Shown here: positions 1-64,000 of the stretch, in pieces
Layout of the letters: the number at the start of each line of letters is the position of its first letter
Numbering within the stretch: position 1 is the stretch's first letter
Source of the DNA: a virus
Reading direction: 5' to 3' (one strand)
IMG/VR virus record: IMGVR_UViG_3300023179_000030
Location: 32,001-96,000 of that record
DNA length: 64,000 nt
Made by a program: the position numbers and the translations under genes
The notes under the pieces: model-generated
What the model was told of the DNA's origin: nothing
What the model saw: only the letters and a program-made list of their open reading frames with translations
The model's database searches: none

Positions 1-2
1 TA

Positions 3-761
3 AGATTCAACCAATTCACGTCTATCAAAGGTAAAAGGAACATAATCTGCATATTCTCCGCAGGTTTCGTGAAGTGCGCCAAGATCTGTAGTGACTATTC
101 GGCACCCTGCTGCTCCTGCTTCTATAGCTGCTAGGCAACTAGTTTCTTCAAAGGTGCTGGGATATGCCAGTATATGTGAAGATTGTAATGCTGATCTAAT
201 TGCTCGATTCATTGCATAGCCGCGGTAAATCACACCTGAAGTTCTTCGGCATCGTTCAAATAATGCATCATAGGTTCTCCCCACCGCATCACTGTATCCT
301 TTTCCGTAGATTATATTCGAAGAATACACGACCAGTTCAATGTCGTCACGATTAAGCAAATCAAAGACGTCCAATAGAACATCTAGCCCCCTAAATGGCA
401 TAGAGGTATAGATTAGCCTTATCTTTTCCTTGGGTTTGTCTCGTAATTCTATGGGTTCGATGGCGTTGTAAATAACGTGGTTGTTGGATTCCGAAATATC
501 AAATTGTTGTTTAAATTTGTCTAATTGCCAGTTACTTACATAGACATAGTGATCTATAGATTTGATAAAATCAGGGTCATTTAGACCCTGAACTACCCCT
601 TGATTGGGCATTACATGTTGCCAAACGACGTTTTTTCGCCCTGTATCAATGATATTTTTATCGCAGCGACTTAGTACAAGATTGACAGTTTGTTGCCAAT
701 CTTGGCCTAAGTATCGTAACAGATTATTATAGAGTAATTCCGATCCACCTAAGGGATTCAT
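3..761 (-). CDS. Glycosyltransferase, GT-B fold (GT4-like); 3' end runs off the window
   Basis: Not in the ORF track; manual translation from ATG at 761: MNPLGGSELLY...LIYTSMPFRGLDVLL...HILAYPSTFEETSCLAAIEAGAAGCRIVTTDLGALHET. PS..EE.SC.A..EA.A.G..(I/V)VTT..GAL.ET is the GT4 nucleotide-sugar-binding signature. Confidence 0.85.
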   Translation of the reverse strand, partial: MNPLGGSELLYNNLLRYLGQDWQQTVNLVLSRCDKNIIDTGRKNVVWQHVMPNQGVVQGLNDPDFIKSIDHYVYVSNWQLDKFKQQFDISESNNHVIYNAIEPIELRDKPKEKIRLIYTSMPFRGLDVLLDVFDLLNRDDIELVVYSSNIIYGKGYSDAVGRTYDALFERCRRTSGVIYRGYAMNRAIRSALQSSHILAYPSTFEETSCLAAIEAGAAGCRIVTTDLGALHETCGEYADYVPFTFDRRELVES

Positions 762-789
762 AGTAATTTGCAGTATTGTAGTAATTGAG

Positions 790-3700
790 TTAACTGCTAT
801 TACTTATGCGATACTCCAGTGCAGTTAAGCGTTTTTTCAATGAGTCGTTTTCAGCAGCTAATTCTTGAATTGCTCGGACCATAACTGGTAGCAGCTTTCC
901 TGGGGTAGCCTCCAATCGTTCTGGATTATCTTCCAGTACCAATGGTAACCAATCTTTGATACCAAAACGCTCTGTTAACTCCAGCAATTCCTGTGCGATA
1001 AATCCTGCTTCTTTAACACCAATTTTAGCACCGTCACGCATAGCCCAAGTAAACTTAACTGGTCTCAGTTCCCTAATAAATTCAAGACCCAGTGGGATTG
1101 TTTCAATTTCCGTCTTATCACGCAAATCAGATAGTGCAGTGATAGTAGTCACTTGGGCCCGTATAGTTGCAATATTAGTATCACCTAAGGTAATAGTATT
1201 AGAACTGGTTGCTGATGCGCCTTGTGCATTACAGCCTATAAAAGTATTATTATTACCAGTAGTATTTCCACTACCGGATGAATAGCCAAAAGCGGAATTA
1301 TTATTTCCGGTGGTGTTATTATATAAAGCACCATAACCTACAGCAACGTTAATACACCCAATCGTATTAGCATACATTGCGGCTGCCCCAATGGCAATAT
1401 TGTGACTTCCGGTGGTGTTTGTATAAAGGGTGCACCCACCAAAAGCAAAATTAAAATTACCAGTAGAATTACCATAAAGAACCCTACACCCCTGAGCAAA
1501 ATTACCAGTACCGTTATTGCTATGCAGTGCTCTATACCCTTGTGCGAAGTTTACACTACCAGTGGAGTTAAAATATAGTGATCTATAACCTTGTGTAAAA
1601 TTATATGATCCCGAAGTATTCGAAGTCAAGTCTCGAAATCCCGCTGCAAAATTATAATTACCAGTAGTATTAGAACAAAGAACTGCTGCCCCATGAGCAA
1701 AATTATAACTACCAGTGGTGTTACTGCATAAAGCACCATACCCGCTGGAAAAATTATAACTACCAGACTGTGTTGTATTACCGGCGCGAGCCAATCCTAT
1801 ATTATTTAAATTATTATCTATATATGCTGCGTTTCCACCTGCAGTTATAACGGCTGTACTAGTCATACCAGCGGTGCCGGCAAAAGAACCAACAATAGTG
1901 TTATTGCAACCAGTGGTTATCGCATTGCCGGCGCCATTGCCTAATCCAACGTTATTAATACCACTAGTACTAGAACACAATGCACAAGAACCAATAGCTA
2001 CATTTTGATTCCCGGTGATGTTTTGAGACAGCGCACCCGCACCTAAACTTGTATTACCATATCCAGTGGTATTTGAGCATAGTGAGTTAGTACCAATTGC
2101 GATATCATTATAACCTGTGGTGTTTTTCGAAAGTGCAGCACACCCTATTGCAGTATTACATCCGCCGGTGGTATTCACCGCTAATGCACAATATCCAACG
2201 GCAAAATTGTTAGTACCAAAAGTGTTTTTACCTAAAACGCAATAACCCACAGCAAAATTATTAGCCCCAGTAGTACTCACGGTCATGACGCAGTACCCTA
2301 CAGCAAAGTTATTAGCCCCCGTAGTATTAGCTGACAATGATTTATATCCTTGGGCAAAATTATTACATCCAAATGTATTTTTACTCAAGGTGCAAAAGCC
2401 GACGGCGAAGTTATTTGTACCTGTTGTTCCTATGGCCAATGAGCAATAACCAACTGCATAATTATTAGCACCAGTGGTATTGGCTGATAGTGATCTATAC
2501 CCTTGAGCAAAATTGTTGCATCCCGACGTATTCAATGCTAGGGCGCAATATCCAACAGCAAGGTTATGGCTACCGGAGACATTTGAAGCCAACGTGCAAT
2601 ATCCTGAAGCAAAATTGTTACAACCGGAATTCAGTGTCAATGAGTAATATCCTTGTGCAAAATTGTGCAGTGACGAGGTCGTAGCACAGCACATGGCTTT
2701 ATATCCCTGAGCAAAATTATTGGAGCCGCCGGCGCCGGCGAATCGACCAATAGCTGTATTATTAGAGCCGATTCCGGATTTCGCTCCACACCCAATTGCT
2801 AGTCCGCTACTACCAGGTGCACAGGCCAGATCTCCCAATGCAATGGATGAAGAAAACGTGGCACATGCAATTGCGCCGGCGCCAATGGCTATTGATCCCG
2901 TTGAGCCCGCATTGGCTGAGGATCCCAGGGCTACTGTTCTATTTCTGACATTCAAATTTTGACTGGAGGTATTGAACCCAATCGCCACGTTATCAATACC
3001 ATAGGTATCTATACCCAAAGCTCGAAATCCGATTGCCGTATTATTACAACCAGTGGAATTGCTCAGCAAAGCACAATAACCAATGGCAATATTATTAGAA
3101 CCGTAAGTTAAACTTGGTAGCGAGCAATTTCCTATTGCCAAATTAACGGACCCAGTAGTATTCACAGCCAAAGAAAACGACCCCATAGAAAAATTATTAG
3201 CACCAGTGGTATTGGCTGATAATGATCTATACCCCTGGGCAAAATTGTTAGATCCTGAAACAGTTAATGCTAGTGCACAATATCCTACAGCAAAGTTATT
3301 GGACCCGGTAATATTTGAATACAAAGCACAATACCCCACAGCAAAGTTATTAACTCCAGTGGCGTTTGAAAATAGAGACTTGTAACCCTGTGCGAAATTA
3401 TTGGACCCCGATGTATTTGATGTTAGTGCCCTGTATCCTTGAGCAAAATTATGGCATCCACCATTATTTTTGTTTAACGAGCATGCTCCAGCAGCAAAAT
3501 TATTATTACCAGAAATTAAAGTCCCCACCCCAACCGTGAAACCAGATCCAGTTCCACCCAGACTAGTATTGGGGGCCGTAAATATAGTAGTGGAATCAAT
3601 ACTTGCCCCTGGAGAGTTAACTGTGACAGTTGATACTGCACCCGCCGCCACAGTAATATTTGCAGTTGGAAACAACAATGGCGCTGGCCCAGACGATAAG

Positions 3701-6700
3701 GTTAAAGTAACATTATTATAAGTGCCATTTTGATATCCAGATCCAGGGACCAATGCACCAAAAGTTCCTAATATTGATTCATTAATAAGGGCATTTTCAC
3801 CCAATGCAATATTATTACTACCGACAATATTTTTATAACCTGCACAATACCCGATGGCGATGTTATTTTTACCCGCACATGAGGCATACATTGCATTACA
3901 TCCTATCGCTGTGTTATTAGTCCCGGTGGCGTTACAGTAGAGCGCTAGATATCCTTGAGCAAAGTTGTTAGAGCCAGTGGTGTTTTTGCTCAGTGCAAAA
4001 GCACCTTGTGCGAAGTTATTTGATCCAGTGGAGTTGCAGCAGAGTGCCCGGCAACCAATAGCAGTATTATTATTACCAGCAGTGTTGCCGTAGATTGCGT
4101 TAAAACCTAGAGCCGCATTATTACTGCCAGCGTTATTGCGTAAGCTGTTGGTGCCTATTGCCAAATTTTGGTTACCTGCTGTACTGTTCTCTAATGCACT
4201 TTGGCCAATAGCTATATTATAGCAAGAGACTGTACTTAGTTTCAGCGCGCAACCACCAATAGCGATATTATACAGACCGGTAGTGTTAGCGTACAACGCG
4301 CACGTACCTAGAGCGATGCCCAGGCCGCCGGTGTTGCTATACATAGCATTATGACCCACAGCCAAATTATAGCTGCCTGTGGTATTGTTTCTTAATGCAC
4401 AAAATCCTGTGGCTATATTTCCCACTCCTGAGGTATTAGATATTAATGTACCAGCGCCAACAGCAGTATTATTATAACCATAGATGTTACTGCATAATGC
4501 CAAGTTTCCTATAGCAGTATTTCCATAACCGGTGGTATTCTTAGCCAATGCACAATAACCAATAGCAGTGTTGCATACACCGGTCGTGGTCATTGATAGT
4601 GCTTCGCGACCAATAGCTATATTATTACCTGCGGCATTGCTGTTGTATAATGCACAAAGCCCAATTGCTATGCTGTCTGATCCAGTTGTATTTGAATACA
4701 GTGACTGAGCCCCAAATGCAATATTATTGCAACCCGAGGTATTTTGGCGTAATCCGTAAAATCCCAGAGTAGCATTACACCTACCCGAAGTGTTATTAAC
4801 TGCCGCCCCATATCCCACAACAGCATTACCGGAACCAGTTGTATTGCCGTATAACGCTACATTACCTATAGCTATATTATTACATCCAGTGGTATTTTTG
4901 GGTAATGCCCCGTAACCTATAGCCGTATTACCATTACCAATAGTGTTTAGCCTTAATGCACATGTCCCAAAAGCAGTATTAGCATTACCCGTAGTATTAC
5001 TAGCTAATGCACATAAACCAATAGCAGTGTTGCATAAACCGGTCGTGGTCTTTGACAGTGCTTCGCGACCAATAGCTATATTATTACCTGCGGCATTGCT
5101 GAAGAATAATGCACAAAGCCCAATTGCTATGCTGTCTGATCCAGTGGTGTTGCATCTGAGTGCATATAATCCAATAGCAAAATTATTATTACCAGTGGTG
5201 TTGTTGAAGAGTGCCTGATTTCCAATACCTAAGTTATTACATCCAGTAGTATTGCCGTAGAGTGAGTTATATCCTTGAGCAAAATTATGACAACCAGTGG
5301 TGTTTTTGTTCAGTGCAAAACACCCAATAGCAGTATTATTATTACCAATAGTGTTGCATCTGAGTGCACTAAAACCCTGAGCAAAGTTATTCGAACCAGT
5401 AGTATTGCCGTAGAGTGCAGCTTCTCCAATAGCTATGTTATTACGACCAGTAGTGTTGCATTTGAGGGTTACAATGCCTTGAGCAAAATTAGACGAACCA
5501 GTTGTATTGCAGTAGAGTGCTTTACAACCCTGAGCAAAGTTATTCGAACCAGTAGTGTTGCCGTAGAGCGCCCGATATCCTTGAGCAAAGTTATCATTGC
5601 CAGTAGTGTTGCTGTAGAGCGCCCGATATCCTTGAGCAAAGTTATCTCTGCCAGTGGTGTTGCCGTAGAGTGCTAGGCATCCAACTGCAAAATTATTAGA
5701 ACCAGTCTGTGTGGTATTACCTGCACAGCAACCTATACTAGTATTGCCCAACCCAGTTGTATATCCAAAAACGCCACCTAAAGTAGTTGGGGTAGCCGTC
5801 GACGTTAGCCCAGTTGGACCTTGTGGCCCCTGTGGGCCAGTATTACCTATTGGACCAATTGGACCAGTTGGACCTTGTGGCCCCTGTGCACCAGTATTAC
5901 CTATTGGGCCTTGAGGACCCTGAGGACCAGTTGGACCTTGTGGCCCCTGTGCACCAGTATTACCTATTGGACCAATTGGACCAGTTGGACCTTGTGGCCC
6001 TTGTGGGCCAGTATTACCTATTGGACCAGTTGGACCCTGAGGGCCTTGTGGGCCAGTATTACCTATTGGACCAGTTGGACCTTGTGGCCCCTGTGGGCCA
6101 GTATTACCTATTGGACCAATTGGACCAGTTGGACCTTGTGGCCCCTGTGGGCCTTGTGGTCCACGTACCCCAACATCCACAATGGTCCAAGAACTGGCTA
6201 GTGTTGTACCTATATTATAGTCTGCACTTATTGCAAAAGAAGTACCACCTGTAATTGTAACTGTTCCTTCAAAAAAGTTTGAAGTTGTATTGACAGCACG
6301 TACTCTTGAACCAGACGCAAATGCTCCTTGTTTATTGGTGGTTAATGTTATGGTACCAGTTGATGCCGGTGTAGCTGTTGTAGTGGATGTTACACCATCA
6401 TATCCTAATCCTGTGGGGCCCTGTGGGCCTTGTGGACCAGTATTACCTATTGGACCCTGAGGGCCCTGAGGGCCAGTTGGTCCTTGTGGTCCTTGTACGC
6501 CAGTATTACCTATTGGACCAGTTGGACCTTGTGGTCCTTGTGGTCCTTGTGCACCTGTTCCCCCACCTGACCCCGAAGGGCCTTGTGGTCCTTGTGGACC
6601 TGTTGGACCTTGTGGCCCCTGTGCACCAGTATTACCTATTGGACCAGTTGGACCTTGTGGCCCTTGTGCGCCAGTATTACCTATTGGGCCTTGAGGACCC

Positions 6701-8214
6701 TGAGGGCCAGTTGGTCCTTGTGGTCCTTGTGCACCTGTTCCCCCACCTGACCCCGAAGGTCCTTGAGGGCCTTGTGTACCAGTTGGGCCCTGAGGTCCTT
6801 GTGGACCAGTATTACCTATTGGTCCAATTGGACCAGTTGGGCCCTGTGGGCCAGTATTACCTATTGGGCCAATTGGGCCAGTTGGTCCTTGAGGCCCTTG
6901 TGCACCAGTGGGACCTTGTGGACCTTGTGCACCTGTACCCCCACCTGACCCCGAAGGACCTTGTGGTCCCTGTGGACCAGTATTACCTATTGGGCCTTGA
7001 GGGCCTTGTGGTCCCTGTACGCCAGTTCCCTGTGGGCCTTGCGATCCCTGTGGACCAGTTGGACCTTGAGGTCCTTGTACGCCAGTTCCCTGTGGGCCTT
7101 GCGATCCCTGAGGACCAGTTGGTCCTTGTGGTCCTTGTACGCCAGTTCCCTGTGGGCCTTGCGATCCCTGTGGACCAGTTGGTCCTTGTGGTCCTTGTGC
7201 ACCAGTGTTACCTGTTAGACCCTGTGGGCCCTGTGGTCCTTGTACACCTGTATTACCTATTGGTCCAGTTGGACCTTGTGGTCCTTGTGCACCAGTGTTA
7301 CCTGTTAGACCCTGTGGTCCTTGCGATCCCTGTGGACCAGTTGGTCCTTGTGGTCCTTGTGCACCTGTTCCCCCACCTGACCCCGAAGGTCCTTGAGGTC
7401 CTTGTGGGCCAGTATTACCTGTTATTCCTTGTGGCCCTTGGCTTCCCTGCGGACCAGTTGGTCCTTGTGGACCTTGAAGGCCAGTGGGACCTTGAGGTCC
7501 GGTTTGTCCAGTTGGACCTTGACTGCCCTGTGGACCAGTTGGGCCTTGTGCACCGGTAATGCCCGGTGGTCCAACTGGGCCAATAGGTCCAGTTGGACCT
7601 TGTGGTCCTTCATTGCCTAAGGGACCTATTGGCCCTATAGGGCCAGTTGGGCCTTGTGGTCCTTCATCACCTTGTATACCTTGAATACCACGTAAACCTT
7701 GTGGGCCTTGTGGTCCTTGTGCCCCAGCACTATTCTGAACGTCAAACCTAATTGTTTGTGGATTTTGATTGCCATCTAATGTTATGGTGATATTGTCACC
7801 TGCAATAAATTCTACAGTATCCAATCCATGAGCTACTAGATTAGCTGTGCCACCTGGGGTAACCCAATACTTAAAGGTGGAATTCATGGCAATTTTAACT
7901 GCGCCGGCACCTAGATCGAGAACGTCAAAGCCTGACTCAACATCAAACCTTAAAGTATCTACATTTGATATTACATTGCTTGTAACATTGGCATTGTTTA
8001 TCAAGCTGACTGCATTTATCCCACCGGAACCCATTGGTGAACCATTGGAATAGAAAAATCCAGCTGCACTAATATTCCCCGTAGATATCACGGTTTGTGC
8101 AGTCAATGAAGTAATATTTGCTACATTAGTAGTTAGTGTATTGGTGGTTGCAGTATTTAATACAACATTACTATTGCTGGAGATTAGACTACCAGGTACC
8201 TTGGTTAGAGACAT
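790..8214 (-). CDS. Giant collagen-like tail fibre (2474 aa) with beta-solenoid repeats and C-terminal intramolecular chaperone (peptidase S74-like)
   Basis: GPQ/GPT/GPI triplet tract, then many ~14-aa NTTGxxNxAxGxxAL repeats, then SDLRDK...LRPVKFTW...GFIAQEL plus coiled coil typical of S74 auto-cleaving chaperones. TAAATA and AAGGA upstream. Confidence 0.85.
5810..7725. repeat. Collagen-coding 9-bp-period repeat tract with higher-order tandem units (three near-identical 60-bp units at ~7021-7200)
   Basis: Lines starting 7021, 7081 and 7141 are almost identical; ggacc(t/c)tgtgg units throughout; interrupted by a non-collagen insert at ~6170-6410. Confidence 0.95.
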
Positions 8215-8231
8215 CGATTATCCTTTTTGTA

Positions 8232-8237
8232 TATTTA
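8232..8237 (-). promoter_or_regulatory. Putative T4-like late promoter (TAAATA) for the 2474-aa fibre
   Basis: GCTAAATATACAAAAAGGATAATCGATG on minus strand; same hexamer recurs before many virion genes. Confidence 0.6.
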
Positions 8238-8336
8238 GCACCGAATTGTAAATGTATCTATAGTCGAGTTTTTTTCCAAAAGAGGTTATACACATGATTA
8301 GATGTTTTATCATGTGTTTTGTTGTTTTATCAAAAT

Positions 8337-8504
8337 TTAAACTAAAGCGTCTTTTAATTGCTGCACTGTAAGTTCAGTTGAAGTTATATCAGCATCAATG
8401 TTTGCTAACATTTCCAAATTGCCAGTACTTAGTGCAGATTTTCTTGCTTCGGTAAGATTCAGCAATCTATTTTGCATTATAATTAAGATATCCTGTAATT
8501 TCAT
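8337..8504 (-). CDS. Small helical/coiled-coil hypothetical protein (55 aa)
   Basis: Below ORF-track cutoff. MKLQDILIIMQNRLLNLTEARKSALSTGNLEMLANIDADITSTELTVQQLKDALV*, with AAGAGG RBS; follows the 1099-aa gene directly. Confidence 0.75.
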   Translation of the reverse strand: MKLQDILIIMQNRLLNLTEARKSALSTGNLEMLANIDADITSTELTVQQLKDALV

Positions 8505-8516
8505 TAACTTGCCTCT

Positions 8517-11500
8517 TTAAAAGAATAATAGCTCTCGGAAATGTTCTTGTTGCTGTTGTCGATTTACCCATAGATATTTTAAACCATCAACAGTTACAAA
8601 GATTTCCATCTTATTGCCAATACCTGCGGTACCAGCCACATAGGGGAATATCCCTGCACCGTGAACCCAATTTGTATTGACGTCAAGGTAATATAGCCTT
8701 TGGGTTACGTCTTTTGTAAAGTATATCCTGTCACCACCATCATAAGCAAACATAGACCCAGAACCCAGTGTTTCAGTAAAAGGTATTAGATATGTTAAAA
8801 CAACACGATCAGTGGTGAGGTCAAGTCTGTCAATACCCACAGAGGCACCGCAACGAGGCATCCAGAGATATCTACCCTTAGTTGCAGCTGGTGTATTAGC
8901 TGACGCCCAAACTAGTTCATGTCCGGCCCCTTTAACTGGAATAGATAGTAATGAGTAAACTGCAACGTTGGCCAATGGGGCGGTGGCCAAACCAAAGGTA
9001 AGTGTGCCGGTTGTTGGGGCAACAGCAGTAATAACCAACTCCTGATTCAGACCAGTAGCACCACTTTGTACTTTGATCCTTCTACCAACCAATGATTGGT
9101 TCCAGGCTGCACAAGTAATTGTACCAGACACTGCACCTGAGTGAGCAACGTCAACGGTAAGTGTTGTTGTGCCTGCACCAGAAATAATTTTAGCACCGGT
9201 ATTAATACCTGTACCAGTTACATACCATCCGTTTACATTGCCTGGAGCCGCAGCACTTAAGGTAATTGTGGTACCTTGTGCAGAGCCTGTACCGGTTGCA
9301 GTAGCCCAAAATGCACTGGCATCCACCAATGTTGTTGTAGAGCCACCTGTTGCAACACCAGCATTATATGTAGTGGTTGTTTGGTCCATTGCTGCACCTA
9401 TTAACTCTTTTGCTGTTATTACATATCTGCTAATAGCACCTGTTGGTGCTGTACCTAGAGCAGCGATGAAACCCATAGTACCACCACCAACACCAGAACT
9501 TGTAGCTTGCATTAGCTGAGTGGCTTGTAAACCTGTTGTAGCCACAGGAGCTGCTGTGGCTGATACAATTTGACGACCTGCTACGTTTGGTGGGTAGAAA
9601 GTAATATTACCTGATACGATACCAGTACATGCATTAGATAGTGTAATTGTTGCTGTACCAGCACCACTTGTGACGGTTGTACCAATCGCAATACCTGTAC
9701 CCACTGCATACCAACCGGTTATCAATGAAGAAGTGTTGGCCGTCATTGTTACTGTTGCAACACCAGCGCCGCCGCCAGATGAGAACGCACTTGTAATTGC
9801 GGTGTTAGGACCCCAAGGCGAGAATGTAATAACACCGCTTGGAACTGCTGCACCTGTTGATAGTGTCACTGTTGTTGTACCGGCACCTGCTGTAACTATT
9901 GCACCTGGAGTTATGTTTGTACCAGATGCATACCAACCATTGATATTAGTGGGAGTGGCTCGAGCAAAAGTGATAGAGGTATTTGTGCCTGAGGATGCAT
10001 TATCTCTAAAATCCTTACTTGCGTCTGAAATGTTAGACGTAGATAGAGCTGTCAGATACGCATAAGTACCAGTACCTGCCGCATTTGGAGTGTAAGTGAA
10101 AGTTGTGGTCGAAGGTACGGTTACAATTTGTACTAAACCTGTGATGTTATACTGATCTGCGGCTGCTGATGTTACACCACGTATACTTACGTATTGACCA
10201 ACTTTAAAATTATGTGCTTGTGTAGTCGTAGCTGTGATTGTTGTGGTTCCAGCAAGAGATGTTATCGAAAACGGCATTTGCTCATATATAGTATGGTTTG
10301 CGTCAGAAAGCAATGCACATGCAATACTAGCTATACCTGTTTCATACATTCTGCCATGAGTTAACATATCAATGTTACCAGCATGGTGCATGAAAACTTC
10401 GGATGAACCACCCCAACCAATATACATGGTGTCACTGGCACCTTGGATTACATATACTGATGTTGTATCTGGTAAAATATGCCAAGGTGAATATACCGTT
10501 AGCGCTGTAGTTGTATTTGATAATATCTGTCGAACTTGTCCTGCACCAGTACCAAATAAAATACGCACAGCATAATTAGTCCAGCGATTTGCAGTCCAAG
10601 ATTTAGTGGTGTCATTAATCGTGTTATATAAGTTAGAACCACTGGATTTACCACCATCGTAACCTATTATCTGATATCTAGATGTTGTATCAGGTGCTGT
10701 AGTGATAGCAGAGAATGTGAGTGTATTAGCTGTGTTACTTGTAATAACTACAATCTGCCCACGACCGGTTCCACTGTAAATATACAACTCATAGCCAGCC
10801 CACTGGTTAACTGCCCAGTTTTGAGTACTATCAGCTAAAGTAGTTGTAGTACCAGCAGTTGCAATGCTTTGAACCCAGAGAGAAGAGTTTTCAGTCATTC
10901 GTTCAATACTTATCTCTGTAGGAGCGGCAACAACCATGTTAGTTGCAGCAGCTTTAGAATACCACGTGTCATGCAACACATCATAGTATTGCATGGTATA
11001 GAATGGTGTAGCGGCTGCGCCTGATACTAACCAAATTGCCCCACTTTGAATGACAAATCTACTGGTATTATCAGGTGTTACATCCCAGGCAGTATCAATA
11101 GTGCAAACTGAAGACTCAATTTGATAAACAGTACCGGCCGCTGGCGCAGTCATAGTGTTATTAGCAAAAGGATCATTTTGGTAAAAGTTAATATCGCCAG
11201 TAGTTAACACTGTGGCCGAATTATATAATATCTTACGAACTTGGTTAGCACCAGTACCGAATAGTGTACGTACAACATATCCAACCCAACCATTGACGTT
11301 GGCTGTGACACCAACATAACCCGAAGTCCAAGTCTTGGCGGTATCAGTTAATGATGTTGTTGAACCTGCTGTTGCACCACCGAAATCTGCTACAACAGGA
11401 TCACTAACTGCTGTAATAACACGTTCTTGGCCAGCACCACGACCACTTACAATACGAACTTTATAACCAACTGCTGAACCGCCAAATGGGAGTCCAGTTG

Positions 11501-11816
11501 TAAATGTTGTTGTCGTAGCAGAAATTACACGATTATAGTAGCCTTGTGCGCCCGAAAAACGCATACTTGATGCTGTTAGGGGTGCCTGAGGAGGAGATGC
11601 CAATTGTTCATAAGTATCAGCAATGGTGTCATATCTCCAAAAGTTAGTGGCGTTTAGAAGGTAATAGATGTAACGTCCAGAGTTTTCATTAAACTGTGAG
11701 GTGTCTGCTACACATGAGCACGATAAACCAGCAGAGGGAACTACCGGAGAAAATCGTAGCCATTCCCATGTAGGTAAGTCTACTTGTTTTCTTAATTGAT
11801 TTGCTGATAAAGCCAT
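8517..11816 (-). CDS. Virion structural/receptor-binding protein (1099 aa), Thr/Gly-rich repeated beta domains with propeller-like termini
   Basis: Repeats D...W..N.W.GY...I..GTG.GQ.R.I..NT...LT.....PD.TS.Y.I; Kelch-like segments (FWRYDTIADTYEQLASPP; LYYLDVNTNWV); located in fibre cluster. Confidence 0.6.
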   Translation of the reverse strand: MALSANQLRKQVDLPTWEWLRFSPVVPSAGLSCSCVADTSQFNENSGRYIYYLLNATNFWRYDTIADTYEQLASPPQAPLTASSMRFSGAQGYYNRVISATTTTFTTGLPFGGSAVGYKVRIVSGRGAGQERVITAVSDPVVADFGGATAGSTTSLTDTAKTWTSGYVGVTANVNGWVGYVVRTLFGTGANQVRKILYNSATVLTTGDINFYQNDPFANNTMTAPAAGTVYQIESSVCTIDTAWDVTPDNTSRFVIQSGAIWLVSGAAATPFYTMQYYDVLHDTWYSKAAATNMVVAAPTEISIERMTENSSLWVQSIATAGTTTTLADSTQNWAVNQWAGYELYIYSGTGRGQIVVITSNTANTLTFSAITTAPDTTSRYQIIGYDGGKSSGSNLYNTINDTTKSWTANRWTNYAVRILFGTGAGQVRQILSNTTTALTVYSPWHILPDTTSVYVIQGASDTMYIGWGGSSEVFMHHAGNIDMLTHGRMYETGIASIACALLSDANHTIYEQMPFSITSLAGTTTITATTTQAHNFKVGQYVSIRGVTSAAADQYNITGLVQIVTVPSTTTFTYTPNAAGTGTYAYLTALSTSNISDASKDFRDNASSGTNTSITFARATPTNINGWYASGTNITPGAIVTAGAGTTTVTLSTGAAVPSGVITFSPWGPNTAITSAFSSGGGAGVATVTMTANTSSLITGWYAVGTGIAIGTTVTSGAGTATITLSNACTGIVSGNITFYPPNVAGRQIVSATAAPVATTGLQATQLMQATSSGVGGGTMGFIAALGTAPTGAISRYVITAKELIGAAMDQTTTTYNAGVATGGSTTTLVDASAFWATATGTGSAQGTTITLSAAAPGNVNGWYVTGTGINTGAKIISGAGTTTLTVDVAHSGAVSGTITCAAWNQSLVGRRIKVQSGATGLNQELVITAVAPTTGTLTFGLATAPLANVAVYSLLSIPVKGAGHELVWASANTPAATKGRYLWMPRCGASVGIDRLDLTTDRVVLTYLIPFTETLGSGSMFAYDGGDRIYFTKDVTQRLYYLDVNTNWVHGAGIFPYVAGTAGIGNKMEIFVTVDGLKYLWVNRQQQQEHFRELLFF

Positions 11817-11837
11817 ATTATGCTATTCCTTATTCTT

Positions 11838-12308
11838 TTAGGTAAATGTTAGTTTACTGCGTATACCAGTGTTGTAGGAAGTTCTGGATACATCAATGAA
11901 TTGTCGTTGATCAACACCACTCAAGTTAACACTGCCTATATTATTAGTTCCTGCGGGTAACGCATTGGTGATACCAGTAACTGCCGTAACTGTGGATACC
12001 GTGGTTACAGTCGAAACTGTTGCCAAAGTCAATGCCGAAGCAATCGAGTCTAAGGTAATACGTTGACGATTACCCGCATCTGTGGCATTTTGAGATTCCA
12101 TTAGTTTAAGCATTCTGCGTAATAATATTATCTGCTCATCAATGCTGCCCGCTGCTGACCTAAAAATTTGTCCTTGAGCGTCATTACTAGGTGATACACT
12201 AATAGGAGTAGTTAATTTGGAATTGATATTAGCCAGAGTTTCCTGAGTAGCTGGGTTTATCAGATTCCCCGAACTATCCTTGACCTTTGTTGTTTCAAAA
12301 TATGCCAT
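11838..12308 (-). CDS. Hypothetical virion protein (start re-assigned to ATG 12308, MAYFETTK)
   Basis: TAGGAAAAATA precedes ATG 12308; track start overlaps the upstream gene; Thr/Val-rich TVSTVTTV repeat. Confidence 0.65.
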   Translation of the reverse strand: MAYFETTKVKDSSGNLINPATQETLANINSKLTTPISVSPSNDAQGQIFRSAAGSIDEQIILLRRMLKLMESQNATDAGNRQRITLDSIASALTLATVSTVTTVSTVTAVTGITNALPAGTNNIGSVNLSGVDQRQFIDVSRTSYNTGIRSKLTFT

Positions 12309-12316
12309 TATTTTTC

Positions 12317-14236
12317 CTAAAATATATTCCAATTACTACCATTGGATATTAAACCCATCATTGAGTTTTGCTCTGTCATTATCATATTTGCATAACCATC
12401 TATAGTTTCTGCTCCTGTACCCACTACTGTTACCTGCCCCGTTCCTATATTCTTAATTTCAAAGTTTATACCTGTATTTATCGAAGCTGTAGGCAATGTA
12501 AGAGTTAATGTACCATTTGCAAAAATTACTGCATCATTAGAGGTTATTGTGCTGTTTGACGTAACGGATCGTAATGGGGAACTAACAATTATATTACCAT
12601 AGATAGTTCTATTTACTAATAAATTGCCTGACAAAGATAAATTGCTGGTAACCGCATTAAAATATAAAGCAGTAGATGACACATTTGCAGTTTGATCTGA
12701 ACCCACAGCCCCAACCATTACTGGATACAGTGTAGTGGTAGTAGTATTGTTGTTGGCAAAGATTAAATTAGTGCTACCGGCTGGTCCCTGTGGACCTTGT
12801 GGTCCTTGTGGTCCGCCTGCTGGCCCTTGTGGACCCTGTGCACCAGTATTACCTATTGGCCCAATTGGGCCCTGGGGGCCAGTTGGACCCTGTGGGCCTT
12901 GTGGTCCTTGTACACCAATTCCTTGTGGGCCTTGGCTTCCCTGCGGACCAGTTGGACCCTGTGGGCCTTGTGGTCCTGTGTTGCCAATTGGCCCAATTGG
13001 CCCTTGTGGACCTTGTGGACCACGTGGGCCCTGTGGGCCTTGTGGCCCTTGTACACCAATTCCTTGTGGGCCTTGGCTTCCCTGCGGACCAGTTGGACCC
13101 TGTGGGCCTTGTGGCCCTTGTACACCAATTCCTTGTGGACCTTGAACACCAGTTGGACCTTGAACACCAGTTGGGCCCTGTGGACCCTGTGGTCCTACCC
13201 CTTGTGGGCCCTGAACACCAGTTGGACCTTGAACACCAGTTGGGCCCTGTGGGCCTTGTGGTCCTACCCCTTGTGGGCCCTGAACACCTTGTGGGCCCTG
13301 TGGACCTTGTGGACCACCGGCTGGGCCTTGTGGGCCTTGTGGCCCGACCCCTGCTAGTAATGTTTGTACCTCTATTGTTGACAGTGGTGGCGGTGCTTCT
13401 GAAAATTGTATATTAGAGTTATTTAATGTGTATGATGTTCTAAGTTGAGCCACGCCATCAATAACCACAGTGGTATAATTAATGTTGGGTGGTCTAGTAG
13501 ATAAAGTGAATACGGATTGGCTACCTGTACCAATAAAGTCATCAACAAATATGGCTAGATTTCCAACATTTCCGCCAGTTGTTGGGCCCCAGCTTAGGTT
13601 GCCCATGCCATCTGTAATTATTGTATACCCGTAGGCACCACCACTGAGATGTAAATTGGCCACTGAACCCAATGAACTTATACCGCTAACTGTTAACGAA
13701 TTAATCGAACTTAAATTACCAGAATAATTAGGCAAATAACTAGTTAAATATCCAGGTAAGTAAGCCTCAACGTTGGCATTACTGTAGTTACCCGATACCA
13801 GAGCCCCGTTTACATATAATTTATCGTCTATTGTTGTAATTAGTGACCCAGCTAATATAAGATTTGACCCTATGTAAGCTGAGGACCATTGATTGTTTAC
13901 TGTACCTATAGTGTAGGTATTATTGGGCGAGGGTGTTAAATTACCCCCAATTGCCCCAAATACTGAAACACCATTGGGATAAAAGAATCCACTGGCAACA
14001 CTATTTCCCAGAGTTTCTATATTCCCGTAGGCAAATAAATTGCCAGTACGTATATTACCAGTTGTAACAAATGTATTGGCAGTTATGGTATTGCCAATTA
14101 AATCGGTGCCACCATTGGACCCAAAAACTGTGTAAAGTTCTGTGAAATTGTCATTTACTTTTGTAAACGCGGCTCGAACTGTGTCACCCGTTTGAGTGTC
14201 TGGACCATTACCTAAATTAATAATTTGCTGGGTCAT
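12317..14236 (-). CDS. Collagen-like fibre/baseplate-attached protein (639 aa)
   Basis: N-terminal [30 protein letters not shown] resembles the T4 gp9/gp10-type attachment motif; Gly-X-Y tract at ~12775-13350; C-terminal beta domain (LTLPTA...IKNIGTG.VTV...G.ETIDG). Confidence 0.8.
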
Positions 14237-14262
14237 TTACCGCGTTCTTTCATGCCTTTATG

Positions 14263-14268
14263 TATTTA
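14263..14268 (-). promoter_or_regulatory. Putative late promoter (TAAATA)
   Basis: GCTAAATACATAAAGG upstream of ATG 14236. Confidence 0.6.
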
Positions 14269-14285
14269 GCTCAGACAATGAGACA

Positions 14286-14308
14286 GCTCTAGTGTTTTTC
14301 ACTAGAGC
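14286..14308 (-). terminator. Stem-loop after the 1226-aa fibre gene (possible terminator or processing site)
   Basis: GCTCTAGTG-TTTTT-CACTAGAGC 9-bp perfect stem; no clear U-tract on the minus strand. Confidence 0.4.
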
Positions 14309-14327
14309 GTCAAATCTTAGATTTGGG

Positions 14328-17300
14328 TTAACCACTTAGTCTTGTTTTCAATTTATCAATTTGATTTTGCAAATCCAAAATTTGTTTTTGCAAATCCAGC
14401 ACTTTATCCTCTAAAGATAGCTCTTTGGTGTCTAATTCCTGAATTGCTCGGACAATAACCGGTAACAACTTACCTGGAGTAGCTTCCAATCGTTCTGGAT
14501 TATCTTCCAGAACTAATGATAACCAATCTTTGATACCATATCGCTCAGTGACTTCCAGCAATTCTTGTGCTATAAAACCAGCTTCTTTGATTCCCGCTTT
14601 GGCACCATCACGCATCGCCCAAGTAAATTTAACAGGACGCAGTTCACGTATAAATTCTAATCCCAGTGGAATTGGTTCAATATCTTTCTTATCACGTGAG
14701 TCCGATAAAAAGGTAATAGAAGTTACTTGTGCACGTAATACTGTTATGTTAGTGTCACCTAAATTAATCGAATTACTTGAATTAGTTGCTGCTGGGTATG
14801 AGCCAGCGCCTAAAAAGGTATTATTGATGCCAGATACCAGGCTATTACCTGCAGTAAAACCTATAGCAGTATTACGGCATCCGATCGTATTACAAGACAA
14901 AGCCGCCAGCCCCAAAGCGGTATTACCCCAACCATATGTGTTTCCACACAATGCACATTTACCCATTGCTGTATTGTAATACCCTATGGTATTGGTTGAT
15001 AGGGCGTTAGTACCTAGCGCCGCATTTCCGTAGCCATTTGTGTTCGCAGCCAAGGCTAGATGCCCAACAGCAATATTGTTATGGCCAATTGAATTCCAGT
15101 TTAATGAGTTATGCCCTATAGCAACATTGCAGGCACCTGTTGTATTCGTGTATAGGGCATTGCCCCCAACAGCAATATTGTAAGTACCAATGGTGCTACT
15201 ATATAATGAAAACCTCCCCACTGCCACATTATCTGTACCCGTAGTATTTGCACCCAATGCATATGACCCAACAGCGGTATTATTATAACCAATTGAATTA
15301 GCACATAGGGCACTATCACCCACAGCTAAGTTAGAGGTTCCGGTTGTATTACACTTCAAAGCGGCATAACCTAGAGCGGTGTTAGTAAAACCACTGAGGT
15401 TACATCGCAATGCATTAACCCCAATGGCGGTGTTACTGCTACCAGTGGTATTGGCAAGTAACGCACATGATCCAATAGCGACATTATAGTTACCGTAAAT
15501 ATTGTTGAATGAAGCAAATGCACCCACTGCCGTATTACCATAGCCCGTAGTATTGTAGTAAAGAGCACTAGCACCTATAGCAGTGTTCATGGATATAGTA
15601 GTGTTGCAATACAATGCCTGAAATCCTATCGCAGTGTTATTACTGCCGATACTATTGTTATATAGAGAGCTAGATCCAAGTGCGGTATTGCAGTTTCCCC
15701 TAGAATTATAATACGATGCATAGCTACCAATAGCAATATTATAGCAACCTGTAGTATTAACTGTTAACGCACTTATACCAACTGCAACATTGTGTAATCC
15801 TGTGGTGGTTGCACATAGGGCGCTATCCCCAATAGCAATATTATAAGGTTTTTGTATATTAGCTAAAGAATTATTACCTATTGCAATATTATAAAATCCA
15901 CCGGCACTTTTACACATGGCACTAAAGCCAATAGCTATATTAGATACTCCTGTTACACTGCAAGCTAGAGCTAGATGACCAATGGCAATATTTTGATAGC
16001 CTGTGGTGTTGTCTTTCATTGCACTGAAACCTAGGGCAATATTGTTGTTTCCAAAGCTGTTGTTATATAATGCTGATGGGCCTATAGCAGTATTATAATA
16101 GCCAGTGGTATTGACATACAATGCCGATTGTCCCAATGCAATATTATTATACCCTTGTGTGTTATTATAAAGTGTGGAATTACCAATAGCAACATTTTGA
16201 TAGCCTGAGCCGTTTAGAGTCAACGCTCGCTCACCAACAGCAGTATTGTTATTTGCCAAATTGCATCGCAGTGCACATATACCCAAAGCTGTGTTACCGT
16301 AGCCACCAGAGTTCCTGAACAATGCACTTTGCCCTACTGCCGTATTTTCACGACCAGTGGTATTGCAATACATTGCACCGTCACCTAAAGCGGTATTATC
16401 ATAGCCAATGGTATTTAGAACTAATGCACAAGTACCTACCGCAGTATTTCTACAACCAGTGGTATTTGAGTATAATGCACTAGCACCAATTGCTATGTTG
16501 TTATTACCTGTGCTATTACGTAATGCTTGATAGCCCAATGCTGCCGACCCAGTTAGTGCAGTAGAAGTACAACCATACACACCACCAATATTAATTGGGG
16601 TCGCCAATGACGTAAGTCCGGTTGGGCCCTGTGGTCCCGTATTGCCAATTGGACCAATTGGACCGGTTGGGCCTTGTGGCCCTGTATTGCCAATTGGACC
16701 AATTGGGCCAATTGGCCCTTGCGGACCTTGTGGGCCAATTGGACCAATTGGCCCTTGTGGACCTTGTGGGCCACGTGGGCCCTGTGGGCCACCTGGGTCA
16801 CCCTGTGGACCTTGGGGGCCTGCATTACCTTGTATACCCTGTGGCCCCGTTGGACCTTGTGGGCCCTGTGGACCTTGTGGGCCACCGGCTGGGCCTTGTG
16901 GACCTTGATTTCCTATGGGCCCAATTGGACCAATTGGACCTTGTGGTCCCTGTGGTCCCGTTGGACCTTGTGGGCCCTGTGGACCTTGGCTACCACCACC
17001 ACCGCTTGGACCCTGTGGGCCTTGTACACCAGTTGGACCTTGTGGGCCAATTGGACCAATTGGTCCTTGCGGCCCTTGTGGGCCCTGTGGACCTTGTGAT
17101 CCTGTGCCACCACCTGGCCCAATGGGCCCCTGTGGCCCTTGTGGGCCAATATTACCTATTGGACCAATTGGTCCTTGCGGCCCTTGTGGGCCCTGTGGAC
17201 CTTGTGATCCTGTGCCACCACCTGGTCCAGTTGGGCCTTGCACACCTTGGTCACCTTGTGGGCCCTGTGGACCCCTGGGTCCTTGTGGGCCCTGTGGACC

Positions 17301-18008
17301 TTGTGATCCGGTTGGTCCTTGTATACCAGAATCGCCAGGTGACCCTTGTGGGCCCTGTGGACCCCTGGGTCCTTGTGGGCCCTGTGGGCCTTGTGATCCG
17401 GTTGGTCCTTGCGGGCCAACTCCTTGCGGCCCTTGTACACCAGTTGGACCTTGAGGTCCTTGTGTGCCAGCCCCTGATGGGCCTTGCGGCCCTTGTGGAC
17501 CGGTTGGACCTTGGGGACCTTGAGGCCCTTGTGGTCCTGATCCCTGAGGTCCTTGTGGTCCTTGTGTACCTGTTGTACCTTGTGGACCTTGTGGACCTTG
17601 TGGTCCTACCCCTTGCGGACCTTGTGGGCCGGTGGGTCCTTGGGGCCCTTGTGGCCCTTGAGTTCCTGTACCCTGTGGTCCTTGTGGACCGGTTGGTCCT
17701 TGTGGGCCTTGTGGACCTATTCCTTGTGGTCCTTGGGGCCCTTGTGGACCGGTTGGACCTTGGGGACCTTGAGGCCCACCAGCTGGTCCTTGTGGTCCTT
17801 GTGGCCCTTGTACACCAGTTGGACTTGTCACCCATCGTCGAGAACCATCGATATTTCCCATCAATACGTAATTATTTGCTGCTGGTACTCCTAAATCAGG
17901 TTCGGCATCATTTAATCTAAGCCAAGTATATCTATCTGATGGTACACTGGCACTGGGTGTTTTGGGTACTTTACCGCTGAGTAAATTATTACTAATACGT
18001 TTAGTCAT
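14328..18008 (-). CDS. Collagen-like tail fibre (1226 aa) with beta-solenoid repeats and S74-like chaperone; paralogue of 790-8214
   Basis: Gly-X-Y tract ~16620-17820, NTTGxxNTAxG repeats, C-terminal SDSRDK...[25 protein letters not shown]...GFIAQELLE nearly identical to the 2474-aa protein. Confidence 0.85.
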
Positions 18009-18009
18009 T

Positions 18010-18339
18010 TTATATTGTCTCTAATAAACTTAAAGTTAACTTTAAAGCGTTATTTGCACTGACGTTCGCGGTAAAACTTTGCCCTGCTTGTAAAATTAAC
18101 TTACCAGTTAGCAAACCTGCTGCGTCAGCGCCGGGTATTGCAAAATTTTTAACCAACTCAGTGGTTACGCTGCTGCCATCGTAATGATTAGCAGTAACGT
18201 TAGCGGAAGTATTGGTGATGTTAGCCACTTGCGCCATTAATACAATTGTTGTTGTATTGGATGGTGTAGTGTAAATCGTCGCGCTAGTTGTTGTTAAATT
18301 AGCTGTTACTGTTTTAAACGTATTTAATGGAGTTGCCAT
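18010..18339 (-). CDS. Small virion beta-sandwich protein (109 aa)
   Basis: Tight packing in operon, AAGGA RBS; similar pattern to 19589-19900. Confidence 0.7.
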
Positions 18340-18342
18340 TTA

Positions 18343-19575
18343 TTATCCTTCAATGCTTAATATATACGGGGTCAGTACAGCAAATAGACTTCGATTAAAG
18401 TCATCCCCTTCAATAGTTCCAGTGGCTCTAACCATGGTTAACCCTGTACCGATTCGAAAATCTCCCTTTTGGTCTGTACTAGTAAAATTCACTCTACCAC
18501 CATTGGTTTGAACCACTTCATTGGCTGGGACAGGAATACCACCATATTGAGGTAACGCCGTTGCGGGATTTGTCCCTGCGCCAACATATTCCATAGTGTG
18601 TCCACTGGCACTTACTGTACTTACTGCATAACCGGTTGCGCTTGTGCCACCTGCAAATGAATTACCAAATCTAGAAGTTACATTGATTTGCCAGGTATTT
18701 GCTCCTATGTTTGAAAAAGTACTTATAAAATAAAGATTTGGGTCGCTACCAATTAATAGCCCATTGTTTGTTCTTGGAAAGCTGCTCATTCCAGATAATG
18801 TCACCGAAGTGTTACCAGCTTGAACAGCATTTAATACCGTACCGGTATATAAAGCAACTTTACCATCTGCCCAAATACCATAATTGCCTATGCTGCAATC
18901 ACTGCCGTTTACGGTAGCAAAACTACCACTTTCAATCTTGATCCCAACATCGGTAGCAATGGTATAAATGTTAACCATTTGGCTATAGGCTTGATTGATT
19001 AATTTTACCCCCACTCCACCAGTATTAATAATAGTCATAAACCCTAAGATCATGCCTTTGGTTGAGTCTGATGTACTTAAACTACCATCAATTAAAACGC
19101 AAGTACCGGTAGTTGTTTTACTGGTTATATTTTGTATATATGGACTGATATAAACGGTTAATCCGCCACCAGGTGGATAAGAAAAACAATTAGCCAAATA
19201 ATCTTTTACTGTTATACCCCAAACATATGTTCCTGCATTTAAATAAAACAAATCGGAACTTGGAGTGGCAGGTGTTATAAACACTGTACGTAGGTCTTCG
19301 CCCATTAGAGCCACATTAGCAGGTATAGTCACTGGATTTATTTCGGTATAAGATCCGCTGGCCACTTTAACTGCTGTACCACTGGTTGCTGCGGCCATAG
19401 CTGCTTTAATAGTTAGGAATGGGGTGGCTAGACTTTTACCATCATTTGAATCCGATCCATTTTTTGCCACATATAATGTATTGGAGAAATTACTGTTTGC
19501 CACAGTTAGCACTGGGCTGTCGTTGGATTTAACAGAATATGCTGACAGTGACGATTGTTTTATTAGTCTACCCAT
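18343..19575 (-). CDS. Tail spike-like protein with parallel beta-helix (pectin-lyase-like fold)
   Basis: LYVAKNGSDSNDG...PFLTIKAA...VKVASGSYTE.NP..IP.NV.L.GEDLR is the typical beta-helix N-cap motif. Confidence 0.65.
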   Translation of the reverse strand: MGRLIKQSSLSAYSVKSNDSPVLTVANSNFSNTLYVAKNGSDSNDGKSLATPFLTIKAAMAAATSGTAVKVASGSYTEINPVTIPANVALMGEDLRTVFITPATPSSDLFYLNAGTYVWGITVKDYLANCFSYPPGGGLTVYISPYIQNITSKTTTGTCVLIDGSLSTSDSTKGMILGFMTIINTGGVGVKLINQAYSQMVNIYTIATDVGIKIESGSFATVNGSDCSIGNYGIWADGKVALYTGTVLNAVQAGNTSVTLSGMSSFPRTNNGLLIGSDPNLYFISTFSNIGANTWQINVTSRFGNSFAGGTSATGYAVSTVSASGHTMEYVGAGTNPATALPQYGGIPVPANEVVQTNGGRVNFTSTDQKGDFRIGTGLTMVRATGTIEGDDFNRSLFAVLTPYILSIEG

Positions 19576-19588
19576 TTTTTGGCCTTTG

Positions 19589-19900
19589 TTAAATTGTAGT
19601 AAAGCTTACTGTGGATGTACATACTGTGTTTGCATTGGCATTTGCGCGAATTGTATCACCAACATCTAAAAGCAATCTCTCAGAATTAATTACATATGTA
19701 TCCCCCGCTACTACCACTACGTTGGTGTATATTTTATTGGTATTCGATGGCGTGCCACCACTGGGGACTGCGTATAAATTGAAAGTCACATTGGCAGAGG
19801 TTGAATAATTTGCAATATATATTGCAGTAATGGCGGTATTCGCCGAACTCACAAATATATTAGCTGCTGTGGTTGTTATTAAAGTATTTTGTAGTGACAT
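19589..19900 (-). CDS. Small virion beta-sandwich protein (start re-assigned to ATG 19900)
   Basis: GGATAATCAC-ATG; sequence pattern paralogous to 18010-18339. Confidence 0.7.
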   Translation of the reverse strand: MSLQNTLITTTAANIFVSSANTAITAIYIANYSTSANVTFNLYAVPSGGTPSNTNKIYTNVVVVAGDTYVINSERLLLDVGDTIRANANANTVCTSTVSFTTI

Positions 19901-19904
19901 GTGA

Positions 19905-20426
19905 TTATCCAAAAATAATTGAGTATTTTAGTGCGGCTGCTGCTGTGGCCAATTCTCCAATTTTGTTTCCGGAATTGACATACAATCCGCTTTTACCTAA
20001 TTTAGATGTAAACCCAGTAATTGTTACATACCCTGGATTATAAGAGGGTGTATTGGTAGTTTCTGCAATTTTTGCATTAAAGCTAGTGACAATTGGGCCT
20101 TGTGCGCCAGATGCATCAGTTAATGTCCACTGCCCAGCAAATGTCCCGGTTTCATTCCAATAAAATGATGTTGTTGGTTGTGTACCTCGAATAACATTTA
20201 TACCGCTGCTGCCCGAATAAGGGCTATTTGTGGGACTTAAATTGGCATTTAGATTTATCACAGGTTGTATCGTGTCTAGATTAGCAAAAGTATTGCCGCT
20301 GACATATATATTACCGTTGATCCTAAAAGTATTTGTATTGACTATCACATTACCAGTGGGGTTACCCTCAGCTGGCAAAGTACTGATAGTATAGTCGCCT
20401 GTAGAAATTCGTTTAGTCGCACTCAT
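19905..20426 (-). CDS. Hypothetical virion protein (173 aa)
   Basis: ORF track; SGI.V.RG...FYWNE...W motif typical of fibre/neck accessory proteins; TAAATA at 20445-20450. Confidence 0.65.
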   Translation of the reverse strand: MSATKRISTGDYTISTLPAEGNPTGNVIVNTNTFRINGNIYVSGNTFANLDTIQPVINLNANLSPTNSPYSGSSGINVIRGTQPTTSFYWNETGTFAGQWTLTDASGAQGPIVTSFNAKIAETTNTPSYNPGYVTITGFTSKLGKSGLYVNSGNKIGELATAAAALKYSIIFG

Positions 20427-20479
20427 GTTTTGTTCCAGTTAATGTATTTAGCCAGAAAAAATTTAATCACAAGTAACAA

Positions 20480-20507
20480 GAAAATAGGCTGAAATCAGCC
20501 TATTTTC
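20480..20507 (-). terminator. Rho-independent terminator after the 241-aa gene
   Basis: GAAAATAGGCTGA-AA-TCAGCCTATTTTC inverted repeat with T-rich tail. Confidence 0.7.
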
Positions 20508-20527
20508 ATGCTTGTGTTGTGTCAAAA

Positions 20528-21253
20528 TTAAGCGTTATCAACACGAACCAATGTAACTGCTTGCCAGGCTGGCTGACTAGCCAATACTGCTGCACCTGTT
20601 GTGTAAGGAGCGCCTAGATAATAACGCCATTTTGTATTAGCCCAATCGGTTACATATTTATTTGTAAGGGTTTTTACATTGAATGTTTCACCTATGTTAG
20701 CCTGAGCATTAGTGACTGTTTGTGTAGTACAGCTTACGGTAACATTTGTAGACGAATTTACAGCAACTACGGTTACGTTGCCTGTTAAACCCGTACCAGA
20801 TAATTGATGGTTAACACTGGGAGTAGCATATCCTGTTACATTACCTGACACCCAGGTAACATACGCACTGGTGCGATTGGTTAAACCCAATGGTGTTGCA
20901 GCACCCACGTTGGCAATGTTTGCACCGGTAATCGTGTTGACATTAGCCAAAATTGTCATGGTATTCGCGGTGCTTAGTTCTGATGCTAATAGATTAACTA
21001 TTGATGCTGTTGTTGTATTGGCACCAGTTGTGTCAACCACTCTATGTTTTCTTTCGCCCTTTTGTTGTTTAATATAACCAGTATACAATGTGCTTCCTAG
21101 ATAAAAACTTGCACGAATAGTCGCTGGTGTAGTAATACTAGTATTACCACCTGTACCCCCAATGTTAGTACCGTTAATTGTAATAGGACTTATATAGTTA
21201 TCAACTTGAGCGTTAGTTGCACTGTTGACTTGCGTTATTTTTAATTTTGCCAT
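20528..21253 (-). CDS. Virion structural protein (241 aa), possibly head decoration
   Basis: Strong AAGGA RBS, own TAAATA (21334-21339) and terminator; first structural gene downstream of capsid gene. Confidence 0.6.
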   Translation of the reverse strand: MAKLKITQVNSATNAQVDNYISPITINGTNIGGTGGNTSITTPATIRASFYLGSTLYTGYIKQQKGERKHRVVDTTGANTTTASIVNLLASELSTANTMTILANVNTITGANIANVGAATPLGLTNRTSAYVTWVSGNVTGYATPSVNHQLSGTGLTGNVTVVAVNSSTNVTVSCTTQTVTNAQANIGETFNVKTLTNKYVTDWANTKWRYYLGAPYTTGAAVLASQPAWQAVTLVRVDNA

Positions 21254-21277
21254 TTTCTTTTTCCTTGTAGTGGTAGC

Positions 21278-21328
21278 GTTCTAGGCAACCCGGAGTGGCT
21301 CTCACGGGAATTCTCATTAACATAGAAC
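21278..21328 (-). promoter_or_regulatory. Structured 5' leader of the 241-aa gene
   Basis: Minus strand GUUCUA...CCCG-U-GAG-AGCCA-CUC-CGGG...UAGAAC: nested stems between the late promoter and the RBS. Confidence 0.45.
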
Positions 21329-21434
21329 ATATGTATTTATGCAAAGACAGGAAAATATAAGTTTTGACTAAGTCAAGAAAAAGCCAGAATTTTATCAGTG
21401 CTAGTCAATGAGGAAGCATTAACTTTTTAGACCA

Positions 21435-22940
21435 CTAGTCATTAGCCAATGAGGTATCGTAAATCCATTTTGAATGCCCACAATCCCATATCCTGTAGAA
21501 TTTTCTTTCGCGCATAATCTGGTGTTCAGTTTTTGAATTATCCTCAATGTTTTTAGCTATTGCTTTTTTAGTAAATATAGACCTGTGATATCTGTTAACA
21601 AAATCAGTATAAGCATAGCTGGGTTTTAAATGGTCAGGTGATAATTTGAATTTTAACTTTTTATAGACATTGCCGGTTCCCCATCTCATGTCACAGTAGG
21701 AAATAACTTTGTTAGGTTTAAAATCCTTTAAAAACGCTGCAAATAGCTTACTGGCGCCGCCTATCACTGTTCCAATACTACAGTATCGTATTAATTCAAA
21801 ATCAGAGGTTTTGTCATATCTTGGTTTACCAAAAGTCATAACTGCAATCAATTGATCATTATAATAACATCCATAAGCAATCTTTGCTACAGCATTGCCT
21901 TGAATATGCACATCCTGAATAAAATATTTGGCTGTTGATATAGGTATAGTCTTAACCTGGCATTTTCTGGCATATATTTTTGTATCCCTTACTAAGATAT
22001 TATTTAGACGTCTTTTAACAATATCCTGCCTTTGAACCCATTCGTCCTCGAATATGGTAATTAATCGGTAACCCTTACTATTGCACAGATTCATCTTATT
22101 AATATGATAATTTTTATCGGTTTTGTGAGCTTCAGAATGCCAATATAATCCGCAATATTCTATGGCGATCTTTAAATCAGGGATTACTATATCTAATTCC
22201 CAAGGATTAATTATACTTTTATTAGACTTTTGTACATTAGACCCAACAATAGATTTTACATATTCATATAACTCATTTTCCTGTTTACTAGTATACGAAG
22301 GCATATAAGGATTGCAGATTTTGCATTTGGGGACATGCCCATTATCAATATAATCATTGAAAATATTATTGCACTCGCAACATTTAAATTGATAATGTAC
22401 ATGCCCGCTGACTCCTTCATATTCAGATTCTGGGGTTACAAATTCAATTGAAGCAATAGATTTGTATTTGTTATTTAATTTTTGGAATGCAGTTTGCTTG
22501 ATTGGTCTAGTTTTTCTTATAAATGATTTGTAATATTGTTCGTGTTTATTTTTTGCTGTCAAAGTCTGGCCATTATTAGTAACGCCATATTTGTCTAATG
22601 TGGTTTTAATCCTTTTTTGAGAAATATGTTTTTTCTTTTGTTCGGAATATTGCTTTTTTGTGGAAGATACCTTTTCTGATACACTTTTTGCAGCACATAT
22701 ACATACCCCAGCTGCGCCACAAAACCTATACCCCTGATTTACTGAGTTAAACTTTTTGATAGCCCCTAAATCACAGATGTTGTTCACATCATGCAATGCA
22801 CTATAAATCATCTCAGAGTAATTTACAGAAACCACTTTGGAATTACTTACAACCCAGGTATTTAATTCTGAATCATTTTTTATGATTTTTGAAAAATTCT
22901 TGGGTTTGTTGGCAATTATTTCTAATATTTTCTGTTTCAT
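21435..22940 (-). CDS. Free-standing putative homing endonuclease (PD-(D/E)xK/Vsr-like core plus C-terminal GNAT-like domain)
   Basis: Zn-finger CxxC pairs; ELDIVIPDLKIAIEYCGLYWHSE...LITIFEDEW; IYARKC...ELIRYC...GGASKLF...ISYCDMRWG.G..Y...IWDCG; AT-rich relative to neighbours. Confidence 0.75.
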   Translation of the reverse strand: MKQKILEIIANKPKNFSKIIKNDSELNTWVVSNSKVVSVNYSEMIYSALHDVNNICDLGAIKKFNSVNQGYRFCGAAGVCICAAKSVSEKVSSTKKQYSEQKKKHISQKRIKTTLDKYGVTNNGQTLTAKNKHEQYYKSFIRKTRPIKQTAFQKLNNKYKSIASIEFVTPESEYEGVSGHVHYQFKCCECNNIFNDYIDNGHVPKCKICNPYMPSYTSKQENELYEYVKSIVGSNVQKSNKSIINPWELDIVIPDLKIAIEYCGLYWHSEAHKTDKNYHINKMNLCNSKGYRLITIFEDEWVQRQDIVKRRLNNILVRDTKIYARKCQVKTIPISTAKYFIQDVHIQGNAVAKIAYGCYYNDQLIAVMTFGKPRYDKTSDFELIRYCSIGTVIGGASKLFAAFLKDFKPNKVISYCDMRWGTGNVYKKLKFKLSPDHLKPSYAYTDFVNRYHRSIFTKKAIAKNIEDNSKTEHQIMRERKFYRIWDCGHSKWIYDTSLAND

Positions 22941-22968
22941 GTCCCTACGACTTTTTGAAGTTTGTTAC

Positions 22969-22996
22969 AGTATATATTAAAATCAAATAAAGTCAA
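22969..22996 (-). promoter_or_regulatory. Sigma70-type promoter for the endonuclease gene
   Basis: TTGACT-N16-TATACT on minus strand, just downstream of the capsid terminator. Confidence 0.55.
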
Positions 22997-23011
22997 TACA
23001 AACGTCAAGAA

Positions 23012-23037
23012 AAAAGCCCAGTAATTACTGGGCTTTT
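23012..23037 (-). terminator. Rho-independent terminator of major capsid gene
   Basis: AAAAGCCCAGTA-AT-TACTGGGCTTTT followed on the minus strand by a U-run. Confidence 0.85.
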
Positions 23038-23060
23038 ACATTAAACACTAAGGTTTAATA

Positions 23061-24248
23061 TTACTGGAACGATAGGTTAGCTACCGAAATTTCGCTTACA
23101 TAGTCCCCAGCGTTACCTAGAGAAGATGCAGTGTTGGTCAATTCCACGTATCCATAACGTGTCATGAAGCCAACGACTGGTTCAAAGGTGCTGGGATCTA
23201 GCACAACTCCAGAGCTCATCAAAGGAATATATGGGCAGTAGAATGCCGCAGCATCAGCTTCGCTGGATCCTTTATATCCAACTAGCACTGGCTGGGTATC
23301 TGGTGCATAGCTGTCAACATAGATTCTCATAGAACTGTTTAGGGTTCCAACAAACTTAGTGTTTGTAGGAGCTTCAAAAGTTCCTTCTGTAGTGCGAGCA
23401 AATGCACTGGTTGTTGCGCTTTGTAGCACGGTTAAGCTAGCTGGACTTACCACAGCCCAGTTACCTGCGCCGCGACGTGTACGCTGAGCGATCAAGTTAG
23501 CTGAACGATTGATAAGAACTGCCAATGCGGCGTGTTCGTCACCAACGAATGTAGCTGTACCAGATACGCTGGCTTGATCGTAAGCGTAGTCAGTTGCAGC
23601 TAGAGCGCGCAAGCTTGCTAGAACTTCTTGATCAATTTCAACTGTGATTTCCTGAGCCAAAGCTGCCATAATTTCAGCTTCGATATCAAGACCGTGCATA
23701 GATTGTGCATCTTGTGCAGCTTCAAAAGTCCAACGAGCGCTGAGCTTACGAGTTTTTGCTTCAACAACTTGCTTTAGAATTTGCACATTGATCTTACGAC
23801 CTGGCAAGCCTTCTAGAGCAGTTACAGAGCTAGCACGGCCAGTAGTCAAGCTACCAGAGTATGCAGTTGCAATCTTGAATGGGCTCAATGCTTCTTCACC
23901 TGCTGCTGTGCTGTCACCGAAACCTGCATTTGGGCTGGTCGCAGTGGCAGTTTCTGCATAACGCACACGTAATGTGTGAATCTGAGCAACTGGTCCTGTC
24001 ATTGGTTGTACGCCAACTAGTTCATTGGCGATAACTGTAGGCATAACTCGACGAATAACTGGTAGAATAACACGGTTAAGTGTTGCTACGTTACCCACGC
24101 TTGTTGCGCCTGCGCTGGCAGCTTCTGCCAAGTGTTTACGGGTGTTTTCTAAGATAACGCCCATTGTGGTTTTGCGTGAACCGCTAAGACCTTCTAACAG
24201 GGCGTCTTTTGTTTCGCCCCAACGGCCTTCTAATAGTGCTTGTGTCAT
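23061..24248 (-). CDS. gp23: Major capsid protein, T4 gp23-like
   Basis: LPVIRRVMPTVIANELVGVQPMTGPV, VEAKTRKLSARWTFEAAQD...HGLDIEAE, AAFYCPYIPL, FMTRYG motifs; synteny with gp20-21-22. Confidence 0.95.
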   Translation of the reverse strand: MTQALLEGRWGETKDALLEGLSGSRKTTMGVILENTRKHLAEAASAGATSVGNVATLNRVILPVIRRVMPTVIANELVGVQPMTGPVAQIHTLRVRYAETATATSPNAGFGDSTAAGEEALSPFKIATAYSGSLTTGRASSVTALEGLPGRKINVQILKQVVEAKTRKLSARWTFEAAQDAQSMHGLDIEAEIMAALAQEITVEIDQEVLASLRALAATDYAYDQASVSGTATFVGDEHAALAVLINRSANLIAQRTRRGAGNWAVVSPASLTVLQSATTSAFARTTEGTFEAPTNTKFVGTLNSSMRIYVDSYAPDTQPVLVGYKGSSEADAAAFYCPYIPLMSSGVVLDPSTFEPVVGFMTRYGYVELTNTASSLGNAGDYVSEISVANLSFQ

Positions 24249-24270
24249 TTATTTTTACTCCTGATTAGGG

Positions 24271-25368
24271 TTATTTAAGCCCTGCTAAACGCTTTATCTC
24301 AACTACATTATTATAGTCTGGTGATGCGTTGACTTTAGCAGTTTTATCACCTGTCACTTCTACACGACTCTCAGATACCATTTGCTTTTCAGCTTTGGGC
24401 ATTTGTGAGTTAGTAAGAACTGATGGTAGATACTTGTCAAATGCAGCCTTCAAATTGCTAGACTGCACGTTTTCAAGAAGCTGAACCATTACGGCTTGCT
24501 TCTCTTTGTTAAGAGGTTTCAGTAACTCATTTAGAGTTTCTTTGCGCTCTTGTGTTTCTTTTAAGATTTTAAGCTCACGGTCTCTTGACTCTATTAGAGC
24601 AGACTTCTTAGCCAATATTTTTTTAGCTTCTGAAATCTGTTTTTCTTTTTTCGCCATTGCGCTTGTTAGTTTGGCAATCTGTTGATTCTCATTGAGATGA
24701 GTGATTGCAAATTCACTGGCAAATGCTTCAAAAAGACGTCGGCCAAAATTGTTCTCACGAGCAATTTGGACATCCTCTTTAAGTTGAGTCAATTCTGAAT
24801 TTAGATGCTTCGACACTGATTCCTTGACTAACTTGGCGCTGGATTCCACAAATTTACGCTGTAATTGAGCTAGTTTTACCTTTGCTTCTTTTACTAGTTT
24901 AACTTTTGTGTTAACTACATCTTGTTTGTCTTTGGCAAATTCTTTGATTTCTTCGGCTAGTGTGTTGATTACAAACTGCTCTAAGCGACGTGTGGTGCTT
25001 TGAACTTGTTTGCGATCTTCATGTAATTCCTTTATTTCTTTTGATAAAGCACCCAATAGGAACTTGTCAAAAGTACCGGCGCTTTCTTGCATACGACGGT
25101 TAAAGCGAACTCTGTCAGCAGCAAGCTGATTTTTTTCTTCCGAAAATTCTAGAATTTCTTTTTGCAGACTTTCAGTGACCATTTTATCTAAAGCTTGTAC
25201 CATTACACCTTTATCGTGTTCATAGCGACCCGCGAATTCTTCGCGCAATTCTGCACGTAGTTGCTCTCGAGCTTCAGTTAATTTAGATTCCCAAGCTTCG
25301 CTGATAGCGTTGCGTGTTTCTTCATTGATGATGCCGCTGTCTATTAATGGTTTGATAACTTCAAACAT
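24271..25368 (-). CDS. gp22: Prohead core scaffold protein, T4 gp22-like
   Basis: Long coiled-coil, E/K-rich, between protease and capsid genes. Confidence 0.8.
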   Translation of the reverse strand: MFEVIKPLIDSGIINEETRNAISEAWESKLTEAREQLRAELREEFAGRYEHDKGVMVQALDKMVTESLQKEILEFSEEKNQLAADRVRFNRRMQESAGTFDKFLLGALSKEIKELHEDRKQVQSTTRRLEQFVINTLAEEIKEFAKDKQDVVNTKVKLVKEAKVKLAQLQRKFVESSAKLVKESVSKHLNSELTQLKEDVQIARENNFGRRLFEAFASEFAITHLNENQQIAKLTSAMAKKEKQISEAKKILAKKSALIESRDRELKILKETQERKETLNELLKPLNKEKQAVMVQLLENVQSSNLKAAFDKYLPSVLTNSQMPKAEKQMVSESRVEVTGDKTAKVNASPDYNNVVEIKRLAGLK

Positions 25369-25383
25369 GGATCATTTCTCCTG

Positions 25384-26022
25384 TTATATTTTTAAGTCTC
25401 TGATAAGGCGTTTTACTTCCTCAACCAAATACTTTTGTACCTTTTGATTTGCCCCGGCTTCTCTAGCCACCTCGAGTACCTTATGCCCATTACGCATGTT
25501 AAGTAATCCTTCATAGATAACTTTGGGATATGCGTTTGGTGCACTGGGTTGGGCAACAATATCAACTGTGACTATTTCAAAGTCACTAACATGCCCAGTA
25601 CTTTCGTTAACGTTTCCGCTACCTCTACTAGACACCCCTAACTTGACACCGCTTTCCAGCATTGTCTTGACTAGGTTCCCCATGGGGGTTGGTAATATTT
25701 TCAACTTACCAAACCCGTTGGGGCCATCCATCCACATATCAGTTATCATGTGTGCCACTCTGTCTAAGTTGATTTTTAAATCATCTGGATGATCTAATTC
25801 TCCCAAAACACTGTAACCATCTTTTAACTGAGATGCTATTGTTTGTACTGCACGACCTATCTCATCTGTAGGGTATACTCGTTGGTTAGCATTCTTTACA
25901 CCGCCCTGAATAAATATACCCTTCATGCAGAGATTCTTACCTTTACCATCATGAGTATCCTCTGCCAGAATTTCCATTCTGGCATTGTCAAAAGTAAGAT
26001 GTTCTCTGAGATATGTTGTCAT
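25384..26022 (-). CDS. gp21: Prohead protease, T4 gp21-like
   Basis: GIFIQG..KNANQRVYP, LGELDHP, LGVSSRGSG, DIVAQPSAPNA motifs. Confidence 0.93.
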   Translation of the reverse strand: MTTYLREHLTFDNARMEILAEDTHDGKGKNLCMKGIFIQGGVKNANQRVYPTDEIGRAVQTIASQLKDGYSVLGELDHPDDLKINLDRVAHMITDMWMDGPNGFGKLKILPTPMGNLVKTMLESGVKLGVSSRGSGNVNESTGHVSDFEIVTVDIVAQPSAPNAYPKVIYEGLLNMRNGHKVLEVAREAGANQKVQKYLVEEVKRLIRDLKI

Positions 26023-26030
26023 ATTAAAAA

Positions 26031-27038
26031 TTATTTGTTCACTACGCTCTTAGAGTTTACAGTCACTTTACCTGAAGTGGTTTGCCCTTCTGCGCCGTGG
26101 TTTTTAGAATATTCTTTACCGGCGCTGGACTTGTAACCAGTCTTTCCAGCATCGCCACCTGGACGATTTTGTACTTTACCAATTAGTTCACCGCCTTGCT
26201 TTAATAGACCACTGGGGTTCTTGCTTGGTGTTCCGCTTGGATCTTGATTCGCACCACCTTGATCAAATTTATGAGCTGTTCCGCCCATGTCGTTTTTTCC
26301 AGCAACTACGCTTTTGGTATTTTTTTCACCTTGCTTTTCAGTGCCGTGCCCTGTGCCCACCATGCTACCATTGGGGCTACCCTGATTTCCGGGGAAAGCA
26401 TCACCAATTTTTTCAGCGTATTCACGAATACGTTCGGCTTCGGTCATTTTTTTCTTAGCATCCTTCTTGGGCATTACCTTGACATCTTTCTTCTTAGCTT
26501 CCATAGGCATCATTGACATGTCGTCACCGGCCACTTCATCGTCACCCATGTCATCAGCTACATCACCATCATCGGCAACATCATCGACATCATCGACATC
26601 ATCGGCATCAAACTCATCTTCGCCGTCACCATCTGACATAAGAGCATCAAATTCTGCCTTTAATTCGTCAAGTGCGTCTTCAAGATCCATGACACGATCT
26701 TCTAATTCGCCTTCCTCACCACCGAATTCTTCCTCGCCTTCAAGATCTCCGTCATCGTCGAATTCTTCTTCGCTGTCGTCGAAATCTTCTTCGCTGTCGT
26801 CGAATTCTTCTTCGTCCGAATCAAAATCCTCGTCCTCGCTTACACCCTCTTCGTCGTTGGTTATTTCATCAACCATCGAATCAACTTGATTACCACCGAT
26901 ACCTTCTAAATCTGTTTCATCAATCAATGATTCGTAGATTTGGCGAGAACGTTCAACTACTATAGTATGAAATAATTCACGGGCTTGTTCTTCTTGCTCA
27001 TTAATGATAAATTCAATTAATTTGGAATATTTGTCCAT
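26031..27038 (-). CDS. Acidic prohead core/internal protein (335 aa)
   Basis: Extremely D/E-rich with DDSEE(E/D)F tandem 21-bp repeats (~26760-26815); sits between portal and protease like T4 gp67/68; AAGGAG RBS, TAAATA at 27070-27075. Confidence 0.6.
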   Translation of the reverse strand: MDKYSKLIEFIINEQEEQARELFHTIVVERSRQIYESLIDETDLEGIGGNQVDSMVDEITNDEEGVSEDEDFDSDEEEFDDSEEDFDDSEEEFDDDGDLEGEEEFGGEEGELEDRVMDLEDALDELKAEFDALMSDGDGEDEFDADDVDDVDDVADDGDVADDMGDDEVAGDDMSMMPMEAKKKDVKVMPKKDAKKKMTEAERIREYAEKIGDAFPGNQGSPNGSMVGTGHGTEKQGEKNTKSVVAGKNDMGGTAHKFDQGGANQDPSGTPSKNPSGLLKQGGELIGKVQNRPGGDAGKTGYKSSAGKEYSKNHGAEGQTTSGKVTVNSKSVVNK

Positions 27039-27131
27039 TGGGGAACTCCTTTAAAATATGCTTATATGTTATTTACATAAAACCGCGTTTTTATGCGTAA
27101 AATGTATGTTTTTTGGGCTTTTTTTCAAAAA

Positions 27132-27359
27132 TTACATGCCTAGACCGCCAGTTTCAGCTGGTGCATGATATTGATCTGCTATTTTTTCTAATTTTTTTTC
27201 ATGTTCCACTGCTCTAACATCATTCATTTTACGAAGCTTGTTAATCCTAGACAAAGTCAGCCTTGTCTTTCTTGTGTCTTTGACTGACAAGGCAGTGTTA
27301 TCATCAAGGTCTGTACGATACCCAGAATCTACATTATTAAATAATTCAGTGATATTCAT
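27132..27359 (-). CDS. Small head-module protein (75 aa; start re-assigned to ATG 27359)
   Basis: DTRKTRLTLSRINKLRKMND motif; TAAATA 5 nt upstream of the ATG. Confidence 0.7.
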   Translation of the reverse strand: MNITELFNNVDSGYRTDLDDNTALSVKDTRKTRLTLSRINKLRKMNDVRAVEHEKKLEKIADQYHAPAETGGLGM

Positions 27360-27384
27360 AGTTGTATTTACCAATTATCAAAAT

Positions 27385-29094
27385 TTATAGCCCCGGTGGG
27401 GGTGCTGGTTGCTCTGCTGTAGCCGCGGCACCCGCTTCAGGTGTTGCCGCCACGGGTGGCCCTTGCACCGCTGGTATATTACCCGCACCTGCACCCATTA
27501 AGTCAGATTCAAGACCACCTGGACTTATACCTACGCTTCTCAATCCAGCAGCTTCAGATGGGGCTTTGGTTGTGTCACCTTGCTCCTCGTTCCACATACG
27601 TTCGTTGTCACTCATTTCTTCCTCAGTCAATCCCAAATAACGACTTAATAAAAATCGCTTGGAAAGATAGGGATAAGCTTCCAATTGAGTAAATGATGAG
27701 ATTCTAGCACCGTCGACTTCTGCTTGACGATAGCTTGCAAAGTTTTGTGGTTCATTGAATTGCAAATCGAATAATCCGCCATCAATATTAATACCACGCC
27801 AACGCATGAAAAGCTTAAATTCTTGATCTAACTTTTCAACTATCATTCGCTGCAATCGAATACAATATTGGTTGAAGCGCCATTCCTGTATTAATGCTGT
27901 TCCGACTCTTCCATCACTAAAAGTATTACCATTGGTGGTGCCATCGTCCAACCCAGTGGGTAAATAGCTTGCTGGTATACGTAATCCTCTAAATAATTTA
28001 TTAGTGAAAAAATGAAGATCTGTTATTTCGCCTAAATTTTGCCCTCCCGGCAATGGTTCAACAGATGAACCACGACCATCAGCAGTAACTGGAAAGAAAA
28101 AATCCTCATTGGTAGATAACGGATTGTATGTTGCATCCATCATATTTTGTCCACCACCTGTTTGTGTGGGTATACGCCTTTGATGTACTTCATTTTTGAT
28201 ACGTTCTACAAAGGCCATGGCCATATGGCTAGGCATATTACCCACATCTATTTTAAATACTCTACGCTCAGGTGCACGTTGTACACGATATATTATGATC
28301 GCATCCTCAAGTAATTCCTTTTGTTTGAATACTTTGAACACATTTTCTAAGACACTATTCCCAAAAGGCCAGCTAAAATCCAGGCCCTCAGTTAATGTTA
28401 AATGAACTATATGCTCTGCATTTATTGCAGTTTCGTTTTGTGCTTTACTAAATCTACTACCCCCGCTATAGGGAGTTTTAGGTTGTATATAAGCGCCACC
28501 CGCACCACCAACTTGCGGATGATTGACACTGGTGTCGCTGGCATTGAGCTGTGTGGCTGTTAAATTTTCAAAATTCGGCGCTAGATCTTTAAGAACATAT
28601 TGCTCTGGCTTTTTACCTTCAGATTCATTGACTATTACTTTTGTAATCTTACCCATTTCTACCCAAAACAACTTAAATGTCTCCGGGTCTCTGATGAATA
28701 TTTGATCACCATACTTGATGGTATTACGAAACATTTTGAAGACACGTTTGTTTAACTCATTGAGACTGACCCATTGTATTAATTGCTCTCGAATAATTTT
28801 AATTTCGTTGTCGGTGGGTTTTTCCTTCCAAACAAATTTAAATGCAGTTCCGTTTTCTTCACTGGGCTGTGTACAAAATTCAGCTAATATATCCAGGGCC
28901 GCATTGACCTCAGAGTCCATGTCCATTTGTTCGTATTGGTTATATCGTTCTAATCTATTGGGATGACCCACATAAACGTCTGGCAAATTGCTTTGATAAT
29001 TTTTATATCCAAATTGTGCCTGCTGTACACCGCCGTTGATGGGACTTATTGATCCCGAAACATTAGCAGTCCTAAAATATTTTTTCCAGCTCAA
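27385..29094 (-). CDS. gp20: Portal protein, T4 gp20-like (TTG start)
   Basis: LLEDAIIIYRVQRAPERRVFKIDVGNMP, EDFFFP...GRGSSVEPLPGGQNLGEI.DL.FF..KLFRGLRIP; AAGAGG RBS before TTG; TAAATA at 29129-29134. Confidence 0.95.
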   Translation of the reverse strand: MSWKKYFRTANVSGSISPINGGVQQAQFGYKNYQSNLPDVYVGHPNRLERYNQYEQMDMDSEVNAALDILAEFCTQPSEENGTAFKFVWKEKPTDNEIKIIREQLIQWVSLNELNKRVFKMFRNTIKYGDQIFIRDPETFKLFWVEMGKITKVIVNESEGKKPEQYVLKDLAPNFENLTATQLNASDTSVNHPQVGGAGGAYIQPKTPYSGGSRFSKAQNETAINAEHIVHLTLTEGLDFSWPFGNSVLENVFKVFKQKELLEDAIIIYRVQRAPERRVFKIDVGNMPSHMAMAFVERIKNEVHQRRIPTQTGGGQNMMDATYNPLSTNEDFFFPVTADGRGSSVEPLPGGQNLGEITDLHFFTNKLFRGLRIPASYLPTGLDDGTTNGNTFSDGRVGTALIQEWRFNQYCIRLQRMIVEKLDQEFKLFMRWRGINIDGGLFDLQFNEPQNFASYRQAEVDGARISSFTQLEAYPYLSKRFLLSRYLGLTEEEMSDNERMWNEEQGDTTKAPSEAAGLRSVGISPGGLESDLMGAGAGNIPAVQGPPVAATPEAGAAATAEQPAPPPGL

Positions 29095-29142
29095 AATTAC
29101 ACCTCTTAATAGTTTTCTAACAACCGTATATTTAGTTCAAAT

Positions 29143-30891
29143 TCAGTTATATTTCTGATATACCCACAATGTTTGCCCACAATCCCAGATACGATCATAT
29201 CCTCGTTGCTGCATTATTTGCCACTCGGTTAATGATTTATCTGCCCCATCAGCCACTAATTTATGTTTTTGATATTGCAACCTAGAAAATCTATTTTTAT
29301 AATCGGTATAGAAATAACCTGGGGTGATTGACTTTTTTTCAAAACCTAACTTTTGATAAACCACACCTGTTCCCCAACGATTATCGCTATAGCTTAGAAC
29401 AGATTCCGGATTATGTCTTTTTAAAAATTCATTGAATAGTTTACCCGCAGCACCTGGTATATTCAAAGATGAACAAAATCTAATAATTTCCCATTGATAT
29501 TGTTTATTATATCTGGTCCGGGCAAATGTCATAACTGACACTAATTCGTCGTTGTAAGTCAGACCCAGTGAGATGTCGGCAGTGGCTGAACCTTGTAAAT
29601 GGTTTTCAGTTAAAAAATTATGTCTTTGATCTGTACTGCATTCAATTATTTTGCACTTTCTAGCAAACACAGTATTAGCCGTCAAGCCTAGGGCATTTTT
29701 TATTCTAAGTAGTACCGCAGCTTTTTTATATATCCACTCATCTTCGAATATAGTAAGTAATTTAACGCCAGCTTGCTGGCAGCTTAGAAATTTATTAAAG
29801 TGATAATTTCTATCTCGACCTGATGAAGCTTCTGAATGCCAGTATAACCCATTACACTCAATGGCTATTTTTTTGCTGGGAATGTATATATCAAGTTCTA
29901 GTGGTGCTATTAGGGTTCTGTCATTTCTTAAAATATTGTAGTCTGAACCCAACATGTTGGCTAAAGTTTCATATATCTCTGTTTCCAATTTGCTATACCA
30001 GGGAACTTCAAATAGTGTTGAAGCTTGATACTTTTTTGCATATAGATACAATGTATGTGCAGCTATTTGCAATTGTTCCTGCACTTGAGCTCTAGTCTTT
30101 TTATCAATAAAATTTAAAAACTGTTGACGATCACCAAGTATATTCAAGGTAGTTTGGCTTAGGGGTATTTTACTGGCCGCATCAACTCCATATCTATGTA
30201 ATAAAGTTAATTTTCTAAAGTTATTACTTTGTTCAATTTCCACTTTACTTTTATTCGCCAATGTAGTTTTCATTTTGGCAACTATGTTGGCATTTTTTAA
30301 TGGACTAGTAGTTTGATATCTCAATATGTTGGTTTGTTTTATCTTTTCAACTTGTGATTTATTTTGCATGTGGTGCTCTACACCATATTTTTGAATATAA
30401 GTTTGCTTGGTTTTTTCTGCTATACTATTAAGTCGTGATTCAGAAAATTCGGCTCGTGTTTTTTTAATTTTATCTGAAACAGTTGTTGATTGACTGGGCC
30501 AATCAACACCGAATTTTTTTTGATTAGTAGATTTTCGTCGTTGTTCTATATTTGGTATCATTGATACCGCGGTAACCCCATATCGTTGTTTTAGTGTTTC
30601 AGTTTGTTTATTGAGTCTAATAGTTTTAATGCACTGACATTTATTACCCAATACACATCCTGCTCTATAACCAAGATCAAATGTGTTAAACTGACGTTTA
30701 TTTCCAAATTCACAATAAGGAGGTGGACCATTTAAAATGATATACACACGTTCCATGATATTTTTAACTTCGACGTCAGTATATTGTGCATTGACCCAGG
30801 CTAATATTTCAGTATTACGCGATAACCAAGCAGGTAATGTGCTAGATTTGTGAGATGATAACCAAGATTGAATTTGTTCAATATGATGCAT
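29143..30891 (-). CDS. Second free-standing putative homing endonuclease, same architecture as 21435-22940 (start re-assigned to ATG 30891)
   Basis: Repeated K(R)YGV units, ELDIYIPSKKIAIECNGLYWHSE, LLTIFEDEW, FARKC...WEIIRFC...SYSDNRWGTG..Y...IWDCGQ. Confidence 0.75.
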   Translation of the reverse strand: MHHIEQIQSWLSSHKSSTLPAWLSRNTEILAWVNAQYTDVEVKNIMERVYIILNGPPPYCEFGNKRQFNTFDLGYRAGCVLGNKCQCIKTIRLNKQTETLKQRYGVTAVSMIPNIEQRRKSTNQKKFGVDWPSQSTTVSDKIKKTRAEFSESRLNSIAEKTKQTYIQKYGVEHHMQNKSQVEKIKQTNILRYQTTSPLKNANIVAKMKTTLANKSKVEIEQSNNFRKLTLLHRYGVDAASKIPLSQTTLNILGDRQQFLNFIDKKTRAQVQEQLQIAAHTLYLYAKKYQASTLFEVPWYSKLETEIYETLANMLGSDYNILRNDRTLIAPLELDIYIPSKKIAIECNGLYWHSEASSGRDRNYHFNKFLSCQQAGVKLLTIFEDEWIYKKAAVLLRIKNALGLTANTVFARKCKIIECSTDQRHNFLTENHLQGSATADISLGLTYNDELVSVMTFARTRYNKQYQWEIIRFCSSLNIPGAAGKLFNEFLKRHNPESVLSYSDNRWGTGVVYQKLGFEKKSITPGYFYTDYKNRFSRLQYQKHKLVADGADKSLTEWQIMQQRGYDRIWDCGQTLWVYQKYN

Positions 30892-30922
30892 TATATATTT
30901 AGCATTCACCTCGGAGTAGTAA

Positions 30923-33013
30923 TTAATATGCCGCGTTTAGAATACGTTGCTGGATATTTCTCGTATCTCTCATTTCTTCCAACAGTTCTCTAGTCAATTC
31001 ATTTTGTGATTGCATTTCTCTCAGCATTGGGCTGAAATCTATGTTCATGGGGATTCCGCCACCTTTAAGTGGTATAACTGCCTCTGGTCCAGATTCACCT
31101 ACAATGCTGGGTGTATTAGCGATGCCGCCCTGAGCTCGAGCTGGTAATCCATTAAGCTGTTTTCTAAGTTCATCAATTTCAGTCTGAAGTTTTTGTATAT
31201 ATTCCCTATTATCTTGAAATGCTGGATTAATATTCTGTACACTGCGTTCTTTGATCCCTATCAATGTGGAAATTTGTTCTGCTGTCAAAGATTTTTCAGC
31301 ATTTTTCTTATTATCATATTGTTTTTGTTCTTCGGGTGTGGGTCCAGGTCCTGATAAGTCATTTTCTCCAGTAACCGAGAACCCCGGGGCGGACTGCCCA
31401 TTGGTTGAATTATCCTCTTTAATACCTAATTTTTTAATTATTGCGGCTAAATCCCCCCTTATGATATCCCCCAGTATGTCCAATGATTCTGCAAACTTTT
31501 CTGCTGATTTGTAACCCAGTGTCAATGCTTCATTAACAAATTTTAAATTTTTAATTGTTAACCCTTCCATTTGAATTTTAAAGTTTTCCAGTCCCATCAC
31601 AGCTTGGTCTACTATACCCACCACTGATTTTTGAGCTTTTTCTGCTGCTTCGGTAGTGCTTTTGGATGCTTGAAGTTGTGCATCCACCATATTTGACTGT
31701 GCCGAATATGACCGTGTTACTGCTACTGTGGTGTCATTAATCATTTTTAATAGGTCTGGACCGTAACCCGCAGCAAAAATTTGATTTAGATCCTTATACT
31801 GTGCAGCAGCAACCTTAATTAATTCGGTATTGTCTTGAATAATTTTTGCCTGTTGCTCTTTGGATCTAGTAGTATCTTGATTGGTTGTAGACAACAGTTG
31901 TGTCACTACATTTGATATCTCAGGCATCATAGCTTGAAATTGTAACCCACCCTTGCTTATAACATTGCCGCCCTGGGCCACCATTTCCATGGCAAGTTTA
32001 CCAGCTTGTTCACCGTATTGCTGTGAAATTTGTGTTATTGCGGTATTTGTGTTTTGCCGTTGAGTTAGATCCATGGCATTAAGTGCTGTTTGATATGCTG
32101 CAACTTTTGTTCGCTCTTCTTGTTCACGTTTCAAAGCGTCAACACTTTTACCTGTCATCACACTTAACTCTTTCTGATTCAATAGATATTCCCTCGCACC
32201 TTTTTCCAAATCTCTTTGACTTTTTACTGCATTGTCACCGACTCTAGTTTGTGCAACCATGTAATCCGCTAATTCAGATCCCAAGTTTTCAAATCCACCA
32301 TAAATTGTTATTAGTCCTGGTCCCAATTTTTTTGTCATTGACGCAATTGACACCGCCGATGTCTGAGAATTACCTGCCAATTCAGCTAATTGTGCAGCAT
32401 TTTTACTGGCAAAATGCCCAAAAGTTTCTAAACTCAATCCCGCATTGGCTGCTTGTTGTTGTGCCTTTTCCAAACTTCCACCAAATATCATACCAACATT
32501 AGTTAACTTATTATAATTTGATACCAATGTTTGTGTAGCTTGTAATTGTTGTTTGGCCACTGCCAATGATATATCTACTGCCTTCATCGCTGCTTTGCCA
32601 GTGGCAGTTGACGCTTTTTCCAGAGAACTTCCTAAAAAAGGTATCCAAGCAGTGGCCGCACCTCCAACTTGGCTGAAAATATCAATTGTAGATTTTAATG
32701 CGTGTCCCACTAAATCCAAAACTGGAATAATAGCAGTAAAAGCCGATGTAGATCCCGAAACTGAATACCCCAAACTAGCTACACCGCCTGCAACACTGTT
32801 GGCTGCTGATTTGAACCCTGACCAAGATTTAGATATCTCATCTGTTTTGCTTGATAGCCTACTCAGAGCCTCTGCTTCGGCTGAAGCAGCACTGGCCATA
32901 TTATTGGTTGACCTTGCCATGGAAGCCAACGCCCTAGTCACCTCCTGTGCTTGAGCCGTAGTTAAATTTAGCTGGCTAGCCATCTGTCTAAGTGTTTCTT
33001 CGGTGTCGATCAT
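30923..33013 (-). CDS. Tape-measure-like protein (696 aa)
   Basis: Ala/Ser/Gln-rich helical protein; C-terminal A.GGI...SIVGESGPEAVIPL motif common in tape-measure C-termini; adjacent to gp26/gp51-like genes. Confidence 0.65.
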   Translation of the reverse strand: MIDTEETLRQMASQLNLTTAQAQEVTRALASMARSTNNMASAASAEAEALSRLSSKTDEISKSWSGFKSAANSVAGGVASLGYSVSGSTSAFTAIIPVLDLVGHALKSTIDIFSQVGGAATAWIPFLGSSLEKASTATGKAAMKAVDISLAVAKQQLQATQTLVSNYNKLTNVGMIFGGSLEKAQQQAANAGLSLETFGHFASKNAAQLAELAGNSQTSAVSIASMTKKLGPGLITIYGGFENLGSELADYMVAQTRVGDNAVKSQRDLEKGAREYLLNQKELSVMTGKSVDALKREQEERTKVAAYQTALNAMDLTQRQNTNTAITQISQQYGEQAGKLAMEMVAQGGNVISKGGLQFQAMMPEISNVVTQLLSTTNQDTTRSKEQQAKIIQDNTELIKVAAAQYKDLNQIFAAGYGPDLLKMINDTTVAVTRSYSAQSNMVDAQLQASKSTTEAAEKAQKSVVGIVDQAVMGLENFKIQMEGLTIKNLKFVNEALTLGYKSAEKFAESLDILGDIIRGDLAAIIKKLGIKEDNSTNGQSAPGFSVTGENDLSGPGPTPEEQKQYDNKKNAEKSLTAEQISTLIGIKERSVQNINPAFQDNREYIQKLQTEIDELRKQLNGLPARAQGGIANTPSIVGESGPEAVIPLKGGGIPMNIDFSPMLREMQSQNELTRELLEEMRDTRNIQQRILNAAY

Positions 33014-33068
33014 TTTTTTAACCCTGAGAATTTTGATAAGTATATAACATTATTTATTGGATTTAAAA

Positions 33069-33911
33069 ATGACAGAAGCAACCTCTAACCCGCTATCTAA
33101 ATACTTCAGACAACCACAGATATATATTAAATTACCCAGTGGTGGAGAATGGTGGCCAGCAGGAAGTCTGGATCTCCCAGTAAACAAAGAGATACCAATT
33201 TATGCAATGACTGCAAAAGATGAGCTTTCATTAAAAACACCAGACGCCTTAATGAATGGACAGGCCACTGTTGATATAATTCAAAGCTGTGTCCCCGCTG
33301 TCAAGAATGCTTGGCATACCCCTTCAGTGGATATTGATGCATTGTTGATAGCTATTAGGCAAGCAACCTACGGCAATCGCATGGAGATAGTCAGTGTATG
33401 CCCGCATTGCTCGGCAAAAAATGAAAATGCAGTAGATTTATCTGTTATTCAACATAATTTGTCTTGCCCAGACTTCAAAACACCGGTTTCAGTAGAGGGT
33501 TTAGAAGTTTATTTAAAACCGCAAAGTTTTTTTGATATAAATCAAAGGGGAATCAAAAATTATGAAGAACAAAGGTTATTGAGCATTGTCAGCTCTGAAG
33601 AATTATCCGAAACCGAAAAATTAGAAAAATTTAGTGCTTTATTCAAAAATGTACTCAATTTGACAGTTGCACAAATGGCCATGAATGTTGGGGGCATTAA
33701 AACACCTGAGGGAATCGTTGAAAATAGGCAATTTTTAAATGAGTTCTTTGCAAATTGCGATCGACCAATTTGGAATGCAGTAAGGGACAGAATTGCAAAT
33801 ATAAATGAAACTTCAAGTCTTAAAAATATCCCAATAACCTGCGACAATGATGCTTGTCTTAAAGAGTATTCATCACCACTTCAATTCGAGTTGACAAATT
33901 TTTTCGGTTAA
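33069..33911 (+). CDS. Baseplate hub assembly protein / tail chaperone, T4 gp26-like (start ATG 33069)
   Basis: NPL..YFRQP.IYIKLPS.G, MTAKDE, D.DALL.AIR.ATYG, CPHC and terminal C...C motifs. Confidence 0.7.
   Translation: MTEATSNPLSKYFRQPQIYIKLPSGGEWWPAGSLDLPVNKEIPIYAMTAKDELSLKTPDALMNGQATVDIIQSCVPAVKNAWHTPSVDIDALLIAIRQATYGNRMEIVSVCPHCSAKNENAVDLSVIQHNLSCPDFKTPVSVEGLEVYLKPQSFFDINQRGIKNYEEQRLLSIVSSEELSETEKLEKFSALFKNVLNLTVAQMAMNVGGIKTPEGIVENRQFLNEFFANCDRPIWNAVRDRIANINETSSLKNIPITCDNDACLKEYSSPLQFELTNFFG
33896..33905 (+). other. Candidate -1 programmed ribosomal frameshift site (A AAT TTT TTC)
   Basis: Two overlapping X XXY YYZ heptamers (A AAU UUU; U UUU UUC) two codons before the gp26-like stop; the -1 frame is open into ORF 33917-34120. 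Confidence 0.6.
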
Positions 33912-33916
33912 GGCTT

Positions 33917-34120
33917 TTGGCTCAAAGCAATGAGGATATAGCAAAAATGCTTGATAACTACGACAAAGAGTCAAAAGCCTTAACAAAATCAATTTTGAAA
34001 TTATGTTTACATATGCATGGTGGTATTACACTAAACGAAGCTTGGGCTATGTCATTTAGTGATAGAAATATTTTAATTGAGTTAATCAATGAGCAGCAGG
34101 AAGCTTCAATGAAATCATGA
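33917..34120 (+). CDS. gp51-like hub assembly module, probably expressed as a -1 frameshift extension of the upstream gene
   Basis: LCLHMHGGITLNEAWAMSFSDR pattern; no convincing RBS; in -1 frame relative to 33069-33911. Confidence 0.6.
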   Translation: MAQSNEDIAKMLDNYDKESKALTKSILKLCLHMHGGITLNEAWAMSFSDRNILIELINEQQEASMKS

Positions 34121-34153
34121 CATACCATTTACTATCATAGACCAATACTATCG

Positions 34154-34229
34154 GGGAAGAGCCTGGCTCTTCCCGCTTCTTCTTGTAATTGCATTCATGC
34201 TTCGCATTTCATGCAATTACCATCGAAGC
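34154..34229. repeat. Two strong inverted repeats (candidate origin/packaging hairpins or bidirectional terminator)
   Basis: GGGAAGAGCC-T-GGCTCTTCCC (34154-34174) and GTAATTGCAT-TC-ATGCTTCGCAT-TTC-ATGCAATTAC (34185-34220), the latter flanked by GCTTC/GAAGC. Confidence 0.75.
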
Positions 34230-34319
34230 TTTTTTATTAATTGGGATTAGCTTTTTTAGATTAATGATTGTGTATAGTGTAACTTTACTATTAGTGGGTG
34301 TTTGGTCTTCTAAAAAGTA

Positions 34320-34670
34320 CCTCATCCAGATTAATTGCCATGATTCGCCTGTTGCCAGGCGAAAAAAAGACTTCATCCGAGTTGTATAGCCATCTATTCA
34401 AAAGAGATTACAAGTTACAACATCATAGCAAAATATTGTAGTTGCGCGGAGGCGGTTGACCGGTACCCCCTACTCTAGCTTCGCGTGTCAACGGTACCCT
34501 AGTAATCCGGAATAGACCCAAATCCTATAAGTTCGGGTTGTATCTGTTTCACAGAGCCCGGACCATTTATACCTTAAGTTAGTATTATCCTGTGGCGTCC
34601 AAGTCCGAATATGGTATCTCACATATCCTCAATGGAGTTGGGTCAAACACCCAACACAATGCCTGATGTT
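34320..34670 (-). ncRNA. Putative large structured non-coding RNA (~350 nt), family unrecognised; boundaries approximate
   Basis: At least seven helices, a GCAA tetraloop and G-U wobbles that work only on the minus strand; more GC-rich than flanks; no credible ORF. Confidence 0.6.
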
Positions 34671-34680
34671 GCTATGCGGT

Positions 34681-35199
34681 TTACATACAAAGAAGTTTAA
34701 CTTTGTCTGCGTTTAACCTAAAAAATTCCTCTTGGCCCATAATGAGCCAGTTTCCATGATGATTTGATTTATATATTAATGAATTTATTTGTGGATTTGA
34801 CGTGGTGTCTGTGTCTGTAAATTGAGCGGCTACAAACGTGCCTTTTCTATTAAACTTCATAAAAATGATATTGAAGTCGCCGGGGTCGGAGACATCCATA
34901 CACTGATTGATCCAATTTTCTAGAACTTTAACTTGCCCTAAAAATAATTGATGAAACGGAAAATCCTTATAGGACTTACATTCGACATTTAACCTGGGAA
35001 AACTTTCCCCGGGAACAATATCACCTTTGCTATGTCGAATCTGCGATTCACTTAGTGAGTCTTTTCTAAATGAGTTTTTGCCCCCTATATAAGCTCCGGA
35101 ATTTTGGACGCGCATAAACGATTCCTTATAGAGATCAGATAAAAATCTCGCAATTTCTCGTTCGAATCCTGAACCTTTGGATTTTTGTGAAGAAGGCAT
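34681..35199 (-). CDS. Holliday junction resolvase-like PD-(D/E)xK nuclease (Hjc-type)
   Basis: KSKGSGFEREIA...GDI...NVECKSY motifs; downstream of gp46/47. Confidence 0.75.
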   Translation of the reverse strand: MPSSQKSKGSGFEREIARFLSDLYKESFMRVQNSGAYIGGKNSFRKDSLSESQIRHSKGDIVPGESFPRLNVECKSYKDFPFHQLFLGQVKVLENWINQCMDVSDPGDFNIIFMKFNRKGTFVAAQFTDTDTTSNPQINSLIYKSNHHGNWLIMGQEEFFRLNADKVKLLCM

Positions 35200-35237
35200 G
35201 TTGTTACTTATGTTATATTCCAGGGATAAAAATATTT

Positions 35238-37226
35238 TTAATTAGCCATTTCTACATCAGCACTATAAGAAGTAAAACCATTGGATTTAACTACTCGTAA
35301 AATGTTGCTAACTCTACTGACAAGGTCATCTTTGTGGGAAACTAGCCAAATTGACTTATTTGTATCACGACTCATTTTTTTAAGTATAGCCAGTGTATTC
35401 TCTGTGCCATTGGAATCCAAACCATTGTCCACCAGTTCATCAATAAACAATAAATTAATGGGTTGATAAAGGCTTTCCCAAACATCACGGAAGGCCCAAC
35501 TTAAACTCAGCACCAGCCTAGTGGTTTCCCCACGACTTAGATTACCATAATCTAATTCTCGCCCATATTCCTCGATACTTACAGTCAAATCATTTAAAAA
35601 CTTAACTGTGTGAGGTAATCCAATCTTGTCAAGATAATATCCCAAACGTGCATTTAAATAACTTAAATTTTGATCAATGATCTTTTTCCTAATAAAACTA
35701 TCTTTATTTGTTAGTAATTTCAATAAAAATTCTTGATGTTCCTTGAACGTTGTTAAATTATTAATGTGATCGTAGCTAATTTCCTGCAAGGCATATTCTT
35801 TCATCTCAGAGATTTGATCCGCATAGGGGTCGATCTCTTCCTTCTTAGCTTTTAATTGAGCAACTACATTTGCTATACTGCTTTTATGCTCGAATGCATC
35901 TGATTCATTGTCATAATATACCTGCGGTTTTTTTGTTAGCTCACCCATAGACTTCAAAGCATCCTCTAATTTGGCTAAATCATTGGTGGTTTTGGAATTT
36001 TGAAGTTTTGCATCTGCCAGTGATTTTTGTTTGCCTAATAATACTTGCTCTTGTTTTTCGTCATGAAATGCTTGACCGCAACTATGGCAAGTGTGATTTT
36101 CCAAGCTTTGTATCTCTAATTCTAACTTTTTAATATCTTTTTGTTCTCTAGACATATCCAATTTACTGCGACGTATTAGTTCAGTAAGATCTGAAATATC
36201 TTTGGATTTTTGTTTGTAAACAGCTAGATCTTTGTGAGCTTTGAGTTCATTTTCTATATCCAACTTGTTTAACTCATCTAAAGCCAGTGATAAATCTGAT
36301 ATATCCTGTGTGTTCTTTTTACGCCATAGGTTTTGTCTACGTATTAGGGCATCTATCTGTTCAGAAATCCTGGCATTGGAATCTTTGACTGATTTAATCC
36401 TAAAATCTTCTTGGGTGATAGCATCTTTGGTTTCACGATTTTGTTCTTTGAGAATCTCAGATTTTTCACTGAGTAAAGTAATGCCCAGTAATTGTTCGAT
36501 GATATTTCTTTGGTCCAGGGCGCGGAGACCCAAAAATGGCTCAGTGTAAGTGTTGAGAACTACAATATGCTTAAACATATCATAGCTCATATTTAATAAT
36601 CGTTCTATGTCCTGCTGAGTTTCTCTACTATCTCCCTGACTGTTGTCATCTTTGGCTTCTTGTAGTTGATCATTGACATAAAACTTCAATATATTGGGTT
36701 TTCTTCCACGTTCTATTTTATAGTTTATGCCGGAACATTCAAAATCTACAGTGACAAGCATACCTTTGCCATTGGTTCTATTGATTAGATTGTCTTTTTT
36801 AATATTGGTTATAGCATGGCCGTATAGACCATAACATAGCCCTTGTATAAGAGTTGTATTGTGGGATAAGATACCATTAGTATAATATCTATGATCATTG
36901 GAATTTACTGTAATATCAAACATGTTTTCTTCAGTCTCTGATACTACTATGCTAACGACTCGATCTAAACCGCAATCAGTTTGTATATATGATAATGGTT
37001 TGATATTTTTAACAAATATCTCGTTAAAATTTTCATCAAATACAATATGATCGTCTGCACACTCCAATCTTTTGCCAGATTCAGTTATCACAGTCCAGAC
37101 CTGATATGGTATAGTTTTCATTATTTTAGAGATAGGATGCCATCCAGAATCGGTTTCAATCTCTAGATTTTGCAAGTCTACAAAATCTATAATTTTTCTT
37201 GTTACCGTGTCAGAAATTGTATGCAT
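35238..37226 (-). CDS. gp46: gp46/Rad50/SbcC ATPase, C-terminal precursor: 123-aa C-intein followed by C-extein
   Basis: Intein ends YYTNGILSHN/T; extein has Zn-hook CHSC, signature LSRGE, Walker B LLFIDE, D-loop NGLD, H-loop LVSH; AAAGG 7 nt before ATG. Confidence 0.9.
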   Translation of the reverse strand: MHTISDTVTRKIIDFVDLQNLEIETDSGWHPISKIMKTIPYQVWTVITESGKRLECADDHIVFDENFNEIFVKNIKPLSYIQTDCGLDRVVSIVVSETEENMFDITVNSNDHRYYTNGILSHNTTLIQGLCYGLYGHAITNIKKDNLINRTNGKGMLVTVDFECSGINYKIERGRKPNILKFYVNDQLQEAKDDNSQGDSRETQQDIERLLNMSYDMFKHIVVLNTYTEPFLGLRALDQRNIIEQLLGITLLSEKSEILKEQNRETKDAITQEDFRIKSVKDSNARISEQIDALIRRQNLWRKKNTQDISDLSLALDELNKLDIENELKAHKDLAVYKQKSKDISDLTELIRRSKLDMSREQKDIKKLELEIQSLENHTCHSCGQAFHDEKQEQVLLGKQKSLADAKLQNSKTTNDLAKLEDALKSMGELTKKPQVYYDNESDAFEHKSSIANVVAQLKAKKEEIDPYADQISEMKEYALQEISYDHINNLTTFKEHQEFLLKLLTNKDSFIRKKIIDQNLSYLNARLGYYLDKIGLPHTVKFLNDLTVSIEEYGRELDYGNLSRGETTRLVLSLSWAFRDVWESLYQPINLLFIDELVDNGLDSNGTENTLAILKKMSRDTNKSIWLVSHKDDLVSRVSNILRVVKSNGFTSYSADVEMAN

Positions 37227-37361
37227 TGTTTAACCTTTGTCTTTACAATTTTTTCTAGTGTGTTGTTCCAACGCAGCATTGTATAATTCCCCCATGGTTA
37301 ATTCGGTTATTTCCCCTGTTATGGTATTACGTAACCTTACACTAGTGTTTACTCCAACACA
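36858..37361 (-). mobile_element. Split mini-intein in the Walker A motif of gp46 (IntN 43 aa, 37361-37233; IntC 123 aa, 37226-36858)
   Basis: NGTGK|CVGVNT.. block A; ECADDH block B; MFDITV..HRYYTNGILSHN|T blocks F/G. Removal restores GTGK-TT. No endonuclease domain. Confidence 0.9.
37202..37279 (-). pseudogene. 25-codon alternative-frame ORF across the intein split; possible remnant of a deleted endonuclease gene
   Basis: GGGGGA RBS-like run then ATG: MLRWNNTLEKIVKTKVKQCIQFLTR*; overlaps the end of IntN and the start of IntC. Confidence 0.4.
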
Positions 37362-37517
37362 TTTACCTGTGCCATTTTTCGCGCCTGAATCTTCTCCGCC
37401 AAGATCTATGTTTTCACCCAAAACTAAGGTTAGATCGGATCGTTCAAAGTTAACTGCTTGAGTATTGTTACCAATGCTAAGAAAATTCCTAGCAGATAAT
37501 GACTTAATTTTAAACAA
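37230..37517 (-). CDS. gp46: gp46/Rad50 N-terminal precursor: 52-aa N-extein plus 43-aa N-intein (TTG start 37517)
   Basis: (M)FKIKSLSARNFLSIGN...LTLVLGEN...NGTGK is the SMC-family N-terminus; TTG follows the gp47 stop by 1 nt with AGGA upstream. Confidence 0.88.
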   Translation of the reverse strand: MFKIKSLSARNFLSIGNNTQAVNFERSDLTLVLGENIDLGGEDSGAKNGTGKCVGVNTSVRLRNTITGEITELTMGELYNAALEQHTRKNCKDKG

Positions 37518-37518
37518 A

Positions 37519-38535
37519 TTACAAGTTCCTATAAATGTCCAATAACAAATTGTTATCAAAATGATCGCTATTAATGGCAGTGAGCTGCTCTGTTACAATT
37601 TGATCAACACTTTGAAATACAATATTTCCCTGTATTTCGTATTTTTCCAAATCTGTATTTTTTTGAGGTATCAAGGCAATCTCTCTAATTTTGTAGTCAG
37701 ATATAAATGTCTCTTTGATAAAATTGGCTTCTTCGTAACTGATGTCTATATCCAAGTTTACACGTACATGCATACCTGGTTTCAATACAGTTTCTGGGCT
37801 AGCCAATATTGCTCCAAGGCCCAGTACCCTATATACCGGTTGTTCTGGCCAAGAATGAAATACGGGATCCTGCCCCCATTCCAAAATCATCATACCTCGT
37901 TCATCGTCGCCGGCGTCAGCATAGTTATGTGGGAAACAATTTCCAATATACGTAATATTCTTATTTTGTTGCCGTTTATGGAAATGACCAGTGAATACAT
38001 GATCAAAATGCCCAAAATGCTCACGTTGTATTTCACCATGATCTGGCATTGCAACCATGGCATTCATATAAAAGTGTGGTAACTCAAAATGGCCAAACAT
38101 ATATTTACCATTGAGTTTTGGTATACGTTTATGATCGTCGCCCACCAACCAAGGCGCAATGACTACATCTCCCTGGGAAAACCAATCATTACAAATCTGT
38201 ACATTTGGTAAGTGTTTGGCCCATTCCACACTTTGAACATCACGTTTGTCTCGGTAGTAGAGGTCGTGGTTGCCGGGAATAAAGAATACTTGATCAAAAT
38301 TGTCGTTTAAATGTTCTAGAGCTTTTAAGCTATAATTCAAGGTCAAAATGTTTATCGAAGCTCGATTATTATGATAATCGCCTAAAAACAAACAGGTTTC
38401 ACAGCCCAGAGATTTTGCTTTGGCAGTGGCCCAACGAATAAAATTCCAACAGTCCTCATTGTGTTGAATACTATTAGACTTTAAACCAAAATGTATGTCG
38501 GTAAAAACTGCTGCTTTTTTGAATAGATTACTCAT
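37519..38535 (-). CDS. gp47: gp47/Mre11/SbcD nuclease (start ATG 38535)
   Basis: Metallophosphoesterase motifs DIH, GDYH, GNHD, GHFE, GHFH; adjacent to gp46. Confidence 0.92.
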   Translation of the reverse strand: MSNLFKKAAVFTDIHFGLKSNSIQHNEDCWNFIRWATAKAKSLGCETCLFLGDYHNNRASINILTLNYSLKALEHLNDNFDQVFFIPGNHDLYYRDKRDVQSVEWAKHLPNVQICNDWFSQGDVVIAPWLVGDDHKRIPKLNGKYMFGHFELPHFYMNAMVAMPDHGEIQREHFGHFDHVFTGHFHKRQQNKNITYIGNCFPHNYADAGDDERGMMILEWGQDPVFHSWPEQPVYRVLGLGAILASPETVLKPGMHVRVNLDIDISYEEANFIKETFISDYKIREIALIPQKNTDLEKYEIQGNIVFQSVDQIVTEQLTAINSDHFDNNLLLDIYRNL

Positions 38536-38541
38536 TGTCTT

Positions 38542-38570
38542 ATTATAGTGAAGATGGCTGAACAAGTCTA
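38542..38570 (-). promoter_or_regulatory. Sigma70-type promoter of gp47, probably giving a leaderless mRNA
   Basis: TAGACT-N17-TATAAT-AAGACA-ATG. Confidence 0.65.
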
Positions 38571-38588
38571 GCTAAACGAAAGAAGTTT

Positions 38589-39464
38589 TTAATCCTCATC
38601 TGAATAACCTCCACCTGAACTCATACCCTGCCTTGTATATGATGGATTTAAACCAGCCATTTCAAGTATATCATCACGTAAATTCTGATTGCGCTTTTCT
38701 ATGTTAAGCACTCGGGTAAAAGAATTTGTCAAAGCAGCAGTATAATAAGCAAATGGATTTTGGCTCTTACTTTCATCAAATTGCAGCCCAATTTGGCACA
38801 ATTGCACTAAGGCTTGCGATCTCATCTCGTCATTATATGTATAACCTCTCCAGTTACTGCGAGTAGCATATCTCTCACAGAGTTTCATAAACATAAGTGC
38901 TAGCTTTTTAGTCATACTGCCATGATCTCTACTAAATTCACCAGTGTGCAAACCCCCTCGCCAGTGGCTTTTTCCAACCATAATGGGTTCATTGTTTTCC
39001 GTCACCCGGTAATGTAAAAATGGTGGAAAATTAACCTTTACGTATTTGTTATGTTTGGGGTCTTCTTCATCATATTCGGTATGGGCCAGTTCTTCTTCAT
39101 CTTCATAAAGTTCCTTGGCCGTATCCCTGGCCTTTCGGGTTTTTATGTCATCTAAAGGTATATGCTCCCAGGTCATGACTCTAAAAACTACTTCAGAGGG
39201 TAAAATCTTGCTGATTTTAATTTCAAAATCTGATTGCTTTTGTTTAGTACCGGTTTCTAAAACCGCATTATCATAGGCCACTTTGCTCAAACGCTCAGCT
39301 CTGAGCTTTCTGCCTGCTAGTATAGTTTTTTTATTGATCTCACTGACATCATTGATGATAATATCATAATCGGCATCCAGTGGGTCTGAATATGAGCAAT
39401 AGGAATTTTTACTTTTGTGAATTTCTTTCAAAATATCTTTGTTGTTTAAATAATTGATTCTAAT
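38589..39464 (-). CDS. gp55: Late-transcription sigma factor, T4 gp55-like (probable ATT start at 39464)
   Basis: NYLNNKDILKEI N-terminus; NWRGYTYNDEM...QFDESKSQNPFAYYT...NSF.R.L..EK motifs; gp55-gp47-gp46 synteny. Confidence 0.8.
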   Translation of the reverse strand: MRINYLNNKDILKEIHKSKNSYCSYSDPLDADYDIIINDVSEINKKTILAGRKLRAERLSKVAYDNAVLETGTKQKQSDFEIKISKILPSEVVFRVMTWEHIPLDDIKTRKARDTAKELYEDEEELAHTEYDEEDPKHNKYVKVNFPPFLHYRVTENNEPIMVGKSHWRGGLHTGEFSRDHGSMTKKLALMFMKLCERYATRSNWRGYTYNDEMRSQALVQLCQIGLQFDESKSQNPFAYYTAALTNSFTRVLNIEKRNQNLRDDILEMAGLNPSYTRQGMSSGGGYSDED

Positions 39465-39487
39465 TTTGAATCTCCTTGAGTTTTTTA

Positions 39488-39516
39488 ATAATAGCAATTA
39501 AGAACTAAAATGTCAA
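39488..39516 (-). promoter_or_regulatory. Near-consensus sigma70 promoter of the late sigma gene
   Basis: TTGACA-N17-TATTAT on minus strand. Confidence 0.75.
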
Positions 39517-39543
39517 CCTTAATAATACCTTATATTTAAGGCA

Positions 39544-39549
39544 TAAATA
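39544..39549 (+). promoter_or_regulatory. Putative late promoter (TAAATA) for the baseplate operon
   Basis: GCATAAATATC upstream of ATG 39568; a second TAAATA faces the other way at 39533-39538. Confidence 0.6.
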
Positions 39550-39567
39550 TCTAATACAAAGATTTAT

Positions 39568-40479
39568 ATGTCAGCATCAGATTTTTTTTCACTATCTAAT
39601 AATTCGGATTCGACCTCCCCTGATGGGACTTCAAGATCGCAAAGTATTGCACCTCTGAACACAGGGGCAAATCCCAATGATCCAAGTTCTATTAGATTAA
39701 GTATGTCTGGGCTATTCAGTGGTGCTACACAAGCATTCAAAAGTGTTGCAGGACAAGTAATAGGCAGTATAGATGCAAGATCCAGTGCAGCAAGTGCAAT
39801 TAAACCCGAATCAGACTGGCGTGTACGCATTAGTATGCAGCCATTTTCCTCATTTTACAAGTTATCAACAACAGCTAATAACTCAATAATGAGTCCATTG
39901 GTAGAAACCAATGGTGTAGTCTTCCCCTATACTCCAAATATTACGATCACGCATAATGCTAGGTATGGTACCACACAGCTAACTCACAGCAATTATTCCA
40001 GTTTCAATTATGAGGGTAGTGAAGTAGCGGCCATCACTATAGCGGCTGATTTTACTGTACAAAATATATCTGAAGGTCAGTATCTAATGGCTGTAATACA
40101 ATTTTTCAGGTCGTGCACCAAAATGTTTTATGGTAATGAACCGTTAGCTGGGACCCCGCCTCCATTGGTATTTTTAGATGGTTATGGGTCACATTATTTG
40201 CCACATATTCCCTGTGTGGTCATGTCTTTTCAACATACAATGCCCGCAGATGTAGATTATCTAGCAGTGCCAATCGGAGTTGATTTAAAAAACATTCAGG
40301 GCAATGCATTGGACACAAACCTAACAAAGAAAACATATTTACCAACTATGAGTTCGTTGTCTGTTACCCTACAACCAGTTTACAGTAAAAATAATGTTGC
40401 TAGAAATTTTACATTGGAAAAATTTGCTGCTGGATCATTGGCGAGATCTGGTTCTGACATCACTGGAGGATTTCTATAA
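39568..40479 (+). CDS. Baseplate/tail-tube initiator-like protein (303 aa)
   Basis: GVVFPYTP.I...HSNY...FTVQ...FFRS.TKMFYG...GTPPP..FLDGYG...PCVV..F...P.DVDY; first gene of baseplate operon. Confidence 0.55.
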   Translation: MSASDFFSLSNNSDSTSPDGTSRSQSIAPLNTGANPNDPSSIRLSMSGLFSGATQAFKSVAGQVIGSIDARSSAASAIKPESDWRVRISMQPFSSFYKLSTTANNSIMSPLVETNGVVFPYTPNITITHNARYGTTQLTHSNYSSFNYEGSEVAAITIAADFTVQNISEGQYLMAVIQFFRSCTKMFYGNEPLAGTPPPLVFLDGYGSHYLPHIPCVVMSFQHTMPADVDYLAVPIGVDLKNIQGNALDTNLTKKTYLPTMSSLSVTLQPVYSKNNVARNFTLEKFAAGSLARSGSDITGGFL

Positions 40480-40784
40480 TGGCACAAGCTGTTCAATATG
40501 CTAAAAATAGCCCATATTCCAAAACATCCACCTATGGTAAGTATTTAGATATAGCAGTGCTGCCCACTATACCTAGACTCAATGATGATGTGATTTTTTC
40601 GGTGAACAAAACTTATCAATATCGTCCAGATTTACTGGCATTTGACTTATATGGTGATGCGGGATTGTGGTGGGTATTTGCCTTACGTAACCCCAATACT
40701 ATACAAGATCCTATATTTGGTATGGAGATAGGTGTGCAAATATTCCTTCCTAAAAAAGAAACTATAATGCCCTTGGTGAGTTAA
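40479..40784 (+). CDS. Baseplate wedge protein, gp53/LysM-like
   Basis: YQYRPDLLAFDLYGDAGLWWVFALRNP motif; TAATG coupling with upstream gene. Confidence 0.75.
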   Translation: MAQAVQYAKNSPYSKTSTYGKYLDIAVLPTIPRLNDDVIFSVNKTYQYRPDLLAFDLYGDAGLWWVFALRNPNTIQDPIFGMEIGVQIFLPKKETIMPLVS

Positions 40785-40787
40785 TTA

Positions 40788-43694
40788 ATGGCCACTAGCA
40801 ACACATCAGATCCAGTCTTAGATGCCGTCAATGTTGCCCCCTTGACCGAGCAGGAACAGAAAAACACAATCGGAAAGGTGTCAATTTCTGGCTATCCTTC
40901 TTTCGTAGACAATACTTCTATTGCTAAACAAATAGAGCTTAACAAAAAATTAGCCCCCCTAGGTCAAACTTTGGCGACTATATTACAACAAGAACTAGGC
41001 TATGCATTGTATAATGCAGAATTCGATGCTTGGGTAATAACCACCACCGGAACTAGCTCTAATTTAGGAACACAGACTGGTCCTGGAGACCCTAGATTTT
41101 TAAATTCTGACTATTTGTCATCAACTCCGGGATCCAATACACTGCCAAACAATGGAAGTTCCAGTAATTTTGATAGACCTCAGGTGGCCTGCGTAAATCC
41201 TCTGCACGACTACGACACTTATACTTACTCATTGAGTCTACATCTAATATCAACTGATCAGTTTAAAGCTGTAATTGAAGATCCCAAAAAGGAATATATA
41301 CCCAAACATGTATTGGTGAGTAGTGCAGGTAGGTACAATGACAACACATTTGCTAGGAATAAATTTTTCACAGAAGATTTCTTTTTTGAAGAATTTAAAA
41401 TGACAACTTATATAAACACTACTCAGAGGTCTAGAAACAGCAACTTAATAGAATGCAGTTTTACAATTATAGAACCCAATGGGTTTACTTTTATCAATAG
41501 ACTCATGTCTGCTTCCTATAGTTCAGTGGCCAATGGGGGTGTTGCATCTAAGAACTATCTAGCACAACCATACATACTGCAAATTGATTTCTTTGGCACA
41601 CGTGGTGATAATATGACCATGGGGAAAATACCCAACTGTACTAAAATATTGCCCATTAGACTCATTGACATGCAGTCAAGAATTAGTTCCAAAGGCACCG
41701 AATATCGCTTTACTGCCACAGCATTTAATCATCAAGCATATAATCAATCAATTGTGGTGACCCCTGCGAATTTCCAAGTTAAAGCAACCACAGTGGCTGA
41801 GGTGTTTGGGCTGGGGTCAGTGCAAAAGACAGACGTAATATCATTTGAACAACAGCAGAGACTTGAACAACAAAACGAACAAGCGAAACGGGATGTTTTA
41901 ACCAGTAGAAGTGCACCCACCGCCAACCCATTAGACAGTTGGCAAGCCAGTGGGTCATTGGGTAAAACTCTGGACAATAAAGTTTTTACTGTGACTGGTT
42001 TGACTGATGCGTATAATGCATATTATGCTGCCTTGAAAGATAGAAAGCAAATCTCAGGGGTCAACAAAATCAGCGTCAAATTTCATGAATCCATTGGAAA
42101 TGCGCTATTGCATCCTAAATCGGGACCTGTAAATATTACACAGGCCACGGCTGGTGGTGGACAATCCGAAACTGATAAAAAAACAGATATTCAGCTAGCT
42201 GGCAATGCCACCAAAGGACGTATAGATTTTAATAGTGGAACATTGAACGTAGCTGCCGGCACACAGATAGATGTTTTAATAGATTGGGCTATACGCAATA
42301 GCGCATATATAGGTAAACAACTTTTAGATCCAACAAGCAGCGAGCGTAGAGATGTCACCGGCGCGACCCAGCTCAAAACTCCATTGCAACATTATAAAAT
42401 TGTGCCACAGCTTAAATTGCTGGATTACGATGAAAAAAATGGTCGATATGCCATGGAAGTTACTTATTATGTAAAACCCTTTATTATGCAGTCCAGTTAT
42501 CCCTATGGTCCATTGGGTCGTGTCCCAGGTTGGGTCAAGGAATATAACTATATTTTTACTGGCGGCAGAAGTAGGGTCACAGGTGAAAACCTCAGCAATA
42601 GAGATGTAATTGATTTGCAATTAGAATTCAACATGAATTATTACAATCAAATTACTTCCACTAGAAATTTTGGTAGACTGGGGGAAACAGCACAAAACAC
42701 GGCAGGGGATCAAAAGTTACAGCGTGAAAATGATGGGGCCCTAGGGAATAGCAACGGAGATGCCCCCAATGCTGGGTCTTACCCAACTATTCCCTGGGAT
42801 CCAGCTCAACCACGCACCAATAATTTTGTTGCCAATGATATAACGCGATCAAATAGAACAGGTCCCAACCAAGCACAAGCAGTAGACGGTGCAGATTTAT
42901 CTAATTCATTGATGCTATCTGCCAAAGGGGACATGATTAATATTAAACTGAAGATCATAGGTGACCCACAGCTTATCAAGCAAGACGACATTTTTTATGG
43001 GCAAGGACTTGAGGCCACCACATCGCAATGGATCAGTGACAGCAATAACAGTCTATGGATGGACAATGGTGAACTTTATGTCTTTGTTAATTTCAAAAGC
43101 CCCCAAGATTATGATGAACGCACAGGGCTAGCAGTTTCAGATAATAGCCAAACTAATTATTCTAGTTTCAGCGGTGTATACAAAATAATAACAATAGATA
43201 ATTTATTCTCACGTGGTAAATTTGAACAAACACTGGATTTGGTCAAATTACCTATAACTGATAATGTTAGGAATATGAACAGCTATGCTAGAGAAAGTAC
43301 GGTGACAAATTTAACTAGCTCATTGAATTATACTGAGCCATTGGCTAGAAGTGCAGGTCCACGAGTACTACAAAATCAAATCAATTCGGCGGCCAACAAT
43401 GCATTTGCAGCAGCATCATCATTGGCTAATTCAGTAACAGGTAGATTAACTCAGGTTACAAAGGATGCAGTAGAAGGTAAACTAAGCCAATTCACAGGTG
43501 AAGTCACAGGGTTGCTTACAACTGGGTTAAAAGATATTTCGGACCAGTTACCGTCGTTAAATACTATTAAAAATATACAACTAGTATTGGCTGACCCCAA
43601 TTCTCTAGTGGATACTGCAATTAACACCGTGACTAGCGAAGCAAATCAGTTGGTTAATTCTGCATTTGATTCTGTTACATCACTTTTCTCTTAG
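40788..43694 (+). CDS. Baseplate hub protein (gp27-like position, 968 aa)
   Basis: Between gp53-like and gp5-like genes; C-terminal LKIIGDP..I...FSGVYKII..DN.F..GKFEQTL.L motif. Confidence 0.55.
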   Translation: MATSNTSDPVLDAVNVAPLTEQEQKNTIGKVSISGYPSFVDNTSIAKQIELNKKLAPLGQTLATILQQELGYALYNAEFDAWVITTTGTSSNLGTQTGPGDPRFLNSDYLSSTPGSNTLPNNGSSSNFDRPQVACVNPLHDYDTYTYSLSLHLISTDQFKAVIEDPKKEYIPKHVLVSSAGRYNDNTFARNKFFTEDFFFEEFKMTTYINTTQRSRNSNLIECSFTIIEPNGFTFINRLMSASYSSVANGGVASKNYLAQPYILQIDFFGTRGDNMTMGKIPNCTKILPIRLIDMQSRISSKGTEYRFTATAFNHQAYNQSIVVTPANFQVKATTVAEVFGLGSVQKTDVISFEQQQRLEQQNEQAKRDVLTSRSAPTANPLDSWQASGSLGKTLDNKVFTVTGLTDAYNAYYAALKDRKQISGVNKISVKFHESIGNALLHPKSGPVNITQATAGGGQSETDKKTDIQLAGNATKGRIDFNSGTLNVAAGTQIDVLIDWAIRNSAYIGKQLLDPTSSERRDVTGATQLKTPLQHYKIVPQLKLLDYDEKNGRYAMEVTYYVKPFIMQSSYPYGPLGRVPGWVKEYNYIFTGGRSRVTGENLSNRDVIDLQLEFNMNYYNQITSTRNFGRLGETAQNTAGDQKLQRENDGALGNSNGDAPNAGSYPTIPWDPAQPRTNNFVANDITRSNRTGPNQAQAVDGADLSNSLMLSAKGDMINIKLKIIGDPQLIKQDDIFYGQGLEATTSQWISDSNNSLWMDNGELYVFVNFKSPQDYDERTGLAVSDNSQTNYSSFSGVYKIITIDNLFSRGKFEQTLDLVKLPITDNVRNMNSYARESTVTNLTSSLNYTEPLARSAGPRVLQNQINSAANNAFAAASSLANSVTGRLTQVTKDAVEGKLSQFTGEVTGLLTTGLKDISDQLPSLNTIKNIQLVLADPNSLVDTAINTVTSEANQLVNSAFDSVTSLFS

Positions 43695-43711
43695 AAACTG
43701 GATTTTAATTT

Positions 43712-45862
43712 ATGTTTGACAAAACCTTAGGTACAAAACGCGCCACATTCGCAGACTCAACTAAGGCTGAAATACCACTACGCCTGGGGATATACAAGGG
43801 TATTATTAAAAAAGTAGACCGAGAAACTAGAAATGGTAGGCTTTATGTTTATATAGATGGACCTGGCAGTGCCGATCCTGATAACCCATCGGGCTGGTCA
43901 GCGGTTACCTACGCAAGTCCCTATGGTGGTACTACAACTGGCCCGCAGACTGTAAACACAGTCAATGACTTTGCCAATACAAAACAAACCTATGGTATGT
44001 TTATGAGTCCACCTGACGTAGGCAGCACAGTTTTGTGTTGTTTCCCCAATGGTGAAAATGAAGGATATTGGTTTGCCTGCATTAACCATAATCTAAGCAA
44101 ATACATGGTACCAGCAATTGGGGCAGTGGATAGAAGCAAAATCAATGAAGCCAGCATACCTGCAAATCTCAAAGATATATTGCAGCCCGGAAATTTTTAC
44201 CCTGTGGGAGAATTCAATGAAAATGAAACTAGTCCTTTTAGTAAGTCTGATTGGGTAAACTGGCCCAAACCACTGCATATACCTCAGACATTAAATCTTA
44301 TTCGACAGGGTTTAGACAGTGATAGGGTCAGAGGCGCTATATCTAGCAGTATACAACGTGACCCCATTAGTTCAGTACTGGGATTCAGTACACCTGGTAG
44401 GCCAATATCAAAACAAGATCCCGCCAATGTTAAAAATTTAGCAGATATTTTAAAAACCGGGTCATTTAACTCATCACAATTTGATGTAACCACCAGAGTT
44501 GGTGGTCATACATTGGTTATGGATGATGGTGATATTTTTGGTACTGACAATTTATTAAGATTAAAAACTTCAGCAGGACATCAATTATTAATGAACGACA
44601 CCGAGGGTATTGTCTACATCAGCAATGCTTCGGGCAATGCTTGGGTGGAATTAACCAAAGATGGAGACGTATTGATCTATGGTAAACGAGACCTAGCAAT
44701 TAATACCGAGGGGAATATCATGATGCACAGTGCAAAAAATATTTCCTTTAACGCACAAAAAAATATTGACATGCATGCTGGTGCAGCAATTAGAATGGAA
44801 TCTCCGGTTATACAAACTAATGCAGGGCAAACATTGACACTGTACGGTAAAAAAACTCAGATAAAGGCAGCAAGTAGTGTTACTATGAATGCAGGAAGTA
44901 CAATGAGTTTAAAAGCCACAGGAAGTCTAGGGGTTACAGGGTCTGCTATACTATTAAACAGCGGAGCAATAGGAGCATCAATCCCTACACCACAAAAACT
45001 CAAACAATATTCTTTGCCCAACGCACAAAAAAACAGTGTTGTCTGGCAGATACAGCCCAACGCTATAAGTTCTATCAATTATAAAATCCCTACACACGAA
45101 CCCTATATAAGGCAAACCACTGATACTGCTACTCAGACCACCGTTGTCGATGAGGGAACCAGCGTGGATATTGATGGTAACGTAATACGACCACCCAAAA
45201 TTTATTCGGCACCTGGACCAAGCCGGGCAATGTCGGCGGCAGTTAAAAGACCAGCTCCAACCTCATCGTTTATTAATCAGACAGACACAGGAAGATCTCT
45301 GGGCAATCTAAACAAAGACCAATACCGAGCCTATCTCGCACAGCTCGGATACACTGAAAGCGGCGGCAATTATATACCAACAAACTCTAATTCTTCGGTG
45401 CCGGGCACTAATCAATTTGGGTATGTGGGTAAGTATCAGCTTGGAGCCGCAGCACTTGCCGACCTAGGGTTAGTAAAATCGGGAACAGTACAAAATGTTG
45501 ACGCAATAAATAATCCCAATAACTGGATAGGTGGAACTGGTAAACCAGCAAATCTTCAAGAGTTTTTGGCAAATCCAGACTACCAAGAACAAGCCATGTA
45601 TAATTATACCAAAGACAATTACTCAGCATTGCAAAAATATGGATTAATAACCGCAGAAACATCAGCAGAAGAAACTGCGGGGCTCTTGTCAGCCGCACAT
45701 ATCGGTGGTGCTGGTGGCACAAATAAATGGTTTAAAGGTGGCTTGGATGCTTCAGACGCCAATGGTACAAGTATTAGTCAATACTATAATCAAGGTAGAT
45801 ACAGCCAGACACAAGTAAGTACTATAATTGCCAGCAATGCCAGTAAACCTGGACTGATTTAA
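43712..45862 (+). CDS. Baseplate central spike, gp5/VgrG-like, with C-terminal lysozyme-like domain
   Basis: OB-fold (GRLYVYI...W..V.YASP...YGMFMSPPDVG..VL), beta-helix (GHTLVMDDG...GHQLLMND), then ESGGNY...GKYQLG...QEQAM...AAHIGG lysozyme-fold motifs. Confidence 0.75.
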   Translation: MFDKTLGTKRATFADSTKAEIPLRLGIYKGIIKKVDRETRNGRLYVYIDGPGSADPDNPSGWSAVTYASPYGGTTTGPQTVNTVNDFANTKQTYGMFMSPPDVGSTVLCCFPNGENEGYWFACINHNLSKYMVPAIGAVDRSKINEASIPANLKDILQPGNFYPVGEFNENETSPFSKSDWVNWPKPLHIPQTLNLIRQGLDSDRVRGAISSSIQRDPISSVLGFSTPGRPISKQDPANVKNLADILKTGSFNSSQFDVTTRVGGHTLVMDDGDIFGTDNLLRLKTSAGHQLLMNDTEGIVYISNASGNAWVELTKDGDVLIYGKRDLAINTEGNIMMHSAKNISFNAQKNIDMHAGAAIRMESPVIQTNAGQTLTLYGKKTQIKAASSVTMNAGSTMSLKATGSLGVTGSAILLNSGAIGASIPTPQKLKQYSLPNAQKNSVVWQIQPNAISSINYKIPTHEPYIRQTTDTATQTTVVDEGTSVDIDGNVIRPPKIYSAPGPSRAMSAAVKRPAPTSSFINQTDTGRSLGNLNKDQYRAYLAQLGYTESGGNYIPTNSNSSVPGTNQFGYVGKYQLGAAALADLGLVKSGTVQNVDAINNPNNWIGGTGKPANLQEFLANPDYQEQAMYNYTKDNYSALQKYGLITAETSAEETAGLLSAAHIGGAGGTNKWFKGGLDASDANGTSISQYYNQGRYSQTQVSTIIASNASKPGLI

Positions 45863-45881
45863 CTAATAAAAGGAAAAAGCA

Positions 45882-46259
45882 ATGGCGCTATATAACGGTT
45901 TTAGTACAGTTGGAAGGAATAAACATTTTCGCATCACCAATTTTGAATTGGTTAAACAGGATTTAATCAATCATTTCAATGTACGCAAAGGTGAAAAAGT
46001 AATGAACCCAGATTTTGGTACAATAATCTGGGATACGTTATTTGAGCCATTGGATGAGGATACAAAAAATACTATAGCACAGGATATTAGACGTATTATA
46101 GCTTCAGATCCCAGAGTTGCCGCTCAAAATATCATTATAACTCAATTTGAAAAGGGTCTACAGATTGAAATAGAGCTAATTTACATTTCCAGCAATCAAA
46201 CCAGTACCTTGGCTTTGACCTTTAATCAAGATTCCCGTAATATCACTAGAACTCTTTAA
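45882..46259 (+). CDS. gp25: Baseplate wedge subunit, T4 gp25-like
   Basis: RKGEKVMNPDFGTIIWDTLFEP...DPRV motif. Confidence 0.88.
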   Translation: MALYNGFSTVGRNKHFRITNFELVKQDLINHFNVRKGEKVMNPDFGTIIWDTLFEPLDEDTKNTIAQDIRRIIASDPRVAAQNIIITQFEKGLQIEIELIYISSNQTSTLALTFNQDSRNITRTL

Positions 46260-46313
46260 TAGTACCATATTTTGACGTGCTAAATATTAAAAAGATATCA
46301 GCAAGGCAAATCA

Positions 46314-49300
46314 ATGGCAAATACCACACGTCAAAATTCACTATTGGTCAATCAAGATTGGACTAGGGTCTACGAGAGTTTTAGAAACGCAGACTTTCAA
46401 AGTTATGATTTTCAGACCCTACGTAAAAGTATGGTTGACTATCTGCAAATTTACTATCCCGAAGATTTCAATGATTTTGTCGAGTCCAGTGAATATATTG
46501 CATTAATTGACTTGATTGCCTTTTTGGGTCAAAGTCTAGCGTTTAGAACAGACTTAAACGCCAGAGAAAATTTTATTGACACTGCTGAAAGAAGGGACAG
46601 TGTTTTAAAATTAGCTAGATTAATTAGCTATGTGCCCAAACGTAATCAAACTGCTTCGGGATTTCTGAAATTTGACAGTGTTCAAACCACCGAAAGTTTA
46701 ACTGACAGCAATGGGTTAGACCTAACAAATTTAATTGTAAAATGGAACGACAGCACAAATAATAATTGGTATGAACAATTCGCTACCATTATAAATGCAG
46801 CATTGCCCAACAATCAATTAGTAGGCAGACCAGCAAACAGCAAAGTAATCGGTGGTATAACTAATGAGGAGTACAATTTAAATATATCTCCTGGGGCCTT
46901 GCCCATATATAAGTTTTCTACACAAGTAGAGAACTCGGCATTGTCATTTGAGGTTGTCAGTGGTACAAGTGCAGATAAGGAATACATATATGAGGCCGCA
47001 CCTTACCCAGGAAAACCACTAAACATATTATACAAGAATGACAATTTAGGCAATGCCAGCAACAACACAGGGTTTTTCTTTTACTTTAAACAGGGTGACT
47101 TACAAAACTTAGACTTTAGCTTTGCGGAAAATATCCCAAATAATATAGCATCAATAAATTATGATAATATCAACAACACCGATGTTTGGTTATACGAACT
47201 CAGTAATTTAAACTCAATTTTAACTCAATGGGAACAAACCCCTGCGGTCAGTGGTGTCAACATCATTTATAACAGTAACGCAGCTAAGAAAAGTTTTCAA
47301 GTAACAACTAGGAACAATGACCAGATTAATCTAGTTTTCGGTGATGGTACATTTGCTGCTATACCTCAGGGTAGATTTAGGGCATATTTTAGAACCAGCG
47401 CAGGTTTAGATTACAAGATAACTCCAGATGAAATGCAAAACATTTCTATGTCTATACCCTATGTCAGCAGATTGGGTAGGCTTGAAACTCTTACAGTGGT
47501 TGCCAGTTTAAAATATACAGTAGTCAACGCTATTTCCAGGGAAAGTATATCAGATATAAAAGCCAAGGCACCACAGCAATACTACACACAAAATCGAATG
47601 ATTACAGGAGAGGACTACAATACTTTCCCTTACAGTAAGTTCAACTCTATAAGCAAAGTAAAATCGGTAAATCGAACAAGTAGCGGGGTAAGTAGATATT
47701 TGGATGTAATTGACTCCACCGGAACTTATTCTAGTACGAATATTTTTGGTGAGGATGGCATTTTATACAAAAATAATATTAATCCAAATATAGATTTTAC
47801 TTGGACTACCACAGCTGACATCAATCGCATAATTCAAAATCAAATTATACCTGAGGTAGAGTCCAAGTCTTTGCAGCATTTTTATTATAAAAATTTTACT
47901 AGGTTTGCTCTCAGCACTTTATATTGGAATAGAACTACAGTGGGATCAAATTCTTCGACTGGGTATTTTGTAAATGGAACTGGGGTAGCACAGCAAGTAG
48001 GATATGGTGTAGTTGGGAATAATTCTTATATTACCAATGGTAGCATAGTAATTTTTAGCCCTGGCTCAGGGAATTATTTTAACTCATTGAACGAAATAGT
48101 TGCGTTGCCAACAAGTGGTTTACTGCCCAGCAATGGACAGCTACTGTTATATGTTGCCGTGACTAATCTAATTGGAAATGGGAATCAGGGAGTTTTAAGT
48201 ACAGGCTATGGTCCAGTGTCACTGAGTGAAAATGTACCAGCCAATGCCCAAGCTATAACTGTTATCCCGGCGTTTAGTAATAGTTTTAGCACCACATTTG
48301 TGACAACATTGATTCAATTGATATCTTCATACAGTGAATTTGGAATTAGGTACAATCAGTCCACTAGAGAATGGGTGTTGGTCTTAGAGCAAGATTTAGA
48401 TAGTTCCAGTGCATTTAGCCAAGCAAATCAGGGATCGTCAACTGGTGCCAATTTAGATGCAAGTTGGTTAATGCATTTTACAGTCAGCGGTCTCACTTAT
48501 ACTGTAGTTACCCGAGGATTGGATTATATATTTGAAAGTAGCAAACAAACAAAGTTTTATTTTGACAAAACAGTTAAAGTTTTTGATAAGACCACTGGCC
48601 TAACGATCAATGACAATATCAATATATTAAAGGTCAATGGTGATCCTGATACCAACTACCCCCTAACTAAAAACATAATTTGGAACATTTATAATCAAAA
48701 GGAAGAAGCCGATGGGTATATTAATACAAATAGTGTAAATGTTACATTCAGTGACTCAAATGACGACGGTGTGCCAGACAATCCTGATATTTTTGATACT
48801 ATAGTTGCCCCAAGTGTTAACTCAAACAACAAATACGTTTTTTTACAATCAGTACTGGGATATAATAATTTTGAAACATATGTTCCTGTTAGTAATGAGT
48901 TAGTAAATACTAGCTATGGCCTAAAATCTTCCATATTACCATATATCAACAATTATGTAATAGGACAAATATTCTATGCCACAGAGTCTAACTTATTCTA
49001 TGTGCTAACATTAACTGGTTCTACTAGGTCACTGGTCTTGGACACAACCTATACTGCTTATGTGGGTCGTCAGGATTTATATTTTCAATATAGACATAAT
49101 GCTCCCGGGGATAGAAGAATAGACCCAACCCCCAGCAACCTAATAGATATGTTTATTTTGACCAAGGAATTTGAGACCAACTACAGAACTTGGGCTTTGG
49201 ATACAACCAATACTGTAACAGAACCAGAAGTCCCCAGCAGTGAAACTCTGCGTCTAGCTTATAGCGATCTTGAAAATTATAAAAGTGTCAGTGATGCCAT

Positions 49301-49718
49301 AATTTTCAATAGCGCCAAATTTAAACCATTATTTGGTAGCAAGGCCTCATCAGAACTTCAAGCTACCTTCAAGGTTATTAAGAACTCTAATATAAATTTA
49401 AGTGACAGTGAAATTCGCAGCCAAGTTTTAGCTTATATTAATGCGTTCTTTGATACAGGTAACTGGGATTTTGGAGAAACTTTTTACTTCACTGAATTGG
49501 CCACTTACATACAGCAGGGATTGGTTCCCAATATCAGCAGCATAGTAATTGTGCCCAATAGTGAGACTCAGACTTTTGGATCTCTACAGCAGATTTCCTC
49601 GGAACCCAACGAAATTCTCATCAGCTGTGCTACGGTACAGAACATAGAAGTAATTAGTGCAATTACTGCTGCACAATTAAACTTGCAAAATCAATCGGTA
49701 AATACTGTGATAAATTAA
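46314..49718 (+). CDS. gp6: Baseplate wedge subunit, T4 gp6-like
   Basis: DF..LR..M..YL...EDFNDF.ESS, ENFIDTAERRDSV..LA..ISY.PKR, FGDG, ESI..IK..APQ.Y.TQNRM.T.EDY; TAAATA at 46281-46286. Confidence 0.85.
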   Translation: MANTTRQNSLLVNQDWTRVYESFRNADFQSYDFQTLRKSMVDYLQIYYPEDFNDFVESSEYIALIDLIAFLGQSLAFRTDLNARENFIDTAERRDSVLKLARLISYVPKRNQTASGFLKFDSVQTTESLTDSNGLDLTNLIVKWNDSTNNNWYEQFATIINAALPNNQLVGRPANSKVIGGITNEEYNLNISPGALPIYKFSTQVENSALSFEVVSGTSADKEYIYEAAPYPGKPLNILYKNDNLGNASNNTGFFFYFKQGDLQNLDFSFAENIPNNIASINYDNINNTDVWLYELSNLNSILTQWEQTPAVSGVNIIYNSNAAKKSFQVTTRNNDQINLVFGDGTFAAIPQGRFRAYFRTSAGLDYKITPDEMQNISMSIPYVSRLGRLETLTVVASLKYTVVNAISRESISDIKAKAPQQYYTQNRMITGEDYNTFPYSKFNSISKVKSVNRTSSGVSRYLDVIDSTGTYSSTNIFGEDGILYKNNINPNIDFTWTTTADINRIIQNQIIPEVESKSLQHFYYKNFTRFALSTLYWNRTTVGSNSSTGYFVNGTGVAQQVGYGVVGNNSYITNGSIVIFSPGSGNYFNSLNEIVALPTSGLLPSNGQLLLYVAVTNLIGNGNQGVLSTGYGPVSLSENVPANAQAITVIPAFSNSFSTTFVTTLIQLISSYSEFGIRYNQSTREWVLVLEQDLDSSSAFSQANQGSSTGANLDASWLMHFTVSGLTYTVVTRGLDYIFESSKQTKFYFDKTVKVFDKTTGLTINDNINILKVNGDPDTNYPLTKNIIWNIYNQKEEADGYINTNSVNVTFSDSNDDGVPDNPDIFDTIVAPSVNSNNKYVFLQSVLGYNNFETYVPVSNELVNTSYGLKSSILPYINNYVIGQIFYATESNLFYVLTLTGSTRSLVLDTTYTAYVGRQDLYFQYRHNAPGDRRIDPTPSNLIDMFILTKEFETNYRTWALDTTNTVTEPEVPSSETLRLAYSDLENYKSVSDAIIFNSAKFKPLFGSKASSELQATFKVIKNSNINLSDSEIRSQVLAYINAFFDTGNWDFGETFYFTELATYIQQGLVPNISSIVIVPNSETQTFGSLQQISSEPNEILISCATVQNIEVISAITAAQLNLQNQSVNTVIN

Positions 49719-49730
49719 TAATTTAGATTC

Positions 49731-52700
49731 ATGCCAACTACTAAAACATCACCACTACTGCCATCGGTCTTTCAGACTGTAACAAACCAAAAGTTCTTAA
49801 ATGCAACCCTGGATCAGCTGGTTACTGAACCCAATTTAAAACCACTAAACGGTTATGTTGGTAGGAAATTTGCTCCGGGTTTCTCCAGCATTTCGGACTA
49901 TGTGCGTGAACCAGATGCTGCTCGAGCAGATTACCAATTAGAACCCAGCGTTGTGGTCAAAAATACCAATACCGCAGAGGTTGAGTTTCACGTAACCTAC
50001 CCTGAAGTATTGCAGAAAATAAATTATTATGGGGGTAATATAGCAAACCCTGGTCACCTATGGTCCAGCGAATATTATAGCTATACCCCTCACATAAATT
50101 TAGACGCATTTATAAATTTTGGTCAATATTATTGGTTGCCCAATGGGCCAGATTCCGTGCCTGTTATAAGTAACCTAGTAGAATTAGAAAAAACATTTTA
50201 TGTATATCCTGATTCAGGCCTGTCCACATATAATCTAAGTGGATTTGGTACAATATCCAATCCCGACTTGGTATTGACACGTGGTGGAACCTATAAATTC
50301 ATTGTCAATCAAACAGGCAAACCTTTTTGGATACAAAGTGATCCTGGAATTTCTGGCTTGCAAACGTCTAGTAATAACTTATCTAGTAGAGAAATATTGG
50401 GAGTTACAAATAATGGAGAAGATGCAGGCACAGTGACTTTTACTGTTCCAGATAAAACAGCCCAGGATGTTTATATCTCCTTGCCTGTTGTGGATAGCAT
50501 TGACCTAGTAACTACATTGAAGTATTCTCAGATACAGGGCCAATTACTTAGTACTTTAAACACTACTTATGGTGGCATTGATGGGCAAACTTCTAATTTG
50601 AATAATAAGTTGATGGTATTTGGTACTTATTATGCAAATTCTTCAGACTGGACAGCAAACAGTATAACTGTTCCAATTAATCAGAGATATGACATCTGGA
50701 GAATTCAATTGACACCTGTGGGCAGCGATTTTACCGTATCATTAGTATACGTTCAAGATATTCCCATGGTCAATAAAGTAATAGTACAATCAGGCAATAC
50801 TTATGCAAATACTCAGTGGTTTAAAAACGGCAGCGAGTATCTTGAAATAGTTCCCAATATAACTGCAAATTTAGATACACTATATTACCAAGATGGTGTT
50901 AACCCTGGTCAATTTGGTGTAATAAAAATAGTTGATGCAGGCGCTAACATATTAAATGTTACAACTGAAATTCTGGGCAAGCAAAACTACATTAGTCCCA
51001 ATGGCATAAAATTTACCAATGGTTTGAAGGTTAAATTTGATTCAGATGTGATCCCTGCAAAATATCAAAATTCGGAATTTTATGTTGAGGGGGTGGGGGA
51101 CGCCATTACCTTAACTGCGGTCAATGATTTGATAGTTTCTTTCTCTGGGTCAAGGTCGAATTTTGACCCAACGTCGCGCTTCTTGCAAGCTGCCACCAGT
51201 GCAAATTTGAATACTACTAAAACTGAACTAGTGATAACTACTACCGATGTACCAGATGGCACTTCGGTTAAACATGGAGTATTCCCCAATACATCTAATA
51301 CAAATTATATTGTTGAACAAACCTTGGTGTTAACTTACCCATATCGTGGTGGGCTAAATTCTATTGGGGAGCATACCAGCACCACCTTGACTTCTGACCC
51401 AATTGGTGTCACAGTACCAGGCATTTTAATAAATGGTGTCAGCAATCAATGGTATGTGCCGGGCCAAAATGGCAGCACATGGCATTATGATGCCGAACAA
51501 GTTTTAATAAACGGTGAAGATATCTATGGCGGATCTACCGGTGACGCTGGTGATTATCATTATAGAAGCAGTAAATTTATAACAGCCAATGCTTGGGGTA
51601 GTTTAACTGGATTTACCAGTGGTTACACTGAAACAGATGGCCACAGTAAGTTAATTGGTTTTGCGGCAGACGGATATCCTATATATGGGCCATATGGATA
51701 TGCCAATGCCAATAGTTCATTGGGTGGTGTAACGAGAATGACTAGTTCATACACTGCATCAAATACTGGTGCTTACCGGCCAGTTAGTAAAACCGTTACG
51801 GTTACCACTGGAACTACAGGAAATATAATAGTTGTTTCCAGCACCGTGGGTCTGAATCCCGGCATGCGTATCACAATCAATGATGCAGGTATAACCTCTG
51901 GCTCAGTCTGGATACTTAACAATGGGTTGCATACCGCTGTGGGCCCCAGCTTGTTTACAGCAGGTGCCACACAAGTGTTATTGAGTTCAAACGTCACTGT
52001 TACAGCAGGTGCATCATTGACTTTTGAATTTCTGGCCGGTGCATTTATAGAGGATTATACTTATGTACCGGGCTCGGGTACTCTGGACCAATTCAATGGT
52101 AGATACGGAGTAACACCAGACTTTCCCAATAAAACATATGCTTACTTTGCTACAGTTGATACACTGGGCAATCCTGTATATCCATATTTTGTTGGGCAAT
52201 CTTTTTATGGGAGTTTAGAGGCAGATATAAACACAAGTTTATTAGAACCTGACTATATAATTTCTAATAGGTCAAGCACAGATTTGAATCCCTGGAGCAG
52301 ACGTAACCGTTGGTTCCACAGCGATGTTATCTCAATTTCCAATCAATACAATAAAACTACTGCAATACTGGATCAAAACTACAGAGCCAAACGGCCAATT
52401 ATTGAATTCAATCCAAATCTACAGATGTACGATTTTGGAAAACGTGGTCTTGCCCCAGTGGATTTATTTGACACCACAATAACTCAGCCATTTATTGATA
52501 TAGAAGGTGCCTCTAGTTATTATATAGATGATATTAACTTATTCGATGGCATGCGAATTATTTTTGCAGCCGATGCCGACCCACTGACCAGAGGTAAAAT
52601 TTGGGTAGTTAATTTCATTGATGTAGTGGGAACCTCTACATCAGACCCAACTATAATACATTTAACTCTGGCCGACGACGGAGATGTACAGGATAATGAC

Positions 52701-55700
52701 ACTGTCAGTGTGTTCAATGGCTCTAACAATGGTAAAAGCTTTTGGTATCATGATTCACAGTGGGACGAAGGTCAAGCTAAAACTGGTTTAAACCAGGCGC
52801 CTAAATTTGATGTATTTGACAACGAAGGGGTAAGTTTCAGCGACTTAACCAAGTATCAAATAAACAACAATAGTCTAGCATTTACTGGTACAAAGTTGTT
52901 TAGCTACAAGTTGGGCACTGGCAGCGATGATCCGGTCTTGGGTTTCCCACTGAGCTACAAGAATTTTAATAATATTGGGGATATTTTGTTTGAGAACAAT
53001 TTTGATGTTGACACGTTCTCCTACAGAGTTAACTCAGTGGACTATACCAGCAATGTCAATTTGGGATTTTTGCACCGAAATAACAGTGATTCTACCACTA
53101 CCAAATTAAATGTTTGGACTACTGTGGTGGAAGACAGCAAGCAATACCAGGACATATCCTATATCTATGATGGAATAAACAACGAATTTTTGATAGATGT
53201 AAGCCCACAACCAACAGCAACCATACCTAATTTAAAAGTCTATGTTAATTTTAATTTATTGAAGACTGCTGATTATCAAATTTATAATTTGTCGGGGTCC
53301 AATAAAAATATCGCCATAGATAAAACATTAATCAAGGACGGGGATAAAATAGATATATTGGTCTACAGTGAAGAAATAAGCAAAATTGGCTTCTTTGAAA
53401 TTCCCAGTAACTTGAACTTAAATGCTCAGAATACAGTATTGTCCACACCAACATTGGGGGAATTGAGAAACCACATAAGCAAGCTTACACAAAATTCTGT
53501 GTTATTTTCAGGCACATACCCTGGCGCAAGTAATCTCAGGGATATTAATGTAGAAGCGCAGGGCGGTACGATGCTGCAACAAAGTTCACCAACTAGTTTA
53601 GCTTCACTGTTCCTAACTGACGATTCAATGAATTTTGTCAATAGTTTAAATTCTGCATCTCAGGAGTACACTAGATTTAAAAATAAATTTATCACTACAG
53701 CAAGTCAAAGTAACTTAATAGATTACTCAAACCCAGTGGACTCTGTTGACCTAATTATTAAACAGATTAATCAAGTTAAAAACAAATCATTTCCTTGGTT
53801 TTACAGTGATATGGTGCCACACGGCGATAACAAAAACACCATTACTTATACTGTTTATAATACTTTATTGACTAACTATGAAATAACCAATGTATTTTCT
53901 AATACTGAATTAAGTAATCAAGCCTGTTTGGTTTATCTAAATGGAATTCAGCTTTTATACGGAATTGATTATACATTTTTAACTACTGGGCCAGGTGTGC
54001 AATTGACCAGTCAAGTGTCATTAACAGTGGGAGACGTTATAACTATTGTTGAATACAATGACACAGATGGAAATTGGATTCCTGAAACTCCTACAAAATT
54101 GGGACTATACCCAAAGTTTACTCCCAAGTTATATGTTGATTATACATATCTAACTCCACAAACAATGATACAGGGTCACGATGGTAGTCTAACTCCTGCA
54201 TTTGGTGATTTCCGTGACGATTTGATTTTAGAATTAGAAAAAAGAATTTACAACAATATCAAATCTAATTATGATTTTAAGTCATTTAATATATTTGACA
54301 GCAAGCCTGGAAAATTCAGAGATACAGGATACAGCCAATCAGATTTTAATAACATTGTGGCCAAGGGTTACTTGCCCTGGATAGGATTCAATAGATTAGA
54401 CTATAGCACTAACAGCACCTATGATAGCACAAACGCATTTACCTTTAACTATAGCAAAGCGTTAGATGTCATCGACGGTAAACAATTGCCGGGATCATGG
54501 CGTGCGTGTTTTGAATATTTCTATGATACTCAACGTCCCAATACTAACCCCTGGGAGATGTTGGGTTTCAGTGAGCAACCTGAATGGTGGGAGGAAACCT
54601 ATGGGCCAGCCCCATATACTTCAGGAAATCTTGATTTGTGGACAGATTTGCAAAATGGGTATATTGCCGGAGGCGATCGTGCTGGTATTGATACTAAATT
54701 TGCACGACCTGGGTTATTAAGCATTATTCCAGTAAATGAAAATGGTCAATTAATACCCCCTCAGGGATTGTTAACGTCCAAATATAATACCAGTGATTTC
54801 AATAGAAACTGGGCAGTTGGGCAATACAGCCCCACTGAAACTGCTTGGCGAAACTCCAGTGAATATCCGTTTGCGGTGCAATTGATGATGGCGCTTACTC
54901 AGCCCGCAAAGTATTTTGCATTAGCTGCAATGCCTGACAAATATCGTTATAATTCTGAACTGAAACAGTATTTAAATACTGAAACTAATAGAAGATTAAA
55001 TCAGTCTGACATCGTAATCAACGGTGATTTTGACTCGGGTATAATTTCACGTAGTGCAGGGTATATTAATTGGATTGGGGATTACCTAACTACGCTGGGT
55101 ATAACATCCAAGGCAAATTTAAAACACTATATCTCTGACTATACAATACAGTTGTCATATAGAATGGCGGGATTCAGTGGTAAACAATATCTAAAAGTAT
55201 TGGCCGAGCAAAATAGCCCTAATAGTATCAATGAATCGATTTTGATACCTGACAGTGATTTTGATTTAATATTAAACAAGTCTACCCCTGTATCAAATCC
55301 TAGATATAGTGCGGTGATAGTGGAAAAAACAGCTACAGGTTATAAACTCAGTGGTTACGATAATCGAAACCCTTACTTTACAGTGGTGCAGCCAGCGATT
55401 ACTGGTGATTATAAAGTTATTGAAGTATTGTCTTCTTCAGTTAACTACTATACTACCTTTACTAACTATAAAGTAAGTATACCCTATGGTACTGAATTTG
55501 CCAATGTACAACAGATTGCTGGGTTTTTGGCAGGATATGAGAGATATCTAATAGCTCAGGGATTTAGATTTGACTATTATGATTCTGATTTGGGTCAAAT
55601 TCGCAATTGGGAATTGAGTATAAAAGAATTTATGTTCTGGCAGAAGCAGAATTGGCCAGTATCCAGCATACTTGTACTGGGCCCCGCAGCTGATATAATT

Positions 55701-58700
55701 ACTCTATCAAATACAAATGCAGCAGTAGACGAAATAATGAATTCATACTATGGCAGCAAAATAATGACTCAAAATTTTGTGGTCTTAGATTCTGACTCCT
55801 ATAGTGTGTTGCGTGACGGTAACGTTTTTAGGGTTAATCTAGACACCAAAAACGGCGACCTAATTGCGTTTGCTGATTTTAATTTGGTTCAATACGAACA
55901 TGTTTTAATTTGCAATAATAAAACTCAATTTAACGATGTTATCTACGATCCGGCAATGGGTCAACGACAATTCCGACTAAAATTGGTGGGAGCAAAAACT
56001 GGCGGCTGGACTGGTACATTGACCCCTGAGGGTTATATGTATAACAAGCCCGGAGTTCCATCATGGAGAGCTGCTACCGACTATTTGCGTGGTGACCTAA
56101 TAGAATATAAGAATTTTTACTATACAGCTATTGCAGATATACCCGGCACAACAGATTTTAACTCCAATAATTGGTTACCTGTGGATAAAAACAAAATTAA
56201 ATCTGGGTTACTCAACAATTTAGCAACCAATGCAGGCGCGGCGGTTAATTTTTATGATACTGATATAGTTAATTTAGAATCCAAATTTGATTTGTATAGT
56301 TTAGGACTAATAGGGTATAGAAATCGTAGCTATTTAAATGACCTTGGGTTAGATGACACCAGTCAAGTTAAATTTTATCAGGGCTTTATTAAAGAAAAAG
56401 GCACACTAAATGCCATTGATGCCTTGGGTAAAGTCAGTTTTACTGGGCAAGACAGCAATGTTGAGATATCAGAAAAATGGGCATTTAGAGTTGGCAACTA
56501 TGGCAGTTTGGGTACTAATCAATTTGTAGAAATGGTACTCGATGAAAACTACGTTTTAAATAATCCAACTAGTTTAGCGGTACTGAGCAATAATACTGTA
56601 GTTTATTCATCAATATATAGTGATGATACTGCCTTGTTCAAAACTTCTGAATCAAATTGGGCTCCGCCTTTTCTACTGAATCGAAACAGCAATAGTAATC
56701 GCAGCGATGATATTCAGACTGCAGGATTTGTGAATATCGACGACGTAGACTATACTGTCTTTGATCTTAATGATACCGCATCATTGAGTACGGACATAAG
56801 CAACATAGGAGTGGGGTCCATTATATGGGCCGCCAAGGATTATACCCAAAAATGGAATGTTTTTAGAGTCAATGAGAATCAAACCAATGTCATTGAGATT
56901 TACAATGGGTTAGACAATAAATTGTTGATGGTTACTGATACCCCTCACTCTTTAAGTATTGATGATGCAATAGTTATTAATAATGCTGACACATTTAATG
57001 GCTTTTATAGAGTGCAGACAGTTGAATCACAGACCACATTTACCGTGTTGTATTCTGGGTCTCTGACTGGATTTAGCACTGTGACCTTATTGTGTCCGTT
57101 GTATAAATTAAGCAGTCTACGTGTAAAATATGCCAGCGACATTACCTCATTGCCAATGTCTACCCCAGGCTGGCAAGATGATGATAAAGTTTGGGTGGGG
57201 GAAGATTCATCAACTGTAGAATGGGCAGTGTATAATAAGTCATCTCCCTGGGCTGCACAATCTGCACTACCACGTGGCGCAATATATAGCAATGACAAAT
57301 TTGGTTCTACAGTGGTATTGAGTTTAGATAATAACTTTGCGGCTGCTGGTGTTCCGGGTTTCAGTTCCAATGTAGGAGCTATTGTAAATTACGTAAGAAC
57401 TGTGTCTGGAGATCTATTGGAGGACCAAACATTTGTTTCATTGGCCAATGCCACAGTGAACATGGGTTCAAGTTTAGCCAATGGTAACAAATATTTAATA
57501 ACCGGTGCACCAGGCAGCTCAACAAACCGCGGCTATGCATTTGTGTACAATCGTTCAACTTCTGGTCAATTAACACCATATCAAATTTTGACCACAAGTT
57601 CAGCATCCAGTGGAAAATTTGGTTACAGTGTAGCCATAAGTAAAGATGATCAATGGGCATTTGTTGGATGCCCAGGTACTGATACTGTTGCAGTCTACGG
57701 ATTTGACTCAACTATAAGCACAGTAACACAGACTATTATTGCCAATGGTGTACTGACATCTTTCGCCCTGTCATTTACTCCGGCCAGCGCTGAGCTTCTT
57801 TATGTGTCGTCATCATTGACTTCTTATGTACCCTATGTTGATTATACTATAACAGGCTCCACCATAGTATTTTCTACTGCTCCTGCAGCATCTAGTATTG
57901 TGATAAGACAACGAGCCGGCTTTAAGTATTTTACCACAATTTCCTATTCTGGAACTGGCAGCAATTTTGGCTTTAGTCTAGCATGTTCAACAGAAGGTGC
58001 TCAGGTTGTAATAGGTGCGCCATTGGCCACCGTTACGTATAATTCAACCCCACTAACTAAGTCAGGCTCAGTTATTGTATATAATAGGTCAGTGGATAAT
58101 TTTATAGCCATAGCAAATCAAACTATATTTGGCGGCTCTACTATATCTTTGACTAATTTTAACAAAGTCTATATAGATGGAGTATTAAAAACTATAGCAG
58201 TTGATTATATAATAGCGGCGTCAACTAAAGTGCAATTCAATACTCCGCTGACCGCTGGGCAAGTGGTTACTATTGAAACTAACTCATTCAATCGAATTGG
58301 TGAGTACACCCCCAAGGTTCCCACTGCGCTGAGCCAATTTGGCTACAGTGTTGATATATGTCCAAATAACTGTAGTGTATATATTGGAGCACCATACAAG
58401 TCAACTACCAAATATTTTACAGGATCTGCATATAGGTTTTTAAATCAGGGCAGAGTCTACGGTACTATAACTGGTACTGTTAGTAACCCAACTGTTAACA
58501 GTGGAGATTCTATACGTATTAATAATTTTGAAGTGGTCTTCACTACAACATCATTGGGATCGGTAGTAAATGCTATCAATGCCACCCTAATACCTGGAGT
58601 CACTGCATCAGCAGTAAATGGCTATTTGAAATTAGATAGCATATCAACTTTGTCAGCTGATAAACTTAGGATATTACCTGGTGTTGGCAGTGCGATTACA

Positions 58701-61700
58701 GATTTAGGATTGAAGACTTTTGTTGAAACTGAGGAAATCTCAAATCCAACAGGTAATGCCTATGATTACTTTGGCCAAAAGGTAAAAATAAACACCAACA
58801 GCGATGTATTGGGTGTGGGTAGTACTGAAGCCACCACAATAGTGCCAACTACTTTTGACCTAACAACTAAAGTTACCACATTTGATTCCTCATCTACCAC
58901 ATTCAATGATCCTATCCCCAGCGGAGCAGTATGGGTATTGAGTTATCTCAATGATTCTAGGAATAATATAGATCATGCAGGTAAATTTAGCTTTGTACAA
59001 CAATTAACATTGTCTGTTCTTAAAGATCTTGGAATAAGTTTAGCCAACTATGTTAAGTTTGGCAGCGATTTCGCATTTACCAATACTAACTTACTGGTAG
59101 GAGCTTCAGCTGAAAATTCTATAGCTACCAACGGTGGCAGAATTTATCAGTTTAGCAACAGTGAAGAATTAAAGGGCTGGGACGTAGTTAGATCTCAAAC
59201 AGACAAAGTTGACATAGATAGCTTAAAGCGAGCATATATCTATAACACAGATACACAAACTATTCTTTACAATTTGGATTATATAGATCCAGCCAAGGGA
59301 AAGATATTGGGTCAGGCCGAACAGAATATAACCTACAAAACAGATTATGATCCGGCATTCTATAATTATTCCGTTAGTTCAAGTGCAACACTTGACCAGC
59401 AATTTCATTGGAACAGTACACAAGTTGGACAAGTGTGGTGGGATCTGTCTACAGTAAAGTACATTGATTATGAGCAAGGTACCAACAGTTATAGAACTGC
59501 AAACTGGGGAAGAGTTTTTCCTGGTAGTAGCATCAATGTCTATGAATGGGTAGAAAGTTTATACCTACCAAGTTTATATGTAACCAATGGTGGGGACGGT
59601 ATTCCCAAATACCCCGATGATTCCGCTTATGTATTGATGACACATGTAGATCCTGCAACCAATGTGGTAACACTGCGCTATTATTTCTGGGTCAGCGGCA
59701 AAACTTCAGTGAGTTTAGGCCTAGCCAATAGAACTATGCCCATTGTGACTATTGCAGATTATATATCTAACCCCAAGAACAGCGGTATCAAGTATTTGGC
59801 AGCAATTAAAGATGATGCTGTGGCAGTATACAATGTAGTGGGACAAACCACAGGAAAAAGCATTATACTACACATAGACTATGCCACAGAGCTTAACTCC
59901 AATCTGATTCACAGTGAATATGCTTTATTATCGGAAGTTGGTACTAACGTATCTTCGATACCAACAAGTTTGTATAAAAAGTTAGTAGATAGTGCCAGTG
60001 GTATAGATCTATTTGGAAATACAGTACCAGATCCAGCGCTATCAGTGCAAAATAGATATGGTATAAGCGTTAGACCACGACAAAGTATGTTTGTGAACCG
60101 AAAACTGGCGTTAAAAGAAATGGTTTCTTACGTCAATACGGTATTTGCTGAAAACATTATCAGTCAAGGGTTTGATTTAACCAAATTAAGTTCAGGTGAA
60201 CCAATACCAATGTCTGAGTCTGGTGCTTATGATGTTGAAGTGCAAACAATTGAAGAACTGGGTTATCTTGACATAACCTCATTGGCCACCGGATATAAAG
60301 TTTTAGTGGCTACAGACACTTCAGTTAGTGGATTATGGACCATATATACCAAACAGTCATCTAACACTTGGTTGTTAACTCGAAGCCAAAGCTATCGAAC
60401 CACTGATTACTGGCAATATATAGATTGGTATGCTCCTGGATTTGATAAAACCGTACGCCCAGCATATACTGTTAACACACTAGCTGATTTAGCCAATTTA
60501 AAATTAGTGGCTCAGGACATTGTCAAGATTAAAAACAATGGTCAAGGGAAATGGTTATTATTACAAATATTTCCAAATGTAATAAACACCATTGGTATTG
60601 AGTCCGGAACGATTGAATTGAAGTCTAATTTGTACAATTTATCTAACTATAGTATGGGCTATGGCAATGATAATTTTGATTCGGGCCCATTTGATAAGAA
60701 TCCCAATTTAGAAATAAGAATTATCATGGAGGCTCTAAGAGACGATATCTTTATCAATCAACTCAAAGATAAATTTCTGACTTTATTCTTTGTCTTTATC
60801 TATTACATTTTGGACGAGCAAAAATTTGTAGACTGGGTATTTAAAACCAGTTTTATTGATGTGCTTCATAAAATTAAAGGTCTCGCTCAGCCTCAAATTT
60901 ATTCCAAAGAAAATCAAGATTATTACAGGCAATACATTGAGGAAGTTAAACCATATCACACCACGATTCGTGAATATGTGATAGATTATCAGGGAACTGA
61001 TAACTTTACAGGTTATGTGGGTGACTTTGATGTGCCAGCATATTATGACAACACGTTGCAAATGTATAGAAGTCCCAGCGGTGAATTCCTACAAGACATT
61101 GATGCTCTAAACACCGGGTTACAATATAGGGATTGGCTGCTTTCTTATACTTATAGCATCAGTGAAATAACCATAGCCAATGGTGGATCTGGATATACCT
61201 CGGCTCCAACTATAACCATAACTGGCAGTACAATTGGCAATGATGCTTTGGCTCGAGCTACAATTAACAATGGGGCTATAACGGGTGTAGAAATATTATA
61301 CGCTGGGACCAATTATACCTCTCAACCGGTTATAACGGTAACCGGAGGCGGTGGATCTGGTGCTGCGCTCTATGCTAGACTTGGTAATTCTACAACACGT
61401 AAAATGAAAACAACCTTGGTTTATGACAGATTAACCTATGGAACTTCAGTCCAGCTTTGGGCAGCAAATACTGCGTTTACACAGGGAAGTTTGGTGTCTT
61501 ACAATCAAACAGCATATATTGTTGATACTACATTTACCAGTGGTAGCACATTTAGTGCAGATAATCTCACAGTGTACCCAGCTTACAAGTTGGATAACGC
61601 CAACGACAGAATTCAATCCTACTATTCTCCAACTACTGGCCAGCCAGGAAAGGATTTTAGCCTGTTGCAAAGTGGTATAGAGTATCCAGGTCTGATGCTT

Positions 61701-62738
61701 GATGGAACAACTTATACTGGAACTGCTAACATAGATACAACAATTTCCAGCTTATATTCTGACTTGGCACTTGGTACTAGATCTGAGGACATCATCATTG
61801 ATGGCAATGCCTATGTAAGCACTTACAGCAGTCATGCTCCTGAAGAATTGATACCGGGCCGTGTCTATGACACAATGGATATGAAAATAACTACTCTAGC
61901 AGTTAATCCACTATCAGCGGCCTATTCGTATTGGATTTATAACCTAGGATTTTATGTGCTAAGTGTACCAGTAATTGACGGTGGTAGGGGTTACAGTGCT
62001 GGAAATGTCGCAGTTACAATACAAGGCGGGTCTCCCACCACTATTGCAACTGCATCCCCAATCTTGGATGCCAATGGTAGCATAACTTCAATAACACTGG
62101 TAGCTCCTGGCTATAACGGCCAAAGATATTATACCGTTCCAAATGTAGTAATAACAGGATCCAATACAAGCCCGGCTAGAGCAGCAGCCTATCTTGGACA
62201 AACTGACTGGGGAACATTTGATTATCGATTGTTTAAAGACATGAATGATAATTGGCAATTTTTGAAGATACCCAGCGATGGTACAACTACATTGGTAACC
62301 ACTGATGCTTTAACCAACAACTTTTTACAAGTGGCTAATGCTTCTGTGCTATCAGGACCTGATCCCACTGGGGCAAATCCTGGCGTGGTTTATATCAACG
62401 GGGAACGTATTACTTACTGGACTAAAGAATCTACTTATAACACGATGACAAATTTAAGGCGTGGCACTGCTGGTACAGGTGCCAAAGCACATGCTATAGG
62501 TAGTTTGGTAGTGGACGCCGGGGCTTCCCAGATTGTCCCAAGCAGTGATAATTATACTTGGACTCCAAATGCAAATGTGACTAAAACAACCACATCGGGT
62601 GCAACTTATACTTTCCTAGCAAATACACCATATATACGTAGTAATCTATGGTATAATACTGGATCTACCACAGCAACCGATGGTTCAGGGCTGTATAACA
62701 GTACTAAATTGCAGGTTATATTTGTCAAACAGTCTTAG
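49731..62738 (+). CDS. Giant baseplate wedge/structural protein (4335 aa) with YHYH domain and FG-GAP-like repeats
   Basis: Follows gp6; DYHY...HSKLIGFAADGYPIYGPYGY...LDQFNGRYGVTPDFP...YAYF (YHYH); FG.SV.IS...A.VG.PG repeats; YIEEVKPYHT motif; TAAATA at 49699-49704. Confidence 0.7.
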   Translation: MPTTKTSPLLPSVFQTVTNQKFLNATLDQLVTEPNLKPLNGYVGRKFAPGFSSISDYVREPDAARADYQLEPSVVVKNTNTAEVEFHVTYPEVLQKINYYGGNIANPGHLWSSEYYSYTPHINLDAFINFGQYYWLPNGPDSVPVISNLVELEKTFYVYPDSGLSTYNLSGFGTISNPDLVLTRGGTYKFIVNQTGKPFWIQSDPGISGLQTSSNNLSSREILGVTNNGEDAGTVTFTVPDKTAQDVYISLPVVDSIDLVTTLKYSQIQGQLLSTLNTTYGGIDGQTSNLNNKLMVFGTYYANSSDWTANSITVPINQRYDIWRIQLTPVGSDFTVSLVYVQDIPMVNKVIVQSGNTYANTQWFKNGSEYLEIVPNITANLDTLYYQDGVNPGQFGVIKIVDAGANILNVTTEILGKQNYISPNGIKFTNGLKVKFDSDVIPAKYQNSEFYVEGVGDAITLTAVNDLIVSFSGSRSNFDPTSRFLQAATSANLNTTKTELVITTTDVPDGTSVKHGVFPNTSNTNYIVEQTLVLTYPYRGGLNSIGEHTSTTLTSDPIGVTVPGILINGVSNQWYVPGQNGSTWHYDAEQVLINGEDIYGGSTGDAGDYHYRSSKFITANAWGSLTGFTSGYTETDGHSKLIGFAADGYPIYGPYGYANANSSLGGVTRMTSSYTASNTGAYRPVSKTVTVTTGTTGNIIVVSSTVGLNPGMRITINDAGITSGSVWILNNGLHTAVGPSLFTAGATQVLLSSNVTVTAGASLTFEFLAGAFIEDYTYVPGSGTLDQFNGRYGVTPDFPNKTYAYFATVDTLGNPVYPYFVGQSFYGSLEADINTSLLEPDYIISNRSSTDLNPWSRRNRWFHSDVISISNQYNKTTAILDQNYRAKRPIIEFNPNLQMYDFGKRGLAPVDLFDTTITQPFIDIEGASSYYIDDINLFDGMRIIFAADADPLTRGKIWVVNFIDVVGTSTSDPTIIHLTLADDGDVQDNDTVSVFNGSNNGKSFWYHDSQWDEGQAKTGLNQAPKFDVFDNEGVSFSDLTKYQINNNSLAFTGTKLFSYKLGTGSDDPVLGFPLSYKNFNNIGDILFENNFDVDTFSYRVNSVDYTSNVNLGFLHRNNSDSTTTKLNVWTTVVEDSKQYQDISYIYDGINNEFLIDVSPQPTATIPNLKVYVNFNLLKTADYQIYNLSGSNKNIAIDKTLIKDGDKIDILVYSEEISKIGFFEIPSNLNLNAQNTVLSTPTLGELRNHISKLTQNSVLFSGTYPGASNLRDINVEAQGGTMLQQSSPTSLASLFLTDDSMNFVNSLNSASQEYTRFKNKFITTASQSNLIDYSNPVDSVDLIIKQINQVKNKSFPWFYSDMVPHGDNKNTITYTVYNTLLTNYEITNVFSNTELSNQACLVYLNGIQLLYGIDYTFLTTGPGVQLTSQVSLTVGDVITIVEYNDTDGNWIPETPTKLGLYPKFTPKLYVDYTYLTPQTMIQGHDGSLTPAFGDFRDDLILELEKRIYNNIKSNYDFKSFNIFDSKPGKFRDTGYSQSDFNNIVAKGYLPWIGFNRLDYSTNSTYDSTNAFTFNYSKALDVIDGKQLPGSWRACFEYFYDTQRPNTNPWEMLGFSEQPEWWEETYGPAPYTSGNLDLWTDLQNGYIAGGDRAGIDTKFARPGLLSIIPVNENGQLIPPQGLLTSKYNTSDFNRNWAVGQYSPTETAWRNSSEYPFAVQLMMALTQPAKYFALAAMPDKYRYNSELKQYLNTETNRRLNQSDIVINGDFDSGIISRSAGYINWIGDYLTTLGITSKANLKHYISDYTIQLSYRMAGFSGKQYLKVLAEQNSPNSINESILIPDSDFDLILNKSTPVSNPRYSAVIVEKTATGYKLSGYDNRNPYFTVVQPAITGDYKVIEVLSSSVNYYTTFTNYKVSIPYGTEFANVQQIAGFLAGYERYLIAQGFRFDYYDSDLGQIRNWELSIKEFMFWQKQNWPVSSILVLGPAADIITLSNTNAAVDEIMNSYYGSKIMTQNFVVLDSDSYSVLRDGNVFRVNLDTKNGDLIAFADFNLVQYEHVLICNNKTQFNDVIYDPAMGQRQFRLKLVGAKTGGWTGTLTPEGYMYNKPGVPSWRAATDYLRGDLIEYKNFYYTAIADIPGTTDFNSNNWLPVDKNKIKSGLLNNLATNAGAAVNFYDTDIVNLESKFDLYSLGLIGYRNRSYLNDLGLDDTSQVKFYQGFIKEKGTLNAIDALGKVSFTGQDSNVEISEKWAFRVGNYGSLGTNQFVEMVLDENYVLNNPTSLAVLSNNTVVYSSIYSDDTALFKTSESNWAPPFLLNRNSNSNRSDDIQTAGFVNIDDVDYTVFDLNDTASLSTDISNIGVGSIIWAAKDYTQKWNVFRVNENQTNVIEIYNGLDNKLLMVTDTPHSLSIDDAIVINNADTFNGFYRVQTVESQTTFTVLYSGSLTGFSTVTLLCPLYKLSSLRVKYASDITSLPMSTPGWQDDDKVWVGEDSSTVEWAVYNKSSPWAAQSALPRGAIYSNDKFGSTVVLSLDNNFAAAGVPGFSSNVGAIVNYVRTVSGDLLEDQTFVSLANATVNMGSSLANGNKYLITGAPGSSTNRGYAFVYNRSTSGQLTPYQILTTSSASSGKFGYSVAISKDDQWAFVGCPGTDTVAVYGFDSTISTVTQTIIANGVLTSFALSFTPASAELLYVSSSLTSYVPYVDYTITGSTIVFSTAPAASSIVIRQRAGFKYFTTISYSGTGSNFGFSLACSTEGAQVVIGAPLATVTYNSTPLTKSGSVIVYNRSVDNFIAIANQTIFGGSTISLTNFNKVYIDGVLKTIAVDYIIAASTKVQFNTPLTAGQVVTIETNSFNRIGEYTPKVPTALSQFGYSVDICPNNCSVYIGAPYKSTTKYFTGSAYRFLNQGRVYGTITGTVSNPTVNSGDSIRINNFEVVFTTTSLGSVVNAINATLIPGVTASAVNGYLKLDSISTLSADKLRILPGVGSAITDLGLKTFVETEEISNPTGNAYDYFGQKVKINTNSDVLGVGSTEATTIVPTTFDLTTKVTTFDSSSTTFNDPIPSGAVWVLSYLNDSRNNIDHAGKFSFVQQLTLSVLKDLGISLANYVKFGSDFAFTNTNLLVGASAENSIATNGGRIYQFSNSEELKGWDVVRSQTDKVDIDSLKRAYIYNTDTQTILYNLDYIDPAKGKILGQAEQNITYKTDYDPAFYNYSVSSSATLDQQFHWNSTQVGQVWWDLSTVKYIDYEQGTNSYRTANWGRVFPGSSINVYEWVESLYLPSLYVTNGGDGIPKYPDDSAYVLMTHVDPATNVVTLRYYFWVSGKTSVSLGLANRTMPIVTIADYISNPKNSGIKYLAAIKDDAVAVYNVVGQTTGKSIILHIDYATELNSNLIHSEYALLSEVGTNVSSIPTSLYKKLVDSASGIDLFGNTVPDPALSVQNRYGISVRPRQSMFVNRKLALKEMVSYVNTVFAENIISQGFDLTKLSSGEPIPMSESGAYDVEVQTIEELGYLDITSLATGYKVLVATDTSVSGLWTIYTKQSSNTWLLTRSQSYRTTDYWQYIDWYAPGFDKTVRPAYTVNTLADLANLKLVAQDIVKIKNNGQGKWLLLQIFPNVINTIGIESGTIELKSNLYNLSNYSMGYGNDNFDSGPFDKNPNLEIRIIMEALRDDIFINQLKDKFLTLFFVFIYYILDEQKFVDWVFKTSFIDVLHKIKGLAQPQIYSKENQDYYRQYIEEVKPYHTTIREYVIDYQGTDNFTGYVGDFDVPAYYDNTLQMYRSPSGEFLQDIDALNTGLQYRDWLLSYTYSISEITIANGGSGYTSAPTITITGSTIGNDALARATINNGAITGVEILYAGTNYTSQPVITVTGGGGSGAALYARLGNSTTRKMKTTLVYDRLTYGTSVQLWAANTAFTQGSLVSYNQTAYIVDTTFTSGSTFSADNLTVYPAYKLDNANDRIQSYYSPTTGQPGKDFSLLQSGIEYPGLMLDGTTYTGTANIDTTISSLYSDLALGTRSEDIIIDGNAYVSTYSSHAPEELIPGRVYDTMDMKITTLAVNPLSAAYSYWIYNLGFYVLSVPVIDGGRGYSAGNVAVTIQGGSPTTIATASPILDANGSITSITLVAPGYNGQRYYTVPNVVITGSNTSPARAAAYLGQTDWGTFDYRLFKDMNDNWQFLKIPSDGTTTLVTTDALTNNFLQVANASVLSGPDPTGANPGVVYINGERITYWTKESTYNTMTNLRRGTAGTGAKAHAIGSLVVDAGASQIVPSSDNYTWTPNANVTKTTTSGATYTFLANTPYIRSNLWYNTGSTTATDGSGLYNSTKLQVIFVKQS

Positions 62739-62766
62739 GCTAAATAATGTACAACGAGAATATATT

Positions 62767-63138
62767 ATGAATGATTTTTTACCATTGGTATTGGTTGCGC
62801 TGGGGTTGGTGCTGTATGTCTGGTTATTTTGGATCGCTTATGTACTTGTCATGGGGTTTTATCGTGCAAAATTGGATAATAGATTGACATTGACCACCAT
62901 GATTTTGGGAGCACCATTTATACTTACTGGTTTAATTATGGATGTGATCGCTAACATAGTCATTGCTCCTATAGTGTTTTTAGATCCGCCACAAGAACTA
63001 CTGGTGACCTTAAGATTGCAAAGGTATCTAAAACAACCTGCAGGTTGGAGAAATAGCCTAGCACAGTACATTTGTACTAACTTCTTAGATATTTTTGACC
63101 CATCAGGTAAACATTGCTTTCATCCAATGGATAAATAA
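62767..63138 (+). CDS. Small membrane protein (123 aa; start re-assigned to ATG 62767)
   Basis: Two to three hydrophobic segments, C-terminal RL.RY...WR...C...LD.FDPSG.HC; TAAATA at 62741-62746. Confidence 0.65.
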   Translation: MNDFLPLVLVALGLVLYVWLFWIAYVLVMGFYRAKLDNRLTLTTMILGAPFILTGLIMDVIANIVIAPIVFLDPPQELLVTLRLQRYLKQPAGWRNSLAQYICTNFLDIFDPSGKHCFHPMDK

Positions 63139-63146
63139 TTAATACT

Positions 63147-63302
63147 ATGAATCAAACAAAAGACGAAACTCAAGAAAAGAAATCTGAACTGATACTGGAA
63201 TCCACTGACCGACCACATGAATCCACTGGAATTTATGTACGCGGATTTTTAAAAATCAGTGACCCAGAGACCAAAGAGGTTCTAATAGAAACATCAAATT
63301 AA
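63147..63302 (+). CDS. Small hypothetical protein (51 aa)
   Basis: Below ORF-track cutoff: MNQTKDETQEKKSELILESTDRPHESTGIYVRGFLKISDPETKEVLIETSN*; TAAATA at 63132-63137. Confidence 0.65.
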   Translation: MNQTKDETQEKKSELILESTDRPHESTGIYVRGFLKISDPETKEVLIETSN

Positions 63303-63312
63303 TGGATTAACA

Positions 63313-63906
63313 ATGTTTGACAAAAATAATACAATAATTCAAGGCCATATTAAAATATATGACCCAGTCTCAGGGGAAGTTTTTCAAGACAGACCCAACG
63401 CTATTCATTATGAAAATATCAGTGAAGCATTAGCTCAAAGTTTGGGCAATAAAGGCACAGGCTTTATAGAATATATGGCTTTTGGCAACGGGGGAACAGC
63501 GGTGGACAGCACTGGGGTCATAACATATTTGCCTGCTAATACTTATGGTCAAAATGCAGCTCTATATAATCAAACTTATTCTAAAATAGTAGATAACACC
63601 AGCGCCTTAAATCTGGACCCTGCAAGAAATTATATTGAGGTACGACATACTCCGGGGTTAATATATACTGATTTGTTTGTTAGTTGCCTATTAGACTATG
63701 CTGAACCAGCAGATCAGCAAACATTTGACAACAGCGCTACTATGCAGGGTTCCTATGTATTTGATGAAATGGGACTGGTCAGTGGCAGCGGGAAATTGCT
63801 TACCCACGTGATTTTTCACCCTGCACAAAAAGCATTGAATAGATTAATACAAATTGATTACACAATTAGAATTCAGTCACTTACTAATCTAAGCAGCAAT
63901 TTGTAA
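63313..63906 (+). CDS. Virion/baseplate-associated protein (197 aa)
   Basis: GHIKIYDP...NAIHYEN...MAFGNGG...FDEMGL...LLTHVIFHP.QK..NR.IQIDYT.RI; fibre-attachment-like context. Confidence 0.65.
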   Translation: MFDKNNTIIQGHIKIYDPVSGEVFQDRPNAIHYENISEALAQSLGNKGTGFIEYMAFGNGGTAVDSTGVITYLPANTYGQNAALYNQTYSKIVDNTSALNLDPARNYIEVRHTPGLIYTDLFVSCLLDYAEPADQQTFDNSATMQGSYVFDEMGLVSGSGKLLTHVIFHPAQKALNRLIQIDYTIRIQSLTNLSSNL

Positions 63907-63924
63907 TAACTGGAATTACTGGAC

Positions 63925-64000
63925 ATGTCATATACTATAAACTTAACCAATGGTACAACATTAACAACGATTGATGACGGCACTATCAATAACACGTCAA
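63925..64000 (+). CDS. Start of next structural gene (partial)
   Basis: ATG 63925: MSYTINLTNGTTLTTIDDGTINNTS..., open to window end. Confidence 0.6.
   Translation, partial: MSYTINLTNGTTLTTIDDGTINNTS

Follow-up and report, generated by a model that had tools for sequence, protein, structure and literature searches.

Which product, if any, is encoded in the 769-nt gap behind the resolvase gene in the 64,000-nt stretch of phage DNA analysed here (the window; positions 32,001 to 96,000 of IMG/VR record IMGVR_UViG_3300023179_000030)? A preliminary description had taken it for the only long ORF-free gap, which is roughly correct, although positions 33917-34174 are occupied by a small plus-strand ORF and by the terminator-like hairpin that closes the plus-strand unit (34154-34174). 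It had also proposed that the gap holds a novel folded RNA of about 350 nt. We have found that a structured RNA of about 345 nt is indeed encoded on the minus strand at window positions 34321-34663. Its nhmmer profile spans 34320-34665 of the window, and the limits of the whole conserved element, from helix P0 to the second heptamer (34321..34663, minus strand), are those of conservation (nhmmer and the alignment A2 described below) and not mapped transcript ends.

Gene neighbourhood of the RNA

The RNA is located at the 3' end of a unit formed by the gp55-sigma, gp47, gp46 and PDDEXK-resolvase genes, co-oriented with them as had been described, and the resolvase ORF ends, with a stop codon of its own, 17 nt ahead of P0. 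Convergent baseplate genes face the RNA on its downstream side. In most of the relatives' loci listed, the gene order was gp47, gp46, (inserts), resolvase, RNA and convergent genes, and about eight of the listed loci had other neighbours. About a dozen relatives carry an unrelated ORFan gene between the resolvase and the RNA, and the RNA keeps its place. Its tie to the gp46/gp47 nucleases is one of neighbourhood only, and the role of nuclease cofactor suggested in the preliminary description is a guess, like the primer/R-loop and ribozyme roles offered beside it. The RNA was single-copy in the four genome records analysed.

The convergent orientation of the downstream genes rules out a 5' leader. 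A riboswitch or cis-regulatory leader would have a co-oriented gene directly downstream, whereas in the window, as in nearly all loci, the conserved genes there are encoded on the other strand, and no conserved co-oriented ORF was found 3' of the RNA in the loci compared. The place would also suit a cis-acting 3' element, i.e. a folded 3' UTR that shields the recombination-operon mRNA from 3' exonucleases or, alternatively, insulates it from convergent late transcription. It sits where the minus-strand unit ends, opposite the plus-strand terminator-like hairpin, and a search of the locus gave no promoter-like site on the minus strand. We nevertheless regard this explanation as quite improbable. 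The conservation of the sequence, including a near-invariant 36-nt stretch, is far above the need of a stabiliser, the place is kept despite the gene inserted after the resolvase, and the identity-locked heptamers described below are left unexplained.

Coding by overlapping ORFs on either strand, or by mini-ORFs, was rejected. The ORFs overlapping the RNA had ragged ends and odd composition in the relatives compared, the frames of the mini-ORFs were broken, and the small plus-strand ORFs at the locus were not conserved.

Fold and covariation

Folded as a single sequence, the RNA was only mildly better than chance (minus strand, -103.4 kcal/mol against -93.3 +/- 4.75 in shuffles, z = -2.13; plus strand, z = -1.54). 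The support for the fold comes from the relatives and not from this energy. We scored a structure of 73 pairs on A2, a MAFFT alignment of 64 sequences, and 87.0% of the cells were paired, compared with 73.1 +/- 0.3% in 500 shuffles, none of which reached 87.0%, and with 36.9-46.1% when the partner columns were slid by 1-3. Compensatory changes, affecting both sides of the pair, were found at 57 of the 73 pairs, and the covariation score reached 0.376, compared with 0.148 in the shuffles, while sliding the partners never gave more than 0.118. Read on the minus strand, G-U combinations made up 483 of 4562 cells (10.6%) and A-C only 85 (1.9%), an excess that identifies the minus strand as the RNA strand, in agreement with the preliminary description. 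The presence in the gap of a real and heavily folded RNA, encoded on the minus strand, is confirmed.

The seven helices originally listed are all present where they had been placed; P0, P2, P4, P9 and the twin heptamers are additional to them. All the coordinates that follow refer to the minus strand. P0 (GGC/GCC, 34661-34663 / 34594-34596) is 99.0% paired, with 3/3 pairs covarying, and closes a junction (34594..34663) containing P1, P2 and P3. All seven pairs of P1 (GUUGGGU/ACCCAAC, 34649-34655 / 34637-34643) covary, and its low value in A2, 60% paired, is due to one clade that MAFFT misaligned. P2 (34633-34636 / 34598-34601) is 99.6% paired; in P3 (GGAUAUG/CAUAUUC, 34622-34628 / 34607-34613), also supported, the values are 99.2% for the pairs at the base of the stem and 71.6% for the inner ones. 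The hairpin P4 (AUAC/GUAU, 34569..34585) carries the conserved loop UAACUUAAG and is 83.5% paired, with both-side changes in 4/4 pairs. P5 (34531..34563) is a covarying hairpin with the conserved internal loop GGC-UCUGUGAAA.AGAUACAA-CC. The mutual information of the RNA peaks here (model columns 108-134 and 109-133), and one position reads GC 21, UA 20, AU 17 and CG 6 times over the 64 sequences. Its outer helix CGGG/CCCG holds as first described, while the inner UCUG/CAGA is peculiar to the window, the family having a 3-bp UGU/ACA that is 99.5% paired. The long hairpin P6 (AUUUGG/CCGGAU, 34500..34527), variable in sequence, is 82.6% paired, with both-side changes in 10/10 pairs.

Next comes an H-type pseudoknot (34448..34492) with the near-invariant sequence GGUAC.G..CAACCGCCUC. 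It had been suspected from GUUGAC/GUCAAC and a G-run facing CCUCC, and both of its helices covary: P7 (GUUGAC/GUCAAC, 34487-34492 / 34455-34460) is 99.7% paired and P8 (GGGGGU/GCCUCC, 34465-34470 / 34448-34453) 100%, both with compensatory changes (mutual-information pairs at columns 180-209 and 198-220). The two GGUACC sites pointed out in the same region are not conserved as palindromes, the first being mostly GGUUCC in the relatives and the second GGUACA or GGUACC. P9 (AGAG/CUCU, 34473-34476 / 34403-34406; 95.3% paired, 4/4 covarying) encloses, over 34403..34476, P8 and the hairpin P9a (34432-34440 / 34416-34424; 79.8% paired, 4/4 covarying, with columns taken from the relative L100). P9a is the UACAAUAUU/GAUGUUGUA hairpin already described; it was found in all relatives, variable in sequence and length.

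The 3' end is a module of box-heptamer, GC hairpin and box-heptamer. In each of its two units, NUGRCY is separated by a short spacer from a pyrimidine box (ACUC or AUCU), and the 7 nt of the heptamer come after the box. Comparison of the repeats places repeat 1 at 34372..34382 (box ACUC, 34379-34382; heptamer GGAUGAA, 34372-34378) and repeat 2 at 34321..34331 (box AUCU, 34328-34331; heptamer GGAUGAG, 34321-34327). Between them lies P10, the GC-rich hairpin UUCGCCUG-GCAA-CAGGCGAA (34344..34363), recognised from the start and 89.1% paired, with both-side changes at four pairs and G-U pairs on the minus strand only. The RNA has thus two parts, a replaceable 5' domain (P0-P6) and a conserved 3' core made of the pseudoknot P7/P8, the closing helix P9 and the two-unit module around the GC hairpin. 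A pairing between the two repeats proposed by RNAalifold ("P11") was rejected because the best-pairing combination, A264/G316, was never seen, and a stem around repeat 1 ("P10a") was left out of the structure as inconsistent across clades.

The near-invariant 36-nt stretch is common to co-occurring phages. Its 36 bases (34447-34482) also occur as separate 36-base pieces at depths of 68.3 (X1) and 40.7 (X2), and the DNA-contig depth summed over 34451-34477 was 424, compared with 56 nearby.

A core of this kind, almost invariant, pseudoknotted and of ribozyme-like size, could cleave itself as a ribozyme or be cut by a structure-specific RNase, in either case immediately after ACUC and AUCU. The 3' end of the operon would be trimmed in this way and a hairpin RNA of about 50 nt with defined ends released. 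Consistent with this are three similar pyrimidine boxes (AAUCUCU, ACUC and AUCU), a conserved purine strand AGAGUA able to pair with them (P9, AGAG/CUCU, is 95% paired and covaries) and the location of the RNA where the operon transcript ends. Against it, no Rfam ribozyme model matched at E <=10 and cleavage by itself leaves the identity of the heptamers downstream unexplained. The boxes, moreover, are almost invariant, so that the AGAGU pairing could give no covariation signal. We consider self-processing unlikely.

Distribution and relation to Polynucleobacter-1

The nhmmer profile matched 171 of 200 IMG/VR phage loci in addition to the window, and the pattern of the invariant core was found in at least 120 stretches. 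The RNA is therefore common to well over a hundred uncultured lake phages, and two of the relatives carrying it have genomes that are complete, at about 346 kb. In the GenBank collection of cultured phages we found no DNA matching the RNA; the gp46 segment alone gave matches there, to 11 Pseudomonas jumbo-phage records. Among the at least 120 pattern matches listed from bacterial genomes, two were also profile matches, one of them on a 4.4-kb MAG contig, and the remaining ones were as chance would give. A large RNA gene supported by covariation is added to the conserved gene set of this group of uncultured freshwater phages.

We found no match to Rfam in the window at the gathering score, and nothing relevant at E <=10. 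The RNA is not entirely without described kin, as there is a sister clade in which the same 3' core follows directly an Rfam orphan, RF01718 (Polynucleobacter-1), in 20 of 21 loci (L127 and 19 of 20 others, the one missing case being truncated at its contig end). These loci score 81.7-120.3 bits against RF01718, whose gathering score is 37 bits. In L127 the resolvase ORF ends at position 569 and the RF01718 motif extends over 569-702, i.e. Polynucleobacter-1 starts right after the same resolvase gene that neighbours the RNA in the window; the pseudoknot and the twin-heptamer core follow within about 60-90 nt. The Rfam model is 141 nt long and the core lies outside it. In the 20 phage loci compared here, Polynucleobacter-1 is thus shown to be no more than the 5' domain of a larger RNA carried by the phages, and the constant part of that RNA (the pseudoknot plus two units around a hairpin) had previously not been modelled.

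The two RNAs have their freshwater origin and phage context in common and differ in the 5' domain. That of the window (P0-P5) gives no RF01718 match, either at the gathering score or among the seven Rfam matches with E <=10 over 33900-34900, and two relatives, L001 and L092, gave none at the gathering score. All the parts that define the core family are present in the window: P7/P8 with GGUAC.G..CAACCGCCUC, P9, and box-heptamer, hairpin, box-heptamer. Since the core of the sister clade follows RF01718, the RNA concerned is a larger one, hitherto undescribed, and the window has a new variant of its 5' domain. Polynucleobacter-1 is marked as a probable cis-regulator in the table of Weinberg et al., 2010 (PMC2864571), whereas the genes downstream of the RNA run towards it here.

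Twin heptamers

The two heptamers were identical in 125 of 131 distinct sequences, representing 15 different heptamers. Those of the window agree at 6 of 7 positions and, differing at one, make it one of the six exceptions. The two 7-nt words thus stay the same as each other, and it is from lineage to lineage that the word drifts. The combination at model columns 264/316 was GG in 68 cases, AA in 64 and mixed in 5; at columns 268/320, GG in 100, AA in 34 and mixed in none; and at columns 270/322, TT in 78, AA in 44, GG in 6 and mixed in 4. On a tree built without the heptamer columns, the changes in repeat 1 and repeat 2 numbered 24/25 at position 1, 14/14 at position 5 and 17/17 at position 7, with 2, 0 and 5 of 107 rows disagreeing at the respective positions; this tree is short and poorly resolved, its supported branches hold only 6, 3 and 3 independent pairs, and, with only about 50 nt between the repeats, linkage and recombination make the event counts too high. 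The boxes next to the heptamers, ACUC and AUCU, remain distinct, which argues against plain duplication. The spacing between repeats, counted by hand in three sequences, was 51, 52 and 54 nt.

A complementary partner of the heptamers was not found in the searches made. Inside the RNA there was no third column covarying with them, and complements of 5 or 6 nt were no commoner than for the heptamers of other lineages, save for a weak excess in the P3 stem. There was no complement at a fixed offset within +/-1.5 kb, and the matches that recurred about 156-164 nt upstream proved to be part of the Polynucleobacter-1 region, where the sequence is constant. Over 152 whole loci (several kb each side) we counted 96 sites complementary to the own heptamer against 74 +/- 7 in controls, and a single ATCATCC site in a DUF6614 gene, constant and without covariation, accounted for the excess. 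No further copy of the repeats or of their complement was found in the 126-kb record. Covarying homologous sites were absent from all 26 comparisons of four genome records, by a test of low power that also missed the RNA's own sites. What is seen here is an unusual evolutionary signal, with two direct words locked together and changing in the lack of a detected complement. Covariation tools of the usual kind search for complementarity, and words locked by identity would escape them.

Our best guess, held tentatively and at somewhat less than even odds, is a stand-alone RNA that acts in trans and presents two copies of a lineage-specific 7-nt address. It would work alone, as a stable RNA or ribonucleoprotein and not as a leader of the downstream gene, and would probably derive from read-through of the upstream operon, perhaps being trimmed afterwards. 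The invariant pseudoknot would be its scaffold or binding core, and the two purine-rich heptamers one address shown twice. Each heptamer would pair with a complementary pyrimidine-rich 7-mer, at two sites or in two molecules, giving a specificity of 2 x 7 nt. The missing complementary partner counts against this two-address reading, and so do the poorly resolved tree, the linkage and the absence of a promoter-like site on the minus strand. In addition, if the target tolerates G-U pairs, G/A flips need no matching in both copies.

The identity could also act at the level of DNA, with identical 7-bp direct cores around a palindrome serving as sites of recombination, slippage or origin; the primer or R-loop idea belongs here. 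In the overlap regions of tyrosine recombinases the partner sites must be identical while their sequence is free, which resembles the pattern of the heptamers, and the location, with the recombination genes for the resolvase and the gp46/47 nuclease as neighbours, would fit. We think it very unlikely, given that G-U pairs appear on one strand only, in P10 and in the rest of the element, and that no inverted arms around the heptamers were seen by eye. Besides, no contig joint across the repeats was found in the DNA contigs of four runs (contigs drop rare variants), and the hairpin unit was missing in none of the aligned relatives whose contig spans the site.

Least credible of all is a translated element, already largely refuted by the reading frames, in which the units are mini-ORFs (RUG ACY ... 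NGA URA) or the take-off and landing pair of a ribosome hop. The consensus units are in frame from RUG to a stop within the heptamer, and the common heptamers have UGA or UAA at positions 4-6 preceded by a matched codon. In the bypass of T4 gene 60, matched sites about 50 nt apart likewise lie across a hairpin, as a coding gap; the phage is of the T4 kind here too, and the common heptamers hold GGA followed by a stop codon. But no conserved ORF enters or leaves the module, and its frames are not kept: indels of 1-2 nt break them in many sequences, the second unit of the window is 1 nt short, and many second units meet an earlier in-frame UAA. Six pairs lack a stop at positions 4-6 (GUCGGAA, ACGAAAU, AAAGAAU, AUAGCAG, AUGAAGA and the mismatched pair AGCGAAU/UGCGAAG). 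A landing ribosome would immediately meet the same stop codon, and the identity covers 7 nt, compared with one codon in gene 60.

Identity without a fixed sequence is, finally, the expected mark of a copied strand that re-anneals. In a strand-transfer or template-jump RNA the heptamers would be the donor and acceptor sites. A polymerase bound to the pseudoknot as a scaffold would copy the unit of about 50 nt, and the strand copied from repeat 1 would re-anneal on repeat 2 and restart, giving tandem repeats as product. This is the logic of telomerase templates, retroviral R repeats and the DRT2 ncRNA; in a variant, the RNA would be rejoined across the hairpin. In either form the device would be carried by virulent jumbo phages and would operate with no recognisable reverse transcriptase. 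The 125 matched pairs in 15 words, the internal complement that was not found, and the repeats that flank a hairpin and adjoin a pseudoknot are all in its favour. In the part of the DRT2 preprint available (bioRxiv 10.1101/2024.05.08.593200), two matched motifs, ACA-1 and ACA-2, lie directly against a stem-loop, and defence is lost once they are no longer homologous; the available part of PMC12039810 terms the RNA pseudoknotted. Both RNAs combine a pseudoknot with short direct repeats that match each other and bracket a segment bounded by a stem-loop.

They differ in that DRT2, as far as those sources go, is bacterial and lies beside its reverse transcriptase, whereas no PF00078 (RVT_1) match was found in six genome records, that of the window and those of five relatives, two of them 99-100% complete (divergent polymerases would escape this search). 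The phage RNA therefore has the matched direct repeats of a reverse transcriptase template (DRT2, DRT10 or telomerase-like), about 50 nt apart, and lacks the cognate gene. The repeats of DRT2 are of 3 nt and conserved, those of the phage RNA of 7 nt with no fixed sequence; the unit of DRT2 is 120 nt long and stop-free in the same sources, that of the phage about 50 nt and with start-like and stop codons, which make a neo-like ORF impossible. The variable spacing of the repeats is a further difficulty, and such a product answers no known need of phages of this kind. For these reasons strand transfer appears rather unlikely. If true, it would make this RNA a new class of phage RNA machine, a telomerase- or DRT2-like device in which identity and not sequence matters, and would give the first functional handle on Polynucleobacter-1, an orphan motif for 16 years. 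Should the identity reflect either re-annealing or dual addressing, the RNA would be programmable by design, hence testable and potentially useful.

Comparison with other known RNAs

We know of no identity-locked heptamer pair in RNAs of the GOLLD/ROOL type. These are, like the phage RNA, large many-helix RNAs without assigned function, often phage-borne, and were found through comparative analysis, according to the accessible part of 10.1101/2024.12.08.627333. The phage RNA gives no Rfam match to them, is smaller (about 345 nt) and has a fixed place in the genome. Full-text literature searches gave no description of it. The supplementary tables of PMC10690425, where more than 10,000 candidate phage RNAs are catalogued, may contain it, and in the portion of its text available the candidates associated with resolvases and RusA lie only upstream of those genes.

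As had been anticipated, the RNA belongs to none of the classic families. ARAGORN found no tRNA or tmRNA genes in the window, and Rfam searches gave no RNase P RNA there. At E <=10 there was no match to Intron_gpI or to the hammerhead, twister, HDV-like, pistol, hatchet and other ribozyme models. The strands of the pseudoknot are only 16 nt and 2 nt apart on their outer sides, contrary to a group I intron, whose P4-P6 domain and P8 lie between the strands of the P3/P7 pseudoknot; nor is the resolvase ORF, complete with its stop codon, an exon waiting to be joined. A CRISPR mini-array or RNA anti-CRISPR would have repeats of 28-37 nt; here only 7 nt are identical, and the position of the "spacer" is taken by a conserved, covarying hairpin. 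Elsewhere in the gap, at 34103-34148, there is a sub-threshold match to CRISPR-DR16 (E = 9).

A structured RNA behind the resolvase gene

The phage from which the window comes is known from a 126-kb fragment of an uncultured virus and is present in metagenomic DNA runs of lakes and other fresh waters. Two gene units converge here. The minus strand codes for a gp55-type late sigma factor (38589-39497), an SbcD/gp47-like nuclease (37519-38565), an SbcC/gp46-like protein in two ORFs (37230-37559, 109 aa, and 35238-37226, 662 aa, both matching phrog_77) and a PDDEXK_15 / RusA-like resolvase of 172 aa (34681-35199). On the plus strand a T4-type gp26-like baseplate-hub gene (33057-33911) is followed at its 3' side by a small ORF of 67 aa (33917-34120) and this in turn by a terminator-like hairpin (34154-34174). 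Our comparison of relatives shows that the minus strand of the gap between both units (34321-34663) holds a predicted RNA gene, structured and single-copy, with a conserved pseudoknot core and two heptamers locked in identity.

All the helices named in a preliminary description of this gap are present in the window. Nevertheless, a single-sequence fold is by itself insufficient to claim a structured RNA, being only modestly better than shuffled sequences (z = -2.13 for the minus and -1.54 for the plus strand). Searching IMG/VR with the resolvase protein gave 538 relatives, and loci were fetched for the best 80. The DNA just 3' of the resolvase could be aligned at the nucleotide level in many relatives, even though the resolvase proteins were 55-64% identical. 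A pattern of 19 letters, taken where conservation was highest, found at least 120 further stretches, and an iterated nhmmer profile matched 171 of 200 fetched loci besides the window. We aligned 64 distinct full-length sequences with MAFFT (alignment A2) and wrote down 14 helices, comprising 73 pairs with the pseudoknot included. Standard pairs filled 87.0% of 4562 cells versus 73.1 +/- 0.3% in shuffles, none of 500 reaching the observed value, and sliding the partners by 1-3 columns left only 36.9-46.1% paired. The covariation score was 0.376 versus 0.148 in shuffles, and slid partners did not exceed 0.118. The lower-scoring helices were P1 (60% paired) and inner P3 (72%), because MAFFT misaligns one clade. 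RNAalifold independently recovered P2, P3, P5 and P8 from a smaller alignment. The covariation among homologues that the preliminary description had proposed to look for, with CMfinder and R-scape, was found with nhmmer and MAFFT alignments, both sides having changed in 57 of the 73 pairs. Its assignment of the RNA to the minus strand is borne out as well, since G-U cells outnumber A-C cells in the A2 structure (483 versus 85), and so is its possible pseudoknot: P7 (34487-34492 / 34455-34460) and P8 (34465-34470 / 34448-34453), both on the minus strand, are interleaved as an H-type pseudoknot and both covary.

Around this core, P0 closes a junction containing P1, P2 and P3, the P4 hairpin has a conserved loop, UAACUUAAG, P5 carries a conserved internal loop UCUGUGAAA.AGAUACAA and P6 is a long, variable hairpin. 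P9 (AGAG/CUCU) encloses P8 and the hairpin P9a, of variable sequence. The stretch 34447-34482, in the pseudoknot, is near-invariant, and contigs break there in metagenomes that contain the window phage. In two such runs the summed depth over 34451-34477 was 424 versus 56 nearby (X1) and 190 versus about 15 (X2), and both also gave 34447-34482 as a separate piece of 36 bases. Evidently this stretch is identical letter for letter in several co-occurring relatives and fragments their assemblies.

Twin heptamers of matched identity

Conservation continues to 34321, past the end of a 220-nt model. The 3' end of the RNA consists of two similar units at both sides of P10, a GC-rich hairpin (34344-34363, minus strand). 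Each unit has NUGRCY, a spacer of 4-7 nt, a pyrimidine box (ACUC in unit 1, AUCU in unit 2) and seven bases, at 34372-34378 and 34321-34327 in the window. Mutual information over 153 distinct sequences recovered the helices, plus column pairs that have the same letter rather than complementary ones: 264/316 (GG 68, AA 64, mixed 5), 268/320 (GG 100, AA 34, mixed 0) and 270/322 (TT 78, AA 44, GG 6, mixed 4). Both heptamers were equal in 125 of 131 distinct sequences, among which 15 different words occur, the commonest being AGAUGAU (25 sequences) and GGAUGAA (24), and others including GUCGGAA, ACGAAAU, AUAGCAG, AUGAAGA and AAAGAAU. The window is one of the six exceptions, with GGAUGAA versus GGAUGAG. 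The flanking bases differ systematically between the units, so the match is not due to a recent duplication or a simple conversion tract.

A FastTree tree was built from the core, leaving out the heptamer columns, and 107 rows were compared. Position 1 changed 24 times in repeat 1 and 25 in repeat 2 (2 rows disagree), position 5 14 times in each (none) and position 7 17 times in each (5). These counts are inflated by linkage and recombination, the repeats being about 50 nt apart, and on the supported branches of this short, weakly resolved tree the independent pairs are 6, 3 and 3, respectively. The argument rests mainly on the 15 matched words.

We searched for a partner of the heptamers. The RNA alignment has no third column covarying with them, and complements of a sequence's own heptamer are no commoner inside the RNA than those of other lineages' heptamers. 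No complement was found at a fixed place within +/-1.5 kb. Over 152 whole fetched loci there was only a small excess, due to a single coding site that is constant and shows no covariation, and a comparison of homologous sites in four genome records, of little power, gave no covarying complement. Pairing between the two units as drawn by RNAalifold was rejected, the best-pairing letter combination never occurring. Translation of the units, from RUG to a URA in the heptamer, is unlikely: many sequences have indels of 1-2 nt that break these frames, an earlier stop is present in many second units, six heptamer pairs lack a stop at the URA positions, and no conserved ORF enters or leaves the module.

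Possible role of the RNA

The genes downstream are convergent, so the RNA is not a leader for one of them, and with no co-oriented gene there it would act on its own. Its transcription probably reads through from the upstream unit, since no promoter-like site was found on the minus strand and the sequence 5' of P0 showed no conservation among the aligned relatives. Our tentative preference is for a trans-acting RNA or RNP that the pseudoknot would scaffold and in which the purine-rich heptamers would present the same lineage-specific address twice. Re-annealing of a copied strand, as described at the ACA-1/ACA-2 motifs of DRT2 (bioRxiv 10.1101/2024.05.08.593200), is the most principled alternative explanation of a pattern that demands identity and leaves the sequence free; the matched motifs of DRT2 resemble the matched heptamers of this family. 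We consider re-annealing improbable, as the window's record and those of five relatives (two of them complete) have no RVT_1 gene. Self-processing after the two boxes, a cis-acting 3' stabiliser or insulator and a site acting at the DNA level are the remaining rivals of a trans-acting RNA; like translation, they leave the matched heptamers unexplained or are each contradicted in part.

Related RNAs behind the resolvase

About half of the profile matches begin only at model position ~150-170. In such core-only loci the Rfam motif Polynucleobacter-1 fills the space from the resolvase stop to the core. This was the case in L127 and in all but one of 20 further loci, that one being cut off by the contig end. 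A table of 2010 gives this motif as a likely RNA and likely cis-regulator of Burkholderiales and fresh water (PMC2864571). With the constant core behind Polynucleobacter-1 or another 5' part, this is one RNA family with interchangeable 5' domains. Rfam gave no match to RF01718 (Polynucleobacter-1) in the window, L001 or L092, and for want of a covariance-model match the window is not assigned to it. The window RNA has a 5' domain of undescribed type on the constant 3' core, and we file it as a variant linked to a known orphan motif. The novelty first claimed for it holds in part: the window has no RF01718 match, but the same core follows Polynucleobacter-1 elsewhere. No published description was found in the full-text literature; the supplements of a 2023 catalogue of more than 10,000 candidate phage RNAs (PMC10690425) may list it.

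Among 23 resolvase-derived loci without a profile match, about 20 were inspected and have other long non-coding stretches at the same place. By eye, type 1 (L034, L044, L049, L055 and L058, about 4504-4950) ends in a recognisable box-heptamer, hairpin, box-heptamer module in L034, L058 and others, with ACAUGAA and ACAUGAU in L034 and ACAUGAUG twice in L058. Type 2, also by eye, exceeds 450 nt (L053, L062, L065, L071 and L075, about 4500-5000), has a UUGAG...GAUCU junction in common with the window's P2/P3, and GGCAAUGU or GGCAAGU flanks a strong hairpin on both sides. Seven of these loci gave no Rfam match. Just 3' of the type-2 RNA, L071, L067, L070, L074, L076 and L079 have two copies of AAAGAUUAA on both sides of a pair of strong hairpins, the copies being ~70 nt from each other (about +430 to +510 nt, counted from the resolvase stop). 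Such a pair may have arisen by chance in AT-rich sequence, or it may be a second repeat-hairpin-repeat arrangement.

Genomic context in relatives

The order in most loci listed is gp47, gp46, optional inserts, resolvase, RNA and convergent genes, the last being a pair of gp51-like and gp26-like genes, either alone or preceded by a DUF6614 gene and two others; in about eight loci the neighbours differ. Each of the four genome records examined has a single copy of the RNA. In bacterial genome contigs, two of the 120 pattern matches listed also match the profile, one of them on a 4.4-kb MAG contig; as far as the matches listed show, this is a phage RNA.

Many relatives have extra genes between gp46 and the resolvase, all absent from the window: radical SAM enzymes (one with a SPASM domain), a dCMP/cytidine deaminase and a short-chain dehydrogenase (examples of inserts are L129:4769-6337, L188:4183-5145, L111:148-1449, L003:3382-3870 and L149:3879-4487). 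Immediately beside the RNA, on either side and in either orientation, a subset of phages carries ORFans of ~270-380 aa (for example L032:4513-5517, L161:640-1677, L098:2376-3179, L153:1262-2110 and L182:3723-4853). Of the five clusters, four match nothing in Pfam or PHROGs and the fifth matches an unnamed PHROG only; a sixth neighbour (L177:1854-2483) matches the NUMOD3 motif and homing-endonuclease PHROGs. The spot looks like an insertion hot spot.

In the window itself, gene splitting, a frameshift or the remnant of an insertion could explain the two ORFs of the SbcC/gp46-like gene. Residues 65-123 of its 662-aa ORF have a sub-threshold intein-splicing Pfam match (E = 0.0012, 19 bits versus a cut-off of 35.8 bits). 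Two genes from the RNA, a 588-aa ORF (29143-30909, minus strand) matches homing-endonuclease / HNH PHROGs (phrog_3339, E = 1e-116) and DUF7487. Two ORFs are very long, with 4335 aa (49731-62738, plus strand) and 2474 aa (790-8214, minus strand).
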